A DNA stretch of 63,562 nucleotides, counting the filler, from Candidatus Coatesbacteria bacterium (GTDB taxonomy: Bacteria > JAFGND01): assembly GCA_016927185.1 (NCBI GenBank). It is 5 parts of 5 records of this genome, joined end to end, with 100 filler letters (N's around TTAATTAATTAA, not from the genome) between each part and the next. Parts side by side here need not be neighbours in the genome. Positions count along the whole stretch, not along the records: positions 28,684 to 40,069 come from JAFGND010000096.1; 4 more parts are not named here. The stretch is one strand, 5' to 3'. How positions within the stretch are numbered: position 1 is the stretch's first letter; the number at the start of each line of letters is the position of its first letter. Below, piece by piece: positions 1 through 63,562 of the stretch. The position numbers were made by a program, and so were the translations under genes. The notes below the pieces were generated by a model. It was not told the DNA's origin. It saw nothing but the letters and a program-made list of their open reading frames with translations, and made no database searches.

Positions 1-390
1 CATGCAATAAATACAAATGATGGTGTAAGGAGATGGATATTCAAGGCAGATGCAGAAATAAGAACCGCTCCCTGCATAGAAGACAGTATTATCTACTTTG
101 GATGTAAAGATGGTTACCTTTATGCAGTGAATATTGGAGAGAAGAAAGGATTTGAAGACAGAGAATATTCCAGGCAGCTTCCCTCCCCATCCCTCTCCGC
201 ATATCCCAATCCCTTCAAGGACAGATTGAGTATAGAATCATCTGACAAAGCAAGGATCTATTCTATTACCGGGCAACTGATAATAAAGATAGACAAAGGC
301 AAACATGAACTTGATACTAGCAGCTGGAGAGAAGGAATTTATATTGTGAAGGCAAGGAAAGAAACAAAGCGAGTTATCAAAATAGAATGA
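1..390 (+). CDS. PQQ-type beta-propeller protein with T9SS type-A-like C-terminal sorting domain (5' truncated by window edge)
   Basis: Frame open from base 1: HAINTNDGVRRWIFKADAEIRTAPCIEDSIIYFGCKDGYLYAV (PQQ blade), then YPNPF...IYSITGQ...WREGIYIVK...KRVIKIE. Confidence 0.85.
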   Translation, partial: HAINTNDGVRRWIFKADAEIRTAPCIEDSIIYFGCKDGYLYAVNIGEKKGFEDREYSRQLPSPSLSAYPNPFKDRLSIESSDKARIYSITGQLIIKIDKGKHELDTSSWREGIYIVKARKETKRVIKIE

Positions 391-569
391 CTTGAGTGAT
401 TACCTCTTAGTTCAATTTTCGTATTGCAGTTTTATATTATTTCATTCTGCGATTTTCATTAATTATCTTAAAGATTATCAATAAGAATTGCTTTTAATGC
501 ATATATTATGCTTGACAAAAACATGCATTTTTCTGTCTCTGGCAAGTAATTAATATACAGGAGGTTCAA

Positions 570-872
570 ATGAGTTCACTTGACAAGAACAAATATATCT
601 GCAAAAACATGGACAATGCTTACAGAAAAGTTGATGATGAAATAGTTATAATGGATTCCGAGAACTCTATTATTCATAGATTGCAGCAGGAAAGTGCCCT
701 GGATGCCTGGGAACTCACTAATGGAGAAAGAAATTTCAATCAGATTATTGTTGAAATGAAGAATAAATATGGAAATCCAGAGAACATCATTTCCGATTTC
801 GAGGAATTCTTTTCTGAATTGATAAAGAAAAAGATTCTGTTTCTAAGCGATGTCCCAATAAAAGAGACTTAA
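570..872 (+). CDS. PqqD-family / RiPP recognition element (RRE) protein
   Basis: 100 aa; AYRKVDDEIVIMD...HRL...AWEL.NGER...I...M...Y...D..EF..EL.KK pattern of PqqD; RBS AGGAGG upstream. Confidence 0.75.
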   Translation: MSSLDKNKYICKNMDNAYRKVDDEIVIMDSENSIIHRLQQESALDAWELTNGERNFNQIIVEMKNKYGNPENIISDFEEFFSELIKKKILFLSDVPIKET

Positions 873-923
873 TTTTTCGATTTAAATTTTTGACTTTAAT
901 ATTCAAATCAAGAAAGAGAATAT

Positions 924-3900
924 ATGAACTGTCAATTTTGCAACTTCGAAAATCCAGTGAACTTCATATTTTGCGCGAGATGCGGGAAAAGGATAAGTAA
1001 AAGCGAGAATCTGTCACAGGAAAACAGGCTAAAGATAGAATCATATCTTCCAAGTCCTGTTTCCTGCAAACTGTTTTCTGATGACGGCAAGGTTGAAGAT
1101 GAAAGAAGGATAATTACAATTCTTTTTGCTGATATCTCAGGCTTCACAAACTTGACTGAACGCCTTGATCCAGAGGTGGTTGTAGATTTCCTTAACCAGA
1201 TTTATCTCCATCTTATAGAAGTAATTTATAAATACGACGGGATAATAGATAAGATAATCGGCGATGAGATTATGGCTTTATTCGGAGTACCTTATTCGTC
1301 CGAGGATGACCCAATAGGTGCTATATTTGCTGCAAGAGACTTGTTGAATGAGATTGCAAAATACAAGAAATCCCCGGAATACAAGGATTTCATAGATAAA
1401 AACAAGAAACTGCTTTCCTCTGATTTCAATCTGAATATGCATTGCGGACTGGAAACAGGCATGGGCATAATTGGTGAAATCGGCACGCAGCAAAAGACTT
1501 CATATACTGTAATAGGTGACATGGTTAATACTGCCAAAAGGTTGAGTGAGGAAGCAAAACCAAATCAGATATTAATAGGACCTTATCTTGCAAAACTTGC
1601 AAAAGAGAAAATCCCATTAGTTAAAGGCTCTGCAATCAAGTTGAAAGGCAAGAGTCAGTCGACCCAGACTTTTCTTTTGAGCAAGGAACAGGAGCAACAA
1701 CCACATCTGCAACCGACTATTCCTACCCCTGCAGTATCTGTAAAACCGATATTCCATTTCGTTGGAAGGAAAAAGGAACTGGAATTTCTTCAGAAGAAAG
1801 TAAAACATACGATTGCTACTAAGAAAGGTTCTGTAATTATGCTTGTCGGCGAGCCTGGCATAGGCAAGTCAAGACTTGTTCATGAGCTCATCTCTACTTC
1901 TCCCTCTAATGTAATATCACTTGAGGGGCAAGCGTTTTCCTATCTGCAGAGAAACAAATACGGAGTTTTCATAGATATGCTTCGCAAGTATTTCGTTCTT
2001 GGTGCAGATGACAACCTTAACCAGATAAGAGAAAAAATAAGGAAATCTCTAAGTCCTGTTTCAACAGCAGATGATAGGAATTTACCAAATGACTTGACTC
2101 TTCTTTTTTCCTCAAAACAGGATGACGTAAAGGTAATGAAAGACAGCCTTTCAAGAAAAGGCAAGGTATTTTATGCTGTAGAACGCTTTTTTCAGCTTCA
2201 ATCACAGAAAAAGTCTATTATTGCTCTTTTCGAGGATATTCACTGGCTTGACAAGAGTTCAGCTGAACTTCTGGATTTTCTTATAAGCAGGCATTCTGAA
2301 AGACCGATTGTATTCCTGTTAATATTAAGATCTGAAAAGGAAGGTTATGCAAAGAATTTCAGGGAAAATCTCAAGCTTCGTCTTGGATCAGCCTACTCGG
2401 AGCTACATCTTTCCAAATTATCAATTGCAAATATAAAGAAACTGATAAGCAATATACTTGGCACTGGCGACTATCCTCAGAAATTGCAGGATATCATCCT
2501 GAAAAAGGCAGACGGAAATCCACTTTTTGCTGAAGAGATAATTAATATCTTGAAAGAGAACAAGGCTATAATTCAGGAAAAAGAACGCTATATAATGAAC
2601 AAAGAGGGAACCTCTTTCGAAATTCCAAGCACCATAAAAGGTATTCTTGCTGCTTCATTAGACAGGGCAAATGATGCCGAGAAAAAGATGCTCCAGATAG
2701 CAAGTATTGTGGGTAAGGAATTTCAGACAAGTCTTCTGAAGGTATTGTTCGAGGCTGATAATCAGCAACCTATACTGGATTCCCTTGAAGACAAGGGCTA
2801 CATAATAAAACATAATCCTGGTGTATATATGTTCAAGCATATTCTTCTTTATGAAGTGGTTTATAACATGATACTTCAAAAGAAGAGGGATCAATGGCAT
2901 CTTCAACTGGCAAGACATATTGAGGAAAACTGGGACAAGAACAAGGATGAATTTGATCAGGTGCTTGCATATCACTATTCAAAAGGTCATGATTACATCA
3001 AGGCAATTATTTATAATGAAAAAGCAGGGGATCTTTCAAAGGATGTTTATGCAAATAATACGGCATTGAATTTCTATAAGCTTGCTCTCAAGTATCTTGA
3101 GGGAATGACTGAGGTAGAGAAAAAGCAGATACCTGTAGAAAGGCTTCTTGAAATCCATAACAAGATAGGGGAAATTTATAAACTGGTTGGGGATTATGAT
3201 GAAGCATTCATATTCTTCAAGAAATCCCTGCAAATGGCTGAAGATAACAAGAACTGGAGATATGAGATAATATCCGGAAATCAATTAGGCTGGGTTTATT
3301 TGCATCAGGGCAAATATGATAGTGCAATGTCAGTTTTCGAGAAAACCCTTAAGTTAGGTCAGGAGCACAAGGACAGCAATTCTATTGCGGAAAGCATGCT
3401 CTTTATTGCTAATGTATATGCAAATCAGGGGAATTTCGAGAAAGCAGCGTATCAGTACAAGCAGGCATTAAGAGGCTATCAGCAGAATAATGATATAGCA
3501 GGACAAGCAAACACTTTAAGACAGATGTCAAGAGTTCTCATGCGAAGAGGCAATTATGAGAAAATGATAGAGACGCTTGATGAAGTCAATTTGCTGTGGG
3601 ATCAGGCAAAGGATAATCTTGGCAAGGCAAAAGTCCTTCATGATCTGGGAGGTCTGTATTTGAGGCTTGGAGAGGCAGGTAAAGCACTTACATTTTTTTA
3701 TCGCGCATTCAAGGTAAGGAAGGAAGCAGGAGACAAAAGTGACATGGCATGGTCATTGAATGGCATTGGAATGGTATATGTTTATGCAAATAAATGGGAA
3801 AAGGCAGAGGATTTCCTCAGGAGAAGTCTGACAACAAGAGAAGAAATCGGAAACAGATCAGGTGTTGCATGGAGTTATCATGATCTTGCATTCCTTCACT

Positions 3901-4664
3901 TGATGAAAGGTGAATACAACAAGGCACTGGAAGAGCTTACCATTGCTTTCGATATAAAGAATGATATCGGGGACGCTTATGGCAAGGCAAGGATGCTAGC
4001 GCTTAAGGGAATGCTCCTGCTTGAACAGGGAAGATATAGCATGGCATTCAAGCTGATAAAGAATGCAATGAGCATTAGGAAGATGATAGGAGACAGGATT
4101 GGTCTTGTCAGAAGCGAACTGGATCTTGGCAGATATTACCTTGATATCGGTGAAGACAAGAAAGCATTGAAGAATGCAGACAAGGCAATAGAAAATGCCA
4201 AGAACATAAGAAAGCGACATATACTGGCATTGGCTTATCTTCTGAAGGCTGAAACCTTTATTGCAATGAAAAACCTTATTCATGCATTGAAAATGGCAGA
4301 AAAAGCTCAGACAATCTTCAGCAAACTTGATGAGAAAGAGAATATTGCAAAAGTATATTATGTTCTGGGCAAGATCTTCTTTTACGAAAGCTTGAAAGAA
4401 GGGATTCAAACCAAGTCGCTATTCAGGGACAAGGCAAAGAACTTCTTTAAATTGTGTAGTGAAACAATGTTTGTAGAAAGAGCGGCATTCCAGGCAAGAT
4501 TTAATGAAGAATATGGATTCTTTTTGTATTATGAAGGACATAAGAAGGAAGGAATTGAGCTCCTGGATAAAGTAAGAGACTTTTATTTGAAGATTGGCAA
4601 CAAAGTCAGTTATGAGAGAATCAACAGGATTGTCATGAAAATGGAGAAAGCACTTGCAATATGA
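924..4664 (+). CDS. Zinc ribbon + class III adenylate/guanylate cyclase + STAND-type NTPase + TPR protein
   Basis: CQFC/CARC; FADISGFT, KIIGDEIM, YTVIGDMVNTAKRL; Walker A GEPGIGKS, Walker B FEDIHW; GNPLF; C-terminal TPRs. Confidence 0.9.
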   Translation: MNCQFCNFENPVNFIFCARCGKRISKSENLSQENRLKIESYLPSPVSCKLFSDDGKVEDERRIITILFADISGFTNLTERLDPEVVVDFLNQIYLHLIEVIYKYDGIIDKIIGDEIMALFGVPYSSEDDPIGAIFAARDLLNEIAKYKKSPEYKDFIDKNKKLLSSDFNLNMHCGLETGMGIIGEIGTQQKTSYTVIGDMVNTAKRLSEEAKPNQILIGPYLAKLAKEKIPLVKGSAIKLKGKSQSTQTFLLSKEQEQQPHLQPTIPTPAVSVKPIFHFVGRKKELEFLQKKVKHTIATKKGSVIMLVGEPGIGKSRLVHELISTSPSNVISLEGQAFSYLQRNKYGVFIDMLRKYFVLGADDNLNQIREKIRKSLSPVSTADDRNLPNDLTLLFSSKQDDVKVMKDSLSRKGKVFYAVERFFQLQSQKKSIIALFEDIHWLDKSSAELLDFLISRHSERPIVFLLILRSEKEGYAKNFRENLKLRLGSAYSELHLSKLSIANIKKLISNILGTGDYPQKLQDIILKKADGNPLFAEEIINILKENKAIIQEKERYIMNKEGTSFEIPSTIKGILAASLDRANDAEKKMLQIASIVGKEFQTSLLKVLFEADNQQPILDSLEDKGYIIKHNPGVYMFKHILLYEVVYNMILQKKRDQWHLQLARHIEENWDKNKDEFDQVLAYHYSKGHDYIKAIIYNEKAGDLSKDVYANNTALNFYKLALKYLEGMTEVEKKQIPVERLLEIHNKIGEIYKLVGDYDEAFIFFKKSLQMAEDNKNWRYEIISGNQLGWVYLHQGKYDSAMSVFEKTLKLGQEHKDSNSIAESMLFIANVYANQGNFEKAAYQYKQALRGYQQNNDIAGQANTLRQMSRVLMRRGNYEKMIETLDEVNLLWDQAKDNLGKAKVLHDLGGLYLRLGEAGKALTFFYRAFKVRKEAGDKSDMAWSLNGIGMVYVYANKWEKAEDFLRRSLTTREEIGNRSGVAWSYHDLAFLHLMKGEYNKALEELTIAFDIKNDIGDAYGKARMLALKGMLLLEQGRYSMAFKLIKNAMSIRKMIGDRIGLVRSELDLGRYYLDIGEDKKALKNADKAIENAKNIRKRHILALAYLLKAETFIAMKNLIHALKMAEKAQTIFSKLDEKENIAKVYYVLGKIFFYESLKEGIQTKSLFRDKAKNFFKLCSETMFVERAAFQARFNEEYGFFLYYEGHKKEGIELLDKVRDFYLKIGNKVSYERINRIVMKMEKALAI

Positions 4665-5740
4665 TTTTCAAGATAAAGAGGAAAAAAACCAGACAGGTTG
4701 AATTCAATAAACTCAAGATAGGTAACAATAATCCGATAGCTATTGAGAGCATGACGAATACCCCAACAAAAGATTCAAGAAAGACATTAAATCAGATAAA
4801 AAGACTTGCCAGGGCAGGTTGTGACCTAGTAAGAGTTGCTGTTCCTGACAGTGAATCTGCAAAGGAATTATCAAGGATAATAGAGAAAAGCCCTATCCCT
4901 GTAGTTGCAGACATTCATTTTGATTACAGGTTAGCGCTGTTATCTATAGATGCTGGTGTAAATGGATTAAGAATTAATCCAGGTAATATCGGTACAAGAA
5001 AGGAAGTAGAGAAGATACTCTTGAAAGCAGAACCACTTAGACTGCCAGTTCGAATTGGTGTAAATCTTGGTTCTCTGCAGAAGGACTTTTCACATCTTGA
5101 TGACAAGGCTATTGCCATGCTTGAAAGTGCAAAACAACACATAAAGATACTTGAGGATTTCAAATACAAGCATATTCTGGTTTCAATGAAATCGTCTGAT
5201 GTGGCAACTACTATAAGAGCTAACAGGTTGTTTTCAAGGGAATACAATTATCCATTGCATATAGGAGTAACTGAAGCGGGACCTCTTCTGGAAGGAACAG
5301 TCAGCTCATCTCTTGGTATAGGGATACTTCTTTCTGAAGGAATAGGTGATACAATAAGAGTTTCATTGACTGACGATCCAGTAAGGGAGATTGAAGTTGG
5401 GTATGAAATACTTGGGAATCTGGGATTGAGGGAGAAGAGAATAAAGATAATATCATGCCCGACATGCGGCAGAACACAGGTTCCAGTAATAAGAATAGCC
5501 AGCTTCTTGAGAAAATCGTTGAACAAGCTTGAAAAGAAACCTGAAATTTCAGTAGCTGTCATGGGTTGTGCAGTTAACGGACCAGGAGAGGCCAGACATG
5601 CAGATTTGGGAATAGCTGGTTCTAGTAAAGGTTGGGTTTTTTTCAAGAAGGGCAAGGTAATGAAGCATCTAAGCAGAGATATTAAGGACAGCGAATTAAT
5701 AGAGTTTATCCTGAATGAGATAAGGGAATTTAAATGCTGA
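4661..5740 (+). CDS. ispG: (E)-4-hydroxy-3-methylbut-2-enyl-diphosphate synthase
   Basis: SMTNT, VADIHFDYRLAL, RINPGNIG, HIGVTEAG, SCPTCGR, VMGCAVNGPGEA. Confidence 0.97.
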   Translation: MIFKIKRKKTRQVEFNKLKIGNNNPIAIESMTNTPTKDSRKTLNQIKRLARAGCDLVRVAVPDSESAKELSRIIEKSPIPVVADIHFDYRLALLSIDAGVNGLRINPGNIGTRKEVEKILLKAEPLRLPVRIGVNLGSLQKDFSHLDDKAIAMLESAKQHIKILEDFKYKHILVSMKSSDVATTIRANRLFSREYNYPLHIGVTEAGPLLEGTVSSSLGIGILLSEGIGDTIRVSLTDDPVREIEVGYEILGNLGLREKRIKIISCPTCGRTQVPVIRIASFLRKSLNKLEKKPEISVAVMGCAVNGPGEARHADLGIAGSSKGWVFFKKGKVMKHLSRDIKDSELIEFILNEIREFKC

Positions 5741-6321
5741 CTTTGTATATTCTGGCATTATTAATTTCTCCAATTCAACCAGCAGCAAAGAAGCAGTATA
5801 ATCCATATAAAATTGTAATTTGTCTGAAAAAGCAGATTCTTTATCTTTTCAAGGAAGACGAGCTTATATTCGAGACAAAGATCTCTTCCGGTATGGGAAA
5901 AACTGCCTGGGCAACTCCGGTAGGATATTTCAGGGTTGGAAACAAGGCTGATGCTGCTTATGCTGAAGAATGGGAAGTATGGGTATATCAGTGGATGCAA
6001 TTTGCAGGAAGAAACGGTATGCACAGTCTTCAAGGGATGCAGTATTACAGATTGCTTGGAAGAAGAGCCAGTCATGGTTGCGTACGTCTTAATCATGAAG
6101 CAGCCAAATATTTCTATTCTTTCATTCCCGTTCTTACTGAAGTTTGGGTTTTAGAGGAATTTGATCCAGAAATAAGTATAAAGCTCCTTACTCCAAAAAC
6201 AAGAAGTGTTACGCAAAAGAAAGTTGAAAAGGCTAACTTCAGAGACGTTTTTACAAAAACACCTATTTCTCCATACTTTGATTCTCTATCCAATTTCTTT
6301 ATTGATTTCGGTTTCAACTAA
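5734..6321 (+). CDS. L,D-transpeptidase (YkuD family)
   Basis: Signal peptide; ISSG...TPVG; GMHS...ASHGCVRL catalytic motif. Confidence 0.88.
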   Translation: MLTLYILALLISPIQPAAKKQYNPYKIVICLKKQILYLFKEDELIFETKISSGMGKTAWATPVGYFRVGNKADAAYAEEWEVWVYQWMQFAGRNGMHSLQGMQYYRLLGRRASHGCVRLNHEAAKYFYSFIPVLTEVWVLEEFDPEISIKLLTPKTRSVTQKKVEKANFRDVFTKTPISPYFDSLSNFFIDFGFN

Positions 6322-7013
6322 TCACCTAAAAAGTGGTTTACTATCCTTTTTTTGAAAATCAGGTAAAAAATGAATCCAATTATGAGTAAGACAATTACTA
6401 TTATTAATCCTCTGTAATTTCCTATTGCAAATTGACTTCCGAGATAAGTTGTAACAAAGATGCCTGGAAATCTCCCGATAGTGCTTATTATAATGAAATG
6501 CCAGAATTTCAATGGTGTAATGCCGGATATATAAGACAAGATATCCTTAGGTGCTCCTGGAATCAGAAACAAAATCAGTAATCCCCAGAAGCCTTTTTCA
6601 CTATTTATCTGTCTTGAGAATTTGCTTATTTTTTCTTCACTAATAAACCTTATCAGAAATGGTTGTCCAAGAAATCTTCCAAGATAAAATGATGCAGCAG
6701 AACCAATTGCAATACCAAGTATATTGAAAAGCAATCCCCAATATTTTCCAAGGAGAAAGCCTCCAGCTGTTTGAACAACTTCACCAGGTATTGGAGATAT
6801 TATAACCTGGAGAATTTGCAGTAAAAAAAGGCTTAAGTGAACTGGGACTGGAAGATTGAGAAGATATTTTCTAAGCAATTCAGGATTTTTCAAGTATGGC
6901 AGTATATCATTTCCGTAAACTAATGAAACATATATAGAAAGACCGATAATAGCTATTATTCCTGAACCTGAAAGCAAGAGTTTACTGTTAGAGATTTTTG
7001 CTTTTTCATTCAT
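6318..7013 (-). CDS. TVP38/TMEM64 (VTT/DedA-like) membrane protein
   Basis: QVIISPIPGE, GGFLLG, FLIPGAPKDILSYISG, GRFPG; ATG at 7013 preferred over TTG at 7049. Confidence 0.88.
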   Translation of the reverse strand: MNEKAKISNSKLLLSGSGIIAIIGLSIYVSLVYGNDILPYLKNPELLRKYLLNLPVPVHLSLFLLQILQVIISPIPGEVVQTAGGFLLGKYWGLLFNILGIAIGSAASFYLGRFLGQPFLIRFISEEKISKFSRQINSEKGFWGLLILFLIPGAPKDILSYISGITPLKFWHFIIISTIGRFPGIFVTTYLGSQFAIGNYRGLIIVIVLLIIGFIFYLIFKKRIVNHFLGD

Positions 7014-7277
7014 AAGTCTTAAACTTTTTTTTTTAGTTTTTTTTGACAAGTTATATATTAAAAAAGAAAGAAGATAAATAAGGCAACTATATACTAACAG
7101 GTTACTATACTAATAATTTTAGTAAGAATTTACGTGATGATCTCTTTAAATGTTTTGGCTTTTTAAGTAATCTTGATCTAACTCAAAAAACAGAAATTCT
7201 TATAAAAACATTGCATTATTGTCTTTATATTTTAAAGATGGCAATTATAATTAAAGTCACAAAGTTTGGAGGTAGAT

Positions 7278-8501
7278 ATGATAGACCTTGTCAAGAATTA
7301 TTCGGTAATCGCCCGTCGTGCAAAAAGATCCATTATAAGAGAACTTCTGAAACTGACTGAAAAACCGGATATTATTTCTTTAGCCGGAGGATTACCTGAT
7401 CCAGCAACATTTCCCCATGAGGAAATAAAGGAAATTGCTTCTTTTGTTTTGGATAAAAATAGTTCTTCAGCACTTCAATATAGTTCAACAGAAGGAAACA
7501 CAAAACTTATAAATGAGATTGTCAAATGGAAGCAGAAGGAAGGCTTGAACATAAGTGCAGAGAATGTTCTTATTACATCAGCTTCCCAGCAAGCTCTTGA
7601 TATGTTAGGAAGAGTATTCATAGATGCAAGTGATCCTATAATTGTTGAACTTCCAAGTTATGTAGGAGGTTTAGGTGCATTTACATCCTATGGAGCAAAG
7701 ATGGTTGGTGTTCCAATGGATGAAGATGGTGTTAAAGTTGACTTATTGAGGCAATCACTAGAGAATCTGAAGATCAGTGAAGAACATTACAAGTTGATAT
7801 ATCTTGTTCCTGATTTTCAGAATCCAGCTGGAATAACTCTTAGTGAGGAAAGAAGAAAAGAAGTCATAAAACTATCAAGGGAATTTGAGACACTAATTGT
7901 TGAAGATAGCCCTTACAGGGAACTTAGATATGAAGGAATTGCACCCAAATCTATTTATGAGCTTGATAATACTGGCAATGTAGTAGCTTTAAATACTTTT
8001 TCAAAGATATTTGTTCCAGGTTTCAGATTAGGATGGGTGATAGCAAGTCCTGAAATAATAAAGAAATTGGTAGTTGCAAAGCAGAATATGGATTTATGTA
8101 CTGCCAACTTTAATCAATGTATAGCTGCAGAATTCATGTCAAGAGGTTTACTTGAACCACATATTGAAAAGATAAAGAAAGTCTATGAAGTGAAGAGAAA
8201 GGTTATGCTGGATGCTTTGGATACCTATATGCCTAAACATGAAGAACTTACCTGGACAAAACCAGATGGTGGATTATTCCTTTGGCTTACAGCCCCTTCT
8301 GGCATAGATACTGAAGAGCTCTTTACAAAAGCAATTGAAAAGAAGGTTGCTTATATTGTGGGAACAGCATTTCATTGTGATGGGGGAGGACATAGAAACA
8401 TGAGACTCAATTTCTCATTCCCTTCTCAGGAGCAAATTGTGGAAGGTATAAAGAGGCTTGGAAGTCTTTTTGAAGATGAAATAGCTGATAGAAAAATGTA
8501 A
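7278..8501 (+). CDS. PLP-dependent class I/II aminotransferase (2-aminoadipate/aromatic aminotransferase-like)
   Basis: ISLAGGLPDP, PDFQNPAG, EDSPY, TFSKIFVPGFRLGW (PLP Lys), RLNFS; RBS GGAGG before ATG 7278. Confidence 0.92.
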   Translation: MIDLVKNYSVIARRAKRSIIRELLKLTEKPDIISLAGGLPDPATFPHEEIKEIASFVLDKNSSSALQYSSTEGNTKLINEIVKWKQKEGLNISAENVLITSASQQALDMLGRVFIDASDPIIVELPSYVGGLGAFTSYGAKMVGVPMDEDGVKVDLLRQSLENLKISEEHYKLIYLVPDFQNPAGITLSEERRKEVIKLSREFETLIVEDSPYRELRYEGIAPKSIYELDNTGNVVALNTFSKIFVPGFRLGWVIASPEIIKKLVVAKQNMDLCTANFNQCIAAEFMSRGLLEPHIEKIKKVYEVKRKVMLDALDTYMPKHEELTWTKPDGGLFLWLTAPSGIDTEELFTKAIEKKVAYIVGTAFHCDGGGHRNMRLNFSFPSQEQIVEGIKRLGSLFEDEIADRKM

Positions 8502-8507
8502 TCTGTA

Positions 8508-8538
8508 TTAAGGAACAGGTATTTATCCTGTTCCTTAA
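8508..8538. terminator. 12-bp perfect hairpin between aminotransferase and ricT (terminator or processing stem; no U-tract)
   Basis: TTAAGGAACAGG-tatttat-CCTGTTCCTTAA. Confidence 0.5.
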
Positions 8539-8549
8539 AGGGAGCTAAC

Positions 8550-9395
8550 TTGGTTATTGTTCGTTTTCCTGGACATCATAGACAAAAATACAATGATCCA
8601 TTTCAGATAAGACCTTTTCCTGGAGAATGGGTAATAGTTGAAGCTGATAAAGGTGAGGATATTGGTGAGGTAATATGTACAATTGAATGCAATGATAACA
8701 ATGAGTTACCTAATATTACTCGATTAGCAAACAGCAATGATCTTAACCAGGCAAGAAAAAATAAATCAAGACAAAGAGAAGCATGGTTATTTTGTAATGA
8801 GAGAATAAGTGAATTGAAATTGGACATGAAACTAGTAGATGTAATATATCAGCTTGATAGTCATAAGATTACCTTTTTTTTCATAGCTCCTGAAAGGATT
8901 GATTTCAGACAGCTAGTTAGGGATTTGGCAGCAAGATTCAGAACAAGGATAGAATTGAAGCAAATTGGAGTCAGAGATGCAGCAAAGAGATTTGGTGGAT
9001 TTGGGACATGTGGAAGAGAGCTTTGTTGCTGCCGGTTTTTAACCCAGTTTACATCTGTTACAGTCAAGATGAGCAAGGATCAGAATTTGTCTGCCAATTC
9101 CTCCAAGATTTCTGGTGTATGTGGGAGATTAATGTGTTGTTTAGGATATGAATCAGATTTCTACTCAGAAGCCAGAGAATTGTTTCCAGATAACAATACA
9201 ATAATCAAACTTGGAAAGAAGACTTACTGGGTCTTGCAATCAAACTATTTCAATGAAACTATTCTCATGCAAACAGAGGAAGGTGAGCAATTAACAATTT
9301 CCCTGCAAGAATACAAGAAAATAGATTCAGAATTCATTACGAAACCAGAAATAAAAACAGAGGAAGAAATAGAATCTGAATATGATCTTGAATAG
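8550..9395 (+). CDS. ricT: PSP1-domain regulatory Fe-S protein RicT/YaaT
   Basis: RIDFRQLVRDLAARFRTRIELKQIGVRD, GTCGRELCC, KISGVCGRLMCCLGYE. Confidence 0.9.
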   Translation: MVIVRFPGHHRQKYNDPFQIRPFPGEWVIVEADKGEDIGEVICTIECNDNNELPNITRLANSNDLNQARKNKSRQREAWLFCNERISELKLDMKLVDVIYQLDSHKITFFFIAPERIDFRQLVRDLAARFRTRIELKQIGVRDAAKRFGGFGTCGRELCCCRFLTQFTSVTVKMSKDQNLSANSSKISGVCGRLMCCLGYESDFYSEARELFPDNNTIIKLGKKTYWVLQSNYFNETILMQTEEGEQLTISLQEYKKIDSEFITKPEIKTEEEIESEYDLE

Positions 9396-9565
9396 TCCAG
9401 ATTTTGAGAGTTATAAAGCGTTATTTTTTCCTCTTGTTTGTATTGCTTTCATAAACGATATTCAAAAGAAAATTCTTGCATCACTTCAACTAATGAATGC
9501 AGTTTCTGAATTCCCTTGACTAATATTTATCATCAATGCTGAAGACCTTAGATAAAGGAGATTAT

Positions 9566-12500
9566 ATGCATCCCTATATTCCAGATTTCATTAAGGATAA
9601 GTTTCAATCGAAGCAATTTTCTGGTTCATTTCAGTCTATATGCATGTTTTGTGATATTTCAGGATTTACTTCACTGACAGAACAACTGCTAAAGCACGGC
9701 AAATACGGGAGCGAGGTTTTAACAACCTCTCTTAGATATATTTTCAATCCAATGGTTGACTCTGTCTATTCACACCTGGGATTTATCTCCACATTTGGAG
9801 GAGATGCTTTTAATGCAGTTTTTATTATAAAGGATCAAGAGGAAAAGGCTGCGATTTTTCAACATACATTAAGTTCTGCAAGAGAAATTCTTGATTTCTT
9901 CAAGAGCAGCGGTTTTATAAAGACTGAATTGGGCGACTTTTCATTTGATGTTAAGATTGGAATAAGCTCTGGCAATGTTGAGTGGGGAATAATAGGAGAA
10001 GAAGATTCATATGGTTATTACTTCAAGGGAGAGGCAATTGACAAAGCAGCTCTTCTCGAGCATGTTACTGAAAAAGGTGAATTCACTCTATCAGATGAAC
10101 TTAAGCTTTTTGAACAAAAAGAAATCAGCAGGGAGATGTATGTTTATGAAAAGAATGATATACCAGACAAAATCCTGACCTCATTCTTGCCAGATGAATT
10201 TCTGAACTGGGAAGGAGGAGAATTCAGGCATGTAGTATCTGTTTTTTTGCCATTTGAAACTGACTTTACATTTCCTCAATTAAACACTCTTTATAAAATC
10301 ACTAATTCAATAATAAAGAAGTATGAAGGATTCTTATCCAGGCTTAGTTTTGGAGACAAGGGAGCAATGTTCCTTGTATTTTTCGGATTTCCAGTTTGCC
10401 ATGAAGATGATGTCAAAAGATCTTTTATTTTTATGGATGAATGGAAAAAAGAAACAAACAAGGCAGTTAAAGATTTACACTTCAATATGGGTGTTTCATT
10501 TGGACTCACTTATGCTGGAATATCAGGAGGAGAGAATCGTTCTGAGCTTACCTGTCTTGGAGATGTTGTCAATTTTGCAGCCAGATTGGCATTTGCTCAG
10601 GAAAGGGATGAAATATATTTAAGCAAGGAAATTAGTGACAGAGCTGCCTCTTTTGCAGAAACAGCATTAGCATTTCATAAGAAATTCAAGGGAAAGACAG
10701 GTGAGCTTCCTGTTTATAAATTCATCTCTCTCAAGAAGCAGAAAACTGTTAAAAGATATTCAATTCCACTGATTGGCAGGGATGAAGAATTCAAACTTAT
10801 CAAATCAATGCTTGAAGAATCCATTTTCAAGGGGAAAAATGGAGGGGTATTAATATTAAATGGGGACCCTGGAATAGGAAAAACACGATTAATTTACGAA
10901 ATAAGGGAAAATATTGTAATAAGTGGTTTAAATCATCGCTGGATAACTTTATCTTGCGATAACCTGATATCAAAATCGTGGAATGGACTTGATCTTTATT
11001 TGAAGAAGTACTTCGGAATAAATGAAGCAGATGAAATGATTGACAGAAGGAATTTCATGAATGGTATTGAGAAACTCCAGAAAGCTCATTTGGTCAACAG
11101 GGAGCTCAGAAATGAAATACAGAGGACACATTCATTCGTTGCAAATGAGCTGAATATTACCTTGAAAAACTCACTATTCAATGAGATAAAAGATAGCAAG
11201 ATGAGGCATGAGAATTTGATTTCTGGTTACAAGGCAATTCTCAAGGCTATGTCTACTGTCAATCCATTGATAATAGAGATTGAAGATGGTCAATGGATGG
11301 ATGAATCAGTGAAAAAACTCCTTACAAGACTTTCGTTGAATGTTGATAAATATCCTTTCATGATAATCATTACTTCAAGATTCAATAAGGCAATGGAAAA
11401 GGTTGATTTCAGTTTCATGGAGACAAAGAAGGTTACTCAAATAGATTTGAAACCTTTATCTAATAAGGAAGAGCTTTTCTGCAATTTAATTCTGGGAGAA
11501 GGCAGATTGTCTGATGGACTAAGAAACTTCCTGACAGAGAAGTCTAATGGAAATCCATTCTTTATTGAGCAATGGCTCAAGCACTTAAATGATACTAGTG
11601 CCGTCGAGAAGGTGAATGATGAATGGTTGCTAACTGAAAAGGTTTACGATCTGCCATCTGAAATAGATCAGGTGATTATTGCAAGGATAGATTCACTTGG
11701 CATACAAGTAAAAGAAATACTGCAGAGAGCAAGTATTCTTGGAAAGAGATTTGCCTTGATGATCTTGAGGGAAATGGTAAGCAGGGAAGTCCAAATGGAA
11801 GAGTGCCTGCTAAAAGCAAGGGGATCCAATATACTCATTCAGGAAGAATCCCTGGAAGTGATGGCAGAGATTATGTATTTCTTCACTCATGCGATTTTCA
11901 AGGATGTTGCATATGAAATGCAGTTGAAGGAAAGAAGAATGAAACTTCATAAACTTGCATTCGAAACCATTGAAAATCTATTCAAGGATGATTTACAGTC
12001 ATGGTATGATGATTTATGTGTTCATGCAGAAAATGCTAATATGAATAATGAGCTTATAAACTACCTGGAAAAAGCTGGAGATTACAATACTGAGATTTAC
12101 AGGAATGATATAGCAATAAGTCAGTATAATAAACTGGTAAGCCAGGATATTGATATCAGCAGAAAAATCAGGATATTTAACAAGATCGGGAATATTTATA
12201 AAATAACAGGACCTTATTTCAAGGCAGAGGAAAGCTACAGGAAAGCTCTGGAATATGCTGAGAACATAGATAATCAGTCTATTATTGCAGAGACAAGAGA
12301 GAATCTGGCAAGTATTCTGTGTTTCCAGGGCAAGAATGATGAATCCCAAGCAATACTTGAAGATCTTGAGAAAACTTATGATAAAGTGAATCTGAGCCAG
12401 AGAAGAATTTTTTCCAATAAATTGCTTGGGAATATTTATTTCAGGAAAGGTGAATATGAAAAATCATTGAAACATTTCAATTTTTCAATAGATCTTTCAA

Positions 12501-13432
12501 GGAAAGAAAAAATCAAGGATGATATTGAAACTCTGTATCTGAATACAGGTGTGATTTATTACTGCCTTGGAGATCTCAAGAAATCAATTTATTATTTCAA
12601 GCAGAGTGGTAAAATTGCTTCTTCGAATGGAAATCTGATGGTTGAATGTAAGGTTCTGGGAAATATAGCGGTACTTTATAAAAACAAGTCCATGATCAAG
12701 AAAGCACTTTTTTATTCAGACAGAACATTGGAAATCGGGAAAAAAATAGGGGACAATGCTATTGTAGCAAATACCTTGAATAACATTGCTAACATATATC
12801 ATTTGTCAAAAGATTACAGGAATGCAATTAAACTATACGAAGAAAGCATCGAAATAAAAAGGGAAGTTGGTGACATATATGGTATAGCAATTTCAATCAG
12901 CAATATAGGACTGACTTATATACTTTTAGAGAAGTATGACAAGGCAATAAGATACCTGAAGAAATCTTTGGATATTTCGTTGAAAACAGGTGACCAGGAC
13001 CAGCAGATTTTTTGCTATTTGGGAATTGGAAGATGCTATTTAAGGCTAAAGAAGACTAAAATTGCAGAAAGAACACTTAAGGAAGGTCTTGTTTTATCCA
13101 GGAATCTGAAAAAGGATTCTGATACAGCACATATACTCGTGTCTCTCGGGGATATTGAAATAATAAAGAAAAACATTGTTCAGGCAGATATCCTTTATGA
13201 AGAAGGGCTTGATATGCTTAGAAAACAGAAAGATGACAAGGATTTAACTGAGAAAATACTGGAATACTGCGAATTTACTATGGATAATATAGAACCGGCT
13301 TCCTGGAATTGCAAAAAGATGCTTGAAATGCTTTCTGAAGCAAAGGTGGTTGCCAGTAAGCCGAAATTCAAGGAAATACTCACTAGAATAGAATCTACTG
13401 AGAAAGCAATAAAGAAAGTCAGCAAGAAATGA
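9566..13432 (+). CDS. Soluble adenylyl cyclase-like protein: two cyclase domains + STAND NTPase + TPR
   Basis: FCDISGFT/FGGDAF in domain 1; GDKG and LGDVVNFAARL in domain 2; GDPGIGKT, IEDGQW, GNPFF; TPR array; RBS AGGAG before ATG 9566. Confidence 0.88.
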   Translation: MHPYIPDFIKDKFQSKQFSGSFQSICMFCDISGFTSLTEQLLKHGKYGSEVLTTSLRYIFNPMVDSVYSHLGFISTFGGDAFNAVFIIKDQEEKAAIFQHTLSSAREILDFFKSSGFIKTELGDFSFDVKIGISSGNVEWGIIGEEDSYGYYFKGEAIDKAALLEHVTEKGEFTLSDELKLFEQKEISREMYVYEKNDIPDKILTSFLPDEFLNWEGGEFRHVVSVFLPFETDFTFPQLNTLYKITNSIIKKYEGFLSRLSFGDKGAMFLVFFGFPVCHEDDVKRSFIFMDEWKKETNKAVKDLHFNMGVSFGLTYAGISGGENRSELTCLGDVVNFAARLAFAQERDEIYLSKEISDRAASFAETALAFHKKFKGKTGELPVYKFISLKKQKTVKRYSIPLIGRDEEFKLIKSMLEESIFKGKNGGVLILNGDPGIGKTRLIYEIRENIVISGLNHRWITLSCDNLISKSWNGLDLYLKKYFGINEADEMIDRRNFMNGIEKLQKAHLVNRELRNEIQRTHSFVANELNITLKNSLFNEIKDSKMRHENLISGYKAILKAMSTVNPLIIEIEDGQWMDESVKKLLTRLSLNVDKYPFMIIITSRFNKAMEKVDFSFMETKKVTQIDLKPLSNKEELFCNLILGEGRLSDGLRNFLTEKSNGNPFFIEQWLKHLNDTSAVEKVNDEWLLTEKVYDLPSEIDQVIIARIDSLGIQVKEILQRASILGKRFALMILREMVSREVQMEECLLKARGSNILIQEESLEVMAEIMYFFTHAIFKDVAYEMQLKERRMKLHKLAFETIENLFKDDLQSWYDDLCVHAENANMNNELINYLEKAGDYNTEIYRNDIAISQYNKLVSQDIDISRKIRIFNKIGNIYKITGPYFKAEESYRKALEYAENIDNQSIIAETRENLASILCFQGKNDESQAILEDLEKTYDKVNLSQRRIFSNKLLGNIYFRKGEYEKSLKHFNFSIDLSRKEKIKDDIETLYLNTGVIYYCLGDLKKSIYYFKQSGKIASSNGNLMVECKVLGNIAVLYKNKSMIKKALFYSDRTLEIGKKIGDNAIVANTLNNIANIYHLSKDYRNAIKLYEESIEIKREVGDIYGIAISISNIGLTYILLEKYDKAIRYLKKSLDISLKTGDQDQQIFCYLGIGRCYLRLKKTKIAERTLKEGLVLSRNLKKDSDTAHILVSLGDIEIIKKNIVQADILYEEGLDMLRKQKDDKDLTEKILEYCEFTMDNIEPASWNCKKMLEMLSEAKVVASKPKFKEILTRIESTEKAIKKVSKK

Positions 13433-13498
13433 AAATTAAAACTGACGTATAATGATTTGGCTGCGATTGCATCTAAGACTTAATGAAGGAGCAAAATA

Positions 13499-14770
13499 AT
13501 GAAAAGAGCTGTTTTAATAATTCTCTTTGTATTTAATGCATTCTTGTCAGCAGTTCCAGGTGATTTATTATGGAGAGCTAAGACGGATGCTTTTATATAT
13601 TCCTCACCCTTTGTATCAGCTCAAGTAGTTTACATAGGGAGTTTTGATACAAATATATATGCATTAAATGCAATTGATGGGGAGCTGTTATGGAAATACA
13701 AGACTGATGCAAGTGTCTGGTCATCACCTTTCGTATTGAATGGTACAGTCTATGTTGGAAGCTGGGATACATATCTTTATGCAATAAACAGCTCTGATGG
13801 TTCTCTCAAATGGAGATACAAGGCAGACAGCTGGATATATTCTTCCCCTTATGCTGACGATGAGAAAGTATATTTTGGCACAAGGGACGACTTTTATATT
13901 AATGCAGTATATTGTAATGACGGTAATTTGAAATGGCAATACAAGACTGGTTATTATGTTTATTCATCTCCATATGTTCTAGATGGAGTTACATATTGTG
14001 GGAGTGCAGATGGATATCTTTATGCCCTGAATTCAGATAACGGAACTTTGAATTGGAGATACCAAGTGGGTTACTATGTTGAGTCTTCACCTTATGTATC
14101 AGAGGGGACTGTTTATATAGGCAGCTTTGATACTAACCTTTATGCTATAAACTGCTCTGATGGTTCTTTGAAGTGGAAATACAAGACTGATGGATTTATT
14201 TACTCGAGACCGTTTCAGATTGACAGTACTGCATATGTGGGGAGTATAGACTGGTATCTGCATGCAGTCAACAGTGAGAATGGATCGTTCAAGTGGAAAT
14301 ACCAGACAGGTTATGCAGTGCAGTCATCACCTTATGTAACAGATGGAATAGTATATTTCGGGAGCCTGGATAATGGTTTCTATGCACTTGATGCAATAAA
14401 TGGCAGCATAAGATGGAGATATATGACTGATGGAAGGATTTATTCTTCTCCATACGTTGCTGATGGCATTGCATATATAGGAAGCTATGATACTTATGTT
14501 TATGCTATAGAAACATTTGGATTTAACGGATTCAGAAGCAAAGAATTATCAAGATCAATTCCATCCACCTCCTTCTCCATTTCTCCCAACCCATTCTCAT
14601 CCCGATTGTCTATTTCCCTGCCATCATCTGGAGCAGTCTATTCCCTGACTGGTCAGCTGATAATGAAACTGGACAAAGGCAAGCATTCTCTTGATACAAG
14701 CAAATGGAGAGAGGGTGTTTATATAGTGAAGAGCGGGAAGGATTGCAAGAGAGTTGTGAAAATCAGATAG
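13499..14770 (+). CDS. Secreted 8-blade PQQ-type beta-propeller with T9SS-like CTD
   Basis: Signal peptide, AVPGDLLW; eight ~40-aa repeats (SSP.V..G.VY.GS.D..LYAIN..DG.LKW.Y); SPNPF...WREGVYIVK...KRVVKIR. Confidence 0.9.
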   Translation: MKRAVLIILFVFNAFLSAVPGDLLWRAKTDAFIYSSPFVSAQVVYIGSFDTNIYALNAIDGELLWKYKTDASVWSSPFVLNGTVYVGSWDTYLYAINSSDGSLKWRYKADSWIYSSPYADDEKVYFGTRDDFYINAVYCNDGNLKWQYKTGYYVYSSPYVLDGVTYCGSADGYLYALNSDNGTLNWRYQVGYYVESSPYVSEGTVYIGSFDTNLYAINCSDGSLKWKYKTDGFIYSRPFQIDSTAYVGSIDWYLHAVNSENGSFKWKYQTGYAVQSSPYVTDGIVYFGSLDNGFYALDAINGSIRWRYMTDGRIYSSPYVADGIAYIGSYDTYVYAIETFGFNGFRSKELSRSIPSTSFSISPNPFSSRLSISLPSSGAVYSLTGQLIMKLDKGKHSLDTSKWREGVYIVKSGKDCKRVVKIR

Positions 14771-14845
14771 TATTTTTCTCTTCCATTTCAGGGAAATCTG
14801 CCTCTTTCAAGACAGACTCCCTGGTTATGGAAACAGGGGCTTTCC
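14763..14845 (-). CDS. 3' end of an unidentified gene truncated by the gap
   Basis: Open minus frame KAPVSITRESVLKEADFPEMEEKNTI*, converging on the upstream gene. Confidence 0.4.
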
Positions 14846-14945
14846 NNNNNNNNNNNNNNNNNNNNNNNNNNNNNNNNNNNNNNNNNNNNTTAATTAATTA
14901 ANNNNNNNNNNNNNNNNNNNNNNNNNNNNNNNNNNNNNNNNNNNN
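14846..14945. other. Artificial contig spacer
   Basis: N44-TTAATTAATTAA-N44; stops in all six frames. Confidence 0.98.
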
Positions 14946-15416
14946 AGGAGATCCCCATGTATAATTTGAAGAATACTTCCAGACTTCTTCTCCATTAGCT
15001 GCATTAAGAGCAAAAATGTAATCAGAATTGAAGTATACAATTCCATTGTAAACAGATGGAGTTGATCTAATATTCTCATAATTTCTATATTTCCAGATAA
15101 ATGTTCCATTCTCTGCATTTAAGGCATAAAAATTAGATTCTTCTCCTGCTCCTGTCCCGAAATATACTATTCCATTTGAAACACAAGGTGAAGAAGTATA
15201 TCCATATCCCTCTGTCTTGTATCTCCATTTCAAAGTGCCATTATTGGCATATATTGCATAAAGATATCCATCCTCACATCCAATATATGCTATATTGTTT
15301 ACAACAAAAGCTGATGATACAGTCAAATCATCCAATTTATATCTCCATAGTAAATCACCAGGAGCTGAAAAAAGGAAAGTGACTTGTAAAATCATTATAA
15401 GTAGAAGTGTTCTCAT
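14946..15416 (-). CDS. Secreted PQQ-type beta-propeller (3' truncated by gap)
   Basis: MRTLLLIMILQVTFLFSAPGDLLWRYK; PQQ blades; RBS AAGGAG before ATG 15416. Confidence 0.85.
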
Positions 15417-15752
15417 TATATTCTCCTTTCTATCAATATGGAAGATATAGAATTTTTCCCGAAGTCTTGATACTTCCAATTTGCAGAGAATAAAATATTA
15501 TACCTTTATTTCTGTTTATTAATTATTCCAATTTTTTCCTGTCAACAGAAATAACGTACTTATCATGAAGACAAACTGATATTTTTTGCAGGATTTACAT
15601 TAATATAGCAGATAGTATTAGCTTTTCTATCTTTCTAATACTTGATAATCTTATGAATAATAAGGCTTTCTGTGGTTAAATGAAAAGTAAAATTTTCTTT
15701 CTAACCTTTTATCATAAGTTATAACAAGTCCACCATCCAGGATGGATTTATT

Positions 15753-17402
15753 CTAATACTGGAAACTGCTTCCTCCAATAAATTCCCTCAGAATTGAAGT
15801 TGGGGGTATGAAAACAGAATCAATTGGTTTTATGAACGCAAGTTTACACAAAAGCCTCTTTGCTTCACCATATACAATATTTCCTGGTTCTATTGCTTCA
15901 AGCAAAGGCTGCACCAAGGATTTGAGCAGACTCCATTCATACGGGAGAGCTGAATTGAACATTGCATCAGCTTCTTCCTGAAACGGGAAAATATACTTTT
16001 CCTCTCCCCTGGCTATTGATGGCCACCTGCTAAGTGTATCAGAAGCAGTATATCCCCTGAAGGATGCATCCCTGACTGTTCTTCTCAACCTTCTCGTATC
16101 AGTTGTAGGTATCCTGTTGTGCCTGTCCAGGTTAAGCTGAGTCAATGCAGAAACATATATCCTGAATAATTGTCTGGGATTTATCTCGGGAAGAAGTGCT
16201 GGATTAAGACCATGAATTCCTTCAACTATTAGCACTCCATTTGAGGGAAGTCTTATCATTTTTCTCCCTGGTTTTCCTGATCCCTGCTTGAAATCGAATT
16301 CAGGAATTCTTACATTCTCTCCAGCAAGTATTGTCTGCAAATGCCTGTTAAAAAGAGGAATATCTATTGCCTCAAGACTTTCGAAATCATATTCGCCTTT
16401 TTCATCCTTTGGTGTCTCTTCCCTGGATCTGAAATAACTATCCAGTGATATGGTTTCAGGCTGCAAACCAACTACCTGAAGCTGGATAGACAATCTTTTA
16501 GAAAATGTTGTCTTTCCTGATGCAGATGGACCTGATATCAATATGATTTTTATCCTGTCCTTCTTGGAATAAATCTTGTCTGCTATGCTTGCAATTTTCT
16601 TTTCATGAAATGCTTCAGATATCTGGATAACATCCCTAATGGTGCCTTTCTCAATTCTTGAATTAAGACTGTCTATAGTTCTTACATCCATAATTTCTGA
16701 CCAGACTTCATATTCAACAAAAGCGCTGAATAATTTCCTTGGATAAAAGAAAGCTTGTGATTCCTTTTTCTTGTCTGGAGGCAGAGCTTTCAGATAAAAT
16801 CCAGGGGGACACAAAACTAGTTCGAAGTTTTTTATCTGTGAAGTCCTCATTATAACAGGACCATAATAATAATCTATCCTGTCTGCCAGTTTATAAAGTG
16901 TTATTGAAGGGAGATCTGCATTGGCAATCACCCTTGCTTTTTCTGTTCTACCTCTTTCCAGAAGAAGTTTTGCTGCCTCAGCTGGACTTAGAACAATAGG
17001 TTCGAATTTTAGATCCATCTTGACAAGTGATTCAATCTCTGCTGTCAGGAGATCAAGCTCCTTGTTAGTCATGAAACCTGGAGCATCAGGTTCTCCATAT
17101 AATCCCTGACCCAATGTATGATTAAAGCGCAGCTCCATCTGTGGAAAAAGCTTTTCTGCAGCCATTACAAGAAGGTACAGCAAACCATTCTGGTAAGTTC
17201 TTCTCCCGTCATGATCATAAAAAGTGAGAGGTTTTATTTCTCCCCCTCTTTCCAATTCACTCTGCAAAGATACTGCTTCACCATCCAGTGATAATGCCAT
17301 ATAAAGATTCCTTGCAGGATCCATTCCAAAATATTCCAGTACTTCTATTCCAGTCTTTTTCTCCTCGGATTTATATGATTTACCTTCGAATTTCCACTCC
17401 AT
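15753..17402 (-). CDS. Uridine/nucleoside kinase with N-terminal ThrRS-like domain
   Basis: GPSASGKTT, ISLDSYF, VEGIHGLN, RRTVRD, YIFPFQEEADAMFNS, SILREFIGGS. Confidence 0.88.
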   Translation of the reverse strand: MEWKFEGKSYKSEEKKTGIEVLEYFGMDPARNLYMALSLDGEAVSLQSELERGGEIKPLTFYDHDGRRTYQNGLLYLLVMAAEKLFPQMELRFNHTLGQGLYGEPDAPGFMTNKELDLLTAEIESLVKMDLKFEPIVLSPAEAAKLLLERGRTEKARVIANADLPSITLYKLADRIDYYYGPVIMRTSQIKNFELVLCPPGFYLKALPPDKKKESQAFFYPRKLFSAFVEYEVWSEIMDVRTIDSLNSRIEKGTIRDVIQISEAFHEKKIASIADKIYSKKDRIKIILISGPSASGKTTFSKRLSIQLQVVGLQPETISLDSYFRSREETPKDEKGEYDFESLEAIDIPLFNRHLQTILAGENVRIPEFDFKQGSGKPGRKMIRLPSNGVLIVEGIHGLNPALLPEINPRQLFRIYVSALTQLNLDRHNRIPTTDTRRLRRTVRDASFRGYTASDTLSRWPSIARGEEKYIFPFQEEADAMFNSALPYEWSLLKSLVQPLLEAIEPGNIVYGEAKRLLCKLAFIKPIDSVFIPPTSILREFIGGSSFQY

Positions 17403-17417
17403 AGATTTCTCCTTGTC

Positions 17418-17831
17418 CTACTTGAAAACCTTCTTTGCATCAAATTTCACTTTTATTCTATAAAAAAGGAAATAAGTTCCTGATTTAGCACTATTGTAAA
17501 ACTGGTCACAGATCAGATGAAATAATATTCCCAAACCTATAGCTCCAATAATTGGATATCCAAGGTACCATGCAAGAAGAAAAAAGGGAATAATTTCATA
17601 TGAATGAAGGAAGAAATAGAATTTGGCAAGAGATCCCTTGTAATAGACTTCAAAGAAATGCCTTATATTGAATTTCTTTAAACTATATCCTGCAAAATAA
17701 TCAGGGATATGGTCCAGATCCGCAAGTATGTTTGCTGCTGAAGCTGCTATTATCTGATCCCCTGAGCTTCCGCTAATCCACATTACTCCTGCAAGAAGGG
17801 GAGTTACTGCAAGGTGTTCTGATAACCACAT
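17418..17831 (-). CDS. Membrane-bound metal-dependent hydrolase-like protein
   Basis: N-terminal H, ADLDH, LHSYE, FHLICD motifs with hydrophobic segments. Confidence 0.6.
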   Translation of the reverse strand: MWLSEHLAVTPLLAGVMWISGSSGDQIIAASAANILADLDHIPDYFAGYSLKKFNIRHFFEVYYKGSLAKFYFFLHSYEIIPFFLLAWYLGYPIIGAIGLGILFHLICDQFYNSAKSGTYFLFYRIKVKFDAKKVFK

Positions 17832-17947
17832 AGTGAGGAAACAAAGCTCAGTTTACTGGATTTTAGGCAAGATAAAATTATTATGGACTTGACTATATAG
17901 TATATAATTACTGCTCTAGACTTGCTTATGGAAAGGAGAAAACAATA

Positions 17948-18493
17948 ATGAAAATATTCATGATGATAATCATAATGGTAAGTTTTTCAGTCCTTGCAGC
18001 AGACAGCGATATTGATGATGCATTGCTTGCTGCCATAAAGGATAGCAACCTGAGCGAAGTACATGAATGTCTTTTCAAGGGTGCTAAGGTTGATGCTAAA
18101 ACTCCTGAAGGACTTACCGGGCTTATGATTTCAGCAAGAGAAGGCTATGAAGAGATATTCAATCTGCTTATTGAGAAGGGAGCAAATGTCCATGAAACAA
18201 CAGGTTATGGCTGGAATGCTCTCATGTATGCAGCAGATGGGAACAGGAGAAAAATTGCAAACAATCTGGTTTTGAAAGCTGTCAATGTCAATGCAAAAAC
18301 AAAAAACGGTGATACTGCACTGATGATTGCATCTTCAAAAGGACGTTATGACATGGTAGTTTTTCTTATAGAAAATAATGCAACTGCAAAACTGAAAAAT
18401 AACGAGGGACAGACTGCATATTCGATTGCAAAACGCAAGGGATATACGCAAATAATGGAATTACTTAAAGGTGCCATGGATGCTGAGAAATAA
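17948..18493 (+). CDS. Secreted ankyrin repeat protein
   Basis: Signal peptide; G.T.LM.A...G.....LL...GA.V repeats. Confidence 0.9.
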   Translation: MKIFMMIIIMVSFSVLAADSDIDDALLAAIKDSNLSEVHECLFKGAKVDAKTPEGLTGLMISAREGYEEIFNLLIEKGANVHETTGYGWNALMYAADGNRRKIANNLVLKAVNVNAKTKNGDTALMIASSKGRYDMVVFLIENNATAKLKNNEGQTAYSIAKRKGYTQIMELLKGAMDAEK

Positions 18494-18496
18494 AAC

Positions 18497-18525
18497 TTGA
18501 CAAACCTGCTTTTTGCTGTTACATT
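18497..18525 (+). promoter_or_regulatory. Sigma70-type promoter for ferredoxin lipoprotein gene
   Basis: TTGACA-17 nt (with extended TG)-TACATT, 18 nt upstream of ATG 18544. Confidence 0.5.
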
Positions 18526-18543
18526 TTTTCAAGTTGTAACAAA

Positions 18544-18870
18544 ATGAAAAACATCATTATTTACTTCCTGATTTCAATTGCACTTATTTCAGTTCCTTTT
18601 GCCTGCTCAAGTGATAAAAGCAAAAATGATACGGGAACTGCAAAAGGAACTGGGACTGGAACAACAGGAATGTACTATATTGATATTAACAAATGCACAG
18701 GTTGCACAAGATGCATAAACATGTTCAATTGTCCAATGGGGGCAATCAGCCTGAAGAAATATGAAGGACATGATATTGACAAAGCTTATATTGATTCAAC
18801 TCTTTGCAATTCCTGCGGAGACTGCATTAACAAATTTCAATGCCAGTTTGGTGCAATAAAAAAGAAATAG
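18544..18870 (+). CDS. Lipoprotein with 2x[4Fe-4S] ferredoxin domain
   Basis: Lipobox PFAC; Gly/Thr linker; CTGCTRC.....CP and CNSCGDC.....CQ. Confidence 0.8.
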   Translation: MKNIIIYFLISIALISVPFACSSDKSKNDTGTAKGTGTGTTGMYYIDINKCTGCTRCINMFNCPMGAISLKKYEGHDIDKAYIDSTLCNSCGDCINKFQCQFGAIKKK

Positions 18871-18871
18871 G

Positions 18872-20143
18872 TTACCCTTTTTTATAGGCAAGATTTCCTG
18901 AAATATAGACTCTGCTAATCAATCTCTCCTGACCTGACATTATAATCAGAAAGAGCTTTTCATTTATATTTTCTTCAGTCTTGTATCTTTCAAGAAAATT
19001 ACTATCATTCTCTGGAGCAATCACAACGAAATCTGCATATTTCCCTTTTTCAAGAGTTCCAATTTGATCCTGTAATCCCAAGACTTCTGCCGCTCCTGAG
19101 GTTATTGATGCAAACAAATCAACAGGCATCATATTATATCCCTGGATCTTCTGTATATAATAAGCAAGCTCAGCATTATGAAGCAAGGAAAATGATGTAC
19201 CTGCTCCAATATCTGTTCCAATACCTGTCTTGATCTTCAAATCCCTTGCTTTCCTGTAATTAAATAATCCGCTGCCAAGAAATAAATTAGAAGACGGGCA
19301 ATGAGAAATAGATGAACCTTTTTCCCTTAGAATCTCCCATTCATAATCTGACAAATGTATGCAATGAGCAAATATGGATTTTTCCTTAACAAGATCATAT
19401 TTGAGATATACATCTAGATAATACCTGCTTTCAGGAAAAAGCTCCCTTACTTTTTTTATCTCCTCTTTAGATTCTGATAAATGGGTCTGGATAATGATAT
19501 CATTGTCATCCGTTGCTATTGCCTTGCATACATTAAGCATTTCTTCGGTGCAGGAAATGGCAAATCTTGGTGTTAATGCAACATCAATCCTCCCCTTCTT
19601 TCTCCATTTTCTTGAAAGTGTTTTGTGATCATCATAAGCTTTCTGTGCATCAACTTTCAGATTTCCATCTACTTCCCTGTCCATGAATACCATACCGGTA
19701 ATCAGGGGATATCCTTTTTCATAAGCTGTCTCAAGAAGTATTTCATCAGCTCTTTTGAATGAAGAGCCATAAGAAAGAGCTGTTGTTGTTCCATTTGAAA
19801 GCAGATTATCAAGAAAACTGCAAGCTATTGATTTGGAATAAGTTTCGTTTCTGAATTTACCCTCTTCCTTGTATGCCACGTCCATCAGCCATTCAAGTAG
19901 CGAACCTGACCAACTCCCTCTCATATTTGTCTGGGGATAATGCACATGTGTATCAATGAAACCTGGCATGATAAGGCAGGGACGAAGATCTGAGACTTCA
20001 TTTAGAAATTCATCTGAAAGCTTATTGAATTCAATTATCTCAGATATTTTTCCATCTTCATTGACAAGCATTGCAGCATCTTCTATGAAAAATAATTCTC
20101 TGTCTTTCATTGTAAGCAAATCAGCTCTGAATACTTTCATCAT
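18872..20143 (-). CDS. guaD: Guanine deaminase
   Basis: PGFIDTHVHYPQ, TPRFAISC, QTHLSES, AHCIHL, HCPSSNLFLGSG, GTDIGAG. Confidence 0.95.
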   Translation of the reverse strand: MMKVFRADLLTMKDRELFFIEDAAMLVNEDGKISEIIEFNKLSDEFLNEVSDLRPCLIMPGFIDTHVHYPQTNMRGSWSGSLLEWLMDVAYKEEGKFRNETYSKSIACSFLDNLLSNGTTTALSYGSSFKRADEILLETAYEKGYPLITGMVFMDREVDGNLKVDAQKAYDDHKTLSRKWRKKGRIDVALTPRFAISCTEEMLNVCKAIATDDNDIIIQTHLSESKEEIKKVRELFPESRYYLDVYLKYDLVKEKSIFAHCIHLSDYEWEILREKGSSISHCPSSNLFLGSGLFNYRKARDLKIKTGIGTDIGAGTSFSLLHNAELAYYIQKIQGYNMMPVDLFASITSGAAEVLGLQDQIGTLEKGKYADFVVIAPENDSNFLERYKTEENINEKLFLIIMSGQERLISRVYISGNLAYKKG

Positions 20144-20629
20144 TCAATCTCTTGTCTCATTGGATAGTATATATTTTATGTAGTCTTCAGGAAATTTATA
20201 TTTCCTTGCATTGGACAAAATCAACTGCCTGTAATACCTGGATGGAGCTATATAAGAAGCAGATTTAAGTTCATCCCTCAAGGAATACGTTATCACGTCT
20301 TTTATAATACTCCCTTCAGATTCTATGCCAACCTTTAATTCACTGTACAAGTCAGGATAACCCTCTTTTCTTCTCAACGTAATCAATTGGTTTGCAGAGA
20401 GTTCCATAATTAGACCATAAACAGAATATCCTTTCTCTTTCACAACATCTGCTATTCCACAAACGCGATATTCATCGAAAAAATTGAAAACAAGTCTGTA
20501 ATCCAGGAGAAATGCTTTTCTTACATTTGCAGGATAAAATGGAGGTTCTTTATGATATTCACACCATAATCTCAAATCAGTGAAATCAAGGTTTGATCCA
20601 TATGCAAAATAGAAAAAGTTGTCAGACAT
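20144..20629 (-). CDS. Gamma-glutamylcyclotransferase family protein
   Basis: YFAYGSNL, VYG, KEGYP.Y, PS.YY. Confidence 0.85.
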   Translation of the reverse strand: MSDNFFYFAYGSNLDFTDLRLWCEYHKEPPFYPANVRKAFLLDYRLVFNFFDEYRVCGIADVVKEKGYSVYGLIMELSANQLITLRRKEGYPDLYSELKVGIESEGSIIKDVITYSLRDELKSASYIAPSRYYRQLILSNARKYKFPEDYIKYILSNETRD

Positions 20630-20634
20630 GAGAG

Positions 20635-21372
20635 CTATTTTTTCTCGTCTTTTAGATCTTCATCCTTTATTTCTATTTTGTCAAAATCTATTTTTGAAGC
20701 TTCCTCAAGTTCTTTCAATCGCTCGAGATTCTTGCTATTTCCCGTATCCATGTGCTTCTCTATATACTGTCGCAATTTCTTTTCTTCTTCTATATTCTTG
20801 TCTGATTTATGAAGATCTGCAAGATAATAGACTGCCTGAAGCGATTTTGCTTGAAGTGGTTCTTTTTGCTGATTTATGAACTCATTGTAAAATGAAGCTG
20901 TCTTGTAAAAAGTATATATCTTGTCATAAGCTGTAATTGCTTCATCCTTCTCTTTTGATTTGTATTCCTTGATATCCTTCTGCGGATGCTTTGAGGAAAG
21001 ATCCTCTGCTTCATTAAGTATATCTTTGATGAAAGTTTGTGTTTCCTTCTTGTTATCAGGTAAGCTGTATTTATATAATCCTCCAGGTGTTTTATGATCT
21101 ATTTCTATTCTCTTGTAAGCCTGCTGAAAAAAACTCAGAGCTTTCTGCAAATTAGCCTGCTTCTCCCTCTTGTCATTAGTTCTTTTTGATTCAAGATATG
21201 CCTTGTAACCTTCTTTCATTTCATTTCTCATATGATTTACTTCATTCTTGAGACCATCCGGTACTGATGCAGCTGGATCAGTTTTTCTTGACCACAATAT
21301 ATATATTACTATTATCAAGATAAAAAGGGCAATTCCTCCTATCACTGAATATTTGGTTGCCTTGGAAGCCAT
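20635..21372 (-). CDS. Hypothetical membrane-anchored helical protein
   Basis: 245-aa ORF, single N-terminal TM segment, RBS AGGAG. Confidence 0.7.
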   Translation of the reverse strand: MASKATKYSVIGGIALFILIIVIYILWSRKTDPAASVPDGLKNEVNHMRNEMKEGYKAYLESKRTNDKREKQANLQKALSFFQQAYKRIEIDHKTPGGLYKYSLPDNKKETQTFIKDILNEAEDLSSKHPQKDIKEYKSKEKDEAITAYDKIYTFYKTASFYNEFINQQKEPLQAKSLQAVYYLADLHKSDKNIEEEKKLRQYIEKHMDTGNSKNLERLKELEEASKIDFDKIEIKDEDLKDEKK

Positions 21373-21642
21373 ATATACTCCTTTTTTTTGAATTCAAGTA
21401 TCAGAAATTAAACGCATTTGTCAATCTTTTTCAAGATGGTATCAGTTTCATTGTTTTATGTCTCCATCTTGAAAATGTTGAACAGGAATTTGCAAATCAT
21501 TATTCAAGTCAGTTTCTTCCTTTTCATGTGCCATCTTTTTAAATGGTTTCTTATTCATAATAAAAAAAGCGTTATTGAATTAACTAGTTTTTCTTGACAG
21601 AAAAAGTGAATCTATAATGGCTTTTACAAAAGAGGTAAAATA

Positions 21643-23403
21643 ATGCAATTTGCACTTCAAACTTGTCCTTTTAATGGACTTTTTATTGAAGAAGAACTTA
21701 CAATAACAAGAAGAGAAGGTATAGAAAATTTTGTCATTCAGTTCTCAAATTTCACGCCAAGGGATCTTGATAATGTTACAATAAATAGAATACATCTGCT
21801 TTCAGAAGAAGCCAATCTCAAATTGTTTCTTCACATTCCAACTATTGATGCAGAAGCTGAGGTGGTTTGGGATGGGATCCTTGATATCTCAGGAATCCTT
21901 GAACCGGAAATCATAATACTTGATTATCATCCTGAGATAATTAAGATAATAACCAGGAAGGAATGCCCTTTCAAGATAGCACTTGTCAACACTTGTGATG
22001 CTAATATTATCTCCCCTCAATACATGAATGCAATAACAACTTTGTCAAAGCACTGCATAGCTGGAATTGCATTTTACCCAGCAACAGAGGCAATGATTTT
22101 TTCCGAAAAGGAAATAGTAAGTCTTTTAAAAAGGTTTCTGGAAAATGATTTTAAATTGATGGGATGCTTCTGCCACGATTGGCATCCACAAAAGCAGGAT
22201 CTGAGATTACTGCCTTTTGGTGATGGTATACTACCTCTAACAGAGCTTGTAATTTTCCTGAGGCAGTTACCATTTAACGGTCCACTGATATTTGATCACT
22301 GGGAAGGAAGAAAAAAGAGTATAAGCAGGTTGAAAAACCTTCTTTCTGCCCCACTAGATATATTGAATTATGTATGTTCCGAAAAGGGAAAAAAGAAGGA
22401 TTTCTATCCTGCAAGAATTGACAGAAGCAGGATATATTTGAACCAAATTGGAATAGAGTATGTTGGCAAAAATCTCTCTGTTCCGGTAACACTTAGATCA
22501 GCAATAAATACTAATCCTTGCTTTGACTGGGATTATATACAGGATGATTACATAATCAAAGATGGAGAAAATCTGAATATCCCTGAACCAGACATTGCAC
22601 AAAACTTAATGTTTGCATTTCATGATTGCAAGGGTGACTGGGATAATAATCATGGAAAGAATTATTATTTAAGTCTTGAATTTCTGAAAATCCCTTATGT
22701 TGTTGATAGCCATATACATGCCCTCACCCAGGATGATGTGTATGAAATTGAGAAATTATGCGAAAGAAATGGAATTGATCTTGTTCTTGTAAGCGTACTG
22801 GATCCAGAAAATCTTGTACTGGCTGACAAGATAAAATTCATATGGCAGATATTGAAACCTGAGAAATACTCACTAGATAAATTGACTGAATTCATTGAAA
22901 ACAAGAAAGTTATAGGAATATCGTTGAATCCAACAGAACAGAAAGTACCTATCCAGGCTGAAATATGGTATCCATTATGGGATTATCTTCAAAAGAACTC
23001 TATACCGGTTCAGATTGCAATGATAAGTAGCGAGTTTACCAACCCTGAATCCATTTCATGCATTAATGAAAAATTCCCCAGGTTGAATATGATTTTAACT
23101 CATGTTGGAAGTTATGAGGAAATCCCTGGTTATAACAACAGAATACTGGATTTAACATATGCTTATTCCAATGTTTACATTGACACTGCTGAGGCTGATG
23201 TAAACTGGATGAGAAGACTGCTTGATAAATATGGACATAGAAGAATTGTCTTCGGCAGCAATATTCCTTATGTTAATCCTGATGATGGGGACAGGGGCTA
23301 CAGAGAACTTAAAATAAAAATTCAGCATCTGGATTTACCACTGGAATTCTTAAGCTGCATTTCTTATGAGAATACCAATCGTTTGTACAACCTTAACTTA
23401 TGA
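21643..23403 (+). CDS. Fusion of degenerate xylose-isomerase-like TIM barrel and amidohydrolase_2 domain
   Basis: N-terminal CHD...LPFGDG.LP...F.GPLIF; C-terminal DSHIH, LTHVG, NVYIDTA, IVFGSNIPY, ENT.RLY. Confidence 0.7.
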   Translation: MQFALQTCPFNGLFIEEELTITRREGIENFVIQFSNFTPRDLDNVTINRIHLLSEEANLKLFLHIPTIDAEAEVVWDGILDISGILEPEIIILDYHPEIIKIITRKECPFKIALVNTCDANIISPQYMNAITTLSKHCIAGIAFYPATEAMIFSEKEIVSLLKRFLENDFKLMGCFCHDWHPQKQDLRLLPFGDGILPLTELVIFLRQLPFNGPLIFDHWEGRKKSISRLKNLLSAPLDILNYVCSEKGKKKDFYPARIDRSRIYLNQIGIEYVGKNLSVPVTLRSAINTNPCFDWDYIQDDYIIKDGENLNIPEPDIAQNLMFAFHDCKGDWDNNHGKNYYLSLEFLKIPYVVDSHIHALTQDDVYEIEKLCERNGIDLVLVSVLDPENLVLADKIKFIWQILKPEKYSLDKLTEFIENKKVIGISLNPTEQKVPIQAEIWYPLWDYLQKNSIPVQIAMISSEFTNPESISCINEKFPRLNMILTHVGSYEEIPGYNNRILDLTYAYSNVYIDTAEADVNWMRRLLDKYGHRRIVFGSNIPYVNPDDGDRGYRELKIKIQHLDLPLEFLSCISYENTNRLYNLNL

Positions 23404-23411
23404 GGGTTAAT

Positions 23412-24575
23412 ATGAGTCTTACCAAAGAAGAAATCTCTGAACTTATAGATCTCAGAAGACATTTTCACAGATATCCTGAAATAGCCTTCAAGGAAGAAAA
23501 AACAGCTAATTTCATAGCAGACAGACTTGGAAGATATGGCTATAAGATAACAAGAGGAATAGCTAAAACAGGTGTTTTGGCAGAACTAAAGGGTAATTTT
23601 CCTGGAGACTGGATAATGCTTCGTGCAGATATGGACGCTCTCCCAGTACAGGAGGAAACAAAACTACCGTTTGAATCAGCTCATCCCGGGATTATGCATG
23701 CTTGTGGTCATGATGCTCATATAGCAATTCTTTTGACTGTTGCCAAGAACCTTGTTCAATATAAGGAAAGAATCAAAGGAGGCATCAAGATACTATTTCA
23801 ACCTGCAGAAGAATGCGGAAGTGGAGCTGTGGAATGCCTTAAACATCCGGGACTACTGGATAATCCCAAAATCAAGGCTGCACTTGGCTTGCATGTCTGG
23901 CAGGATTTACCAACAGGATATGTTGGTATTACCCCTGGACCTGTAATGGCTGGAGTCATGCAGTACAAGATTACTATAAATGGAAAGGGAGGACATGGTG
24001 CAATCCCTGAGGAGACAGTTGATCCTGTTGTTGCAGCTGCGCATCTTATAACACTAGTGCAGACAATAGTAAGCAGGAATGTATCTCCATTGGACACTGG
24101 TGTAGTAACAGTCGGTCTGTTAAATGGAGGAACAGCATTCAACATAATACCTGAAAAAGTTATTCTGGAGGGGACAGCAAGATATTTCAGGCAGTCAGTC
24201 GGAGACCTTATTTACAGGAGAATAGATGAGATCCTTAAAGGGCTGGACCTTACCTTTGGAACCAATTGTAGTATTAGTTATGACCAGCTTACTCCTCCTC
24301 TTGTAAATGATACATATATAAGTGAGCAAGTGCTTTCTGTTGCCAGAAAATTGTTCCCGAAAGAGAAGATAAGAACTGATATAATGACAATGGGGGGAGA
24401 AGACATGTCATATATTGCAAACAAGGTTCCATGTTGCTTTTTCCTTATTGGTTCCGGAAATCCTGAAAAGGATGCTATTTATCCTCATCATAGTAAATTC
24501 TTCAAAATAGATGAGGATTCATTACAATACGGATATGATTTATTATTTGAAGCTGCGTTAAACTTAACAACATAG
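23412..24575 (+). CDS. M20D family amidohydrolase
   Basis: RRHFHRYPE, RADMDALP, MHACGHDAH, FQPAEE, GGEDM, HHSKF. Confidence 0.93.
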   Translation: MSLTKEEISELIDLRRHFHRYPEIAFKEEKTANFIADRLGRYGYKITRGIAKTGVLAELKGNFPGDWIMLRADMDALPVQEETKLPFESAHPGIMHACGHDAHIAILLTVAKNLVQYKERIKGGIKILFQPAEECGSGAVECLKHPGLLDNPKIKAALGLHVWQDLPTGYVGITPGPVMAGVMQYKITINGKGGHGAIPEETVDPVVAAAHLITLVQTIVSRNVSPLDTGVVTVGLLNGGTAFNIIPEKVILEGTARYFRQSVGDLIYRRIDEILKGLDLTFGTNCSISYDQLTPPLVNDTYISEQVLSVARKLFPKEKIRTDIMTMGGEDMSYIANKVPCCFFLIGSGNPEKDAIYPHHSKFFKIDEDSLQYGYDLLFEAALNLTT

Positions 24576-24584
24576 GAAGTGTAT

Positions 24585-25517
24585 ATGAAGAGAAAGATCT
24601 TTTTGATTTTTGCAGTAGCTCTTTTCCTTGTTATTTCAGGTTGCCAGAAATCTGGGAATGAAAAAGCATGGGTAAGTGATGTTCTGAAAGAAATGCCTGC
24701 TGAATGCAATTCTATAGCTTATATTCATACAAATCAGATAAATGAAAAACCGCTCATCAAGGAAATAATAAAGAAATTTGATGCAAAAAGCACAATTATG
24801 ACTAATCTGACTTTCGGCACAGGGAAAATAATAATTCCTGATTTGCTAATAGCTTTTCTTGAAAAGCAAAGCGGGAAAAATAATTTCATAATTTTATTCA
24901 AACTTACAAAATATCAGCAGAAACAGATTGAGGAATACAGGAATCTCCTGTTCAAGGAGGCTGTCAAGATAGAAGGGAAGGATTTTCTTGAGTTGAGAAA
25001 ACAGTTTGATAAAGAACCAGCTTATCTTGGTAGAATAAAACCGGAACTTGGAATACTCGCAACAAGAGAGAATATATCAAAAGTACTCAAGGGTGAACAT
25101 CTATCATCAATTGATATAAAGGTTTTCAAGGAACAGATGAATGCAATAAATACAAGCAAGCCTTTTATCTGGGCAGTTGGAAAGGCAGGTCCTCAGATAG
25201 ATGCAAAAGGTCCTGTAAATCAGCTTAATTCTTTAAGTGCTAAAGTACAAAAATTTTCTTTTGAACTGAATGCCAATAATAATCTTGCAATAAATGCTTT
25301 CCTCTCTTATGAAAATGAAAACAAGGCAAGCGACATTGAAAATGGATTCAAGGGTATTTTAAGTCTTGCAGGAGCATTCCTGGCAGCTAGCTCCCCTGCA
25401 ATAAAAAACATGTTGAGAAATATAAACATAGGCAGGAAAGGCAATGTAGTTAACATCAAGACTGACTGGGATAAAAAGGATATTCTCGAATTGATGCAGA
25501 AACCTCTTAAATTCTGA
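24585..25517 (+). CDS. Hypothetical lipoprotein
   Basis: Lipobox ISGC after hydrophobic stretch. Confidence 0.7.
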   Translation: MKRKIFLIFAVALFLVISGCQKSGNEKAWVSDVLKEMPAECNSIAYIHTNQINEKPLIKEIIKKFDAKSTIMTNLTFGTGKIIIPDLLIAFLEKQSGKNNFIILFKLTKYQQKQIEEYRNLLFKEAVKIEGKDFLELRKQFDKEPAYLGRIKPELGILATRENISKVLKGEHLSSIDIKVFKEQMNAINTSKPFIWAVGKAGPQIDAKGPVNQLNSLSAKVQKFSFELNANNNLAINAFLSYENENKASDIENGFKGILSLAGAFLAASSPAIKNMLRNINIGRKGNVVNIKTDWDKKDILELMQKPLKF

Positions 25518-25522
25518 AAATA

Positions 25523-27184
25523 TTGGATGATCATTTTGTATATTTTTTCCTAAAAGAACTCAGGCAAATACTTCAGAAAAAAAGTTTGTCAGCCATTTGT
25601 AAGGATGATGAAAAAAACGTACTGATAAGCTTTCATGATGAAGGGCATCTGGTGTTTTTCTCCAGATGCCAGGACATGAATTTACTTTGGACTTTGAATA
25701 ATAATGTAGTTGGAGAATCGGCTTGCATTATGAGTTTCAAACCTCCCCTTACAGAACTGACAATATCTTCAATCCCTGGTGACAGGTGTTTTTCAATAAA
25801 AGGTAAACTTATTCATCCTTTCAAGAAAGCAATAGAGATATCCTTGTTTTTCGAGATATTCGGAAGATTCAATAATCTAATACTCACAAGAGATAACAGG
25901 ATAATCTGGTTTCTTAATGAAAACAGGCAGAAGAACAGAAAAACATTAATTGGAGAAATATATGAACCTCCTCTCCATACAAGAAAACCTGTTATAACAA
26001 GATGGAAGGAATTGTCTGAAGAGTTTATGGAGAACGAGGGAGAGAGAAAAGTCCTGTTAAGAAGCTTCTTGAAAAAAAATTTTTCCCTGATGTCAAGCAA
26101 TACTATTGAAGAAATCTTTTCCTTGTGCAGAATGCCAATAAACATAAGTATGAGTGAAGTGGATACTGATATTATTAGCGAAGTTGCAGATAAATGGAAG
26201 AAAATACGATATAATCCAGGATATATTACAAGAAATGGCAGAAAAGAACTGATTTCGTTCAAGCCTTGCTCCGAGTCTCTAAAAGCATATGAATATACAA
26301 AAACTGATACTCTCTATGAAGCAATAAAGACAATACTTGAGGACTCTTGTTCAGGAAACCTTCTTCATAAATACAGGCAAAAAATTCTCAGTCAATATAC
26401 TAACAAGCTTGAAAATCTTGAAGCAAGCTTGAAGAAACTAAGAGATATTCTTGAGAAATGCTCAAATCCTGAACAGCTGAAGACAACGGGACAATATCTT
26501 CTGCAGTTTGGTGATCAGATAAAAAAGACAGACAAAGGCTACCTGATACCTGTTGAACCTGCTATTGAAGTTCCTGCGAAACCAAACCAGACTCAAGTTC
26601 AGCTCTCCCAGGAGTATTTCAGGGAATACAAGAAAGCAAAAAGAGCAATAGAACCATTGAACAAGCAGATAAAAAGTCAGGAGGAAAAAATTGCTGAGAT
26701 CAGGAAGGAAATAGCCTTCTGGGAAAACTGCAATGATATCAATCAATTCATTATGAAGATGAGAATTAACAGCAAAAAACTCAAGGATAAAGTCCTTCCT
26801 TTCAGGAAATTCCGCTCTCCTTCAGGTTATCCCATACTTGTAGGAAGGGATGACAAAGAGAATTCCCAGCTTAGTTTGAAGTATGCAGCTCCATCGGATA
26901 TATGGTTTCATACAAAAGCAATACCTGGTTCTCATGTCATCATAATCCTGCCAAACAAATCAGCTAAAATAACAGAATACGACTTGCTTGTTGCATCAAG
27001 AATCGCTATAACTTTTTCGAAAGTGAAGAATTCACTTCATGTTCCTGTTGATTATACCCTGGTGAAATATTTAAGAGCTGTAAAAGGGATTCCTGGCAAG
27101 GTCACTTATTCTCGTGAGAAAACAATAATAACAGACCCATTTTCAAAGGAAGAGCTTCAGGAGTATATCTGGCAGGAAAATTAG
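25523..27184 (+). CDS. rqcH: NFACT/RqcH (FbpA-like) ribosome quality control protein
   Basis: EIFGRFNNLIL, YEPP, YFREYKKAK, VGRD..EN..L, DIWFH...PGSHV, VDYT. Confidence 0.85.
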   Translation: MDDHFVYFFLKELRQILQKKSLSAICKDDEKNVLISFHDEGHLVFFSRCQDMNLLWTLNNNVVGESACIMSFKPPLTELTISSIPGDRCFSIKGKLIHPFKKAIEISLFFEIFGRFNNLILTRDNRIIWFLNENRQKNRKTLIGEIYEPPLHTRKPVITRWKELSEEFMENEGERKVLLRSFLKKNFSLMSSNTIEEIFSLCRMPINISMSEVDTDIISEVADKWKKIRYNPGYITRNGRKELISFKPCSESLKAYEYTKTDTLYEAIKTILEDSCSGNLLHKYRQKILSQYTNKLENLEASLKKLRDILEKCSNPEQLKTTGQYLLQFGDQIKKTDKGYLIPVEPAIEVPAKPNQTQVQLSQEYFREYKKAKRAIEPLNKQIKSQEEKIAEIRKEIAFWENCNDINQFIMKMRINSKKLKDKVLPFRKFRSPSGYPILVGRDDKENSQLSLKYAAPSDIWFHTKAIPGSHVIIILPNKSAKITEYDLLVASRIAITFSKVKNSLHVPVDYTLVKYLRAVKGIPGKVTYSREKTIITDPFSKEELQEYIWQEN

Positions 27185-27185
27185 A

Positions 27186-28526
27186 CTACCTGGATTTCCA
27201 GATTAAATCCCATCTATTTTTCCAGATTATTTCAGCCTTGCAGCATGATGAGAAAGACTTCTTGTATTTGATATAAATGTCTCCAACACATAATATTTCT
27301 CCATTATCATCAACTATAATTGGAATATACTCCCTGAACCAGAAAGGGACATTATTCTCCTGAAAAACCTTCTTCAGGAAATGACCCTTGTTTTCAAGAA
27401 AATTTTTGTTTGTCACTTTCAGATTTCTCCCTGGAAGAAAAATCCTCTGATTTCTTATCCTGTCATTTATTACAATATCACATATAGGGAGAGAGCTTGT
27501 TTCCTCGCAAGATATTTTCTGTTCATTAAATTTCAGTTCATCCATCATTGATTGTGAAAAAAGAACTGCTATTTTCCTTCCGCAGAACATCTTGAAATCA
27601 TTTCTTGGAAAAATGAATTTCTGTGCTGTCTTTCCATTCCTCACGAAATCATCCAGTTTCAGGATGAAATCATAATCACCAATATAAAAGCCATTTGTCA
27701 ATCTGAATATCCAGTCTTGCAAAAATCTCTTTGCAAGTGAGACATTGATCTTCCTGTATTCCTCTCTCCGCAAGATATTTTCCCTGTTTGTATACGGAGT
27801 TACTGTCCTCTTTATCCTCTCTATCAAGCTATACCAGAAATCCTCTTCCTGTTGTGCGATTACAAGAAACCTCTTCATGGTTGCTTCTATAGAAGGATTA
27901 AGCCTTTCCTTTATAAGAGGAATCAGCTCATGCCTTATTCTGTTTCTTGTATACGTCATGCTTTCATTGCTGGGATCATTTATATAATCAATATTGTTAC
28001 TTTCAAGATATTCCTCAATTTCATGCCTTGATACTTCCAGAAGAGGTCTTATAAGATAGATATCTGAATCCAGCAAAAGCCTTTTTGAACGCAATGGTGC
28101 AAGACCGTGAATACCACATCCCCTGAACAGATTATGAAGAAGTGTCTCAATTGCATCATTCAGGTTGTGAGCGGTCAATATATATTTGGAACCTGACTCT
28201 TCTGCATGTTTAATCAATTGATTGTATCTTATAAGCCTTGCTTTTGCTTCAATTCCTGATGGAGTATCATCTGTAAGATTTTCCTCTTTGATTGTTTTCA
28301 AAGGTAATCCCCACTTTTCTGCTTTTTCCTTAGTGAATTCAACGGATTTTCTTGACCATTCCTCATCTATATTATGATTCAGGTGGAAAAGAAATATTTC
28401 TAATGATGTTTTTCGAAGCATTTCAACAAGAAAACAGGAATCTGCTCCTCCAGAGAAACCTACAACAACCTTCTCTCTTTCAGGAATCAAGGAATAAATA
28501 TGATTTGTAAGTTTTTCCATTTCCAT
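27186..28526 (-). CDS. tilS: tRNA(Ile)-lysidine synthetase
   Basis: FSGGADS, HLNH, ARLIRY, TAHNLND, IRPLL, DPSN...YTRNRIRH; alternative start at 28520. Confidence 0.93.
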   Translation of the reverse strand: MEMEKLTNHIYSLIPEREKVVVGFSGGADSCFLVEMLRKTSLEIFLFHLNHNIDEEWSRKSVEFTKEKAEKWGLPLKTIKEENLTDDTPSGIEAKARLIRYNQLIKHAEESGSKYILTAHNLNDAIETLLHNLFRGCGIHGLAPLRSKRLLLDSDIYLIRPLLEVSRHEIEEYLESNNIDYINDPSNESMTYTRNRIRHELIPLIKERLNPSIEATMKRFLVIAQQEEDFWYSLIERIKRTVTPYTNRENILRREEYRKINVSLAKRFLQDWIFRLTNGFYIGDYDFILKLDDFVRNGKTAQKFIFPRNDFKMFCGRKIAVLFSQSMMDELKFNEQKISCEETSSLPICDIVINDRIRNQRIFLPGRNLKVTNKNFLENKGHFLKKVFQENNVPFWFREYIPIIVDDNGEILCVGDIYIKYKKSFSSCCKAEIIWKNRWDLIWKSR

Positions 28527-28583
28527 AGCGGATCAGGGATTTGAACCCCGGACACGTGGATTATGATTCCACTGCTCTAACCA
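28526..28583 (-). tRNA. tRNA with CAT anticodon, elongator Met type (5' end lost in gap; CCA not encoded)
   Basis: Minus strand TGGTTAGAGCA GTGGA-ATCATAA-TCCAC GTGTC CGGGG-TTCAAAT-CCCTG ATCCGCT A. Confidence 0.92.
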
Positions 28584-28683
28584 NNNNNNNNNNNNNNNNN
28601 NNNNNNNNNNNNNNNNNNNNNNNNNNNTTAATTAATTAANNNNNNNNNNNNNNNNNNNNNNNNNNNNNNNNNNNNNNNNNNNN
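28584..28683. other. Artificial contig spacer
   Basis: N44-TTAATTAATTAA-N44. Confidence 0.98.
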
Positions 28684-29187
28684 ATAAACTGTTCAGATGG
28701 AACTCTTAAATGGAGATATGAGACAGGTGGTTTGGTTAGATCCTCACCTTGTGTTTCTGATGGAGTCGTTTATGTTGGAAGTTTGCTTTATTGTCTTTAT
28801 GCAATAAACTGCACAGATGGAACTCTTAAATGGAGATATCAGACAGGAGAATATGTTGATTCTTCTCCTTGCGTTTCAAATGGAGTCGTTTTCGTTGGGA
28901 GTAATGATTATCATCTTTATGCGATAGAAACCTATGGATATAAAGGTTTCAAGAATAACAAATCAGCTTCTTATATTCCAGCCAAATCTTTCTCAGTCTC
29001 TCCCAATCCATTTGCTTCCTCTTTGTCAATTTCCTCTACTTCCTCTGCTTCTATCTATTCCCTTACTGGTCAGCTTATAATGAATCTTTCTAAAGGTAAG
29101 CATTCTATTGATACTAGCAAATGGAAAGAGGGAGTTTATATAGTGAAGAGCGGGAAGGAAATAAAGAGGATGGTGAAGGTGAGGTAA
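28684..29187 (+). CDS. PQQ-type beta-propeller with T9SS-like CTD (5' truncated by gap)
   Basis: Frame open from 28684 (INCSDGTLKWRYETGGLVRSSP...); near-identical ~120-bp blade repeats; SPNPF...WKEGVYIVK. Confidence 0.88.
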   Translation: MNCSDGTLKWRYETGGLVRSSPCVSDGVVYVGSLLYCLYAINCTDGTLKWRYQTGEYVDSSPCVSNGVVFVGSNDYHLYAIETYGYKGFKNNKSASYIPAKSFSVSPNPFASSLSISSTSSASIYSLTGQLIMNLSKGKHSIDTSKWKEGVYIVKSGKEIKRMVKVR

Positions 29188-29198
29188 AGGAGCATAGA

Positions 29199-30644
29199 AT
29201 GCGTATTTTGATAAAGATTTTGGTGGGATTTTCGCTACTTTATGGAGAACATTTCTGGTCTGCATATCATGGAAATAACAGGCGAGATGGACTTTCTTCC
29301 CTTCCAGGTCCTAGAAGTGTCAAGCTGCTTAAAACAATAGAATTTAAACCTGGTTATAATAGTTGTGGAGTTTTATCAGATGAAAATATATTGTATATAG
29401 CAGCAATGGATCATTACTTGTATGCAATAAAAGATGGAGAAATAATATGGAGGGAGCAGATTTTCCCAGATGATGATGGATTTGGTTTTGAATCAGCATT
29501 AGATCCTTCAGGAATGCTATATTTGCAGGAATTGTATGGAGGTTATTGGTGCAAGATATTAGCATATAACCCAAAAACAAAGACTAGGATCTGGGAAACA
29601 GACAGACTAGAATTTGGTTCATTACTTGTAGGAGATGACAATACAATATATTTCTGCCATGCAGATAAAGAAACATATCCTTATCTTATAGCTATTGATA
29701 GGAATACAGGAAAATATGACTATTTAACCAGATTTGATGATAAACCTACTAATATATATAGTATTTGTTATGGTAAAGACAGAGGAATATATTATTCTGA
29801 TGATGTTAATTGGGAATACTATGACAAAAAAGCAAACATAGGAGTTGTTTATAAAAATGGAGATGAACGGACAATAACAGGTGATTTCGGGGATCCAGCA
29901 ATATCAAAATTCAAGTATGGAGCAATAGAAGGAGCAATATATTCAGTAAACTCGGATAAATCTGGTTATAGTCTATTTTGTTTTGTTCCCGGACTATATA
30001 TAGTCTGGGTAACTCCATTGTATGATGATGGAGGCATTTATGGCTTCCCAGCAATATGTCCTGATGGAAGTGTTGTTGTATTCTCAACAAGTGGTTATTT
30101 GTATAAGATATCCCCAGCAGGTAAACATATCTGGAAAAGTGAAAATATATATCAAGGTCGTGAGTTATTCTTTGGTTATATGACAATAGATTCAGAGGGG
30201 AAGATATATTTACCTGTTTGGGATTGTGACAAAGAGAGCAAAGAAGGTTTATATTGCCTTAATTCAGATGGCAAGATACTCTTTTTTAATAATGAATTTA
30301 GGTATGGATATAATGTAATTATATGTCCTGACAGGAAACTATATCTTATAGGTGTTGGCGCCCAGACAATATATTATATTGGCGAGGATACAGGATTTGA
30401 AGAAAACAAGACATCTAAAATGTTACCTGAAAATACATCACTTTCCGCATATCCTAATCCATTCAGAGATAAACTTGTAATAGAAAGCAAAACTGAAGGA
30501 ATAGTATATAATATAACAGGGCAAAAACTGGAATCCTTCAGTAAAGGTAAGCATTCTATTGATACTAGCAAATGGAGAGAGGGAGTCTATATTGTGAAGG
30601 CTGGGAAGGAAACAAAGAGGGTTGTGAAGGTAAGGCAGATATAA
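29199..30644 (+). CDS. Secreted PQQ-like beta-propeller protein with T9SS-like CTD
   Basis: RBS AAGGAG before ATG 29199; signal peptide; W...HG..RRDG; PAI.PDG repeats; YPNPF...WREGVYIVK. Confidence 0.85.
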   Translation: MRILIKILVGFSLLYGEHFWSAYHGNNRRDGLSSLPGPRSVKLLKTIEFKPGYNSCGVLSDENILYIAAMDHYLYAIKDGEIIWREQIFPDDDGFGFESALDPSGMLYLQELYGGYWCKILAYNPKTKTRIWETDRLEFGSLLVGDDNTIYFCHADKETYPYLIAIDRNTGKYDYLTRFDDKPTNIYSICYGKDRGIYYSDDVNWEYYDKKANIGVVYKNGDERTITGDFGDPAISKFKYGAIEGAIYSVNSDKSGYSLFCFVPGLYIVWVTPLYDDGGIYGFPAICPDGSVVVFSTSGYLYKISPAGKHIWKSENIYQGRELFFGYMTIDSEGKIYLPVWDCDKESKEGLYCLNSDGKILFFNNEFRYGYNVIICPDRKLYLIGVGAQTIYYIGEDTGFEENKTSKMLPENTSLSAYPNPFRDKLVIESKTEGIVYNITGQKLESFSKGKHSIDTSKWREGVYIVKAGKETKRVVKVRQI

Positions 30645-30655
30645 AGGGAAAAGCA

Positions 30656-31372
30656 ATGAAAAAGAGTATTTTGTTAATAGTAATTTTTCTTCTAGCCTGC
30701 TGTCTTGATGCAGAAATTAAAGACAGTGAAAAAGATAATAAGGAAAAAGAAAAAAAGGAGTTTAATGATGGAAAAAATACTTTCCAATCCGTAATATACG
30801 ATGTAATAAAAAAGGCTGGTTTCAAATGCCGAACTCAAGTCCAGGTGCTATCTGAACCATATCCTACTTATGAAGAAGCTGAATTCATAAAAGGAAGATG
30901 CACTGGATTTGTCTTGTGTATAGCTAAAGTAGTATCTACCCAATATCTTCCAATGCCAGAATTGAAGGGAACAGGAAATCTGGATCTGGCAACACAGGAT
31001 TTGTTTGTGGAAGTAGAAATAAAGGAGCTGTTCTGGGGAAAAGAGCATTTGATGAAAACAATGGGAACTACAAAAAAGGCAGTTTTCAGATGTGAAAGCA
31101 ATCGAAGATATCAAAATCCTGATGGTGGTTATATTCCCAGAGTAAATGATGAGATATTGTTAAGTCTTGTAAGCTGGGAAAATGGTTACAATCCTGAATT
31201 TTATTCAATGGTATGTGACAAAATACTGCAGCATAAGACTGAAGGAAAAATCATTTGGCATCAGTATTTCAAAAGAAGCATGCCCCTGTCAAAAGCAGTC
31301 AAGATAATAAAGGATGTAAAAAAAATTGGAAATGAACTGAGGGAAAAAAAGGGATTGAAAGCAATAGAGTAA
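30656..31372 (+). CDS. Hypothetical exported protein
   Basis: MKKSILLIVIFLLACC signal or lipoprotein-like N-terminus; true start likely 30656. Confidence 0.65.
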   Translation: MKKSILLIVIFLLACCLDAEIKDSEKDNKEKEKKEFNDGKNTFQSVIYDVIKKAGFKCRTQVQVLSEPYPTYEEAEFIKGRCTGFVLCIAKVVSTQYLPMPELKGTGNLDLATQDLFVEVEIKELFWGKEHLMKTMGTTKKAVFRCESNRRYQNPDGGYIPRVNDEILLSLVSWENGYNPEFYSMVCDKILQHKTEGKIIWHQYFKRSMPLSKAVKIIKDVKKIGNELREKKGLKAIE

Positions 31373-31414
31373 TTATACTGTGAGTTTCAAGAAAAATATA
31401 AATATTATTCTGAG

Positions 31415-32542
31415 CTAATCTTGCCTGTCTTTTGAGCTGAATTCACTGCTCCAGTCAAGCCAGACAGGATCGTAACCTATTGATTTTATTTTACTTACAA
31501 CTTCCATTGGAGAGCGTCTGTCTTCTACATAGAACTGGGCAGATTTTATGTCAGGTGCAGAATATCCTCCTGGCTCTGTATGAGAACCTGCACTGATTCT
31601 CGTTATCCCCAGGGGGAGCAGATTGTCTCTCAGCTCAGCAGATTCCCTTGTAGAGATAACCAGACCTATCTCTGGAAAAACCAGCCTGAACGCAAGTATA
31701 AGTTGAGTGAGATTCCTGTCAGTTACTATATAAGGGATATTCAAGCCTCCAGGAATTTCCTTCAATCTCGGGAAACTTATGGAAAGGAATGACTGCCAGT
31801 AGTGCTTCAGAAGGTAAACTGCATGGCATGCAAGAAGATAGGCATCCAATCTGAAATCAGACAATCCGAGAAGTATGCCAATCCCTATATTTCTGATTCC
31901 TACTTTTGCAGAGCGTTCTATTGCATCAAGCCTGAACAGATAATCACTCTTTGGACCTGTTCCATGCATTTCAGAATAAACTTTTCTGTCATAAGTTTCC
32001 TGATACAAAGTTATCCCGTCAACTCCCGCTTCATGCAATGCTCTATATCCTTGGTAATCAAGAGGATATATCTCTATTGTTACCAGCGCAAAATACTTCT
32101 TCGCAAGTTTAACTGCTTCAACAAGATACGAAAGAGGTGCTTCATGTGGATGCTCTCCCGTGAGTAATAATATCTGCGTAAATCCTTTTTCTGCAATTAA
32201 TTGCATCTCTCTTTCTATTTCAGGCAATCCCAGCGTTTTTCTTGGAATATCATTGTCATGTCTGAAGCCACAATAAATGCATGAATTAAGGCAGTAGTTT
32301 GACAAATACAATGGTATATAAAGACTTATGGTCCTGCCAAAATGCTGAAGCGTAAGTCTCCTGGCTTTTTTTGCCATTTCCTCCAGAAAATTCTCTGCAG
32401 GTTTTGATGCCAGGTAAAGAAAGTCTGAAAAGGAAAAGGAATTCCTGTTAATGATTTCTTCTATATCATTGGATGTTATTGAATTAAGTTTGTCATTTAC
32501 AAAGTCAATATCTATTCTTGACAGAACATCATTGAAAGACAT
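31415..32542 (-). CDS. thiH: 2-iminoacetate synthase (radical SAM)
   Basis: PLYLSNYCLNSCIYCGF, LLTGE, YQETY, SISFPRL, STRE, SAGS.TEPGGY; adjacent to thiG. Confidence 0.95.
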   Translation of the reverse strand: MSFNDVLSRIDIDFVNDKLNSITSNDIEEIINRNSFSFSDFLYLASKPAENFLEEMAKKARRLTLQHFGRTISLYIPLYLSNYCLNSCIYCGFRHDNDIPRKTLGLPEIEREMQLIAEKGFTQILLLTGEHPHEAPLSYLVEAVKLAKKYFALVTIEIYPLDYQGYRALHEAGVDGITLYQETYDRKVYSEMHGTGPKSDYLFRLDAIERSAKVGIRNIGIGILLGLSDFRLDAYLLACHAVYLLKHYWQSFLSISFPRLKEIPGGLNIPYIVTDRNLTQLILAFRLVFPEIGLVISTRESAELRDNLLPLGITRISAGSHTEPGGYSAPDIKSAQFYVEDRRSPMEVVSKIKSIGYDPVWLDWSSEFSSKDRQD

Positions 32543-32543
32543 G

Positions 32544-33317
32544 TTATTCCAGGAAGCCAGTCAATGGACTTGATGCTCTTGCAGTCTTGCTTTCACTTCC
32601 AAGCCCTGACAGGAAAGCCAGTCTTCCTGCTTTCACTCCCTTTTTGAATGCTTTTGCCATATTTACTGGATCATTTGCTATTGCTATTGCAGTATTTACC
32701 AGAACTGCATCTGCTCCCATTTCCATAGCTTCTGCTGCATGAGAAGGGGCTCCCAGACCTGCGTCAACAACAACAGGAACAATTGCCTGCTCTATGATTA
32801 TCTCTATTGAATCTCTTGTTCTTATGCCTTTGTTGGAGCCAATGGGTGAGCCAAGTGGCATCACTGTAGCGGTTCCCAATTCCTGCAGTCTTTTTGCCAG
32901 GATGGGATCAGCATTTATGTATGGAAGAACGATAAATCCTTCCTTTATAAGGATTTCTGCAGCCTTCAATGTTTCTGTTGCGTCAGGCAAAAGATATCTC
33001 GGGTCAGGAGTGACTTCGAGCTTTATCCAGTTCGGGAGTCCAGAGGCTCTTGCCAGTCTTGCAAGTCTTATTGCCTCGTCAGCATCATGAGCACCTGAAG
33101 TGTTTGGCAGCAGAAGATATTTCTCCCTGTCTATATGGTTAAGCAGGCTGTCTTGCGGATTGGATATATCAACTCTTCTCAATGCAACAGTGACAATTTC
33201 AGCTCCACTTGCTTCAATTGCCCTTGCCATCAAGTCATGAGATGAGAATTTTCCAGTTCCTGCAAGAAGACGTGAACTGAATTCCTTTCCGGCAATTACC
33301 AAAGAATCCTTGTTCAT
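32544..33317 (-). CDS. thiG: Thiazole synthase
   Basis: [52 protein letters not shown]; start at ATG 33317. Confidence 0.97.
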
Positions 33318-33330
33318 AGCGATACAAAGG

Positions 33331-33549
33331 TTATTGATCTTCTTTTTTCTTGTCGCTTCTATATTTCCTGTTGAACTTGTCAACTCTTCCAGCGCTGTCA
33401 ACAAGCTTCTGCTTGCCAGTAAAGAATGGATGGCATGCACTGCAGATTTCAACAGAAAAGCTGCCTTTTGTTGAACGGGTCTTGATTACATTCCCGCAAA
33501 CACAAGTGACACTTGCTTCTTTATATTCTGGATGTATCTTGTCTTTCAT
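33331..33549 (-). CDS. rpmE: 50S ribosomal protein L31 (Zn-binding type)
   Basis: MKDKIHPEY...CVCG...[34 protein letters not shown]. Confidence 0.97.
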
Positions 33550-33685
33550 TTCTCCTCCGTTGCTTCCTGACCAGACAGCTGATTTCGCGCTTTTTATGTC
33601 AAGTAATATGAGACAAAATTTTAATCCAGCCCCAAAGATATTATCTGGAAGAAGCACCTCAACACCTTGCTCCCTCTTTGCATGC

Positions 33686-33743
33686 ACCTCACCCCCTGCC
33701 CCTCTCCTTGTAGGAGAGGGGAGTCTGAAAGACGGGGTGAGGT
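33686..33743. repeat. GC-rich REP-like palindromic element (three-way junction)
   Basis: ACCTCACCCC/GGGGTGAGGT outer stem enclosing CCCCTCTCCT-tgt-AGGAGAGGGG and GTCT-gaa-AGAC. Confidence 0.7.
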
Positions 33744-33794
33744 TAAAAATTGAGCTATTCTATCAAGAAAAGCCTTTTCTTATAGATGTTAAGG

Positions 33795-35144
33795 TTACTT
33801 TACCTTTACAATTCTCTTGCTTTCCATCCCACTCTTCACTATATAAACTCCCTGTTTCCATTTGCTTGTATCAAGTTCATGCTTTCCCTTATCCATTTTC
33901 ATAATCAATTGACCTGTAAGGGAATAGATTGCCCCTGAAGATGGAAGGGAGAGAGACAAACGATTGGAGAAGGGGTTGGGAGAGATGGAGAGGGAGGGGG
34001 AGGGAAGGGATTTAGCAGAAACATAAGAAGAGAATCCAGATCTTCCTTGCTTATCAACTTTTAAAAGATAAAGATCTGTTATTGTTTCTGTACATTCCCC
34101 TTGAGATTTATCCCCTCCTAAAATATATCCATCTGAAATAAAGTCAATACAAAATGGACTTTCTTTTGTATTTGAATCACCAAATTCTTTTTCCCAAAGA
34201 ACCTCTCCATTCAAGTCAACACATAGAATATAAAGGTTTGAAGGATTACTGGATTTCCAAATGGATCCTCCAATTATTATATTTCCATCGTCAGCTTGAG
34301 TTACTACTTTTCCTTCACCTTCTTCCTTGTAAAACTTTTCCCATAATTTATCTCCACTTACATCAAGTTTCAATACCCAAAAAGAATTATCACTATTCCC
34401 TGTTGCAACATAACTGCTATCTTTTAATTGGCAGATATCATAACATCTATCCCAGATATTTCCTCCATATCTTTTATCGAATATCTTTTCTCCATTTATA
34501 TCCACCTTTATGATGTTTGTATCCCAATTGTTTGATCCATAATCTGTTGCTCCTGATATAATAAAACAGTTGTCATTAGTTCTTTTCGTGGAATGATTGA
34601 TATTACTATGTTCATCGCCATAAGTCTTTTCCCAAATGAGATTACCAATTGAATCAATTCTAGCTAAATAAATATCATATTCTCCTGCTCCAATAGAACT
34701 GGTACATCCAGCAATTATATATTCATTTTCCATCGGGAAAATATTTACCCCTAATTCACCTTTGTCTTTATACAAAGTCTTATCCCAGATTTTTTCTGCA
34801 TTATTATCTAGTTTCAGGATATATATGTCATAATATGCTCCATTACTAGTATGTCCTATAATGATATATCCATCTGATGTCCTTTTTAGGTTGATACCTC
34901 TATAATTATATCCATTATAATCAAATTTCTTTTCCCATTCCATATATCCATATTTATCTGTTTTTACTAACCAGATTTTCCCAGGTGTCTCATTTGTCCA
35001 AATATTACCTAAAACAATATAACCACTATCTTCTGTTTGAGTTAAGCAAGTTGCATACTCATTAAATTCGGTTGTTCCGTAAGTTCTTTCCCAGGCAAAT
35101 AAAAGACCCGGAAGGAGAAATCCAAATAGAATTAAAGCTTTCAT
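33795..35144 (-). CDS. Secreted beta-propeller protein (W.KTYG repeats) with T9SS-like CTD
   Basis: RBS AGGAGG before ATG 35144; repeats T.DGYII.G...D.Y..K.D..G..IW.KTYG; SPNPF...WKQGVYIVK. Confidence 0.88.
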   Translation of the reverse strand: MKALILFGFLLPGLLFAWERTYGTTEFNEYATCLTQTEDSGYIVLGNIWTNETPGKIWLVKTDKYGYMEWEKKFDYNGYNYRGINLKRTSDGYIIIGHTSNGAYYDIYILKLDNNAEKIWDKTLYKDKGELGVNIFPMENEYIIAGCTSSIGAGEYDIYLARIDSIGNLIWEKTYGDEHSNINHSTKRTNDNCFIISGATDYGSNNWDTNIIKVDINGEKIFDKRYGGNIWDRCYDICQLKDSSYVATGNSDNSFWVLKLDVSGDKLWEKFYKEEGEGKVVTQADDGNIIIGGSIWKSSNPSNLYILCVDLNGEVLWEKEFGDSNTKESPFCIDFISDGYILGGDKSQGECTETITDLYLLKVDKQGRSGFSSYVSAKSLPSPSLSISPNPFSNRLSLSLPSSGAIYSLTGQLIMKMDKGKHELDTSKWKQGVYIVKSGMESKRIVKVK

Positions 35145-35163
35145 TTTAACCTCCTTTAAATTT

Positions 35164-35388
35164 TTAATGATTTTCTGCAAAAGTATTGGCAAGATTAGTA
35201 CCTAACCAAAAGGTTTGCTTGATGTTACATCCGTTAGATAATCCAGTTTCATAACATTTTTTTGTACAAGGAGAATAGGAACAAGTACAACCATCACAGT
35301 TAGTATACAAAGTCTCCTCATCTGCAAAATTAGTTTTTTGTATTCCTGATTTGTCACAGCAACCTTCATTTCTTTTTTCTTTATCCAT
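35164..35388 (-). CDS. Cys-rich small peptide (8 Cys), candidate RiPP precursor 2
   Basis: RBS AGGAGG; 74 aa; directly downstream of the rSAM/SPASM gene. Confidence 0.65.
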   Translation of the reverse strand: MDKEKRNEGCCDKSGIQKTNFADEETLYTNCDGCTCSYSPCTKKCYETGLSNGCNIKQTFWLGTNLANTFAENH

Positions 35389-35397
35389 TTTACCTCC

Positions 35398-36832
35398 TTA
35401 TATAAAAGTAAACTGTTTGAAAAAATCCGAATCACTTTCCATTATTTCACAAAACAAACTTAGATTAGATTCAATAATCTCTAACAAATAAGGACAAGAT
35501 TCTAAATGATAATTCTTATTAATAGTTTTTTCTTTTTCCAAAGAAGACAAACATGTTTGACATATTCTTTTAGCCCAACAGCTTTCGCAGAAAGAAAGAA
35601 AATCTTGAATTTGTAATTGAAGTTTGTTAACCATATCTAAATTAATTCCTGTTTCAACTGATCCTATTTTAAATGCTTCGTTTACACGTTCACATGTATA
35701 ATAATCTCCATTAGATGTTACAAAAACTCTATCATTTCCTGGGATACACCCTAGTAAACCAGGCTTATAGTTATCTGAAATATCCCTTAAATCTCTTTTA
35801 TAAATAGGAAGAAGTGAATCTAAAATCCAAGATTTAAAAAAAGAAAGTTCATTACTACTCAGTTCTTTGTTATCAATTTTATCTAGTAAATAGACTTTCA
35901 ATTCTTCTATATCCCTATTTAGAACATCAAAATTTAAATCCCAATACTTCTCTGGATTGATATTCTTTAAAGAAACAGTTGTGATTACCCATGAAATATA
36001 ATCAAATGAAAAATGTTTTAAGAATTCAGTACTAGCCCAATTGAATATTTCTTTTAATACAAAAGGGGGAGCAAGAGTAATCACAATACTTCCATTTATT
36101 CTCAGATATGAAGGATATTTTCTATCTAATGACAAAAGGTTATTAAAAATTATTTCATAAGTAGATTGTCCATCTTTACTTGTGCGATATCTATCATGAA
36201 TTTCCTTAGGTCCATCTATACTTACCTGTATTAAATTTATAATTAACCAACCAATCAATAATTTCCTCTGTAAGTAAAGCTCCATTTGTAGAAATTGAAA
36301 AGTAGCATTCTATGCCTTTATCTTCTAGATAAGTAATAATTTGTTTTATCAATTCAAATTCTAATAATGGTTCTCCACCATAAAAAGTAATAGCTCTAAC
36401 TTTTGCATCAACAGAATGTTCAAGAAAATCTTCAATAGCTTTAATTGCAATATCAAACGTCATTGAAACACCTCGATGAACTCTATGAGTAGAGTATTTA
36501 CCTGAATATGTACAATAATAGCATCTATTATTACAATCTTGAGAGATTTCTAGTATCAACCTTTGTCTTTTATTAAGAAGCTTTTCTTTCGTATCACTAG
36601 GAATAATAAAAGGGAAGGATTCTTCTTTAAGTACATCGTTTTCTGTTATTCCAGAAGTAAATCTTTCTATAACCTTATTATTGATAGATGGATTAGGAAT
36701 CTTAGTTTCCCACATTTGAACCAAATCTTCCCATTTCTCATAAATTTCTTTATCAATCTGATATATTTCATTAGAACAAGTAACATACAGTTAATGATGT
36801 TTCCTAGTTTTGAATTTCTTGAAAAGTATCAT
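35398..36832 (-). pseudogene. Radical SAM/SPASM peptide maturase (CcpM-like), interrupted by an in-frame TAA and a frameshift
   Basis: ATG 36832 MILFKKFKTRKHH*LYV (TAA 36791-36793); CNNRCYYC, FYGGEPLL, STNG; frameshift near 36228-36231 before QVSIDGP; SPASM CIPG..RVFV...G.YYTCERV, CESCWAKRICQTC. Confidence 0.85.
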
Positions 36833-36833
36833 T

Positions 36834-37034
36834 TTATCCTCTTGTTTTACCAACTCCACCTGTAGAACCACAATAGGATGTTATAAAACCTTGACATATA
36901 GCAGCTTCCCAAGCACAATTGGCACAATAATTGTCCTGAATAGAGCATCCTCCAGGACCACAATAATCAAGTGGTCGAGAGCATGGTCCTCCATCTTTTT
37001 CTTGTTTAATTCCACCAAAATCCATTTTTTCCAT
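36834..37034 (-). CDS. Cys-rich small peptide (7 Cys), candidate RiPP precursor 1
   Basis: RBS AGGAG; charged leader ending DGG, then Cys/Gly/Tyr-rich core; stop 1 nt before rSAM ATG. Confidence 0.7.
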   Translation of the reverse strand: MEKMDFGGIKQEKDGGPCSRPLDYCGPGGCSIQDNYCANCAWEAAICQGFITSYCGSTGGVGKTRG

Positions 37035-37218
37035 ATTCTTACTCCTACAATAATGTTTAATAAGGCTTTATAGTTTTTCTGCTTTTCATATATAATATAA
37101 AGCCCAATAATTTTCTTTCAAATATTTGTCAAGAAATTTCTGAAATTTATTTTTCTGGCACAAAACCTGAATTGAGATATGCTATATATATAGATATGTT
37201 AATTTTCAAGGAGGAGCA

Positions 37219-37578
37219 ATGAAAACAATATCAGAAATCACTTTAGACAAGACCCTATCACCAAAAGAAAAAGCAAAGCAGATTCAAAAGATCAAGAATG
37301 CAGAAGAAGCACAGACTGTAGCAGATAATATTCCAACAGAACTGAAGCCTTTCTTTACAGAGGAACGCAAGAAGGGAAGAGAAGAAGCAAATGACAATAT
37401 AGGAAAGATTGTTGATGAGGAAGAACGTGAAGAAGCAGGTGATATAATTGAGATATTTTCTGATTATGTTACAATAAATGGAGTTGATATAAACATCCCG
37501 AATGTCCAGTCACTGGTTATAATCCAGCGCATGTATGGATCCAAAGGATCAGGAAATCAAGATAAAGATTACCAATGA
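37219..37578 (+). CDS. Hypothetical protein
   Basis: 119 aa, RBS AGGAGG, followed by a terminator. Confidence 0.65.
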   Translation: MKTISEITLDKTLSPKEKAKQIQKIKNAEEAQTVADNIPTELKPFFTEERKKGREEANDNIGKIVDEEEREEAGDIIEIFSDYVTINGVDINIPNVQSLVIIQRMYGSKGSGNQDKDYQ

Positions 37579-37622
37579 GATTGATGGAGATGTCTGTTTC
37601 TATTATAAGATGTGAGAATAAT

Positions 37623-37650
37623 AAAAGCACAGGAGAAATCCTGTGCTTTT
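37623..37650. terminator. Bidirectional intrinsic terminator
   Basis: AAAAGCACAGGA-gaaa-TCCTGTGCTTTT between convergent genes. Confidence 0.85.
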
Positions 37651-37654
37651 CAAT

Positions 37655-38695
37655 TTAGTTAATCTTCACTATCCTCTTGGTTTCCTTCCCGCTCTTCACA
37701 ATATAAACTCCCTCTCTCCACTTACTGGTGTCAATAGAATACTTGCCTTTAGCAAGGTTTATGATTAATTGACCAGTAAGGGAATAGATAGCTCCTGAAG
37801 AAGGCAAGAAAACTGACAAGCGGGTTGAGAAGGGGTTGGGAGAGATGGAGAGGGAGGGGGTGGGAAGGGAGGAAGAGGAAGATTTGTCCTTGAAACCTTC
37901 TCCTTCAAAAGGTTCTATAGCTATTATTTTGTTACAGTTTTGCATGATATCAAAATAATTAGCTATATAGCACCTTCCATATCCTGGATAATCTGAGACA
38001 TATCTTAATTCATAGAAATAATAAGATGCCCAGGTTAATGGTACATGATGAATTCTTGCTAATGTAACTGGATCAAGTGCAAATAAATCCAATCCCTTGA
38101 AAGTAGATCCATCTCGCTGGTAGACTGCTACAATAAGATAATTAGTATCAATATCATAGCAAATTCCACAGAATGATGAGTTTTCATATAAAGTGATAAT
38201 ATCACTCATCTGGCTATCTTTGAAATCATAATTAGGTAAAGAATACCTCATAATGACTTTACCTCTGAATTGACAAACACGTAGATAAACGGAATCTTCA
38301 GCAAGGGTTTGAATATAATCTAACTTGGCAGGAGGTAAAACTGTTTCAAATGCTTTTTTTATGTTGAAATCACTTAAATTAAGAATAAAAACTTCATTAG
38401 ATTCTCCTCCAGATATAGCTATGTCATTTAAGGGTTTATAGCAGGCTATAGAACGAATTTCAGAATCTTGTGTAAAAAGCCAACTATCTTCAGCACTCCA
38501 ACTATAAAAATCAAATCTATAGATAAAACTAGTATTCAATTCCCCTAAATAAGCATCTGAATCTTCCAAGATAAAACCCAAACCACGAATTCTTGAATTT
38601 TTATCGAACTCATGAACTGTTCCTAAAAAATCCCCAGGAGCTGAGTAAAGAGAAGACAGCAATCCCAGCAAAATTAAAATTGTAATGCATTTCAT
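37655..38695 (-). CDS. Secreted protein (probable small beta-propeller) with T9SS-like CTD
   Basis: Signal peptide, SAPGDF; beta-rich passenger; SLPTPSLSISPNPF...WREGVYIVKSGKETKRIVKIN. Confidence 0.82.
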   Translation of the reverse strand: MKCITILILLGLLSSLYSAPGDFLGTVHEFDKNSRIRGLGFILEDSDAYLGELNTSFIYRFDFYSWSAEDSWLFTQDSEIRSIACYKPLNDIAISGGESNEVFILNLSDFNIKKAFETVLPPAKLDYIQTLAEDSVYLRVCQFRGKVIMRYSLPNYDFKDSQMSDIITLYENSSFCGICYDIDTNYLIVAVYQRDGSTFKGLDLFALDPVTLARIHHVPLTWASYYFYELRYVSDYPGYGRCYIANYFDIMQNCNKIIAIEPFEGEGFKDKSSSSSLPTPSLSISPNPFSTRLSVFLPSSGAIYSLTGQLIINLAKGKYSIDTSKWREGVYIVKSGKETKRIVKIN

Positions 38696-38706
38696 TTTTA
38701 ACCTCC

Positions 38707-40059
38707 TTAATTAAACTTCACCAACCTCTTGGTTTCTTTCCCAGACTTCACTATATAAACTCCCTCTCTCCATTTGCTAGTATCAATCGAATGCTTGCCT
38801 TTAGACATGTTCATAATCAATTGACCTGTAAGGTAATAGATTGCGCCTGAGGATGGGAGGGAAACTGACAAGTGGGTTGAGAAGGGGTTGGGGGAGATGG
38901 AGAGGGAGGGGGTGGGAAGGGAGGAAGTGAAAACAGTGCGAGAAAAAGAATTAGAAGAAGTAAAACATTCAACACTATAAACATTTAATTGATAGTTTGC
39001 TCTTAATAAACGACCATCTTTATCCATTATAAGATTCCTATCTGCTGTACTTGTATTATTTTCCCACAACGGATTTCCATCTTTATCTAGACAAACATCC
39101 ATTTCATATATCCTGTTTTCCTTATCTATAATGATTGGATAGGCATTGTAATATCTTTCTACGCTATCCCACTGAAACTTTATACTTCCATCAGGCTTGA
39201 AACAGTAAATATAATTATTGTTTCGAAAAACAACATTACCTTCGGAAGTTATAGAAGGAGTTCCTTGACCATCATATTCAGTTCTTTCAAATCCATATCT
39301 CCATTTCTCCGTTCCATCTTTTCTTATGCAAAGCAAGTTCTTGTCACATGCATAAAAGATAGTGCTGTCGCCAATACTTACGCTTTTTGTCCCTGTAAGT
39401 GTTCCTAAATTGAATGTCCATTTTAACTCACCAAGAGAATCTATACAATTGAGAATGTTATTCTCATCTATTGCATAACATGTTTCATCTGAGTCAACAG
39501 CAGGACATTTTTCATAATGAATTTTGTAATCCTTTTGCCAGATTGTTGTTCCATCAGGAGTTAGTTTTGTAATCCTTCCTCTTATAAAATATAAATTACC
39601 TGATTCAGATATCAGGATATTGTTCATTCGTCTCAAATCATCCCTTGTCCATATTATGTCTCCATTTATAGTATAAGCAGTAAGTCCGTCTGCATCAATA
39701 TAGACCTGTTTTCTATAATCATCTAAAACGGGATATATTTTATATCCTACTGAAAGTGCTTTTTCCCATCTTAATTTACCATCTCTATCAATAGACTGAA
39801 AATGAGCTTCTGCATTTCCATCATCAACTGCTGCAAAATAAATATTACCTTCCCCATCATTTATAAGACCTTGAACAATCCAATTCCCATTTGAATCATA
39901 AACTGAGTATTTCCATTCAAGTGAAGGAATCTTCAGTATTCCATTTACATCAATATTTGAAGTATGTCTTGAATCAGCTCCGTATTGTGACCAGCAAAGC
40001 TGGTCTGAGTATAATATTGTTATAGAAAATAACAATATTACAAGAAATGAATATTTCAT
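38707..40059 (-). CDS. Secreted PQQ-like beta-propeller protein with T9SS-like CTD
   Basis: Signal peptide; WSQYGADSRHT; DG..KW repeats; CTD almost identical to the neighbour's. Confidence 0.88.
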   Translation of the reverse strand: MKYSFLVILLFSITILYSDQLCWSQYGADSRHTSNIDVNGILKIPSLEWKYSVYDSNGNWIVQGLINDGEGNIYFAAVDDGNAEAHFQSIDRDGKLRWEKALSVGYKIYPVLDDYRKQVYIDADGLTAYTINGDIIWTRDDLRRMNNILISESGNLYFIRGRITKLTPDGTTIWQKDYKIHYEKCPAVDSDETCYAIDENNILNCIDSLGELKWTFNLGTLTGTKSVSIGDSTIFYACDKNLLCIRKDGTEKWRYGFERTEYDGQGTPSITSEGNVVFRNNNYIYCFKPDGSIKFQWDSVERYYNAYPIIIDKENRIYEMDVCLDKDGNPLWENNTSTADRNLIMDKDGRLLRANYQLNVYSVECFTSSNSFSRTVFTSSLPTPSLSISPNPFSTHLSVSLPSSGAIYYLTGQLIMNMSKGKHSIDTSKWREGVYIVKSGKETKRLVKFN

Positions 40060-40069
40060 AACAACCTCC

Positions 40070-40169
40070 NNNNNNNNNNNNNNNNNNNNNNNNNNNNNNN
40101 NNNNNNNNNNNNNTTAATTAATTAANNNNNNNNNNNNNNNNNNNNNNNNNNNNNNNNNNNNNNNNNNNN
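40070..40169. other. Artificial contig spacer
   Basis: N44-TTAATTAATTAA-N44. Confidence 0.98.
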
Positions 40170-41365
40170 ATAATAACTTCTATTAGCCGTGCAAAATCGT
40201 TTATAATATGATAAGGAGCATCTTTAATTGCTAAAAACAATAATAAATGCTGACTATAGGCATTTCCACCAAGAAACCTGATATTTTTAAGAAAATCATT
40301 TTCTTTACCTTTTATTTTATTATTCAATATATCTATATATATCTCTACATTATTTTTAATCTTCTTTATAAAATCAATTGGCTTTCTCTCAATCTCATTG
40401 CTAGTATTAGTGTTTTTTAATACCCAGTTATATATATCTTGCTCTCTTAATACGTTATCTTTTTCATTGTCTATATAATAGTTAGCCATAAAAAAATATC
40501 TTAAAAATCTTAGTGGTTTCTGCTTATTATTAGTTAGTAAATCTGTAATTTCTTTCCATATTTCTGCAACTTTTATATAATCCTCTTTTTTCAATCCCTT
40601 AAATATAAGATTCTTTAAGAGATCCATTGAATTAAGTCCAACTCCTCTCTCATTAACTGTTTCAAATACTTTTATAGCTTCTCCAACAGATAATGTCTCA
40701 ATTTGAATAAAATAAATGTCGTTCAAGAAGTATTTATAGAATTTATGAATTTTTTTTAAATTATTTTTAAAAGTATCTTCAAAGAATACTTTAATTGATT
40801 TATAGGCAGCCATTATTTTCTCTTTTGAACTTCTGAAATTCTCATTTGATTCAATATCTTCTAATAGTCTTTCTGTTAGTTTATTATTAATAAAGCTGCT
40901 TAGAAAATCTGCTGAATCTTCATACAAAAGTTCTAATCTTGGTTTTTCAATATAATCATCTTCAAAATCTTCACAATCATCATCCAAATCCTCTTCTTTA
41001 TTATCGTTTAAAGAATTATCTTCTGAAATAAAATCAGTTGAACTTAGAAGCTCGTTTATTTTATTTATTACCTTTGTTTTATTAGCAAATAAATTCTTAA
41101 AAATGCAAAGTACTAGAAATAAAGTTGTAATTCTTTGTTGTCCATCAATAAGTTCAAATGTTTGTGAACCAGCTATTTTAGATACAACTATACTTCCAAT
41201 AAAATATTCTGTTTTTCTTTCAGGAGAAAACTCTTCATAAAAGTCTTGTAAGAGTTTTTCAACATTCTCTTCTCTCCATACATATTCTCGCTGGTAAGGT
41301 GGAACAACATAAAAGCAATTTTTAAAAGCATCTTTAATATTATATTTCTGTTCTTTGATTTCCAT
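40170..41365 (-). CDS. DUF262 (GmrS/GmrSD-like) protein, 3' truncated by gap
   Basis: VPPYQREYVW, YFIGSIV, IDGQQRITT, FETVNERGVGL..MDLLKN. Confidence 0.9.
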
Positions 41366-41426
41366 ATTAGTTCCTTTATAAGATTATTTCCTTTAGCCAA
41401 ATTCTATTCAATTTATGAATTAACCA

Positions 41427-42530
41427 TTATCCTTCCCAAACTTCATTTATCTTGTCTTTTATCTTCTGTTCAAAGATTTCTATCAGTCTCTTATTTGCAT
41501 CTACTAGCTTCTGTTCCTCTTCTATTCTGGAAACTATTTCCTGCTGGATAGAGAGAGGGGGCAGTGGGATTAATTTTAAATAAGCATCATTTCTATTAAG
41601 CCCTGGTACTCCAGATTGAGTATTTAGATTCTGCAAATCAAGGAATGGAAGTATAAAATATAAATATTTTAAACGAACCTTATCTGTATCTTTAATTTTT
41701 ACAAAAAAAGTAGTATCAATCGGAAAACCGTTCTGTTCAGAATAAGTTATAGCTCCAGCAGTTCCTTTTCTCCCTATAATAATAAATGGTGCTTCAACCA
41801 AATATTCATTATGATAGCCAATTATTCCATTTGAACCATAAACAGGAAATTCCCCTTCTCTTCTATCTGCTTCTTTTAAACCAACTCCATATTCTAATGT
41901 AATAACCTCTCCCAGTTCTACCATTTCCCAGTCATCTTCTATTTTTATCTGGGGTTTGTAGTTCTGAATGACTTGCTTTGCTCCATCAATTATCTTCTGG
42001 TAATTCTCTATTTCTGAAACTATTTCCTGCTGGACAGAGAGAGGAGGGAGTGGGATTTTATAATAGTCTAAATCATCTGAATAAACGTGAGGTTGCCCTC
42101 CTCCTTTCTGTAATTTATAAATATCATCCTGTTTATTCTTTAATAAAAAAAATAAATACTTGATACTTAAAAGAGATTTACTTTTTGATTGAATTGTGAT
42201 GCAATCAGAAGCAAAAATTGGATATTCAAAGTAATTTACAAAACCTGCATTTGCCCCTGATGAACTTACAGTTATTATATTACCATTTCTATTTGATTGA
42301 TTATGATAATATGCTGGCTGTTTTCCCCCAGCAATAACTGGTATATTTCCTTCAATAACATTAGCTTTAGTTATTGAAGTTCCTTTTTGGAATTCACAAA
42401 CCTCTCCCAGTTCTACCATATCCCAGTTCTTATGTTTATGAACAAGATTATCTCTGTATCTTTCACCTGACAGATTGTAATCACCTTTTTCTGCTATTCT
42501 GCTCTTCTCTACTAATAATGGATTAAGCAT
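41427..42530 (-). CDS. hsdS: Type I R-M specificity subunit (two TRDs) carrying an HsdM C-terminal segment
   Basis: Twice W.MVELGEV ... IPLPPLS.QQEIV; N-terminal EKSRIAEKGDYNLSGERY resembles the HsdM tail of M-S fusions. Confidence 0.85.
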   Translation of the reverse strand: MLNPLLVEKSRIAEKGDYNLSGERYRDNLVHKHKNWDMVELGEVCEFQKGTSITKANVIEGNIPVIAGGKQPAYYHNQSNRNGNIITVSSSGANAGFVNYFEYPIFASDCITIQSKSKSLLSIKYLFFLLKNKQDDIYKLQKGGGQPHVYSDDLDYYKIPLPPLSVQQEIVSEIENYQKIIDGAKQVIQNYKPQIKIEDDWEMVELGEVITLEYGVGLKEADRREGEFPVYGSNGIIGYHNEYLVEAPFIIIGRKGTAGAITYSEQNGFPIDTTFFVKIKDTDKVRLKYLYFILPFLDLQNLNTQSGVPGLNRNDAYLKLIPLPPLSIQQEIVSRIEEEQKLVDANKRLIEIFEQKIKDKINEVWEG

Positions 42531-43803
42531 ATTCTTCCTTATCATTGAAAGTCATTTGAATTCCATTATGTAGGTTGTGTTTGTATTCAAGCAATGTATT
42601 CAATGCTTCTGGCAAGTCATTCTTGCCTATCGGTCTTCTCTGAGCACCTAAGTCAAATCCATCATTCTCAACCTTGAGAAACAGTATCTTGTCTGTCTTT
42701 TTGGATAGCATCTTATCAAGAAGCAATATTGAAGTCTTTACACCAGAATAAGGCTGAAATATTCCTGCTGGAAGTGATACAACTGCCCAGAGATATTTTT
42801 CCATAAGCATCTTCCTTAATGCCTTGTAAGCATTTGCAGACTGGAATATAATGCCTTCAGGAACTATTATTCCTGCCCTTCCATTCATAGTCAAATGCTC
42901 TGCTATATAATCAACAAACAGGACTTCACTTCTTTTTGCAGAAATCTGAAAACGGTTATGTGGTCTTATACCTCCCTTTGGTGTCATGAAAGGTGGATTT
43001 GCTAGAATTACATCAAAATCATCTCTCCATCTGTCATCACTTGTTAATGTATCATATTCAAATATGTTTGGTTTCACAAATCCATGAAGATACAGATTTA
43101 CCAAGGAAAGCCTTACCATGTCTGGAGAAATATCATAACCTACTATATTATTTGCTAGCTTGCCCTTCTCATCTGGTGTCAACAAGTCACCAGGTCTTTC
43201 CTTCCTGTTCTGTTCAAGAATGAACTTGTATGAAGAAATCAAAAAGCCTGCTGTCCCGCAAGCTGGATCCAGAATCCTGTCATTCTTTGAAGGTTCAACT
43301 GCCTTTACTATAAAATCTATTATATGTCTTGGAGTTCTGAATTGCCCTGCATCACCTTGTGAAGACATAATTGAAAGCAGATATTCGAATGCATCTCCAA
43401 GCTTTTCACTGTGATCATAATTGAACCAGCTGATTTCCTTCAAAAATGCTTTCAAGGTTTCAGGATCCTTGTAAGGTAAGTATGCATTCTTGAAAATATT
43501 CCTGAATAGCTCTGGAATGCTCAGATTCTGACTCATTCTTTCTAATGCCTCACTGTAAAGAAGAAACATCTGATAACCACCAAGAGCTGGATCAAACATT
43601 TCTCTCCATGCAAATCGCTTGAATTCTCCAGTAAAGAAGCTGGCTTTCCCGCCTACATCCTCTGATTCCTTGTCCATGTCATCCATGAACTTGTAAATTA
43701 GTGCAATTGTTATCTGTTCAACTTGTGATTTGGGATCTGGAACTTTCCCTACTAATACATCTCTAGCATTATCAATATGCCTCTTGGTTTCTGTATCTAA
43801 CAT
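42523..43803 (-). CDS. hsdM: Type I R-M N6-adenine methyltransferase (stops before the usual C-terminal segment)
   Basis: GQFRTPRHII, DPACGTAGFL, LANPPF, IVPEG. Confidence 0.92.
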   Translation of the reverse strand: MLDTETKRHIDNARDVLVGKVPDPKSQVEQITIALIYKFMDDMDKESEDVGGKASFFTGEFKRFAWREMFDPALGGYQMFLLYSEALERMSQNLSIPELFRNIFKNAYLPYKDPETLKAFLKEISWFNYDHSEKLGDAFEYLLSIMSSQGDAGQFRTPRHIIDFIVKAVEPSKNDRILDPACGTAGFLISSYKFILEQNRKERPGDLLTPDEKGKLANNIVGYDISPDMVRLSLVNLYLHGFVKPNIFEYDTLTSDDRWRDDFDVILANPPFMTPKGGIRPHNRFQISAKRSEVLFVDYIAEHLTMNGRAGIIVPEGIIFQSANAYKALRKMLMEKYLWAVVSLPAGIFQPYSGVKTSILLLDKMLSKKTDKILFLKVENDGFDLGAQRRPIGKNDLPEALNTLLEYKHNLHNGIQMTFNDKEEYA

Positions 43804-43813
43804 TTTAAAATCC

Positions 43814-44092
43814 TTATTTAAACAGTTCTAGAAATTGCAGACATATATTCATTGAAATATATCGTCCACAATCCAATAATTCTTCAGGTTCATCATAACC
43901 TTCTTTTAGTTTGTAGAGTTTTATATAAGTAGTTAATAGATGATCTTTATTTGATAAATCAATATCATATATCTCTTTTAATTTCGTTTTCCCCATTTCT
44001 TGCCTTGTTTTATGCAAATACACCCATTCCTTTTCTCTTCTCCAAAGAAAATAATTTTCTTCTCCCTTTTTGCAAATAATTAAGTAATACAT
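43814..44092 (-). CDS. Hypothetical small protein between hsdR and hsdM
   Basis: 92-aa ORF with RBS AAGGA, fills the intergenic space. Confidence 0.55.
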   Translation of the reverse strand: MYYLIICKKGEENYFLWRREKEWVYLHKTRQEMGKTKLKEIYDIDLSNKDHLLTTYIKLYKLKEGYDEPEELLDCGRYISMNICLQFLELFK

Positions 44093-44106
44093 TTCTTTCC
44101 TTTCAG

Positions 44107-46641
44107 TTACATGAATCTATTCAAATTTACATAATCCTTTATATATTCTGGAATAATGAAACTCCAGTCATTCTTCTCATCCTTCTTAAGATCCTTCAAG
44201 TCAATCATGCTGAACTTGGGATTAGTATGCAATTTCCCGAATTCTTTTTTGTCTATTATATCTCTTATCTCATTGTCAGTAATATATGCTTTCATGAAGG
44301 ACTTGATTAGCATTGCATACTCGCTGTCTGGTTTGTATATAGTAAGAAACTTCTCGAATTCATCTTCAAGCAACTCATCCTTGCTCTTTATTGTATCAAT
44401 AAGTCCAAATATCTTCTGAACTACTTCCTTTATTGTTATTCTTCTATCTAATCTCAATGCCTGTCTGATTTTATTAAGATTGAAATAGTCTTCTGGTTTC
44501 TCAAAGATATTCTCTTTGATATAATGTTCCAGTTCATCATAACTGCCTTCTTCCACTTTCTTCTGAACAAACTCATTAGTCTTTACCTTATCTTGAAATC
44601 TCTCGAAAAGCATCCTGTCAGGTTTCATTCCTTCAGCACCAATGACTGTTTCCTTGTATTGCTTCAAGGGATCAGAAATTGTACTTTCAAATCCTTCATC
44701 TTTAAAAAGATCTTTATCATCAATGTATATATCTTGACCAATAATTTCCTTACTTTTTGTCATTGAAGGTAGATCTAAGACTTCATCATAATTGAATTTC
44801 TCTTCGAAATATTCACAATTAGCAAAGAAATCAAATAGCTTGTATCTTTCTTTTTCAACTGATGTTTCCTTATACTGGAAAGTGAATTTCCTTGTTCCCC
44901 TACCTTTTATCTGAACAAAGTCTGTTGGTGAAAATATAGGTCTCATCAAGCAAAGATTCAAGATATCCTCGCAGTCATATCCTGTTGTCATCATGCCTAC
45001 TGTTACGCAAACTCTTGTCTTGCTTGTCCTGTAATCTTCAATAAAGTCTGAATTCCCATTAAGTTTGTTATATACAAAATTTTTAGACATTTCTTCAGGA
45101 TTAGTTACATCTGAGGTAACTTGAACTGCAAAATCTGAATTATACATATTTGGGAAGTATCTGTCTGCTAACTGATTAAGTAATTGAGCAATCTTTGAAG
45201 CATGATTCTGACTGACACAGAAAACTATTGATTTCCCTATTTCTCCAGTAATTGGATCCTTCAGGGCATTCTTCAGGAAAGTATCACAAAATATTAAATT
45301 AGTTTCATCAGAGAAGAACTTCTTTTCGAAATCTCTATGGTAAAAAAACTTCTCAGCTATTGTACCATTTTCTTTATCTTCTACCATTACTGAATATCCT
45401 TGTTCTGACAGTAGTTCTGTTGTTATTTCAGTCCTTGCATCTACTACTATTGGATTAATCAGGAAACCATCTTTTACTCCATCAATCAAAGAATACCTGA
45501 AAGTTGGATTGCCACTTTCACATCCAAATGTCTTGTAAGTATCAAGTAACTGTCTTCTTTCAAGCTGTCTTGGATCATTCCTTGATAAATCAGATTCATC
45601 TACCTTTTTCAGATAATCCTTTGGTGTTGCTGTAAGTCCAAGCTTGTAACCTACAAAGTAATCAAATACTGCCCTGCTGTTTCCACCAATGGATCTGTGA
45701 GCTTCATCTGAAATAATCAAGTCAAAGTCTGTTGGAACAAAGTATCTCTTGTGTTTGTTATTGAAAAGCAAAGTCTGGACAGTTGAAACTACTATTTCTG
45801 CATTCTTCCAGTCATTGAAATTCTCTTTGAATACTACTGTCTTGAAGTCAGGAGTCAAATACTTATATAAATTCTTTCCTGCTTGTATTTCCAATTCAAT
45901 CCTATCTACTAAGAATAAGACTCTTGATGCATTTTTGGTTCTCAGAAATAGTTTGGCAACTGCAGCTGCTATAAGTGTTTTTCCTGTCCCTGTTGCCATT
46001 TCGAAAAGAAACCTGTCCTTGTTTTCCTTGACTGCTTCCTGAATGGATCTAACTGCTTCTACTTGATATTTTCTCAAGAATTTGAGATTGCATATCTTTA
46101 TGTATCCTTCTCTACTTTTTTCATCTAGATATTCAGCTTTTTTACAATAGTTAAAATCTTGGGTTAATACTATGTAATCTTCTTTTACTTCTTCCCTGAC
46201 AAGATTTTCAGGATTAGGTTCATATCTGTTTGTATGAAATAGTGATTCAAGGTTTGGAAACCTTATAATTTGATAAGGATTGCCTTTCTGCAGATCCCAG
46301 AAATAATGCGAAATGCCATTTGAAAGTATTACAAATCTTACCTTTATTGAATTAGCATATCTTCTTGCCTGCTCTTTTCCATCCAAGGGGTTCTTTGACT
46401 CCCTCTTTGCTTCAAGAACTGCCACTGGAAAGTTCTTTTCATCAAGAAGCAGAACATCAATGAAACCAAACTTAGTTTTCTCGAAATCCTTACCAAGATT
46501 ATCCTGCTCTTCAGTCGGGAATTTCACCTTGTCTTCAAGAAATACATTAGCTCTTCCCTTCTCAGAATCAAACACTCTCCATCCTGATTCTTCCAGCATC
46601 TTTATTATCTTGATCTTTGCAGTTGCTTCAACAGTTTGCAT
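44107..46641 (-). CDS. hsdR: Type I R-M restriction subunit (EcoEI-like HsdR)
   Basis: ID...VLEAK nuclease motif; MATGTGKT; DEAHRS; LTATP; MMTTGYD; QIKGRGTR. Confidence 0.92.
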   Translation of the reverse strand: MQTVEATAKIKIIKMLEESGWRVFDSEKGRANVFLEDKVKFPTEEQDNLGKDFEKTKFGFIDVLLLDEKNFPVAVLEAKRESKNPLDGKEQARRYANSIKVRFVILSNGISHYFWDLQKGNPYQIIRFPNLESLFHTNRYEPNPENLVREEVKEDYIVLTQDFNYCKKAEYLDEKSREGYIKICNLKFLRKYQVEAVRSIQEAVKENKDRFLFEMATGTGKTLIAAAVAKLFLRTKNASRVLFLVDRIELEIQAGKNLYKYLTPDFKTVVFKENFNDWKNAEIVVSTVQTLLFNNKHKRYFVPTDFDLIISDEAHRSIGGNSRAVFDYFVGYKLGLTATPKDYLKKVDESDLSRNDPRQLERRQLLDTYKTFGCESGNPTFRYSLIDGVKDGFLINPIVVDARTEITTELLSEQGYSVMVEDKENGTIAEKFFYHRDFEKKFFSDETNLIFCDTFLKNALKDPITGEIGKSIVFCVSQNHASKIAQLLNQLADRYFPNMYNSDFAVQVTSDVTNPEEMSKNFVYNKLNGNSDFIEDYRTSKTRVCVTVGMMTTGYDCEDILNLCLMRPIFSPTDFVQIKGRGTRKFTFQYKETSVEKERYKLFDFFANCEYFEEKFNYDEVLDLPSMTKSKEIIGQDIYIDDKDLFKDEGFESTISDPLKQYKETVIGAEGMKPDRMLFERFQDKVKTNEFVQKKVEEGSYDELEHYIKENIFEKPEDYFNLNKIRQALRLDRRITIKEVVQKIFGLIDTIKSKDELLEDEFEKFLTIYKPDSEYAMLIKSFMKAYITDNEIRDIIDKKEFGKLHTNPKFSMIDLKDLKKDEKNDWSFIIPEYIKDYVNLNRFM

Positions 46642-46770
46642 ATTCCCTCTTTTCTAGGAGATTTTATATTTATGAGTAAAGATTTACTGCTTAGTTATGA
46701 GTCAAGGAAGAAGTTGGAAAAAGAGGGAAGAAATGAGGAAAAAGGATTTTCTGAATTCTATCAAGAAAAA

Positions 46771-46833
46771 GCCCTCATCCAGTTTGATTAAGATTAAAAA
46801 GCAAATTGAAATCTAATCCTTATGGATGAGGGT
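46771..46833. repeat. Imperfect palindrome (REP-like) upstream of hsdR
   Basis: CCCTCATCCA...TGGATGAGGG outer stem, GATTAAGATT/AATCTAATC inner stem. Confidence 0.55.
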
Positions 46834-46946
46834 AGTCGGTAATTATGAATAGTGAAGAAAAATAATATTAGCGGTTTCAGGTCAAGAAAAAAGAATAAGA
46901 TAAAAAACTCAGTATTTATAGTATTATATAAGTTCAATATAGATTA

Positions 46947-48254
46947 TTAATCTTCAAACTTAATAATCAATTCACCTTTTGAAGGATAAGGAAGTTCATC
47001 ACATGTAATTAAATAATGAATATTCAAAGGTTTAAATTCAAGATCTTTAAAAAAAACGAATATTGGATCAAGATTTTCACTTGAATAATGCTGTAAGAAA
47101 TTAGGTTTAAAGACAACCTCATAACTATTTGTTTTGCGAATTATAGGTTTTCTTTGTTTGTCAATATTTTCTTGAATGATTTTATTAAAACTATTATGTG
47201 AATTTATAGAAGGTACGCTAATGTTAGCAGTATTGAATCTAGATTGACTTGGAGAGTCAGGCTTTTCAGGTTCAACTGGGAAATCATTTTCTTTATAGAT
47301 TCTTAAACCATCACCAAAATGCAGCTTTACAGTTATTCTATTTGCTGGAGAAGTTCCTTCATTTTTTAGGAGCAAAGAAAAACTAATTGAGAAATGTGAA
47401 ATAATATCATACGCTTGTTTCTGCTTCAGATATTCTAAGTAATTTTTGTAAAAATCTTCTAATTCTCTATTATAGTCTGAAGGAGATTTTTGAAATGATG
47501 CAAATATACCACTTAAAGGAGCATCAGTAACTTTTTTTGTTTCAGATATAAAAGGATATTTGCTTTTCAATTGTTTCATTTCCTCTTCTATCTCTTCATC
47601 TTTCATATAAATCAATTCACCATTGTATATTTGCAATATATTTGTTTTGTTTTCAAATTTTAGAAATAGTTTTGGAAGTTTATTTTTTAGTTCAAGATTT
47701 TCTTTTTCTAGAATTTTTATTTGTTTTTCTAACTCATCTGATTCACCCTTTAATTTGTATTTTGGATCCAACTTTATAATAGAGATTTGAAAGCTTTTAG
47801 CGATAAGTTTTGCACCTATATCTTCCGATATTAAATAGACTTCATTTGTACTATTTCTATTCTTGAAATCTATTATATATGCTATTAATATGTTGTCATT
47901 TGATTGAGGATCAAGATTATTTTCCAAAAAAATAGATTCATCAATCTTTGTAATTATATGCTCAATAGTTACATTTGGTCTTACTTCGATATTATTTTCA
48001 AAGATGTCTTCTAATTCTTGAATTGCTATTTGAGCTTTTTCCCTTAAATACTTTCGTGGATTAATATCTTTTTGATTAGCTAATTCTTTAAGAGTAATTT
48101 TAGTTATCTTTAAACAAACTTCATCAGCTTTTAATTCTTCTATCCAGTTGATTTCATCAATTTTTTTGAAATGTAAAAAGATATTTGCGTCAAGAAAGAC
48201 ATATTTTTTTATAAAACTACTTCCCTTTTCTTCTTTCATTTCTTTCTCCTTCAT
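46947..48254 (-). CDS. PIN-domain nuclease with coiled coil and C-terminal beta domain
   Basis: VFLDANIFLH, TLKEL, SNDNIL, LISEDIGAKLIA (PIN acidic residues). Confidence 0.8.
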   Translation of the reverse strand: MKEKEMKEEKGSSFIKKYVFLDANIFLHFKKIDEINWIEELKADEVCLKITKITLKELANQKDINPRKYLREKAQIAIQELEDIFENNIEVRPNVTIEHIITKIDESIFLENNLDPQSNDNILIAYIIDFKNRNSTNEVYLISEDIGAKLIAKSFQISIIKLDPKYKLKGESDELEKQIKILEKENLELKNKLPKLFLKFENKTNILQIYNGELIYMKDEEIEEEMKQLKSKYPFISETKKVTDAPLSGIFASFQKSPSDYNRELEDFYKNYLEYLKQKQAYDIISHFSISFSLLLKNEGTSPANRITVKLHFGDGLRIYKENDFPVEPEKPDSPSQSRFNTANISVPSINSHNSFNKIIQENIDKQRKPIIRKTNSYEVVFKPNFLQHYSSENLDPIFVFFKDLEFKPLNIHYLITCDELPYPSKGELIIKFED

Positions 48255-48284
48255 TTTGGAAATGGAATCCTTCTGTATTCTACT

Positions 48285-49529
48285 TTATTCCTCAACAACG
48301 TAATAAAATTCCTTTATCTTATTATAATTATCATATAAGGAGATTTTCCATTTTCCTATTTTTCCTATTTCCGGACTTTTAAGATCAAAATATATATAAT
48401 CATCTCCATCTTCTGTCAATACACCATAAAAAAAGGTAAATTCATATCTGTTTTTATTCTCATTATATTTGTACAAGAAGCAACTAAAATAACTATTACC
48501 ATATAAAGTAGTATATGATAATTTTACCATAGGAATTTCCTCAAGTTTAAATCTGTCTTTCTCTTGATAGATTTCGCCTTCCTTTGTTGCTTTTGATCCT
48601 AATACTATTTCTTGTATAACATTCTTACCCCATTGATATTCAGGTTGATCCCAATTGGGAACAGGAGTATCTGCTACTCCTGAAGTAAAACTAACAGTTT
48701 TTGTTTTAGATTGATCTGATTTATAAAAAACCCATTGACCGTCCATTTCATTATCAAGATAATTGCCTTCCATTTTTATGTTTCCGTTTTCATAGTAATA
48801 AATCCATTTATTATCCTTTATATTAGATTTATAACTTCCTGCTATTCTTATTTTTCCGCTATCGAAATATTCAGAATATTTGTCTTCTAAATCCCCGTTT
48901 TTATATTCGCTTTCACTTTCAATATTACCATTATTGTAATAGTTTTTGCAAATTCCATTAAGAATCCCATTTACATATGTGCATACCGATTTTATCTTTC
49001 CATCTTCATAATATTTTTCTAATTGCCCATGACTTTTACCAGATTTAAACCATCCTTTACTTTTAATTTTACCAAGAGAGGCTTTTGAATATTCAATTAC
49101 AGAATTATCATAATATGTAGTCCAAACAGAATCTATTAGTCCATCTTTAGCAAAACAAATTTCTTTTATATAGCCACTAATATAATAAAGTATGCATAAA
49201 CCATTAATCTTTCCATTTTTATAATAAAAAGTAATCCCCTTATTCTTTCCATCAGTACAATAAGCAGTCCACAAAGAATCCTTCACATCATTTTTGTAAA
49301 AACCTTCTAATAATCTTGTTTCTGTGTATTCATCTTTTCTGAAAATAGTTGATTTCCCCTCTTTCTTGCCATCCTTTGTAGAAACTACTTCTTTATATTT
49401 CCAGTTATCTGAATAGTTTATTGGAGAAGTAAAATAAAATATATCTCCATTTTTGTCCTCATACTTTTCGTAATAGAAAATGTCTGTTAGTTGAAAAGTA
49501 ATGAGAACAAGAAATAAGATATTAACCAT
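48285..49529 (-). CDS. MORN-variant repeat (YwqK-like) exported protein
   Basis: Repeats G.W..YY.NG.I..EG.YK.G. Confidence 0.85.
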   Translation of the reverse strand: MVNILFLVLITFQLTDIFYYEKYEDKNGDIFYFTSPINYSDNWKYKEVVSTKDGKKEGKSTIFRKDEYTETRLLEGFYKNDVKDSLWTAYCTDGKNKGITFYYKNGKINGLCILYYISGYIKEICFAKDGLIDSVWTTYYDNSVIEYSKASLGKIKSKGWFKSGKSHGQLEKYYEDGKIKSVCTYVNGILNGICKNYYNNGNIESESEYKNGDLEDKYSEYFDSGKIRIAGSYKSNIKDNKWIYYYENGNIKMEGNYLDNEMDGQWVFYKSDQSKTKTVSFTSGVADTPVPNWDQPEYQWGKNVIQEIVLGSKATKEGEIYQEKDRFKLEEIPMVKLSYTTLYGNSYFSCFLYKYNENKNRYEFTFFYGVLTEDGDDYIYFDLKSPEIGKIGKWKISLYDNYNKIKEFYYVVEE

Positions 49530-49575
49530 ATAAACTCCCTCTTGATTATTAAATCCTATTAATAAATATTTGCTT

Positions 49576-50799
49576 TTATTCTACCTTCACCACTTTCTTG
49601 CATTCTTTCCCAGCTTTCACAATATAAACTCCCTCTCTCCATTTGCTTGTATCAAGAGAATGATTGCCTTTAGGAAGCTTCATTATCAGGCGACCGGTTA
49701 TAGAATAGACAGCTCCCGATGATGGCAGGGAAACTGACAAGCGGGAGGAGAAGGGGTTAGGTGATGCTGTGAAAGATTTGGTTGGAATATGTGAAGCTGA
49801 TTTATTATCATTAAAACTAGTGTAATTATCTAATGCCCAATATTTAACAGTTTTGTCTTTACTTGCTGTTAATGCATAATGACTATCTTTTGAAATATCT
49901 ATTTCATTAATTGCATCTGTATGACTATTTAATAATAACAATTGAGTTCTTGTGCTAAAATTCCAGTATCTAGCAACATTATCTTCTCCTGAAGTCAAGA
50001 ATTCGTTTCCAGAAGGAGAAAACCTTGCTGCAGTAGTGTTGCTAGGATTATGTGCTACAAAACTCCATTCAACATTACCATTACTTGTTCTCCAACAGCG
50101 GGTGACACGATCATTGACTGCTGAAGCATAACTTACTGATAATACATATTCACCTGAGGGAGAAATATCTACATCATTTATTTGACCCTGAAGATCACCT
50201 GAATCCCATATTTTATTCCATGATTGAGTGTTCCAATAGCAAACATGACCCCAATCATAACTTCCTGTAATCATTCTAGGTTGATTATTACGTTCCCATC
50301 TTATTCCATAAACAGGAGACCTTCTCTCAAGAATAAGTTGCAGACAAATCCCTTTTACTAAATCCCAATATCTTATTGAATCATACCAGTTTCCACCAGT
50401 CAATGCATAAACACCATCAGGACTAATATCGCAATCCCAAACGGCATCTGTATGATCAGTAAAAGTATAAATCAAAGATCTTTTAGTTAAATCCCAGTAT
50501 TTAACTGTTCTGTCCATACTTGTTGTTAGGGCATATTTATTGTCATAAGATATCGAAACACTTGTAACATCATTATTATGACCTATCATTGTCCATTCAG
50601 ATACTCCTGTTTTCAGATTCCAAAGACGGGCAGTGCTATCTTGACTGGTAGAGATGCAATAATTTCCGTTAGGAAAAAATTTAACATCATGAACTTCCTT
50701 ATTATGACCTGTAAGTGTTAATAAAAGATCCCCGGGAGATGAAAATAATGAACCAAACGAAACGATTATCAGAACTGCATTTACCATTAGTTTTTTCAT
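49576..50799 (-). CDS. Secreted WD40-repeat protein with T9SS-like CTD
   Basis: Signal peptide, SSPGDLL; GH...V..V.F.P.G....S.S.D.T..W repeats; SPNPF...WREGVYIVK. Confidence 0.9.
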   Translation of the reverse strand: MKKLMVNAVLIIVSFGSLFSSPGDLLLTLTGHNKEVHDVKFFPNGNYCISTSQDSTARLWNLKTGVSEWTMIGHNNDVTSVSISYDNKYALTTSMDRTVKYWDLTKRSLIYTFTDHTDAVWDCDISPDGVYALTGGNWYDSIRYWDLVKGICLQLILERRSPVYGIRWERNNQPRMITGSYDWGHVCYWNTQSWNKIWDSGDLQGQINDVDISPSGEYVLSVSYASAVNDRVTRCWRTSNGNVEWSFVAHNPSNTTAARFSPSGNEFLTSGEDNVARYWNFSTRTQLLLLNSHTDAINEIDISKDSHYALTASKDKTVKYWALDNYTSFNDNKSASHIPTKSFTASPNPFSSRLSVSLPSSGAVYSITGRLIMKLPKGNHSLDTSKWREGVYIVKAGKECKKVVKVE

Positions 50800-50864
50800 G
50801 AGAACCTCCCTAGAAGCAAAGACTATCTTCCCTTTTTATCAACATTGCTATGAAAATTGACAAG

Positions 50865-50916
50865 ATTTAATGTCAAGAGTTTTAATCTAGCCCCTAGACA
50901 TCATGGACTGACTTAT
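50865..50916 (-). promoter_or_regulatory. Shared upstream element (imperfect palindrome + TTGACA), copy 1
   Basis: ATTTAATGTCAAGA...TTAATCTAGCCC...GGACTGACTTAT, also at 51572-51635. Confidence 0.55.
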
Positions 50917-50968
50917 AGAGGAGCTATTATTATAACTGAAAACTCAATATTTATTATTAAATCCCTTT

Positions 50969-51060
50969 TCAGCAGACTTTCAGTAATTCCCTTACTATCT
51001 TGAAAGCCATTTTTGTTTCATAGCTGGGATTTGAAAACAAGGTTTTAATAATGTCCCGCC
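50969..51060 (-). CDS. 3' end of an unidentified gene truncated by the gap
   Basis: Open minus frame RDIIKTLFSNPSYETKMAFKIVRELLKVC*. Confidence 0.35.
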
Positions 51061-51160
51061 NNNNNNNNNNNNNNNNNNNNNNNNNNNNNNNNNNNNNNNN
51101 NNNNTTAATTAATTAANNNNNNNNNNNNNNNNNNNNNNNNNNNNNNNNNNNNNNNNNNNN
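51061..51160. other. Artificial contig spacer
   Basis: N44-TTAATTAATTAA-N44. Confidence 0.98.
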
Positions 51161-51506
51161 AATAAATTTCGTTAACTGTCCTATATCTCCATATAAAGAT
51201 TCCGTTTGAGCAGTTTATTGCATAAAGATAATCATCATAACTTCCAATATAAACAACTCCATCTGAAACACAAGGAGAGGAATAAAAAAAACCATAAGTC
51301 CCATATCTCCATTTAAGACTTCCATTTGAGCTGTTTATTGCATAAAGATACCTATCATAACTGCCAACAAAAACAATTCCAACTGAAATATAAGGGGAAG
51401 AGTCAACATAACTATCTGTCTTATATTTCCATATCAAATCTCCTGGTGCTGATAAGAGCATACTAGATAATGATAGCAGAATTATTATAATTAAAAGGTT
51501 TCTCAT
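51161..51506 (-). CDS. Secreted PQQ-type beta-propeller (3' truncated by gap)
   Basis: MRNLLIIIILLSLSSMLLSAPGDLIWKYK; PQQ blades; RBS AGGAGG. Confidence 0.85.
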
Positions 51507-51571
51507 TATTACCTCCTATAGATTAATTATGGTTTTTCCTTTTTTATTAAATGCAGTAAAAAAATGGCATT

Positions 51572-51635
51572 ATTTAATGTCAAGAACGAATTCTATTGTT
51601 GTTAATCTAGCCCAAAGACTGAAGGACTGACTTAT
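51572..51635 (-). promoter_or_regulatory. Shared upstream element, copy 2
   Basis: ATTTAATGTCAAGA...TTAATCTAGCCC...GGACTGACTTAT. Confidence 0.55.
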
Positions 51636-51785
51636 GTAAAATAGATTAAATAAATGCTATTAAATATCAAAGATATAAATACAGCATATCAACATCACTT
51701 AACAAAACCTTTTTTCAACTTTGTTCTTGACATGGCATTTGCTCTTTCATTCTTTTTCAGAAGTATTATATTGCAAGGAGAACAA

Positions 51786-53477
51786 ATGAGACCTGCTTTT
51801 CATCCCTTTGAACAGCTTAATTATTATTCAAAAAGCAAACCATCCAAGCTGTTCATTTATACTGAAGAAGAAACATATACTTATGAAGACTCCTTGAATA
51901 TCGTTCTGAAACTGGCACAATGGCTGAAGGAAAAAGGCATTAAGGCTGAAGATAGAGTGGGGATTGCCCTTACAAAAAAGCCGGAAACAGTTTTCCTTTA
52001 TCTTGCAGCTTTTTATCTTGATGCAATCCCGTTCCCTATTCATCCAGAAGAAACTTCTTCATACATAGATACAATAATTAATAAAATCAATCCCGGTATC
52101 ATAATTGGCAACGGAAGAAATGATATTGATAATTTCATGGAATTCAACAAGGATACTTTTGATACTGCAATAAAGGAAAATGTCAGTCTGGACAGGAACA
52201 AGGAATGGAGCGATCCTGAACAGGTAGCATACCTGAATTTCACAAGCGGTTCAACTGGTGAGCCAAAGGCAGCAATAACCACATATGACAATATATTCCA
52301 TAATACGATATCATCAATAGAGGCATTGAAACTCAATGTTTTTGATGTTCATCTCTGCCTCTTCCCGATATGGGTGCATCCTCATGAAATATGGGCAAGA
52401 CCGCTTTATTTGGGAGGTTCACTTGCCCTTACAGATACAGTATTCCCGAAAACCATGCATAATATAATAGAAAAAGCAAACATTACTGCAATGATGGCAG
52501 TAGCTCCAATATATCAGACACTCATCTCCATAAAGACACCCCTCAGGATAAGCTCTCTGAGAGTTGCAGAATCAGGTGGCATGTATTTTCCGCCATTCCT
52601 TATAAAAGAATTCAGGAACAAGACAGGCATAACAGTCATTCCTGTCTGGGGAAGCACTGAAACTACTGGAATAGCTTTCTATAATGACGATCCTAAAGGG
52701 GATGTCACCTCAATCGGAAAACTATGCCCTGGATATGAATACAGATTGTCCGAAGGTGTTGTAAAGGAACTCATGATAAGAGGAAAGGGAGTTGTTTCTG
52801 GATATTACAATCTTGATGAAGAGAACAGGAAGAATTTCAGGGATGGCTGGTACTATACAGGTGACAATATAATAGAGAAGGATGGAAACCTGATATTCAT
52901 TGGCAGAGAAGCTGGATTGATTAAAGTTGCAGGCTTGAAAGCCTATCCCCTTGAGATAGAACAAGCTCTGCTGAAGCATCCGGCGGTTTCAGAAGCTGCT
53001 GTAATTGCAACTGAAGACAAGATTAAGGGTGAAGTTCCAAAGGCATTCATATCATTGAAATCAGAATCTGAAACACCTCTTGAAATAAGGAAATTCCTGA
53101 GGGAGCATCTGCTTGATTATAAGATACCGAAGGATATCGAGATACTTGAGGGCTTGCCCAAGACTTCATCTGGCAAGGTGTCATATAAAAGGCTGAAGGA
53201 AATGGAGCTTGAACAGACAAAGATCCTGCTTGAACTTGAAAGGAAAATAAATAAACTGGATATAGAGCTTATCTCCATAATCAAGCAGAGATATGATTTG
53301 CTGATGGAAATACTGAATATGAGAAAATCACTGGAGCTTTCTTCATATTCTCTCAGATTGAAGAAGGAGCTTTCTGACAAGGCAGCTGAGGAAGCTCTTA
53401 AACAGGATCTTCCGATAGATGTAATAAGGGATTTGCTGGACATTTTGTTTGATAAATCAAGCTTGAGGAATATATAA
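51786..53477 (+). CDS. ANL-family acyl/aryl-AMP ligase fused to a C-terminal AroQ (chorismate mutase)-fold domain
   Basis: [28 protein letters not shown]...[13 protein letters not shown]; tail [40 protein letters not shown] before ATG 51786. Confidence 0.85.
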
Positions 53478-54262
53478 TGGGTAATATCAAGACAGTAAAA
53501 GTGAATGATTGCGAAATTGGAGGAGACAGGTTCATATTCATGGCAGGTCCATGCAGTGTTGAATCAGAAGAACAAATAATGAAAATAGCCACTCTTCTTG
53601 ATGAACTGAAAATCCACATTTTGCGAGGCGGGGCATTCAAGCCAAGAACTTCCCCTGTAGCTTTTCAGGGACTCGGACTTGAGGGGTTGAAGTTGCTAAG
53701 GAAAGCTGCAGATAAATACAAACTTCTTGTAGTCACTGAAGTTATGGATACAAAGGACATATCCCTTATTTCTGAATATGCTGATATTCTTCAGGTAGGA
53801 ACAAGGAACATGTTCAATTACAGCCTGCTCAAGGAGCTGGGTAAGGCAAGGAAAGCAGTGCTTCTGAAGAGATCATTCATGGCAACCATAGAAGAATATG
53901 TAATGGCAAGCGAATACATACTTCAAGGCGGGAATGAGGATCTGATTTATTGTGAACGCGGCATAAGAACTTTCATGAAAGAGACAAGATTCACACTTGA
54001 TATCTCAGCTATCCCCCTGATAAAACAGATGACAAACAGACCAGTAATAATAGATCCAAGCCATGCAACCGGAATAAGATCCCTAATTCTCCCCATGACA
54101 AAGGCTGGACTTGTAACAGGGGCATCAGGAGCAATGATTGAAGTCCATCCCGATCCTGATAAGGCTTTGTCAGATGGTGCACAATCACTTAATCTTAATC
54201 AATTCAGGGCTGTCATTGAAGAGGTAAGGAAACTTGAAAATCAGATAAAAGCAAGTGATTAG
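53477..54262 (+). CDS. aroF: DAHP synthase class I-beta, without N-terminal regulatory domain
   Basis: [52 protein letters not shown]. Confidence 0.93.
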
Positions 54263-55112
54263 CATAGTAGTTATAACCCACAAGAGAATTTTCTCCTTGA
54301 AAGCTCTTCTGGATGCATTGAATGCAGAAACTGAGGAATTCGAGATAGTTCTTATCAACAATTCGTCATCAAAAGAAGAGGAAGAACTACTAAAGTACTA
54401 TGATAATATAAGATACTTATCAATGGGAGCTAATATTGATTTATCGCAAGCAAGGAATTTGGGTATGAACGCAAGTGAAGGCGATATAATTGCATTCACT
54501 GATGATGATTGCATCCCCAAAAATGGCTGGCTGAATGTAATCAAGGAGAATATTGGTGATTATGATGCAATAGGAGGACCTGTTTTAAGCTACCTTGCAC
54601 TCAAGTATCCATGGTGGTGGGACGATGAATATTCATGGCTTATTGGCTTATCACCTCCTGCAATGAATTACGAAGAAGAAGGAATTGTCCATATCCCTCA
54701 AACAGCAAATATCGCCCTGAAAAGGAAGGTGGCACAGAAAGTCCAATTCAGGGAAGCACTAGGCAAACCCAGGCTCCCCCTGAGAGAAGATACATTATTC
54801 TGGAAGGATATAAGAAGCAAGGGATTCAAGGTCAGGATTATTCCTGAAATGATTGTATATCACAGAATTCCTCAAGAGAGGCTTTACTTCCATGCCTGTA
54901 TAAAGCGGAGTTTCAATGATGGATTATTACAGGGATATTTCAGGGAGGAAGACTTGAAAAAGATAATCAAGTTCGGTTTGATTTCTTTTATTGAAATATT
55001 TGTGGAGATGCTCAGGATTAGACCAAAGTTTGTTGCTGCACATATTCTTCAGACAATGAGAAGCATGGGCTTTTTATATGGAATATTATTATACAAATCA
55101 AGAAATGTTTAA
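54255..55112 (+). CDS. Glycosyltransferase family 2
   Basis: ISIVV.T..R, ARNLG, FTDDDC, ED, VYH.I. Confidence 0.88.
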
Positions 55113-55123
55113 AGAAGGTAAAA

Positions 55124-55645
55124 ATGGAAAATGAATTTGTTCTTGTGGAAGTGGAAAGTCTTCTGTTTGACGATCACACAAAATCTCCTGTTGTTGTTCT
55201 CAAGGCAGTAGAGGGAGAGGAAGGCTGGATATTACCAATCTGGATAGGAGCTTTTGAGGCAACAGCAATGGCAATGGAGCTGGAAAATGTCTCTCTTCCC
55301 AGACCATTCACTCATGATCTGATGAAAAATCTCATCAGCATGCTTGGTGGAGAGCTGATTCAAATAGAGATTCACAGCAATGTAAAAGGAACCTATATGG
55401 CAAATATGGTAATAATGCAGAATGGAGAAAAAAAGTATCTTGATGCAAGACCTTCAGACAGCATCATCCTTGCAATGAAATACAAGGCAAAGATTTACGC
55501 AAATCCTTCGCTTCTTCAATCAATAAATCCTGAGGAGATGAAAACTCAATATCAGGCAGATTTTACTATTGAGAAAGAACCGGACGTTGATTTGGGTAGT
55601 CTTCTTAGAGATCTGCGACCAGAAGATTTCGGTCGCAATGAATAA
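55124..55645 (+). CDS. Bifunctional nuclease family protein (DUF151)
   Basis: LPIWIGAFEA, RPFTHDL, DARPSDSI. Confidence 0.92.
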   Translation: MENEFVLVEVESLLFDDHTKSPVVVLKAVEGEEGWILPIWIGAFEATAMAMELENVSLPRPFTHDLMKNLISMLGGELIQIEIHSNVKGTYMANMVIMQNGEKKYLDARPSDSIILAMKYKAKIYANPSLLQSINPEEMKTQYQADFTIEKEPDVDLGSLLRDLRPEDFGRNE

Positions 55646-56836
55646 ATGCCAAAAGTATATGATGTAGCAATAATTGGCTCAGGACCTGCGGGATCAACAT
55701 GTGCTTATTACCTTTCAAAAGCAGGTCTGCAAAACGCAATCCTCCAGAAGGGAAAGTCAGTTGGAGAACCTCTGCAATGTGCTGAAGGTCTAATCAGAAA
55801 AGCATTGCTTGAGGAATGGGAATTACCTCTTTCAGATAAAGCACTGGTTTCATATATAGACAAGGCACTCATAGTCTCTCCTGGCAATATAAAAGCTAAT
55901 GTGAGTTTTCCCAGAGGAGGTTTGATGCTTGACAGGAGACAATTCGATAAAGAGCTCGCAAATGAAGCAGTCAAGAAGGGAAGCACACTTTATCTGGATT
56001 TTCAGGCTACGAGGATAGAGAAAATAGATAATTTATGGCATATCTACAGCAAAGATAATAAGCTAGTTAAATCCAGGGCATTGATAGGTGCTGACGGGGT
56101 TGGAAGTTTTACAGGGAGATATTTGAAAATAATACCTCCCTTGAAACCCGAACAGGTTCATACATGTTTTCAGGTAATTGCAGAAAACGTTTCTCTGGAA
56201 AGAAACAGGATTGAATTATACTTGAATCCAGAAATTGCTCCAGGTGGATATATATGGGTATTCCCCAAAGGCGACAGCAAGGCTAATATTGGACTTGGCT
56301 GCCATAGAAGTGTCTGGAATATCAGGGACAGGACTCTTGAAAAAAGGCTTATGCAGTTTATTGCTCAAAGGTATAATGATTGCAGGATAACTGGCAAGAT
56401 AAGAGGTATCACACCAGCAGTGGAAAAATTCCCCATGATGGTAGATGATGGAGTTATAATAGTTGGAGATGCTGCCCATGTAACAGATCCCTTCTCTGGA
56501 GGTGGAACGCATAATGCACTCCGTACTGGACATCTCGCTGCAAAATGGCTGACGAGAGCATTCAATGAACGAAATCTCTCTAAAGAATTTCTTGATGGAT
56601 ACAGAAGGGAATGGATAGAAAGAAGGGAATTCGTTCATAAGCTGCTTTACAAGACAAGTACATGGCTTAGAGAATCTGATGACAAGGAACTGGATAAGCT
56701 AGTGGAGATTACCCAGGATTTATTTGGCAATATTTCCCTAAATGAGCTGAAAATTCCTTATGTCCTGAAAAAAGTACTGATACATCATCCTGTTTATGCA
56801 TTAAAATCTGCAGGGATATTTCTGAACAAGAAATAA
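55646..56836 (+). CDS. Geranylgeranyl reductase-family flavoprotein
   Basis: GSGPAG, QCAEG, GADG, APGGYIWVFPK, VGDAA...DPFSGGG. Confidence 0.88.
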   Translation: MPKVYDVAIIGSGPAGSTCAYYLSKAGLQNAILQKGKSVGEPLQCAEGLIRKALLEEWELPLSDKALVSYIDKALIVSPGNIKANVSFPRGGLMLDRRQFDKELANEAVKKGSTLYLDFQATRIEKIDNLWHIYSKDNKLVKSRALIGADGVGSFTGRYLKIIPPLKPEQVHTCFQVIAENVSLERNRIELYLNPEIAPGGYIWVFPKGDSKANIGLGCHRSVWNIRDRTLEKRLMQFIAQRYNDCRITGKIRGITPAVEKFPMMVDDGVIIVGDAAHVTDPFSGGGTHNALRTGHLAAKWLTRAFNERNLSKEFLDGYRREWIERREFVHKLLYKTSTWLRESDDKELDKLVEITQDLFGNISLNELKIPYVLKKVLIHHPVYALKSAGIFLNKK

Positions 56837-57403
56837 TCACTTGTATTGAATAATCTTCTTTTTTATTTCTATGCCAAGCTTTTTTGCAATAGAACTTGCC
56901 AGCATTTCCAGCTCATTCCCTTTTACCTCTGCATCTGTGACTGAAGTTAACACAAACACGCTTTTTTCTGCTAACGCCACATAACATGTAGATTTGTTAT
57001 TCTTGACAGTTGCATTAGAGCCTGGCAAGTCCTTTTCCTTCAATTTGTAAATCATGGAGGCTCCATCAGCTTTATTGAAGAAGTATATATGCACTTCCAC
57101 TTCCTTGTTATTATTCCCTTCATAATTAAATGCATATGCTTTTTTTAAACCATTTTGAATGTAAATTTCAGCTCCTCCATTTATAAGATCAAAAAGGTTA
57201 TCTTCATTATAGACAGATATTTCGCTTTTCAAAGTGAAATCAGATATCTTTTTTACTAATTCAGGTTTATCGTTTTCTTTTTTCTCATCTTTCCTTTGGA
57301 TTTCTTTTTTATCTATATTTTCCTTTTTTTCCTCTTTTGCCATGCTTCCTGAGCAGGAAAAAAGCAGGAGAGTTAATATAATTAAATAATGAATCTTTTC
57401 CAT
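56837..57403 (-). CDS. Hypothetical lipoprotein (DUF6599-like)
   Basis: Lipobox LFSC; Y..DNLFDLINGGAE.Y. Confidence 0.6.
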   Translation of the reverse strand: MEKIHYLIILTLLLFSCSGSMAKEEKKENIDKKEIQRKDEKKENDKPELVKKISDFTLKSEISVYNEDNLFDLINGGAEIYIQNGLKKAYAFNYEGNNNKEVEVHIYFFNKADGASMIYKLKEKDLPGSNATVKNNKSTCYVALAEKSVFVLTSVTDAEVKGNELEMLASSIAKKLGIEIKKKIIQYK

Positions 57404-57512
57404 CCCTTCTCCTTTCATGGATGAGAAATCATATAATAAAAATATTGTCAATACAAACTCTTTTTAATATTTCCACTTGACTTATATGCTTTATTTTTTG
57501 TTTTGTTTGTAA

Positions 57513-58709
57513 ATGCTTAAACGGTCTGAAAACATACTTATTGAGCTTGAGAGGGAGCTTCTTTATGATATAGAGAACGCAGCTGAATGGACAGGCATTC
57601 CTGTACAAAGGTTGATGTCAATTACAAACTGGTCACCTGTATTGACTCATGCAATTCCCAACTGGCTTGATATTTCAAAAAACAGTCAAATATATGGGTA
57701 TAGTATTAAACTGCCATTTCTTGAGAACTTCAGACAATTTCCTGCAATACTGGACAGGAACCTGACACCACTCTCATTGAAATCAGAAGCCCTGAAAATG
57801 ATACATCAGGCAGCTATTTATAGATTGTACCTGCCGTCCCAGATAATAGGCATGGCAATCAGTAAAGAGGAATTAAGTAGTGAATATATAGAGCAATTAA
57901 TGAGAAGTGTGTACAGATCAATTGCATTGAATGGAAAATCAGTATTATTTTCAGTATATCCTGAATGCCCAAATCCACTTCCATTATCTGCAAAATATAT
58001 TACAAAGACTGAAAAACCTCTTCCTGATCCTTTACCTGAAGAAGGACTGACAGCATTTGCTGCAGGCTGTATTGCAAAAATGCTATTTGAGGAGGAAAAA
58101 ATCCCTGATGAAGAAAAGAAACTGATTGTTATTGGTTTGCATTCAAATTTCTCGGATCTAATAAAATTGGCTGAGCAAAACAGATGGAAAATAGTTGGCA
58201 TAAATTATCAGAGGGCGTATTATTTGAATAACGAGGGATTTGATCTTGAAATGTTGCTGAAAGATAAATCCGCAGTTCAATATCTTTCTAAAATGCCGAA
58301 TACAAAAGTTGCAAACCCTTCCGAATTTTTTTCTACAGAATCCTGTATTGCAATTGCTCTTGAAAGAAGGCCACTAATTCTGGAGGGTACTCTAGAGAAA
58401 CTTAATTGCAGGTATCTGTTTTGTGCATTCAAGAAACCTCTTCATAAAGAGGAAATAAAAAATCTTGATAGAAGAGGGATTGTTGCATTCCCTGAAATAC
58501 TTTTTCCTGCTGATTCCCTGCTTTATTTCCATCTCAATTGCGTTGAGGAGAATTATGGGATAAACTTCTGCCTGGAGGATTACAGAGATTACCTGGAAGA
58601 AATAGTCCTTGAGACAACAAGAGATATCTGGAAGAAGTCCAGGTGTGAAAAATTAGATTTGTTCAAACTATGTTATTTTGTTGCATGGGAAAATTTAAAA
58701 TTCATTTAA
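57513..58709 (+). CDS. Degenerate Glu/Leu/Phe/Val dehydrogenase-like protein
   Basis: C-terminal half echoes the GDH NAD-binding domain (TAF, KIVGI, NEGFDL, RGI..FPEIL); GGAK and GxGxxG motifs absent. Confidence 0.5.
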   Translation: MLKRSENILIELERELLYDIENAAEWTGIPVQRLMSITNWSPVLTHAIPNWLDISKNSQIYGYSIKLPFLENFRQFPAILDRNLTPLSLKSEALKMIHQAAIYRLYLPSQIIGMAISKEELSSEYIEQLMRSVYRSIALNGKSVLFSVYPECPNPLPLSAKYITKTEKPLPDPLPEEGLTAFAAGCIAKMLFEEEKIPDEEKKLIVIGLHSNFSDLIKLAEQNRWKIVGINYQRAYYLNNEGFDLEMLLKDKSAVQYLSKMPNTKVANPSEFFSTESCIAIALERRPLILEGTLEKLNCRYLFCAFKKPLHKEEIKNLDRRGIVAFPEILFPADSLLYFHLNCVEENYGINFCLEDYRDYLEEIVLETTRDIWKKSRCEKLDLFKLCYFVAWENLKFI

Positions 58710-60547
58710 TTCTTATTATTTCAGGGATTCTTGTTTTCAATACAATTTCAGAAGCCAGAATTGATTATTATTTTGACAAGTTTGTTTTCTTTTCTGCCCT
58801 GAATGAAAAAACAAAAATAGACGAACGGGATTACAAAGAAAACAAGGAATTTACGTCTATTCTGGGATTCAGAACTGGCATAAAAATTTCCCAGCTGGAA
58901 TTTCAAAGAGGCACAGCAAGGCTGGAGAAATACTTCAAGGATCAGGGATTTCTTGATGTCAAGATTGTATGGAAAACAAAAGACGATCATACATTGAAAA
59001 AGCGTATTGTAATGATAACGATTTACACAGGATTGAGATATACAATCAAGAATATCGAGATACAAGGCAACAAGGAATTCAGTACTGATAAAATAATGGA
59101 AGCCCTGGAACTTAAGCAAGGCAATAATTTCGACAGAAACCTGATAGTGACTTCTATCGAAAAGGTAAAGAAGCTTTATGGGGAAGAAGGATATATAAAT
59201 ATCAAGGCAACATTTGAATCATGGATTGACGACAAAACCAACAGGCAAGGTTCAATAAAGATTACTTTTAACGAAGGTTTGAAACACAGGATAGAAGATA
59301 TAAAAATACTCGGAAACTCCAAAGTAAGAGATCGAATTATAAACAGGGAAATTCCTTTCAAGAAAGGTGATTACTTGAACCTGACTACAATGTACGAAGT
59401 CCAGAAGAATATATACAGGTTGGGATTATTCAAGGATATAGAATTCATTCCTGAGCAAGTTCCTGATAAACCAGGATGGGTAATTGTAATAATAAGGGTG
59501 ACTGAAGATAAATTCAATTTTGTGAGATTCAATTTCGGTCTGGGACCTTATTTTGATGCATTCAATATTGATGCAACATGGGGAAACAGCAATCTTGGGG
59601 GGAATAACCAGCAAATATCTCTGGGTAATTATTTCTATTACAGGATAGGATTAAATGAAGACAGGCATTTCTACAGGGAAAGACCGAATATTTCATATAC
59701 TGAACCATGGTTTGGAGGATATTCCTTTTCATTCCGCGGTGAAATTTACTACCAGGTTGAACAAATATACTGGAATAGATATCTCTGGGGCGAAAAAATC
59801 AGATTCTACAAGCAATTCAATCTTAAAAAAGACATGATTTATATAGAGCACAATTATGAACAGAGGAAAACTTCTGTAGATACATTAGATGAGGATATAA
59901 AAGACAAAATCCCTCAATACATAAAAGATGAAACTGCTGGAAGAAGGGTAAAAAACTCATTAACTCCAGGATATGAATGGGATCACAGATTGGATCCTTT
60001 TTATCCTCTTTCAGGTTACTTCAGCCAGATAAGCTTCACATTCGCTGGTGGATTACTGGGAGGAGATGATTTCTATAAGCTTATTTTCAGTTTTGCTCGT
60101 TATAACAAGCTTTTCAAGAATACTGCTTTTTGCTGGCATGTTTACGCTGGTTATTCTTCTGTTTATGGAGATGAAACTAGCTCAATTCCTTCTGATGACT
60201 TGTTCTTTGCTGGAGGTGCCAATACATACAGGGGAGAAGATGCCCTGCAAATGGGACCTAAAGATAGCAATAACAATGCCCTGGGAGGCAAGCTGCTATC
60301 TCTTGGTAATATTGAAATCAGGTATCCCCTGTTCTGGAAAATAGGTGGTGTTTTCTTTATAGATGTCGGACAATTATGGGGAAAATATCAGGATGTCAAT
60401 CTGTCTAGCATAAGATATTCATATGGATTGGGCTTTTCCTATAAAACATCTATAGGACCAATAAGACTTGAGTATGGTGTTGATACAAAGGAAGCTAATC
60501 ATCTTACCAAAGGCTCTTATCATATTGCTTTTGGGCAGAGCTTTTAA
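58670..60547 (+). CDS. Omp85/BamA-TamA family outer membrane protein
   Basis: POTRA repeats (I.I.GN), D.F.P..G, FFAGG.NTYRG, FIDVG, GPIRLEYG, C-terminal GQSF; start may be 58685. Confidence 0.92.
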   Translation: MLFCCMGKFKIHLILIISGILVFNTISEARIDYYFDKFVFFSALNEKTKIDERDYKENKEFTSILGFRTGIKISQLEFQRGTARLEKYFKDQGFLDVKIVWKTKDDHTLKKRIVMITIYTGLRYTIKNIEIQGNKEFSTDKIMEALELKQGNNFDRNLIVTSIEKVKKLYGEEGYINIKATFESWIDDKTNRQGSIKITFNEGLKHRIEDIKILGNSKVRDRIINREIPFKKGDYLNLTTMYEVQKNIYRLGLFKDIEFIPEQVPDKPGWVIVIIRVTEDKFNFVRFNFGLGPYFDAFNIDATWGNSNLGGNNQQISLGNYFYYRIGLNEDRHFYRERPNISYTEPWFGGYSFSFRGEIYYQVEQIYWNRYLWGEKIRFYKQFNLKKDMIYIEHNYEQRKTSVDTLDEDIKDKIPQYIKDETAGRRVKNSLTPGYEWDHRLDPFYPLSGYFSQISFTFAGGLLGGDDFYKLIFSFARYNKLFKNTAFCWHVYAGYSSVYGDETSSIPSDDLFFAGGANTYRGEDALQMGPKDSNNNALGGKLLSLGNIEIRYPLFWKIGGVFFIDVGQLWGKYQDVNLSSIRYSYGLGFSYKTSIGPIRLEYGVDTKEANHLTKGSYHIAFGQSF

Positions 60548-60561
60548 AAACAAGAGGTATT

Positions 60562-61356
60562 ATGAAAAAGATCGTCTTTATCATTGCTTTCTTTTCCTGC
60601 ATTTTATATGCTGATGATGCAAATCCTGAATGGCGAAATGCAGATGATGCAAAATATGCTGGTCTTTTATTGATGGCTTTCTTCAATAATCATACTTATG
60701 ATTCTGGTTATGGCTTGAAATGGAAAGAGTTTGATTTCTCAGGTTCGCTTATTTTTACTAACAAGGATATGAAGGGAGTATTAATAAATTCTGATGACTT
60801 TGGCAAGGATGAAGCTTTTTTTGGAGGAACTCTTCAGCTTGATATAGGTTTACCCGAACACATGACAATAGGAGGAAGGTTTTCTTATCTGCCAAGGGAA
60901 TTGAACAATAATACCCCTGATTACGCAAATGACGATTATACAGTAACTTATCTTTATGGTGGTCTGAAATTTTCTTATAACTTCTCGCATATGATAAAAA
61001 AGCAGACAAAAGGATTGGTTGAAGCTTGTTTGATAGGCAATTACAATCATTTCAGCCTGCTGAATCACAAGACAAAGGAGATGAGTTATGATGATTTTTC
61101 TCCCAGTATTGTCATAAGTTATTTTGCCGAAAAAAAGAAGAGAGTCGTTATATCTCCCTACATAGGTTTGAGTCCAATATTCTCCTCATTCAAGGTAAAA
61201 GCAAACAATGCTGATTATGATCACAGTATTAATATAACAAGATTCAGAGCAGCAATCGGTAACAAGTTTTATATCCGTCCTGCATATATCAACCTTGAGT
61301 TTAATCCTTTCATCATGCAGAGTTATTCTTTGTCATTAGGATTGCAGATTCTTTAA
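60562..61356 (+). CDS. Hypothetical outer-membrane beta-barrel protein
   Basis: Signal peptide; alternating hydrophobic strands; ends SLSLGLQIL. Confidence 0.55.
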   Translation: MKKIVFIIAFFSCILYADDANPEWRNADDAKYAGLLLMAFFNNHTYDSGYGLKWKEFDFSGSLIFTNKDMKGVLINSDDFGKDEAFFGGTLQLDIGLPEHMTIGGRFSYLPRELNNNTPDYANDDYTVTYLYGGLKFSYNFSHMIKKQTKGLVEACLIGNYNHFSLLNHKTKEMSYDDFSPSIVISYFAEKKKRVVISPYIGLSPIFSSFKVKANNADYDHSINITRFRAAIGNKFYIRPAYINLEFNPFIMQSYSLSLGLQIL

Positions 61357-61404
61357 TTATATGTTTGTATTGACAAAAAAAAGGAAGAGGATAGTCTGAA
61401 AAAA

Positions 61405-62352
61405 ATGGAAACAATCCATGGAGAAAATCTTGAATTTCTTAAGGATCTTGTCTCTTCTGATATTGTTTCAAAAGAGCTTGCCTGGCAAAGTTTTCTAACG
61501 AAATATAGTTCATTAATAAGACATATTTCGTATAAATTGACTGTAAATAGGGATCAGGATGATTGTGAGGATCTTTATATATATATTATTGAACATCTCT
61601 ATCAGGATGATTTTTCAAGTCTCAAGCAGTATTCCGGTTTAAGCAAATTCAGCACATGGCTCGGAAGGGTTTCCTACAATCTCGGAGTTGATCATTTGAG
61701 AGAGAAATATGGAAGAAGAAGACTTTATGAATCAATAAAAACACTCTCAAGAGAGGATCAGAGGCTATTCGAATTATATTTCTGGGAAGGTTATTCTGAA
61801 AATGAAATATGTGAATTGCTATCAAGTGAATTCAATAAAATATATCCCCTGGATGAAATAATAGAGAGATTATTGAGAATTGAAGAAAACCTTTCCTCCA
61901 AGAAAAAATGGCAGCTTATTTCGGATATCTGCAAAAACAAACCTCATTTATCATTGACCAGAGAGGATATGTCAGATGATGGTGAGGAAAAGGATATGGA
62001 TTTCCCCGATCTGAAAGAAGAACCTCAGTCTAAAATAGAAAATGAAGAAAAAGAAGAAAAATTGATGGAAATATTGAAAAAATTGACATCAATAATAGAA
62101 AAACTCTCATCGGATGACAAAATTATTATCAAGGGATATTTTCTTGATGGAATGAAAATAAAGGAAATATCTCTCTTGACTAATATACCGGAAAAAAAGA
62201 TATACAAAAAAATCGCATCAATAAAAGAGAAAATAAAAATTGATCTGGAAAGCTATGGAGTAAGCGAGGAGTTGATTAATATCATTTTAATGAGTATTTT
62301 ATTTTTTTCATTTGTATCTTTTGGGAAACTAGTGTCAACTGTCCGTATATAG
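61405..62352 (+). CDS. ECF-type sigma-70 factor (long, two region-4-like segments)
   Basis: AWQSF...Y..LI, EDL, FSTWL....N...D..R; LSREDQRLFELYF and LSSDDKIIIK.YF..G....EI. Confidence 0.82.
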   Translation: METIHGENLEFLKDLVSSDIVSKELAWQSFLTKYSSLIRHISYKLTVNRDQDDCEDLYIYIIEHLYQDDFSSLKQYSGLSKFSTWLGRVSYNLGVDHLREKYGRRRLYESIKTLSREDQRLFELYFWEGYSENEICELLSSEFNKIYPLDEIIERLLRIEENLSSKKKWQLISDICKNKPHLSLTREDMSDDGEEKDMDFPDLKEEPQSKIENEEKEEKLMEILKKLTSIIEKLSSDDKIIIKGYFLDGMKIKEISLLTNIPEKKIYKKIASIKEKIKIDLESYGVSEELINIILMSILFFSFVSFGKLVSTVRI

Positions 62353-62357
62353 ATAAT

Positions 62358-63446
62358 ATGAAAAAAGAGAAAAGTATTTTATCAAAAGCTTTGGCATCAA
62401 CAGATAACAAGACAAAATTGTCTTGCCCTTCAGAGGAAATACTTTGTGCTTTTGTTGACAAGACTATTTTTGGTTATGAAGAGGAAAAAGTTAAATCACA
62501 TCTTGCAAATTGCAGTAAATGCAGGATAAAGACTCTTGAAATAGCTCGGCAAGCAAATGAATGGAGCAGATTTACCGAAGAAGATTCGACAAAAAGCAGA
62601 CACTTCTTCGAAAGAATACCTAAGTGGAGTCTTGTTGCTGCATCAATTATTATAACTCTTGGTTTGACAATACTTGCTAGCAATCTCAATTTAAGAATTT
62701 TCAATAAAAGCAGAGAAGAAATTATAAGTGATGCGACAGTAAAAGATTTCTTAAAGATAGAAATACCTGAAGCAAATGATATAAACAAGAACAGGAAAGC
62801 GAAAACTTCGGTACAGGAACAACGATGGGCATTATATAAAGAACAATTCATAAGGAATAATACGATAATTCCTTCAGAAATAAAGCTCAGTCCTTCTGCA
62901 AAAGCTGGTTTTTCCCTTGGTTTTTATCAACCACTTACAGTTGAACTTACTGATGATGGTGGAAAACAGGCACCTTTTTATCTTATGCATGTAACTGACA
63001 AATGGAAAGCAGCTTTGGCTCAACTTGAACTTTCTGCACCACCCGCTCATGAATACAAAACAAGGCTGGAAAGAATAAATGCCAAGAAATACAAGGATCA
63101 TATCCAGATGCTTCGGGAACTTGTAGAACTTGACAAGGAGATCAACAGCTGGATGCAGAAAAGCAGGGCAACTGATGTCTTGAATAGTTACAGGCTAGGG
63201 CAGTGGGCATTCAATCTCTGGGAAACCGGACCAAATATAAGCAACAGAAATCATTATATAGAAGATGTTAAATCCTTCAAAAAGCTGTATCCTAAATATT
63301 CTTATCCCCATATTTACAGCTGCCTTGATAGAATTGAAAACGTTCTTTCAAAAGCCAGAGGTAATTGGGATTCAGAAACATACAGAAGACTGATAAAGGA
63401 ACTGGCTCTTCTTGTAGGGGTTTTTCAGGAACCCAAACAAAAATAA
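62358..63446 (+). CDS. Zinc-finger (zf-HC2) anti-sigma factor with TM helix and extracytoplasmic domain
   Basis: CPSEEIL.AF; HLANCSKC; WSLVAASIIITLGL TM segment. Confidence 0.8.
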   Translation: MKKEKSILSKALASTDNKTKLSCPSEEILCAFVDKTIFGYEEEKVKSHLANCSKCRIKTLEIARQANEWSRFTEEDSTKSRHFFERIPKWSLVAASIIITLGLTILASNLNLRIFNKSREEIISDATVKDFLKIEIPEANDINKNRKAKTSVQEQRWALYKEQFIRNNTIIPSEIKLSPSAKAGFSLGFYQPLTVELTDDGGKQAPFYLMHVTDKWKAALAQLELSAPPAHEYKTRLERINAKKYKDHIQMLRELVELDKEINSWMQKSRATDVLNSYRLGQWAFNLWETGPNISNRNHYIEDVKSFKKLYPKYSYPHIYSCLDRIENVLSKARGNWDSETYRRLIKELALLVGVFQEPKQK

Positions 63447-63562
63447 TTGACTATAAATAAACTGACATAGTTCATGACTTCTATGCCAGTTATTCCATTC
63501 CTTGCATCACAAAGAGACAAGAATATAGCTTTCTATGAAAATCAGGTTGAAGCTCGCAAGAA

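Follow-up and report, generated by a model that had tools for sequence, protein, structure and literature searches.

In Neisseria gonorrhoeae, passages of PMC3547852 describe a G-quadruplex (G4) of pilE that lies near the expressed gene, requires a cis sRNA starting within the G4 and drives conversion from silent copies. In Plasmodium, the association of G4s with multigene families extends over the whole genome, is conserved between species and is linked to breakpoints that have been mapped (PMC5093961). Recombination in bacteria is associated with GC content in a manner resembling GC-biased gene conversion (gBGC), and genes that recombine have a higher GC content throughout the bacteria, irrespective of codon selection (PMC4450053). 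Type A sorting domains of T9SS cargo are removed by cleavage after export (portions of PMC4560394 and PMC8545088).

Here, we analyzed a 63.5-kb stretch of DNA from Candidatus Coatesbacteria bacterium (the window, that is, the whole stretch), in which a preliminary description had noticed a 38-nt G tract, almost identical in three genes, and had suggested that it might trigger recombination for passenger swapping. On the basis of our results, the G4 looks like a side effect of C-rich codons and not a recombination switch. The tract itself was readily confirmed: a search of the window recovered three copies on the + strand, at 33972..34009 (copy 1, exact match), 37832..37869 (copy 2, one mismatch) and 38884..38921 (copy 3, two mismatches), and none of 100 dinucleotide shuffles contained a match. 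The tract-bearing genes (33795..35144, 37655..38695 and 38707..40059, respectively) all lie on the - strand; the G-rich strand therefore serves as template for the mRNA. The corresponding coding tracts of 15 codons are 33966-34010, 37826-37870 and 38878-38922 (- strand), and the G4 cores are 33992-34009, 37852-37869 and 38904-38921. The earlier reading of the core as a short-loop G4 motif was supported, the motif being a strong one in silico. The three cores were the sole canonical G4 motifs (G3+N1-7) on either strand of the window, their G4Hunter maxima were 2.08, 2.16 and 2.32 for copies 1, 2 and 3, and ViennaRNA with its G-quadruplex term, which uses RNA parameters, gave a three-tetrad G4 of -19.4 kcal/mol for all three. 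The predicted G4 has short loops and spare G-runs, and no competing hairpin was found when the bare 38-nt tract of each copy was folded.

All three tracts belong to C-terminal modules, of which the window holds eight, each a T9SS type A sorting domain (PF18962). PF18962 scored above its cut-off in all six genes tested, and the domain started inside the tract. Cargo gene 1 (33795..35144, -; module 33795-34010) encodes a beta-propeller passenger (DUF5122; match to PF17164) followed by the sorting domain (33 bits, cut-off 27). Cargo gene 2 (37655..38695, -; module 37655-37870; PF18962 27.9 bits) has a passenger of no known family; its start, preceded by GGAGG, lies 12 nt past the stop of cargo gene 3 (38707..40059, -; module 38707-38922), which joins a PQQ-like beta-propeller passenger (PF13360) to PF18962. 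The position of the tract, previously placed at the passenger/cassette junction, needs to be restated: the Pfam domain begins 8 codons into the tract, which is thus not strictly at the junction. Conservation in the family, which covers LPxxS[LF]SxSPNPF and, 10 codons upstream, a G/S-F motif, shows that the conserved part of the module opens with the tract.

The other five module copies (5/8) contain no G4 motif. One of them, at 175..390 (+; QLPSPSLSAYPNPFK), carries the weaker version of the tract reported near ~181-213. It is real, being C-rich on the + strand at ~174-216 inside a + strand gene that runs off the window start, and hence also G-rich on the template; it shares CTT CCC TCC CCx TCC CTC TCC with the three strong copies and has C at the third position (C3) of 8/15 codons (P 4e-4), yet it holds no canonical G4 motif and its minimum-energy fold contains no G4. 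The remaining copies were found at 14555..14770 (+; SIPSTSFSISPNPFS; end of the PQQ beta-propeller gene 13499..14770; C3 8/15, P 7e-3), 28972..29187 (+; YIPAKSFSVSPNPFA; end of ORF 28732..29187; C3 4/15, not significant), 30423..30644 (+; LPENTSLSAYPNPFR; one extra codon; end of gene 29199..30644; C3 2/15, not significant) and 49576..49791 (-; HIPTKSFTASPNPFS; end of the WD40 gene 49576..50799; C3 6/15, P 0.04). Five of the eight copies stand at the end of complete ORFs that have a start of their own; the remaining three are not readable to a start (window edge; ORF just after a masked stretch; likely start judged by eye). None of the eight copies resembled a silent cassette, and no T9SS machinery was seen within the window.

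It was also suggested that the tract uses C-ending codons beyond what the protein requires, and this was borne out. The tract peptide, SLP[ST]PSLSISPNPFS, is written with 13/15, 12/15 and 13/15 C-ending codons in copies 1, 2 and 3, against 2.8-3.0 of 15 expected from the codon usage of the 36 window ORFs (P 1.5e-8, 1.8e-7 and 7e-9, the copies not being independent). The bias is independent of the G4. The 18-nt core leaves 8 codons of each tract outside it, of which 7/8, 6/8 and 7/8 are C-ending (1.8 expected), and the five motif-less copies show 28/75 (14.1 expected, P 5e-5). With a C-ending probability of 0.85 per codon, the tract peptide yields a canonical G4 in 61% of draws. An NCC|C context effect was only about 2-fold and offered no support as an alternative. 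Third positions in the tracts comprise 66 C and 2 G of 120. It should be noted that a GC-biased process should add G too, and the tract signal is nearly pure C. The scarcity of third-position G can be explained by the rarity of TCG, CCG and ACG (3%, 8% and 4% in window usage); the use of CTC (7%) over the commoner CTG (17%) does not fit.

The shift in composition is not confined to the tract. GC3 was 480/2128 (0.23) in the passengers and 188/448 (0.42) in the rest of the sorting domain, where 140 would be expected from amino acids and window usage (window average 0.31), and the domain exceeded its own passenger in 6/6 genes; in cargo gene 1, for example, passenger, rest of the domain and tract had 0.20, 0.39 and 0.87. 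There is thus a step in GC3 at the module boundary. Relative to expectation, GC3 was 0.57-0.82 in passengers, rose to 2.08 in the tract, continued at 1.47, 1.06 and 1.19, and reached 1.80 in the tail. The three G4-bearing tracts reached 0.80-0.87, while the remainder of their domains had 0.39-0.50; this peak calls for a hot spot or selection acting locally, since a uniform module-wide process is insufficient. Two distant sorting domains analyzed at the DNA level showed no such rise, which indicates that it is not a general T9SS property.

On these grounds, we give about an even chance to the explanation that the G tract is a compositional by-product in a multi-copy module exchanging sequence between paralogs. 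The tract is the antisense of the codons for the LPxxS[LF]SxSPNPF block of a T9SS type A C-terminal sorting domain that is specific to the lineage, a module attached to many cargo genes, whose synonymous composition is shifted as a whole to G and C against the very AT-rich passengers of the same genes. The block codes for Ser, Pro and Leu, whose first and second codon positions are already C or T, and NCG codons are rare in the genome; a GC shift could therefore add only sense-strand C. Runs of C on the sense strand appear as runs of G on the template and, in the SLP[ST]PSLS sub-family, happen to satisfy the G4 motif, which would be a by-product and not a selected feature. Both this shift and the almost identical sequence of the three neighbouring copies would most likely reflect repeated gBGC-like conversion between paralogous modules, presumably strongest at homology edges. 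In agreement with the preliminary description, gene conversion alone would be insufficient for the codon bias.

The closest relatives of the modules are Candidatus Coatesbacteria proteins, named 'T9SS type A sorting domain-containing protein' in NCBI, and 60 cluster representatives were found at E<1e-10 among 1.84 billion proteins. G4 capacity was judged in the 56 locatable representatives and in 27 close relatives from the peptide written with maximal C codons. Only 5/56 representatives and 5/27 close relatives could encode a G4 with any codons, and three of these five close relatives are the window's own proteins; at least 22/27 close relatives and 51/56 representatives cannot encode the motif. 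Judged from these peptides, the G4 is not a family feature, and so far as the material allows, most cassette copies (5/8 locally, at least 22/27 and 51/56) lack the tract motif or the capacity for it.

Evidence for exchange between copies bears on both the by-product explanation and one alternative, a historical accident in which a C-rich founder copy spread by recent duplication or one short conversion patch, with no bias process and no function. We regard this accident as unlikely. It would fit the presence of the three copies within 5 kb on one strand, and the family is unsaturated at synonymous sites, same-codon sharing over the whole domain in all eight copies being 0.62 against 0.41 expected from usage; this excess is at the same time a sign of exchange between modules. 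When conversion fragments were sought among the window copies by permutation, with the copy at 30453 omitted because of an indel, the outcome was not significant overall (global P 0.084), which fits the accident and counts against the by-product explanation; the best fragment joined copies 1 and 2 inside the tract (pairwise P 0.0028). However, 12-13 C-ending codons would arise by chance at ~1e-7 to 1e-8, the excess recurs in the motif-less copies, and the rest of the domain has elevated GC3 in all six genes. Furthermore, the three copies are mutually identical at 42-44 of 45 nt in the tract, whereas in the rest of the domain they share 125-137/168 nt with one another and 121-132 with other copies, and are thus no closer. 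Synonymous differences among them amount to 1/14, 2/14 and 1/15 in the tract and to 20/39, 10/38 and 17/46 elsewhere in the domain (Fisher P 0.003, 0.30 and 0.022); such a deficit is also expected if the nucleotide sequence itself is under selection, which counts against the by-product explanation. Homologous proteins showed mosaic patterns, a further sign of exchange between modules. P0142 matches cargo gene 2 over its full length (229/332 residues identical). Copies 1 and 2 differ at 17 sites of the domain, and there P0142 is copy 1-like at 10 and copy 2-like at 7, in blocks. P0153, a homolog of ORF 28732..29187 (102/150 identical), has 19 identical residues up to the tract and then the other tract type, SLPSPSLSIS. 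The sites in these protein mosaics are few, and fast divergence could give the same picture.

A functional hot spot, in which the G4 on the template strand blocks replication or transcription and gives rise to breaks that lead to conversion or unequal exchange between sorting-domain modules, seems improbable to us. If it were real, tags would be moved between passengers, or cargo genes would be deleted or duplicated. All canonical motifs of the window fall in module copies and none elsewhere, the predicted G4 is stable, with its short loops and spare G-runs, and the tract is a short block of almost identical sequence where nucleotide homology ends on the 5' side. In addition, the GC3 peak fits the neighbourhood of a conversion hot spot, the two homolog pairs above switch to another type of tract or domain at the tract or close to it, and in other AT-rich genomes gene families that recombine are associated with G4 motifs (PMC5093961 and PMC3547852). 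On the other hand, breakpoints must sit at the homology edge with or without a G4, the motif is missing from most local copies and beyond the coding capacity of most relatives, and the C bias is equal outside the core and present in copies that have no G4. No silent cassettes were seen among the window copies. Since the sorting domain is cleaved off after export, swapping it would leave the mature protein unvaried. Transcription uses the G strand as template and does not displace it, and no promoter-like site was found at a shared position beside the three tracts. Thus, a pilE-like trigger for passenger swapping was not supported.

Signals acting in mRNA or translation fared no better. A C-rich, almost G-free tag start might be a Rho loading site, hence a polarity or quality-control signal upon failed cargo translation, or might be recognized by an RNA-binding protein through which cargo mRNAs are regulated together. 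Among 46,686 sense windows of 78 nt in 36 ORFs (mean C-minus-G -3.8, sd 6.3), the top five were all tag starts (43, 38, 37, 28 and 27), two of them in copies lacking a G4; the bias is toward C specifically and not toward the rarest codons (TCC over the rarer TCG, CCC over the rarer CCG), and it is graded across the family. Yet Ser, Pro and Leu codons by themselves impose much of the C richness, 2/8 copies show no bias, and a site in gene 3 would impose polarity on gene 2, only 12 nt past its stop. No conserved RNA structure was found (no consensus fold, -9.7 kcal/mol, covariation not above shuffles), Rfam gave no match in the window, and we know of no factor or binding motif for such a tag start. 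We therefore hold an mRNA-level signal to be of low probability. Translational pacing, in which rare C-ending Ser and Pro codons slow ribosomes at the linker/tag boundary or, with G34 tRNAs, make them faster or more accurate, is equally doubtful: rare TCC (11% of Ser codons) and CCC (13% of Pro codons) do cluster at the domain boundary, and two-fold Y-ending codons end in C in 11/20 cases in L31, the window's one ribosomal protein gene (29% window-wide), so that C-ending can be preferred in a highly expressed gene, but L31 has neither TCC nor CCC, the rarest synonyms are not those chosen, the bias is missing from 2/8 copies, no tRNA genes occur in the window, and cargo passes the inner membrane unfolded, which leaves a folding pause without obvious benefit.

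Compared with known systems, the modules tested agree with the T9SS type A sorting domain (PF18962, Por_Secre_tail) in scoring above the Pfam cut-off, in lying at the extreme C-terminus and in their initial xSPNPF strand, but they represent a narrow lineage-specific variant of it, with a conserved LPxxS[LF]SxS leader in C-rich codons. With the pilE G4 of N. gonorrhoeae the window shares a short-loop three-tetrad motif that is rare in the genome and tied to a repeated gene segment. In contrast with pilE, the motif falls within a coding region, on the strand that templates the mRNA, a promoter-like site shared by the tracts was not found next to it, the window shows no silent copies, and the repeated segment is a tag removed from the product. 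The G4s of Plasmodium var, pir and sicavar genes are similar in that few G4 motifs occur, in an AT-rich genome, in members of a recombining multigene family, whereas here just 3/8 local copies carry the motif and most relatives are incapable of it. Bacterial gBGC resembles our case in the raised GC3 of a repeated, apparently exchanging segment relative to the unique flanks of the same genes. The published pattern, however, concerns entire genes that recombine between strains, while the present modules are paralogous, 0.2 kb long and within one genome, and their signal, in which conversion itself is inferred, is a sharp 45-nt peak of almost pure C instead of G+C.

A nearly identical 38-nt G-rich tract was found on the plus strand at 33972-34009, 37832-37869 and 38884-38921 (0, 1 and 2 mismatches, respectively), and 0 of 100 shuffles of the sequence contained a match, which confirms the threefold repeat reported in the preliminary description. 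Since the genes that carry it (genes 1, 2 and 3; 33795..35144, 37655..38695 and 38707..40059) all lie on the minus strand, it is their template strand that is rich in G, and their mRNA is rich in C. The core of the tract had been described as a short-loop G-quadruplex (G4) motif, and three in silico approaches agreed. Searching both strands of the 63,562-base window with the G3+N1-7 pattern gave exactly three matches, which were the three tract cores; the G4Hunter maxima (window 25) in the tracts were 2.08, 2.16 and 2.32; and ViennaRNA, run with its G-quadruplex term and RNA parameters, predicted a three-tetrad G4 of -19.4 kcal/mol in each of them and no competing structure in the bare 38-nt tract. 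The weaker version proposed near the start of the window is also real, being C-rich on the plus strand at about 174-216 within a plus-strand gene, but it has no canonical motif and its minimum-energy fold contains no G4. No promoter-like site could be found at a shared position beside the three tracts in a scan with the sigma-70 consensus, which may not fit this phylum.

The tract is the template of 15 codons encoding SLP[ST]PSLSISPNPFS. Pfam PF18962 (Por_Secre_tail), which describes the C-terminal sorting domain of the T9SS, was detected in all six genes scanned, with 27.7-39.9 bits against a cut-off of 27, and position 1 of this profile falls eight codons into the tract. Eight modules in total were located by a six-frame search of the window, with PNPF motifs starting at 205, 14585, 29002 and 30453 on the plus strand and at 33980, 37840, 38892 and 49761 on the minus strand; the copies at 175-390 and 28972-29187, which lay outside the Pfam scan, align with the others. 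All eight modules occupy the extreme C-terminus. The passengers, that is, the rest of the same cargo genes, vary (DUF5122, PQQ or WD40 propellers, or no known family), and hydrophobic N-termini were seen in the cargo translations by eye. Among the 33 other ORFs of the window, no family of the T9SS machinery (translocon or PorU/PorV-type processing) was present. Because the leader LPxxS[LF]SxSPNPF is conserved across relatives, together with a G/S-F motif about 10 residues upstream, the tract is not the exact junction between passenger and cassette at which it had been placed, but the first conserved block of the module. Tract length, by inspection, is constant across the eight aligned copies save for one extra codon in copy 30453, and the longest C run is 5, which led us to reject slippage or phase variation.

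None of the eight modules resembles a silent, promoterless fragment: five terminate complete ORFs with their own starts; of those left, one extends past the window edge, one belongs to an ORF that starts just past a masked stretch and one has a likely start judged by eye. Searching 1.84 billion proteins with a domain profile from which the tract was left out yielded 60 cluster representatives at E<1e-10 and 141 at the looser threshold of E<=1e-3, and a word-based search gave 27 close relatives, every named one of which was a Candidatus Coatesbacteria MAG protein. Only two distant loci were found when genome contigs were searched with the same profile, in Chitinophagales and Mariniphaga MAGs (41-42% identity), and their sorting domains show no rise in GC at third codon positions (GC3). 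Judged by the protein searches, the sorting tag is a narrow, lineage-specific one.

Several other features were observed around the modules. On the plus strand at 29121-29198 and 30572-30658, the ORF calls of the next genes are lengthened upstream by an out-of-frame ATG in the conserved KWREGVY codons (MERGSLY...), and the real starts of the genes after these two sorting-domain genes are probably MRILIK... and MKKSIL...; such an ATG is an annotation trap for arrays of sorting-domain genes. Paired N runs (two equal runs a few bases apart) occur at four intergenic places, several of them adjoining sorting-domain genes, and may conceal a repeat that accompanies these genes. The 233-nt spacer upstream of rpmE, which separates the L31 gene (33331-33561) from the stop codon of gene 1 (33795), contains at 33678-33742 a nested inverted repeat of GC-rich sequence, with outer arms CCTCACCCC/GGGGTGAGG and inner arms CTCCCCTCTCC/GGAGAGGGG on the minus strand. 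This repeat is flagged by G4Hunter, has neither a T-run nor an Rfam match, and has a G-rich arm complementary to a portion of the gene 1 C tract; it could be the gene 1 terminator or the leader of the L31 gene. Between genes 1 and 2, at 35398-36724 on the minus strand, are two overlapping ORFs, one with radical SAM and 4Fe-4S domains (36206..36724) and one with a Cys-rich C-terminus and no Pfam match at 1e-5 (35398..36285), and the pair resembles a single radical SAM maturase that a frameshift has broken in two; adjoining them, on the plus strand, is a small acidic ORF (37219-37578). A type I restriction-modification set, at 40118-46641 on the minus strand, immediately precedes the cargo-gene cluster on its upstream side (specificity subunit, 41427..42545; N6 methylase, 42523..43803; helicase-type R subunit, 44107..46641), after which comes a PIN-domain protein (46947..48254).

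Codon usage was measured on 36 ORFs of the window (16,486 codons), in which TCC provides 11% of Ser, CCC 13% of Pro and CTC 7% of Leu codons, C occupies 13.5% of third positions, and NCG codons are rare (TCG 3%, CCG 8%, ACG 4%). Against an expectation of 2.4-3.4 C-ending codons per copy, the tracts of copies 33980, 37840 and 38892, which are not mutually independent, have 13 (P=1.5e-8), 12 (P=1.8e-7) and 13 (P=7e-9) of 15, so the atypical codons noted previously were also found here. The excess extends to copies 205 (8/15, P=4e-4), 14585 (8/15, P=7e-3) and 49761 (6/15, P=0.04) and is not significant in copies 29002 (4/15) and 30453 (2/15); all eight copies are paralogs, and their statistics are likewise not independent. 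Altogether, 66 C and 2 G were counted at 120 tract third positions. Because the Ser, Pro and Leu codons here have pyrimidines at their first two positions and NCG is seldom used, a GC shift in this peptide can hardly yield anything but C runs. Synonymous resampling gave a canonical G4 motif in 0.01-0.05% of draws. As for a composition-matched control, no other 15-codon window with at least 8 Ser/Pro exists in the 36 ORFs; by our own count, the nearby S-L-P-S-S segment of the same domains is C-ending at only 1-3 of 7 positions. Neighbour-dependent mutation bias was rejected as a cause, since NCN codons before C end in C in 18-21% of cases versus 9% otherwise, too weak for the 80-87% seen here.

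Several observations argue that the G4 is not what is being kept. The bias is equally strong beyond the 18-nt core, with 7, 6 and 7 of the 8 outer tract codons C-ending in the three motif-bearing copies (1.8 expected) and 6 of 7 inside it, and it is present in the five copies lacking the motif (28/75 versus 14.1 expected, P=5e-5). When the C-ending frequency is set to 0.85, the tract peptide produces a canonical motif in 61% of draws; thus, the motif is an expected consequence of C-richness. Even with the most C-rich codon everywhere, only 5 of the 56 locatable representatives (4 of the 60 with E<1e-10 could not be placed) could carry the motif, and only 5 of the 27 close relatives, three of which are the window's own proteins. 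Absence from most cassette copies was the first finding that the preliminary description had named as contrary to its proposal of a recombination trigger, and this is what was observed as far as the window and the protein relatives reach: 5 of 8 local copies lack the motif and most relatives are incapable of it.

The composition of the whole module was also shifted. Using the ratio of observed GC3 to that expected from amino acids and window usage, the passengers of six genes have a GC3 of 480/2128 = 0.23 (ratio 0.57-0.82), the tract 0.57 overall and 0.80-0.87 in the three G4 copies (ratio 2.08), codons 5-19 0.39 (1.47), codons 20-34 0.37 (1.06), codons 35-49 0.38 (1.19) and the last 11 codons 0.59 (1.80); the whole domain after the tract reaches 188/448 = 0.42 (140 expected, 1.34), and the window average is 0.31. 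Domain GC3 exceeds that of its own passenger in 6 of 6 genes, the rise begins exactly at the tract, and no homology was found 3' of the module stop codons. The profile is U-shaped, with peaks in the first 15 and last 11 codons and a middle near expectation; the excess is C in the tract and G in the tail (AAG, GTG, GGG, AGG). Cargo passengers are themselves AT-richer at third positions (0.17-0.25) than the window average. A retest of the idea that multi-copy sequence is GC-rich on two cyclase-AAA-TPR paralogs (924-4664 and 9536-13432, plus strand; adenylate/guanylate cyclase, AAA_16 and TPR domains) gave a Spearman coefficient of 0.30 (P=0.13) and was uninformative because the two are just 26% identical. 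GC skew follows gene orientation, and replication direction is unreadable from a 63-kb window.

Codons are shared among the eight copies more often than usage predicts over the whole domain (0.62 versus 0.41), in the tract (0.56 versus 0.35) and in the DTSKWREGVYIVK block (0.73 versus 0.43), with no excess in the variable upstream linker (0.40 versus 0.40). The three G4 copies are identical at 42-44 of 45 nt within the tract; outside it, their mutual similarity (125-137 of 168 nt) is no greater than their similarity to the remaining copies (121-132). Synonymous differences between their pairs number 1/14, 2/14 and 1/15 in the tract versus 20/39, 10/38 and 17/46 in the rest of the domain (Fisher P=0.003, 0.30 and 0.022). 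When runs of agreeing polymorphic sites in seven copies (30453 was excluded for its indel) were assessed by permutation, the tract was the best fragment for copies 1 and 2, with a pairwise P of 0.0028 and a global P of only 0.084. Only two protein-level mosaics were found near the tract, both in homologs of window genes. P0142 matches gene 2 over its full length (229/332 identical) and, at the 17 domain sites that differ between copies 1 and 2, agrees with copy 1 at 10 and with copy 2 at the other 7, blockwise; P0153 (102/150 identical to ORF 28732..29187) is identical over 19 residues up to ...KNNKSAS and then has SLPSPSLSIS where the window has YIPAKSFSVS. Codon sharing, the permutation test and the two mosaics are suggestive, but not proof, of conversion between paralogous modules.

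The explanation we favor, to which we give about an even chance, is that the tract is the antisense of C-rich codons in the first block of a multi-copy tag module with GC-shifted synonymous sites, a shift most likely caused by repeated GC-biased conversion between copies, and that the G4 motif would be a by-product in the sub-family whose peptide permits it. Three observations do not fit: the conversion test was not significant overall (global permutation P, as above); the signal is almost purely C, CTC being used though CTG is the commoner Leu codon; and the shift in the three tracts goes well beyond that in the remainder of the domains they belong to, which calls for a local hot spot or local selection. 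Pure accident combined with recent shared ancestry is improbable, since the C excess recurs in other copies and GC3 is raised module-wide.

A functional G4 hot spot would explain both the local peak and the island of identity, but we consider it very unlikely: it fails the family-wide test, neither silent donors nor an adjacent shared promoter-like site were found, the edge of homology must hold breakpoints in any case, and the exchanged part, a type A T9SS tag, is cleaved from the product according to the excerpts of PMC4560394 and PMC8545088. A combined scheme, in which a G4 on the template strand, located at the module's 5' edge, would start conversion between paralogous modules and GC-biased repair would add C/G there, has an equally slim chance; such a self-sharpening hot spot would build and maintain its own G-runs and allow new passengers to acquire the secretion tag of this lineage. 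An mRNA signal, either Rho loading or a C-binding protein, could account for the fact that the top five C-minus-G 78-nt windows among 46,686 on the sense strand are all tag starts, two of them without G4; the bias is absent in two copies, however, and we know of no factor for such a putative C-rich signal, which together leave this reading with little likelihood. Translational pacing by rare codons is hardly more promising than these, as the codons used are not the rarest synonyms and the L31 gene has no TCC or CCC; the window contains no tRNA genes. Finally, we rejected a conserved mRNA fold in which the C tract would base-pair with purine-rich codons, either those for KWREG or those of the tail (weak consensus fold of -9.7 kcal/mol, covariation term +0.96, with pair statistics reached by 58-90 of 500 shuffles), as well as a known RNA family (0 Rfam matches in the window at gathering thresholds).

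Our literature search found nothing that connects T9SS sorting domains to G4 motifs, codon composition or concerted evolution, and nothing on tag exchange among T9SS cargo genes or on a secretion tag that evolves in concert with a GC shift. If the by-product reading is true, it is a caution that a textbook-quality, triplicated G4 motif in improbable codons can arise unselected as a repeated module drifts in composition. It would then also provide, within one bacterial genome, a compact example of such concerted, GC-shifted tag evolution and a means of observing how the T9SS cargo genes of an uncultivated phylum exchange tags. If the G4 is functional instead, G4-driven recombination would extend from antigenic variation loci to modular secretome evolution.

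Among known systems, pilE has, in the excerpt of PMC3547852, a G4 lying close to the expressed gene, together with a cis sRNA starting in the G4 and conversion from silent copies. G4-forming potential, in silico only, is the sole feature shared with it here. In pilE, silent donors convert one expressed variable surface gene, whereas here no such donors were seen and the repeated part is a cleaved tag; the pilE cis transcript starts in the G4 and displaces the G strand, whereas the known transcription here, that of the mRNA, uses the G strand as its template. The Plasmodium var type (excerpt of PMC5093961) resembles our case in local enrichment, as 3 of 3 window motifs lie in module copies, which count as one event and not three because they are paralogous copies of one sequence; it differs in conservation across the family, with the motif in only 3 of 8 local copies and encodable by no more than 5 of 27 close relatives and 5 of 56 representatives. 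GC-biased gene conversion, a bias proposed for recombining bacterial genes in the excerpt of PMC4450053, is matched in its compositional feature, GC3 being higher in the repeated segment than in the flanking unique sequence (0.42 versus 0.23) in 6 of 6 genes.
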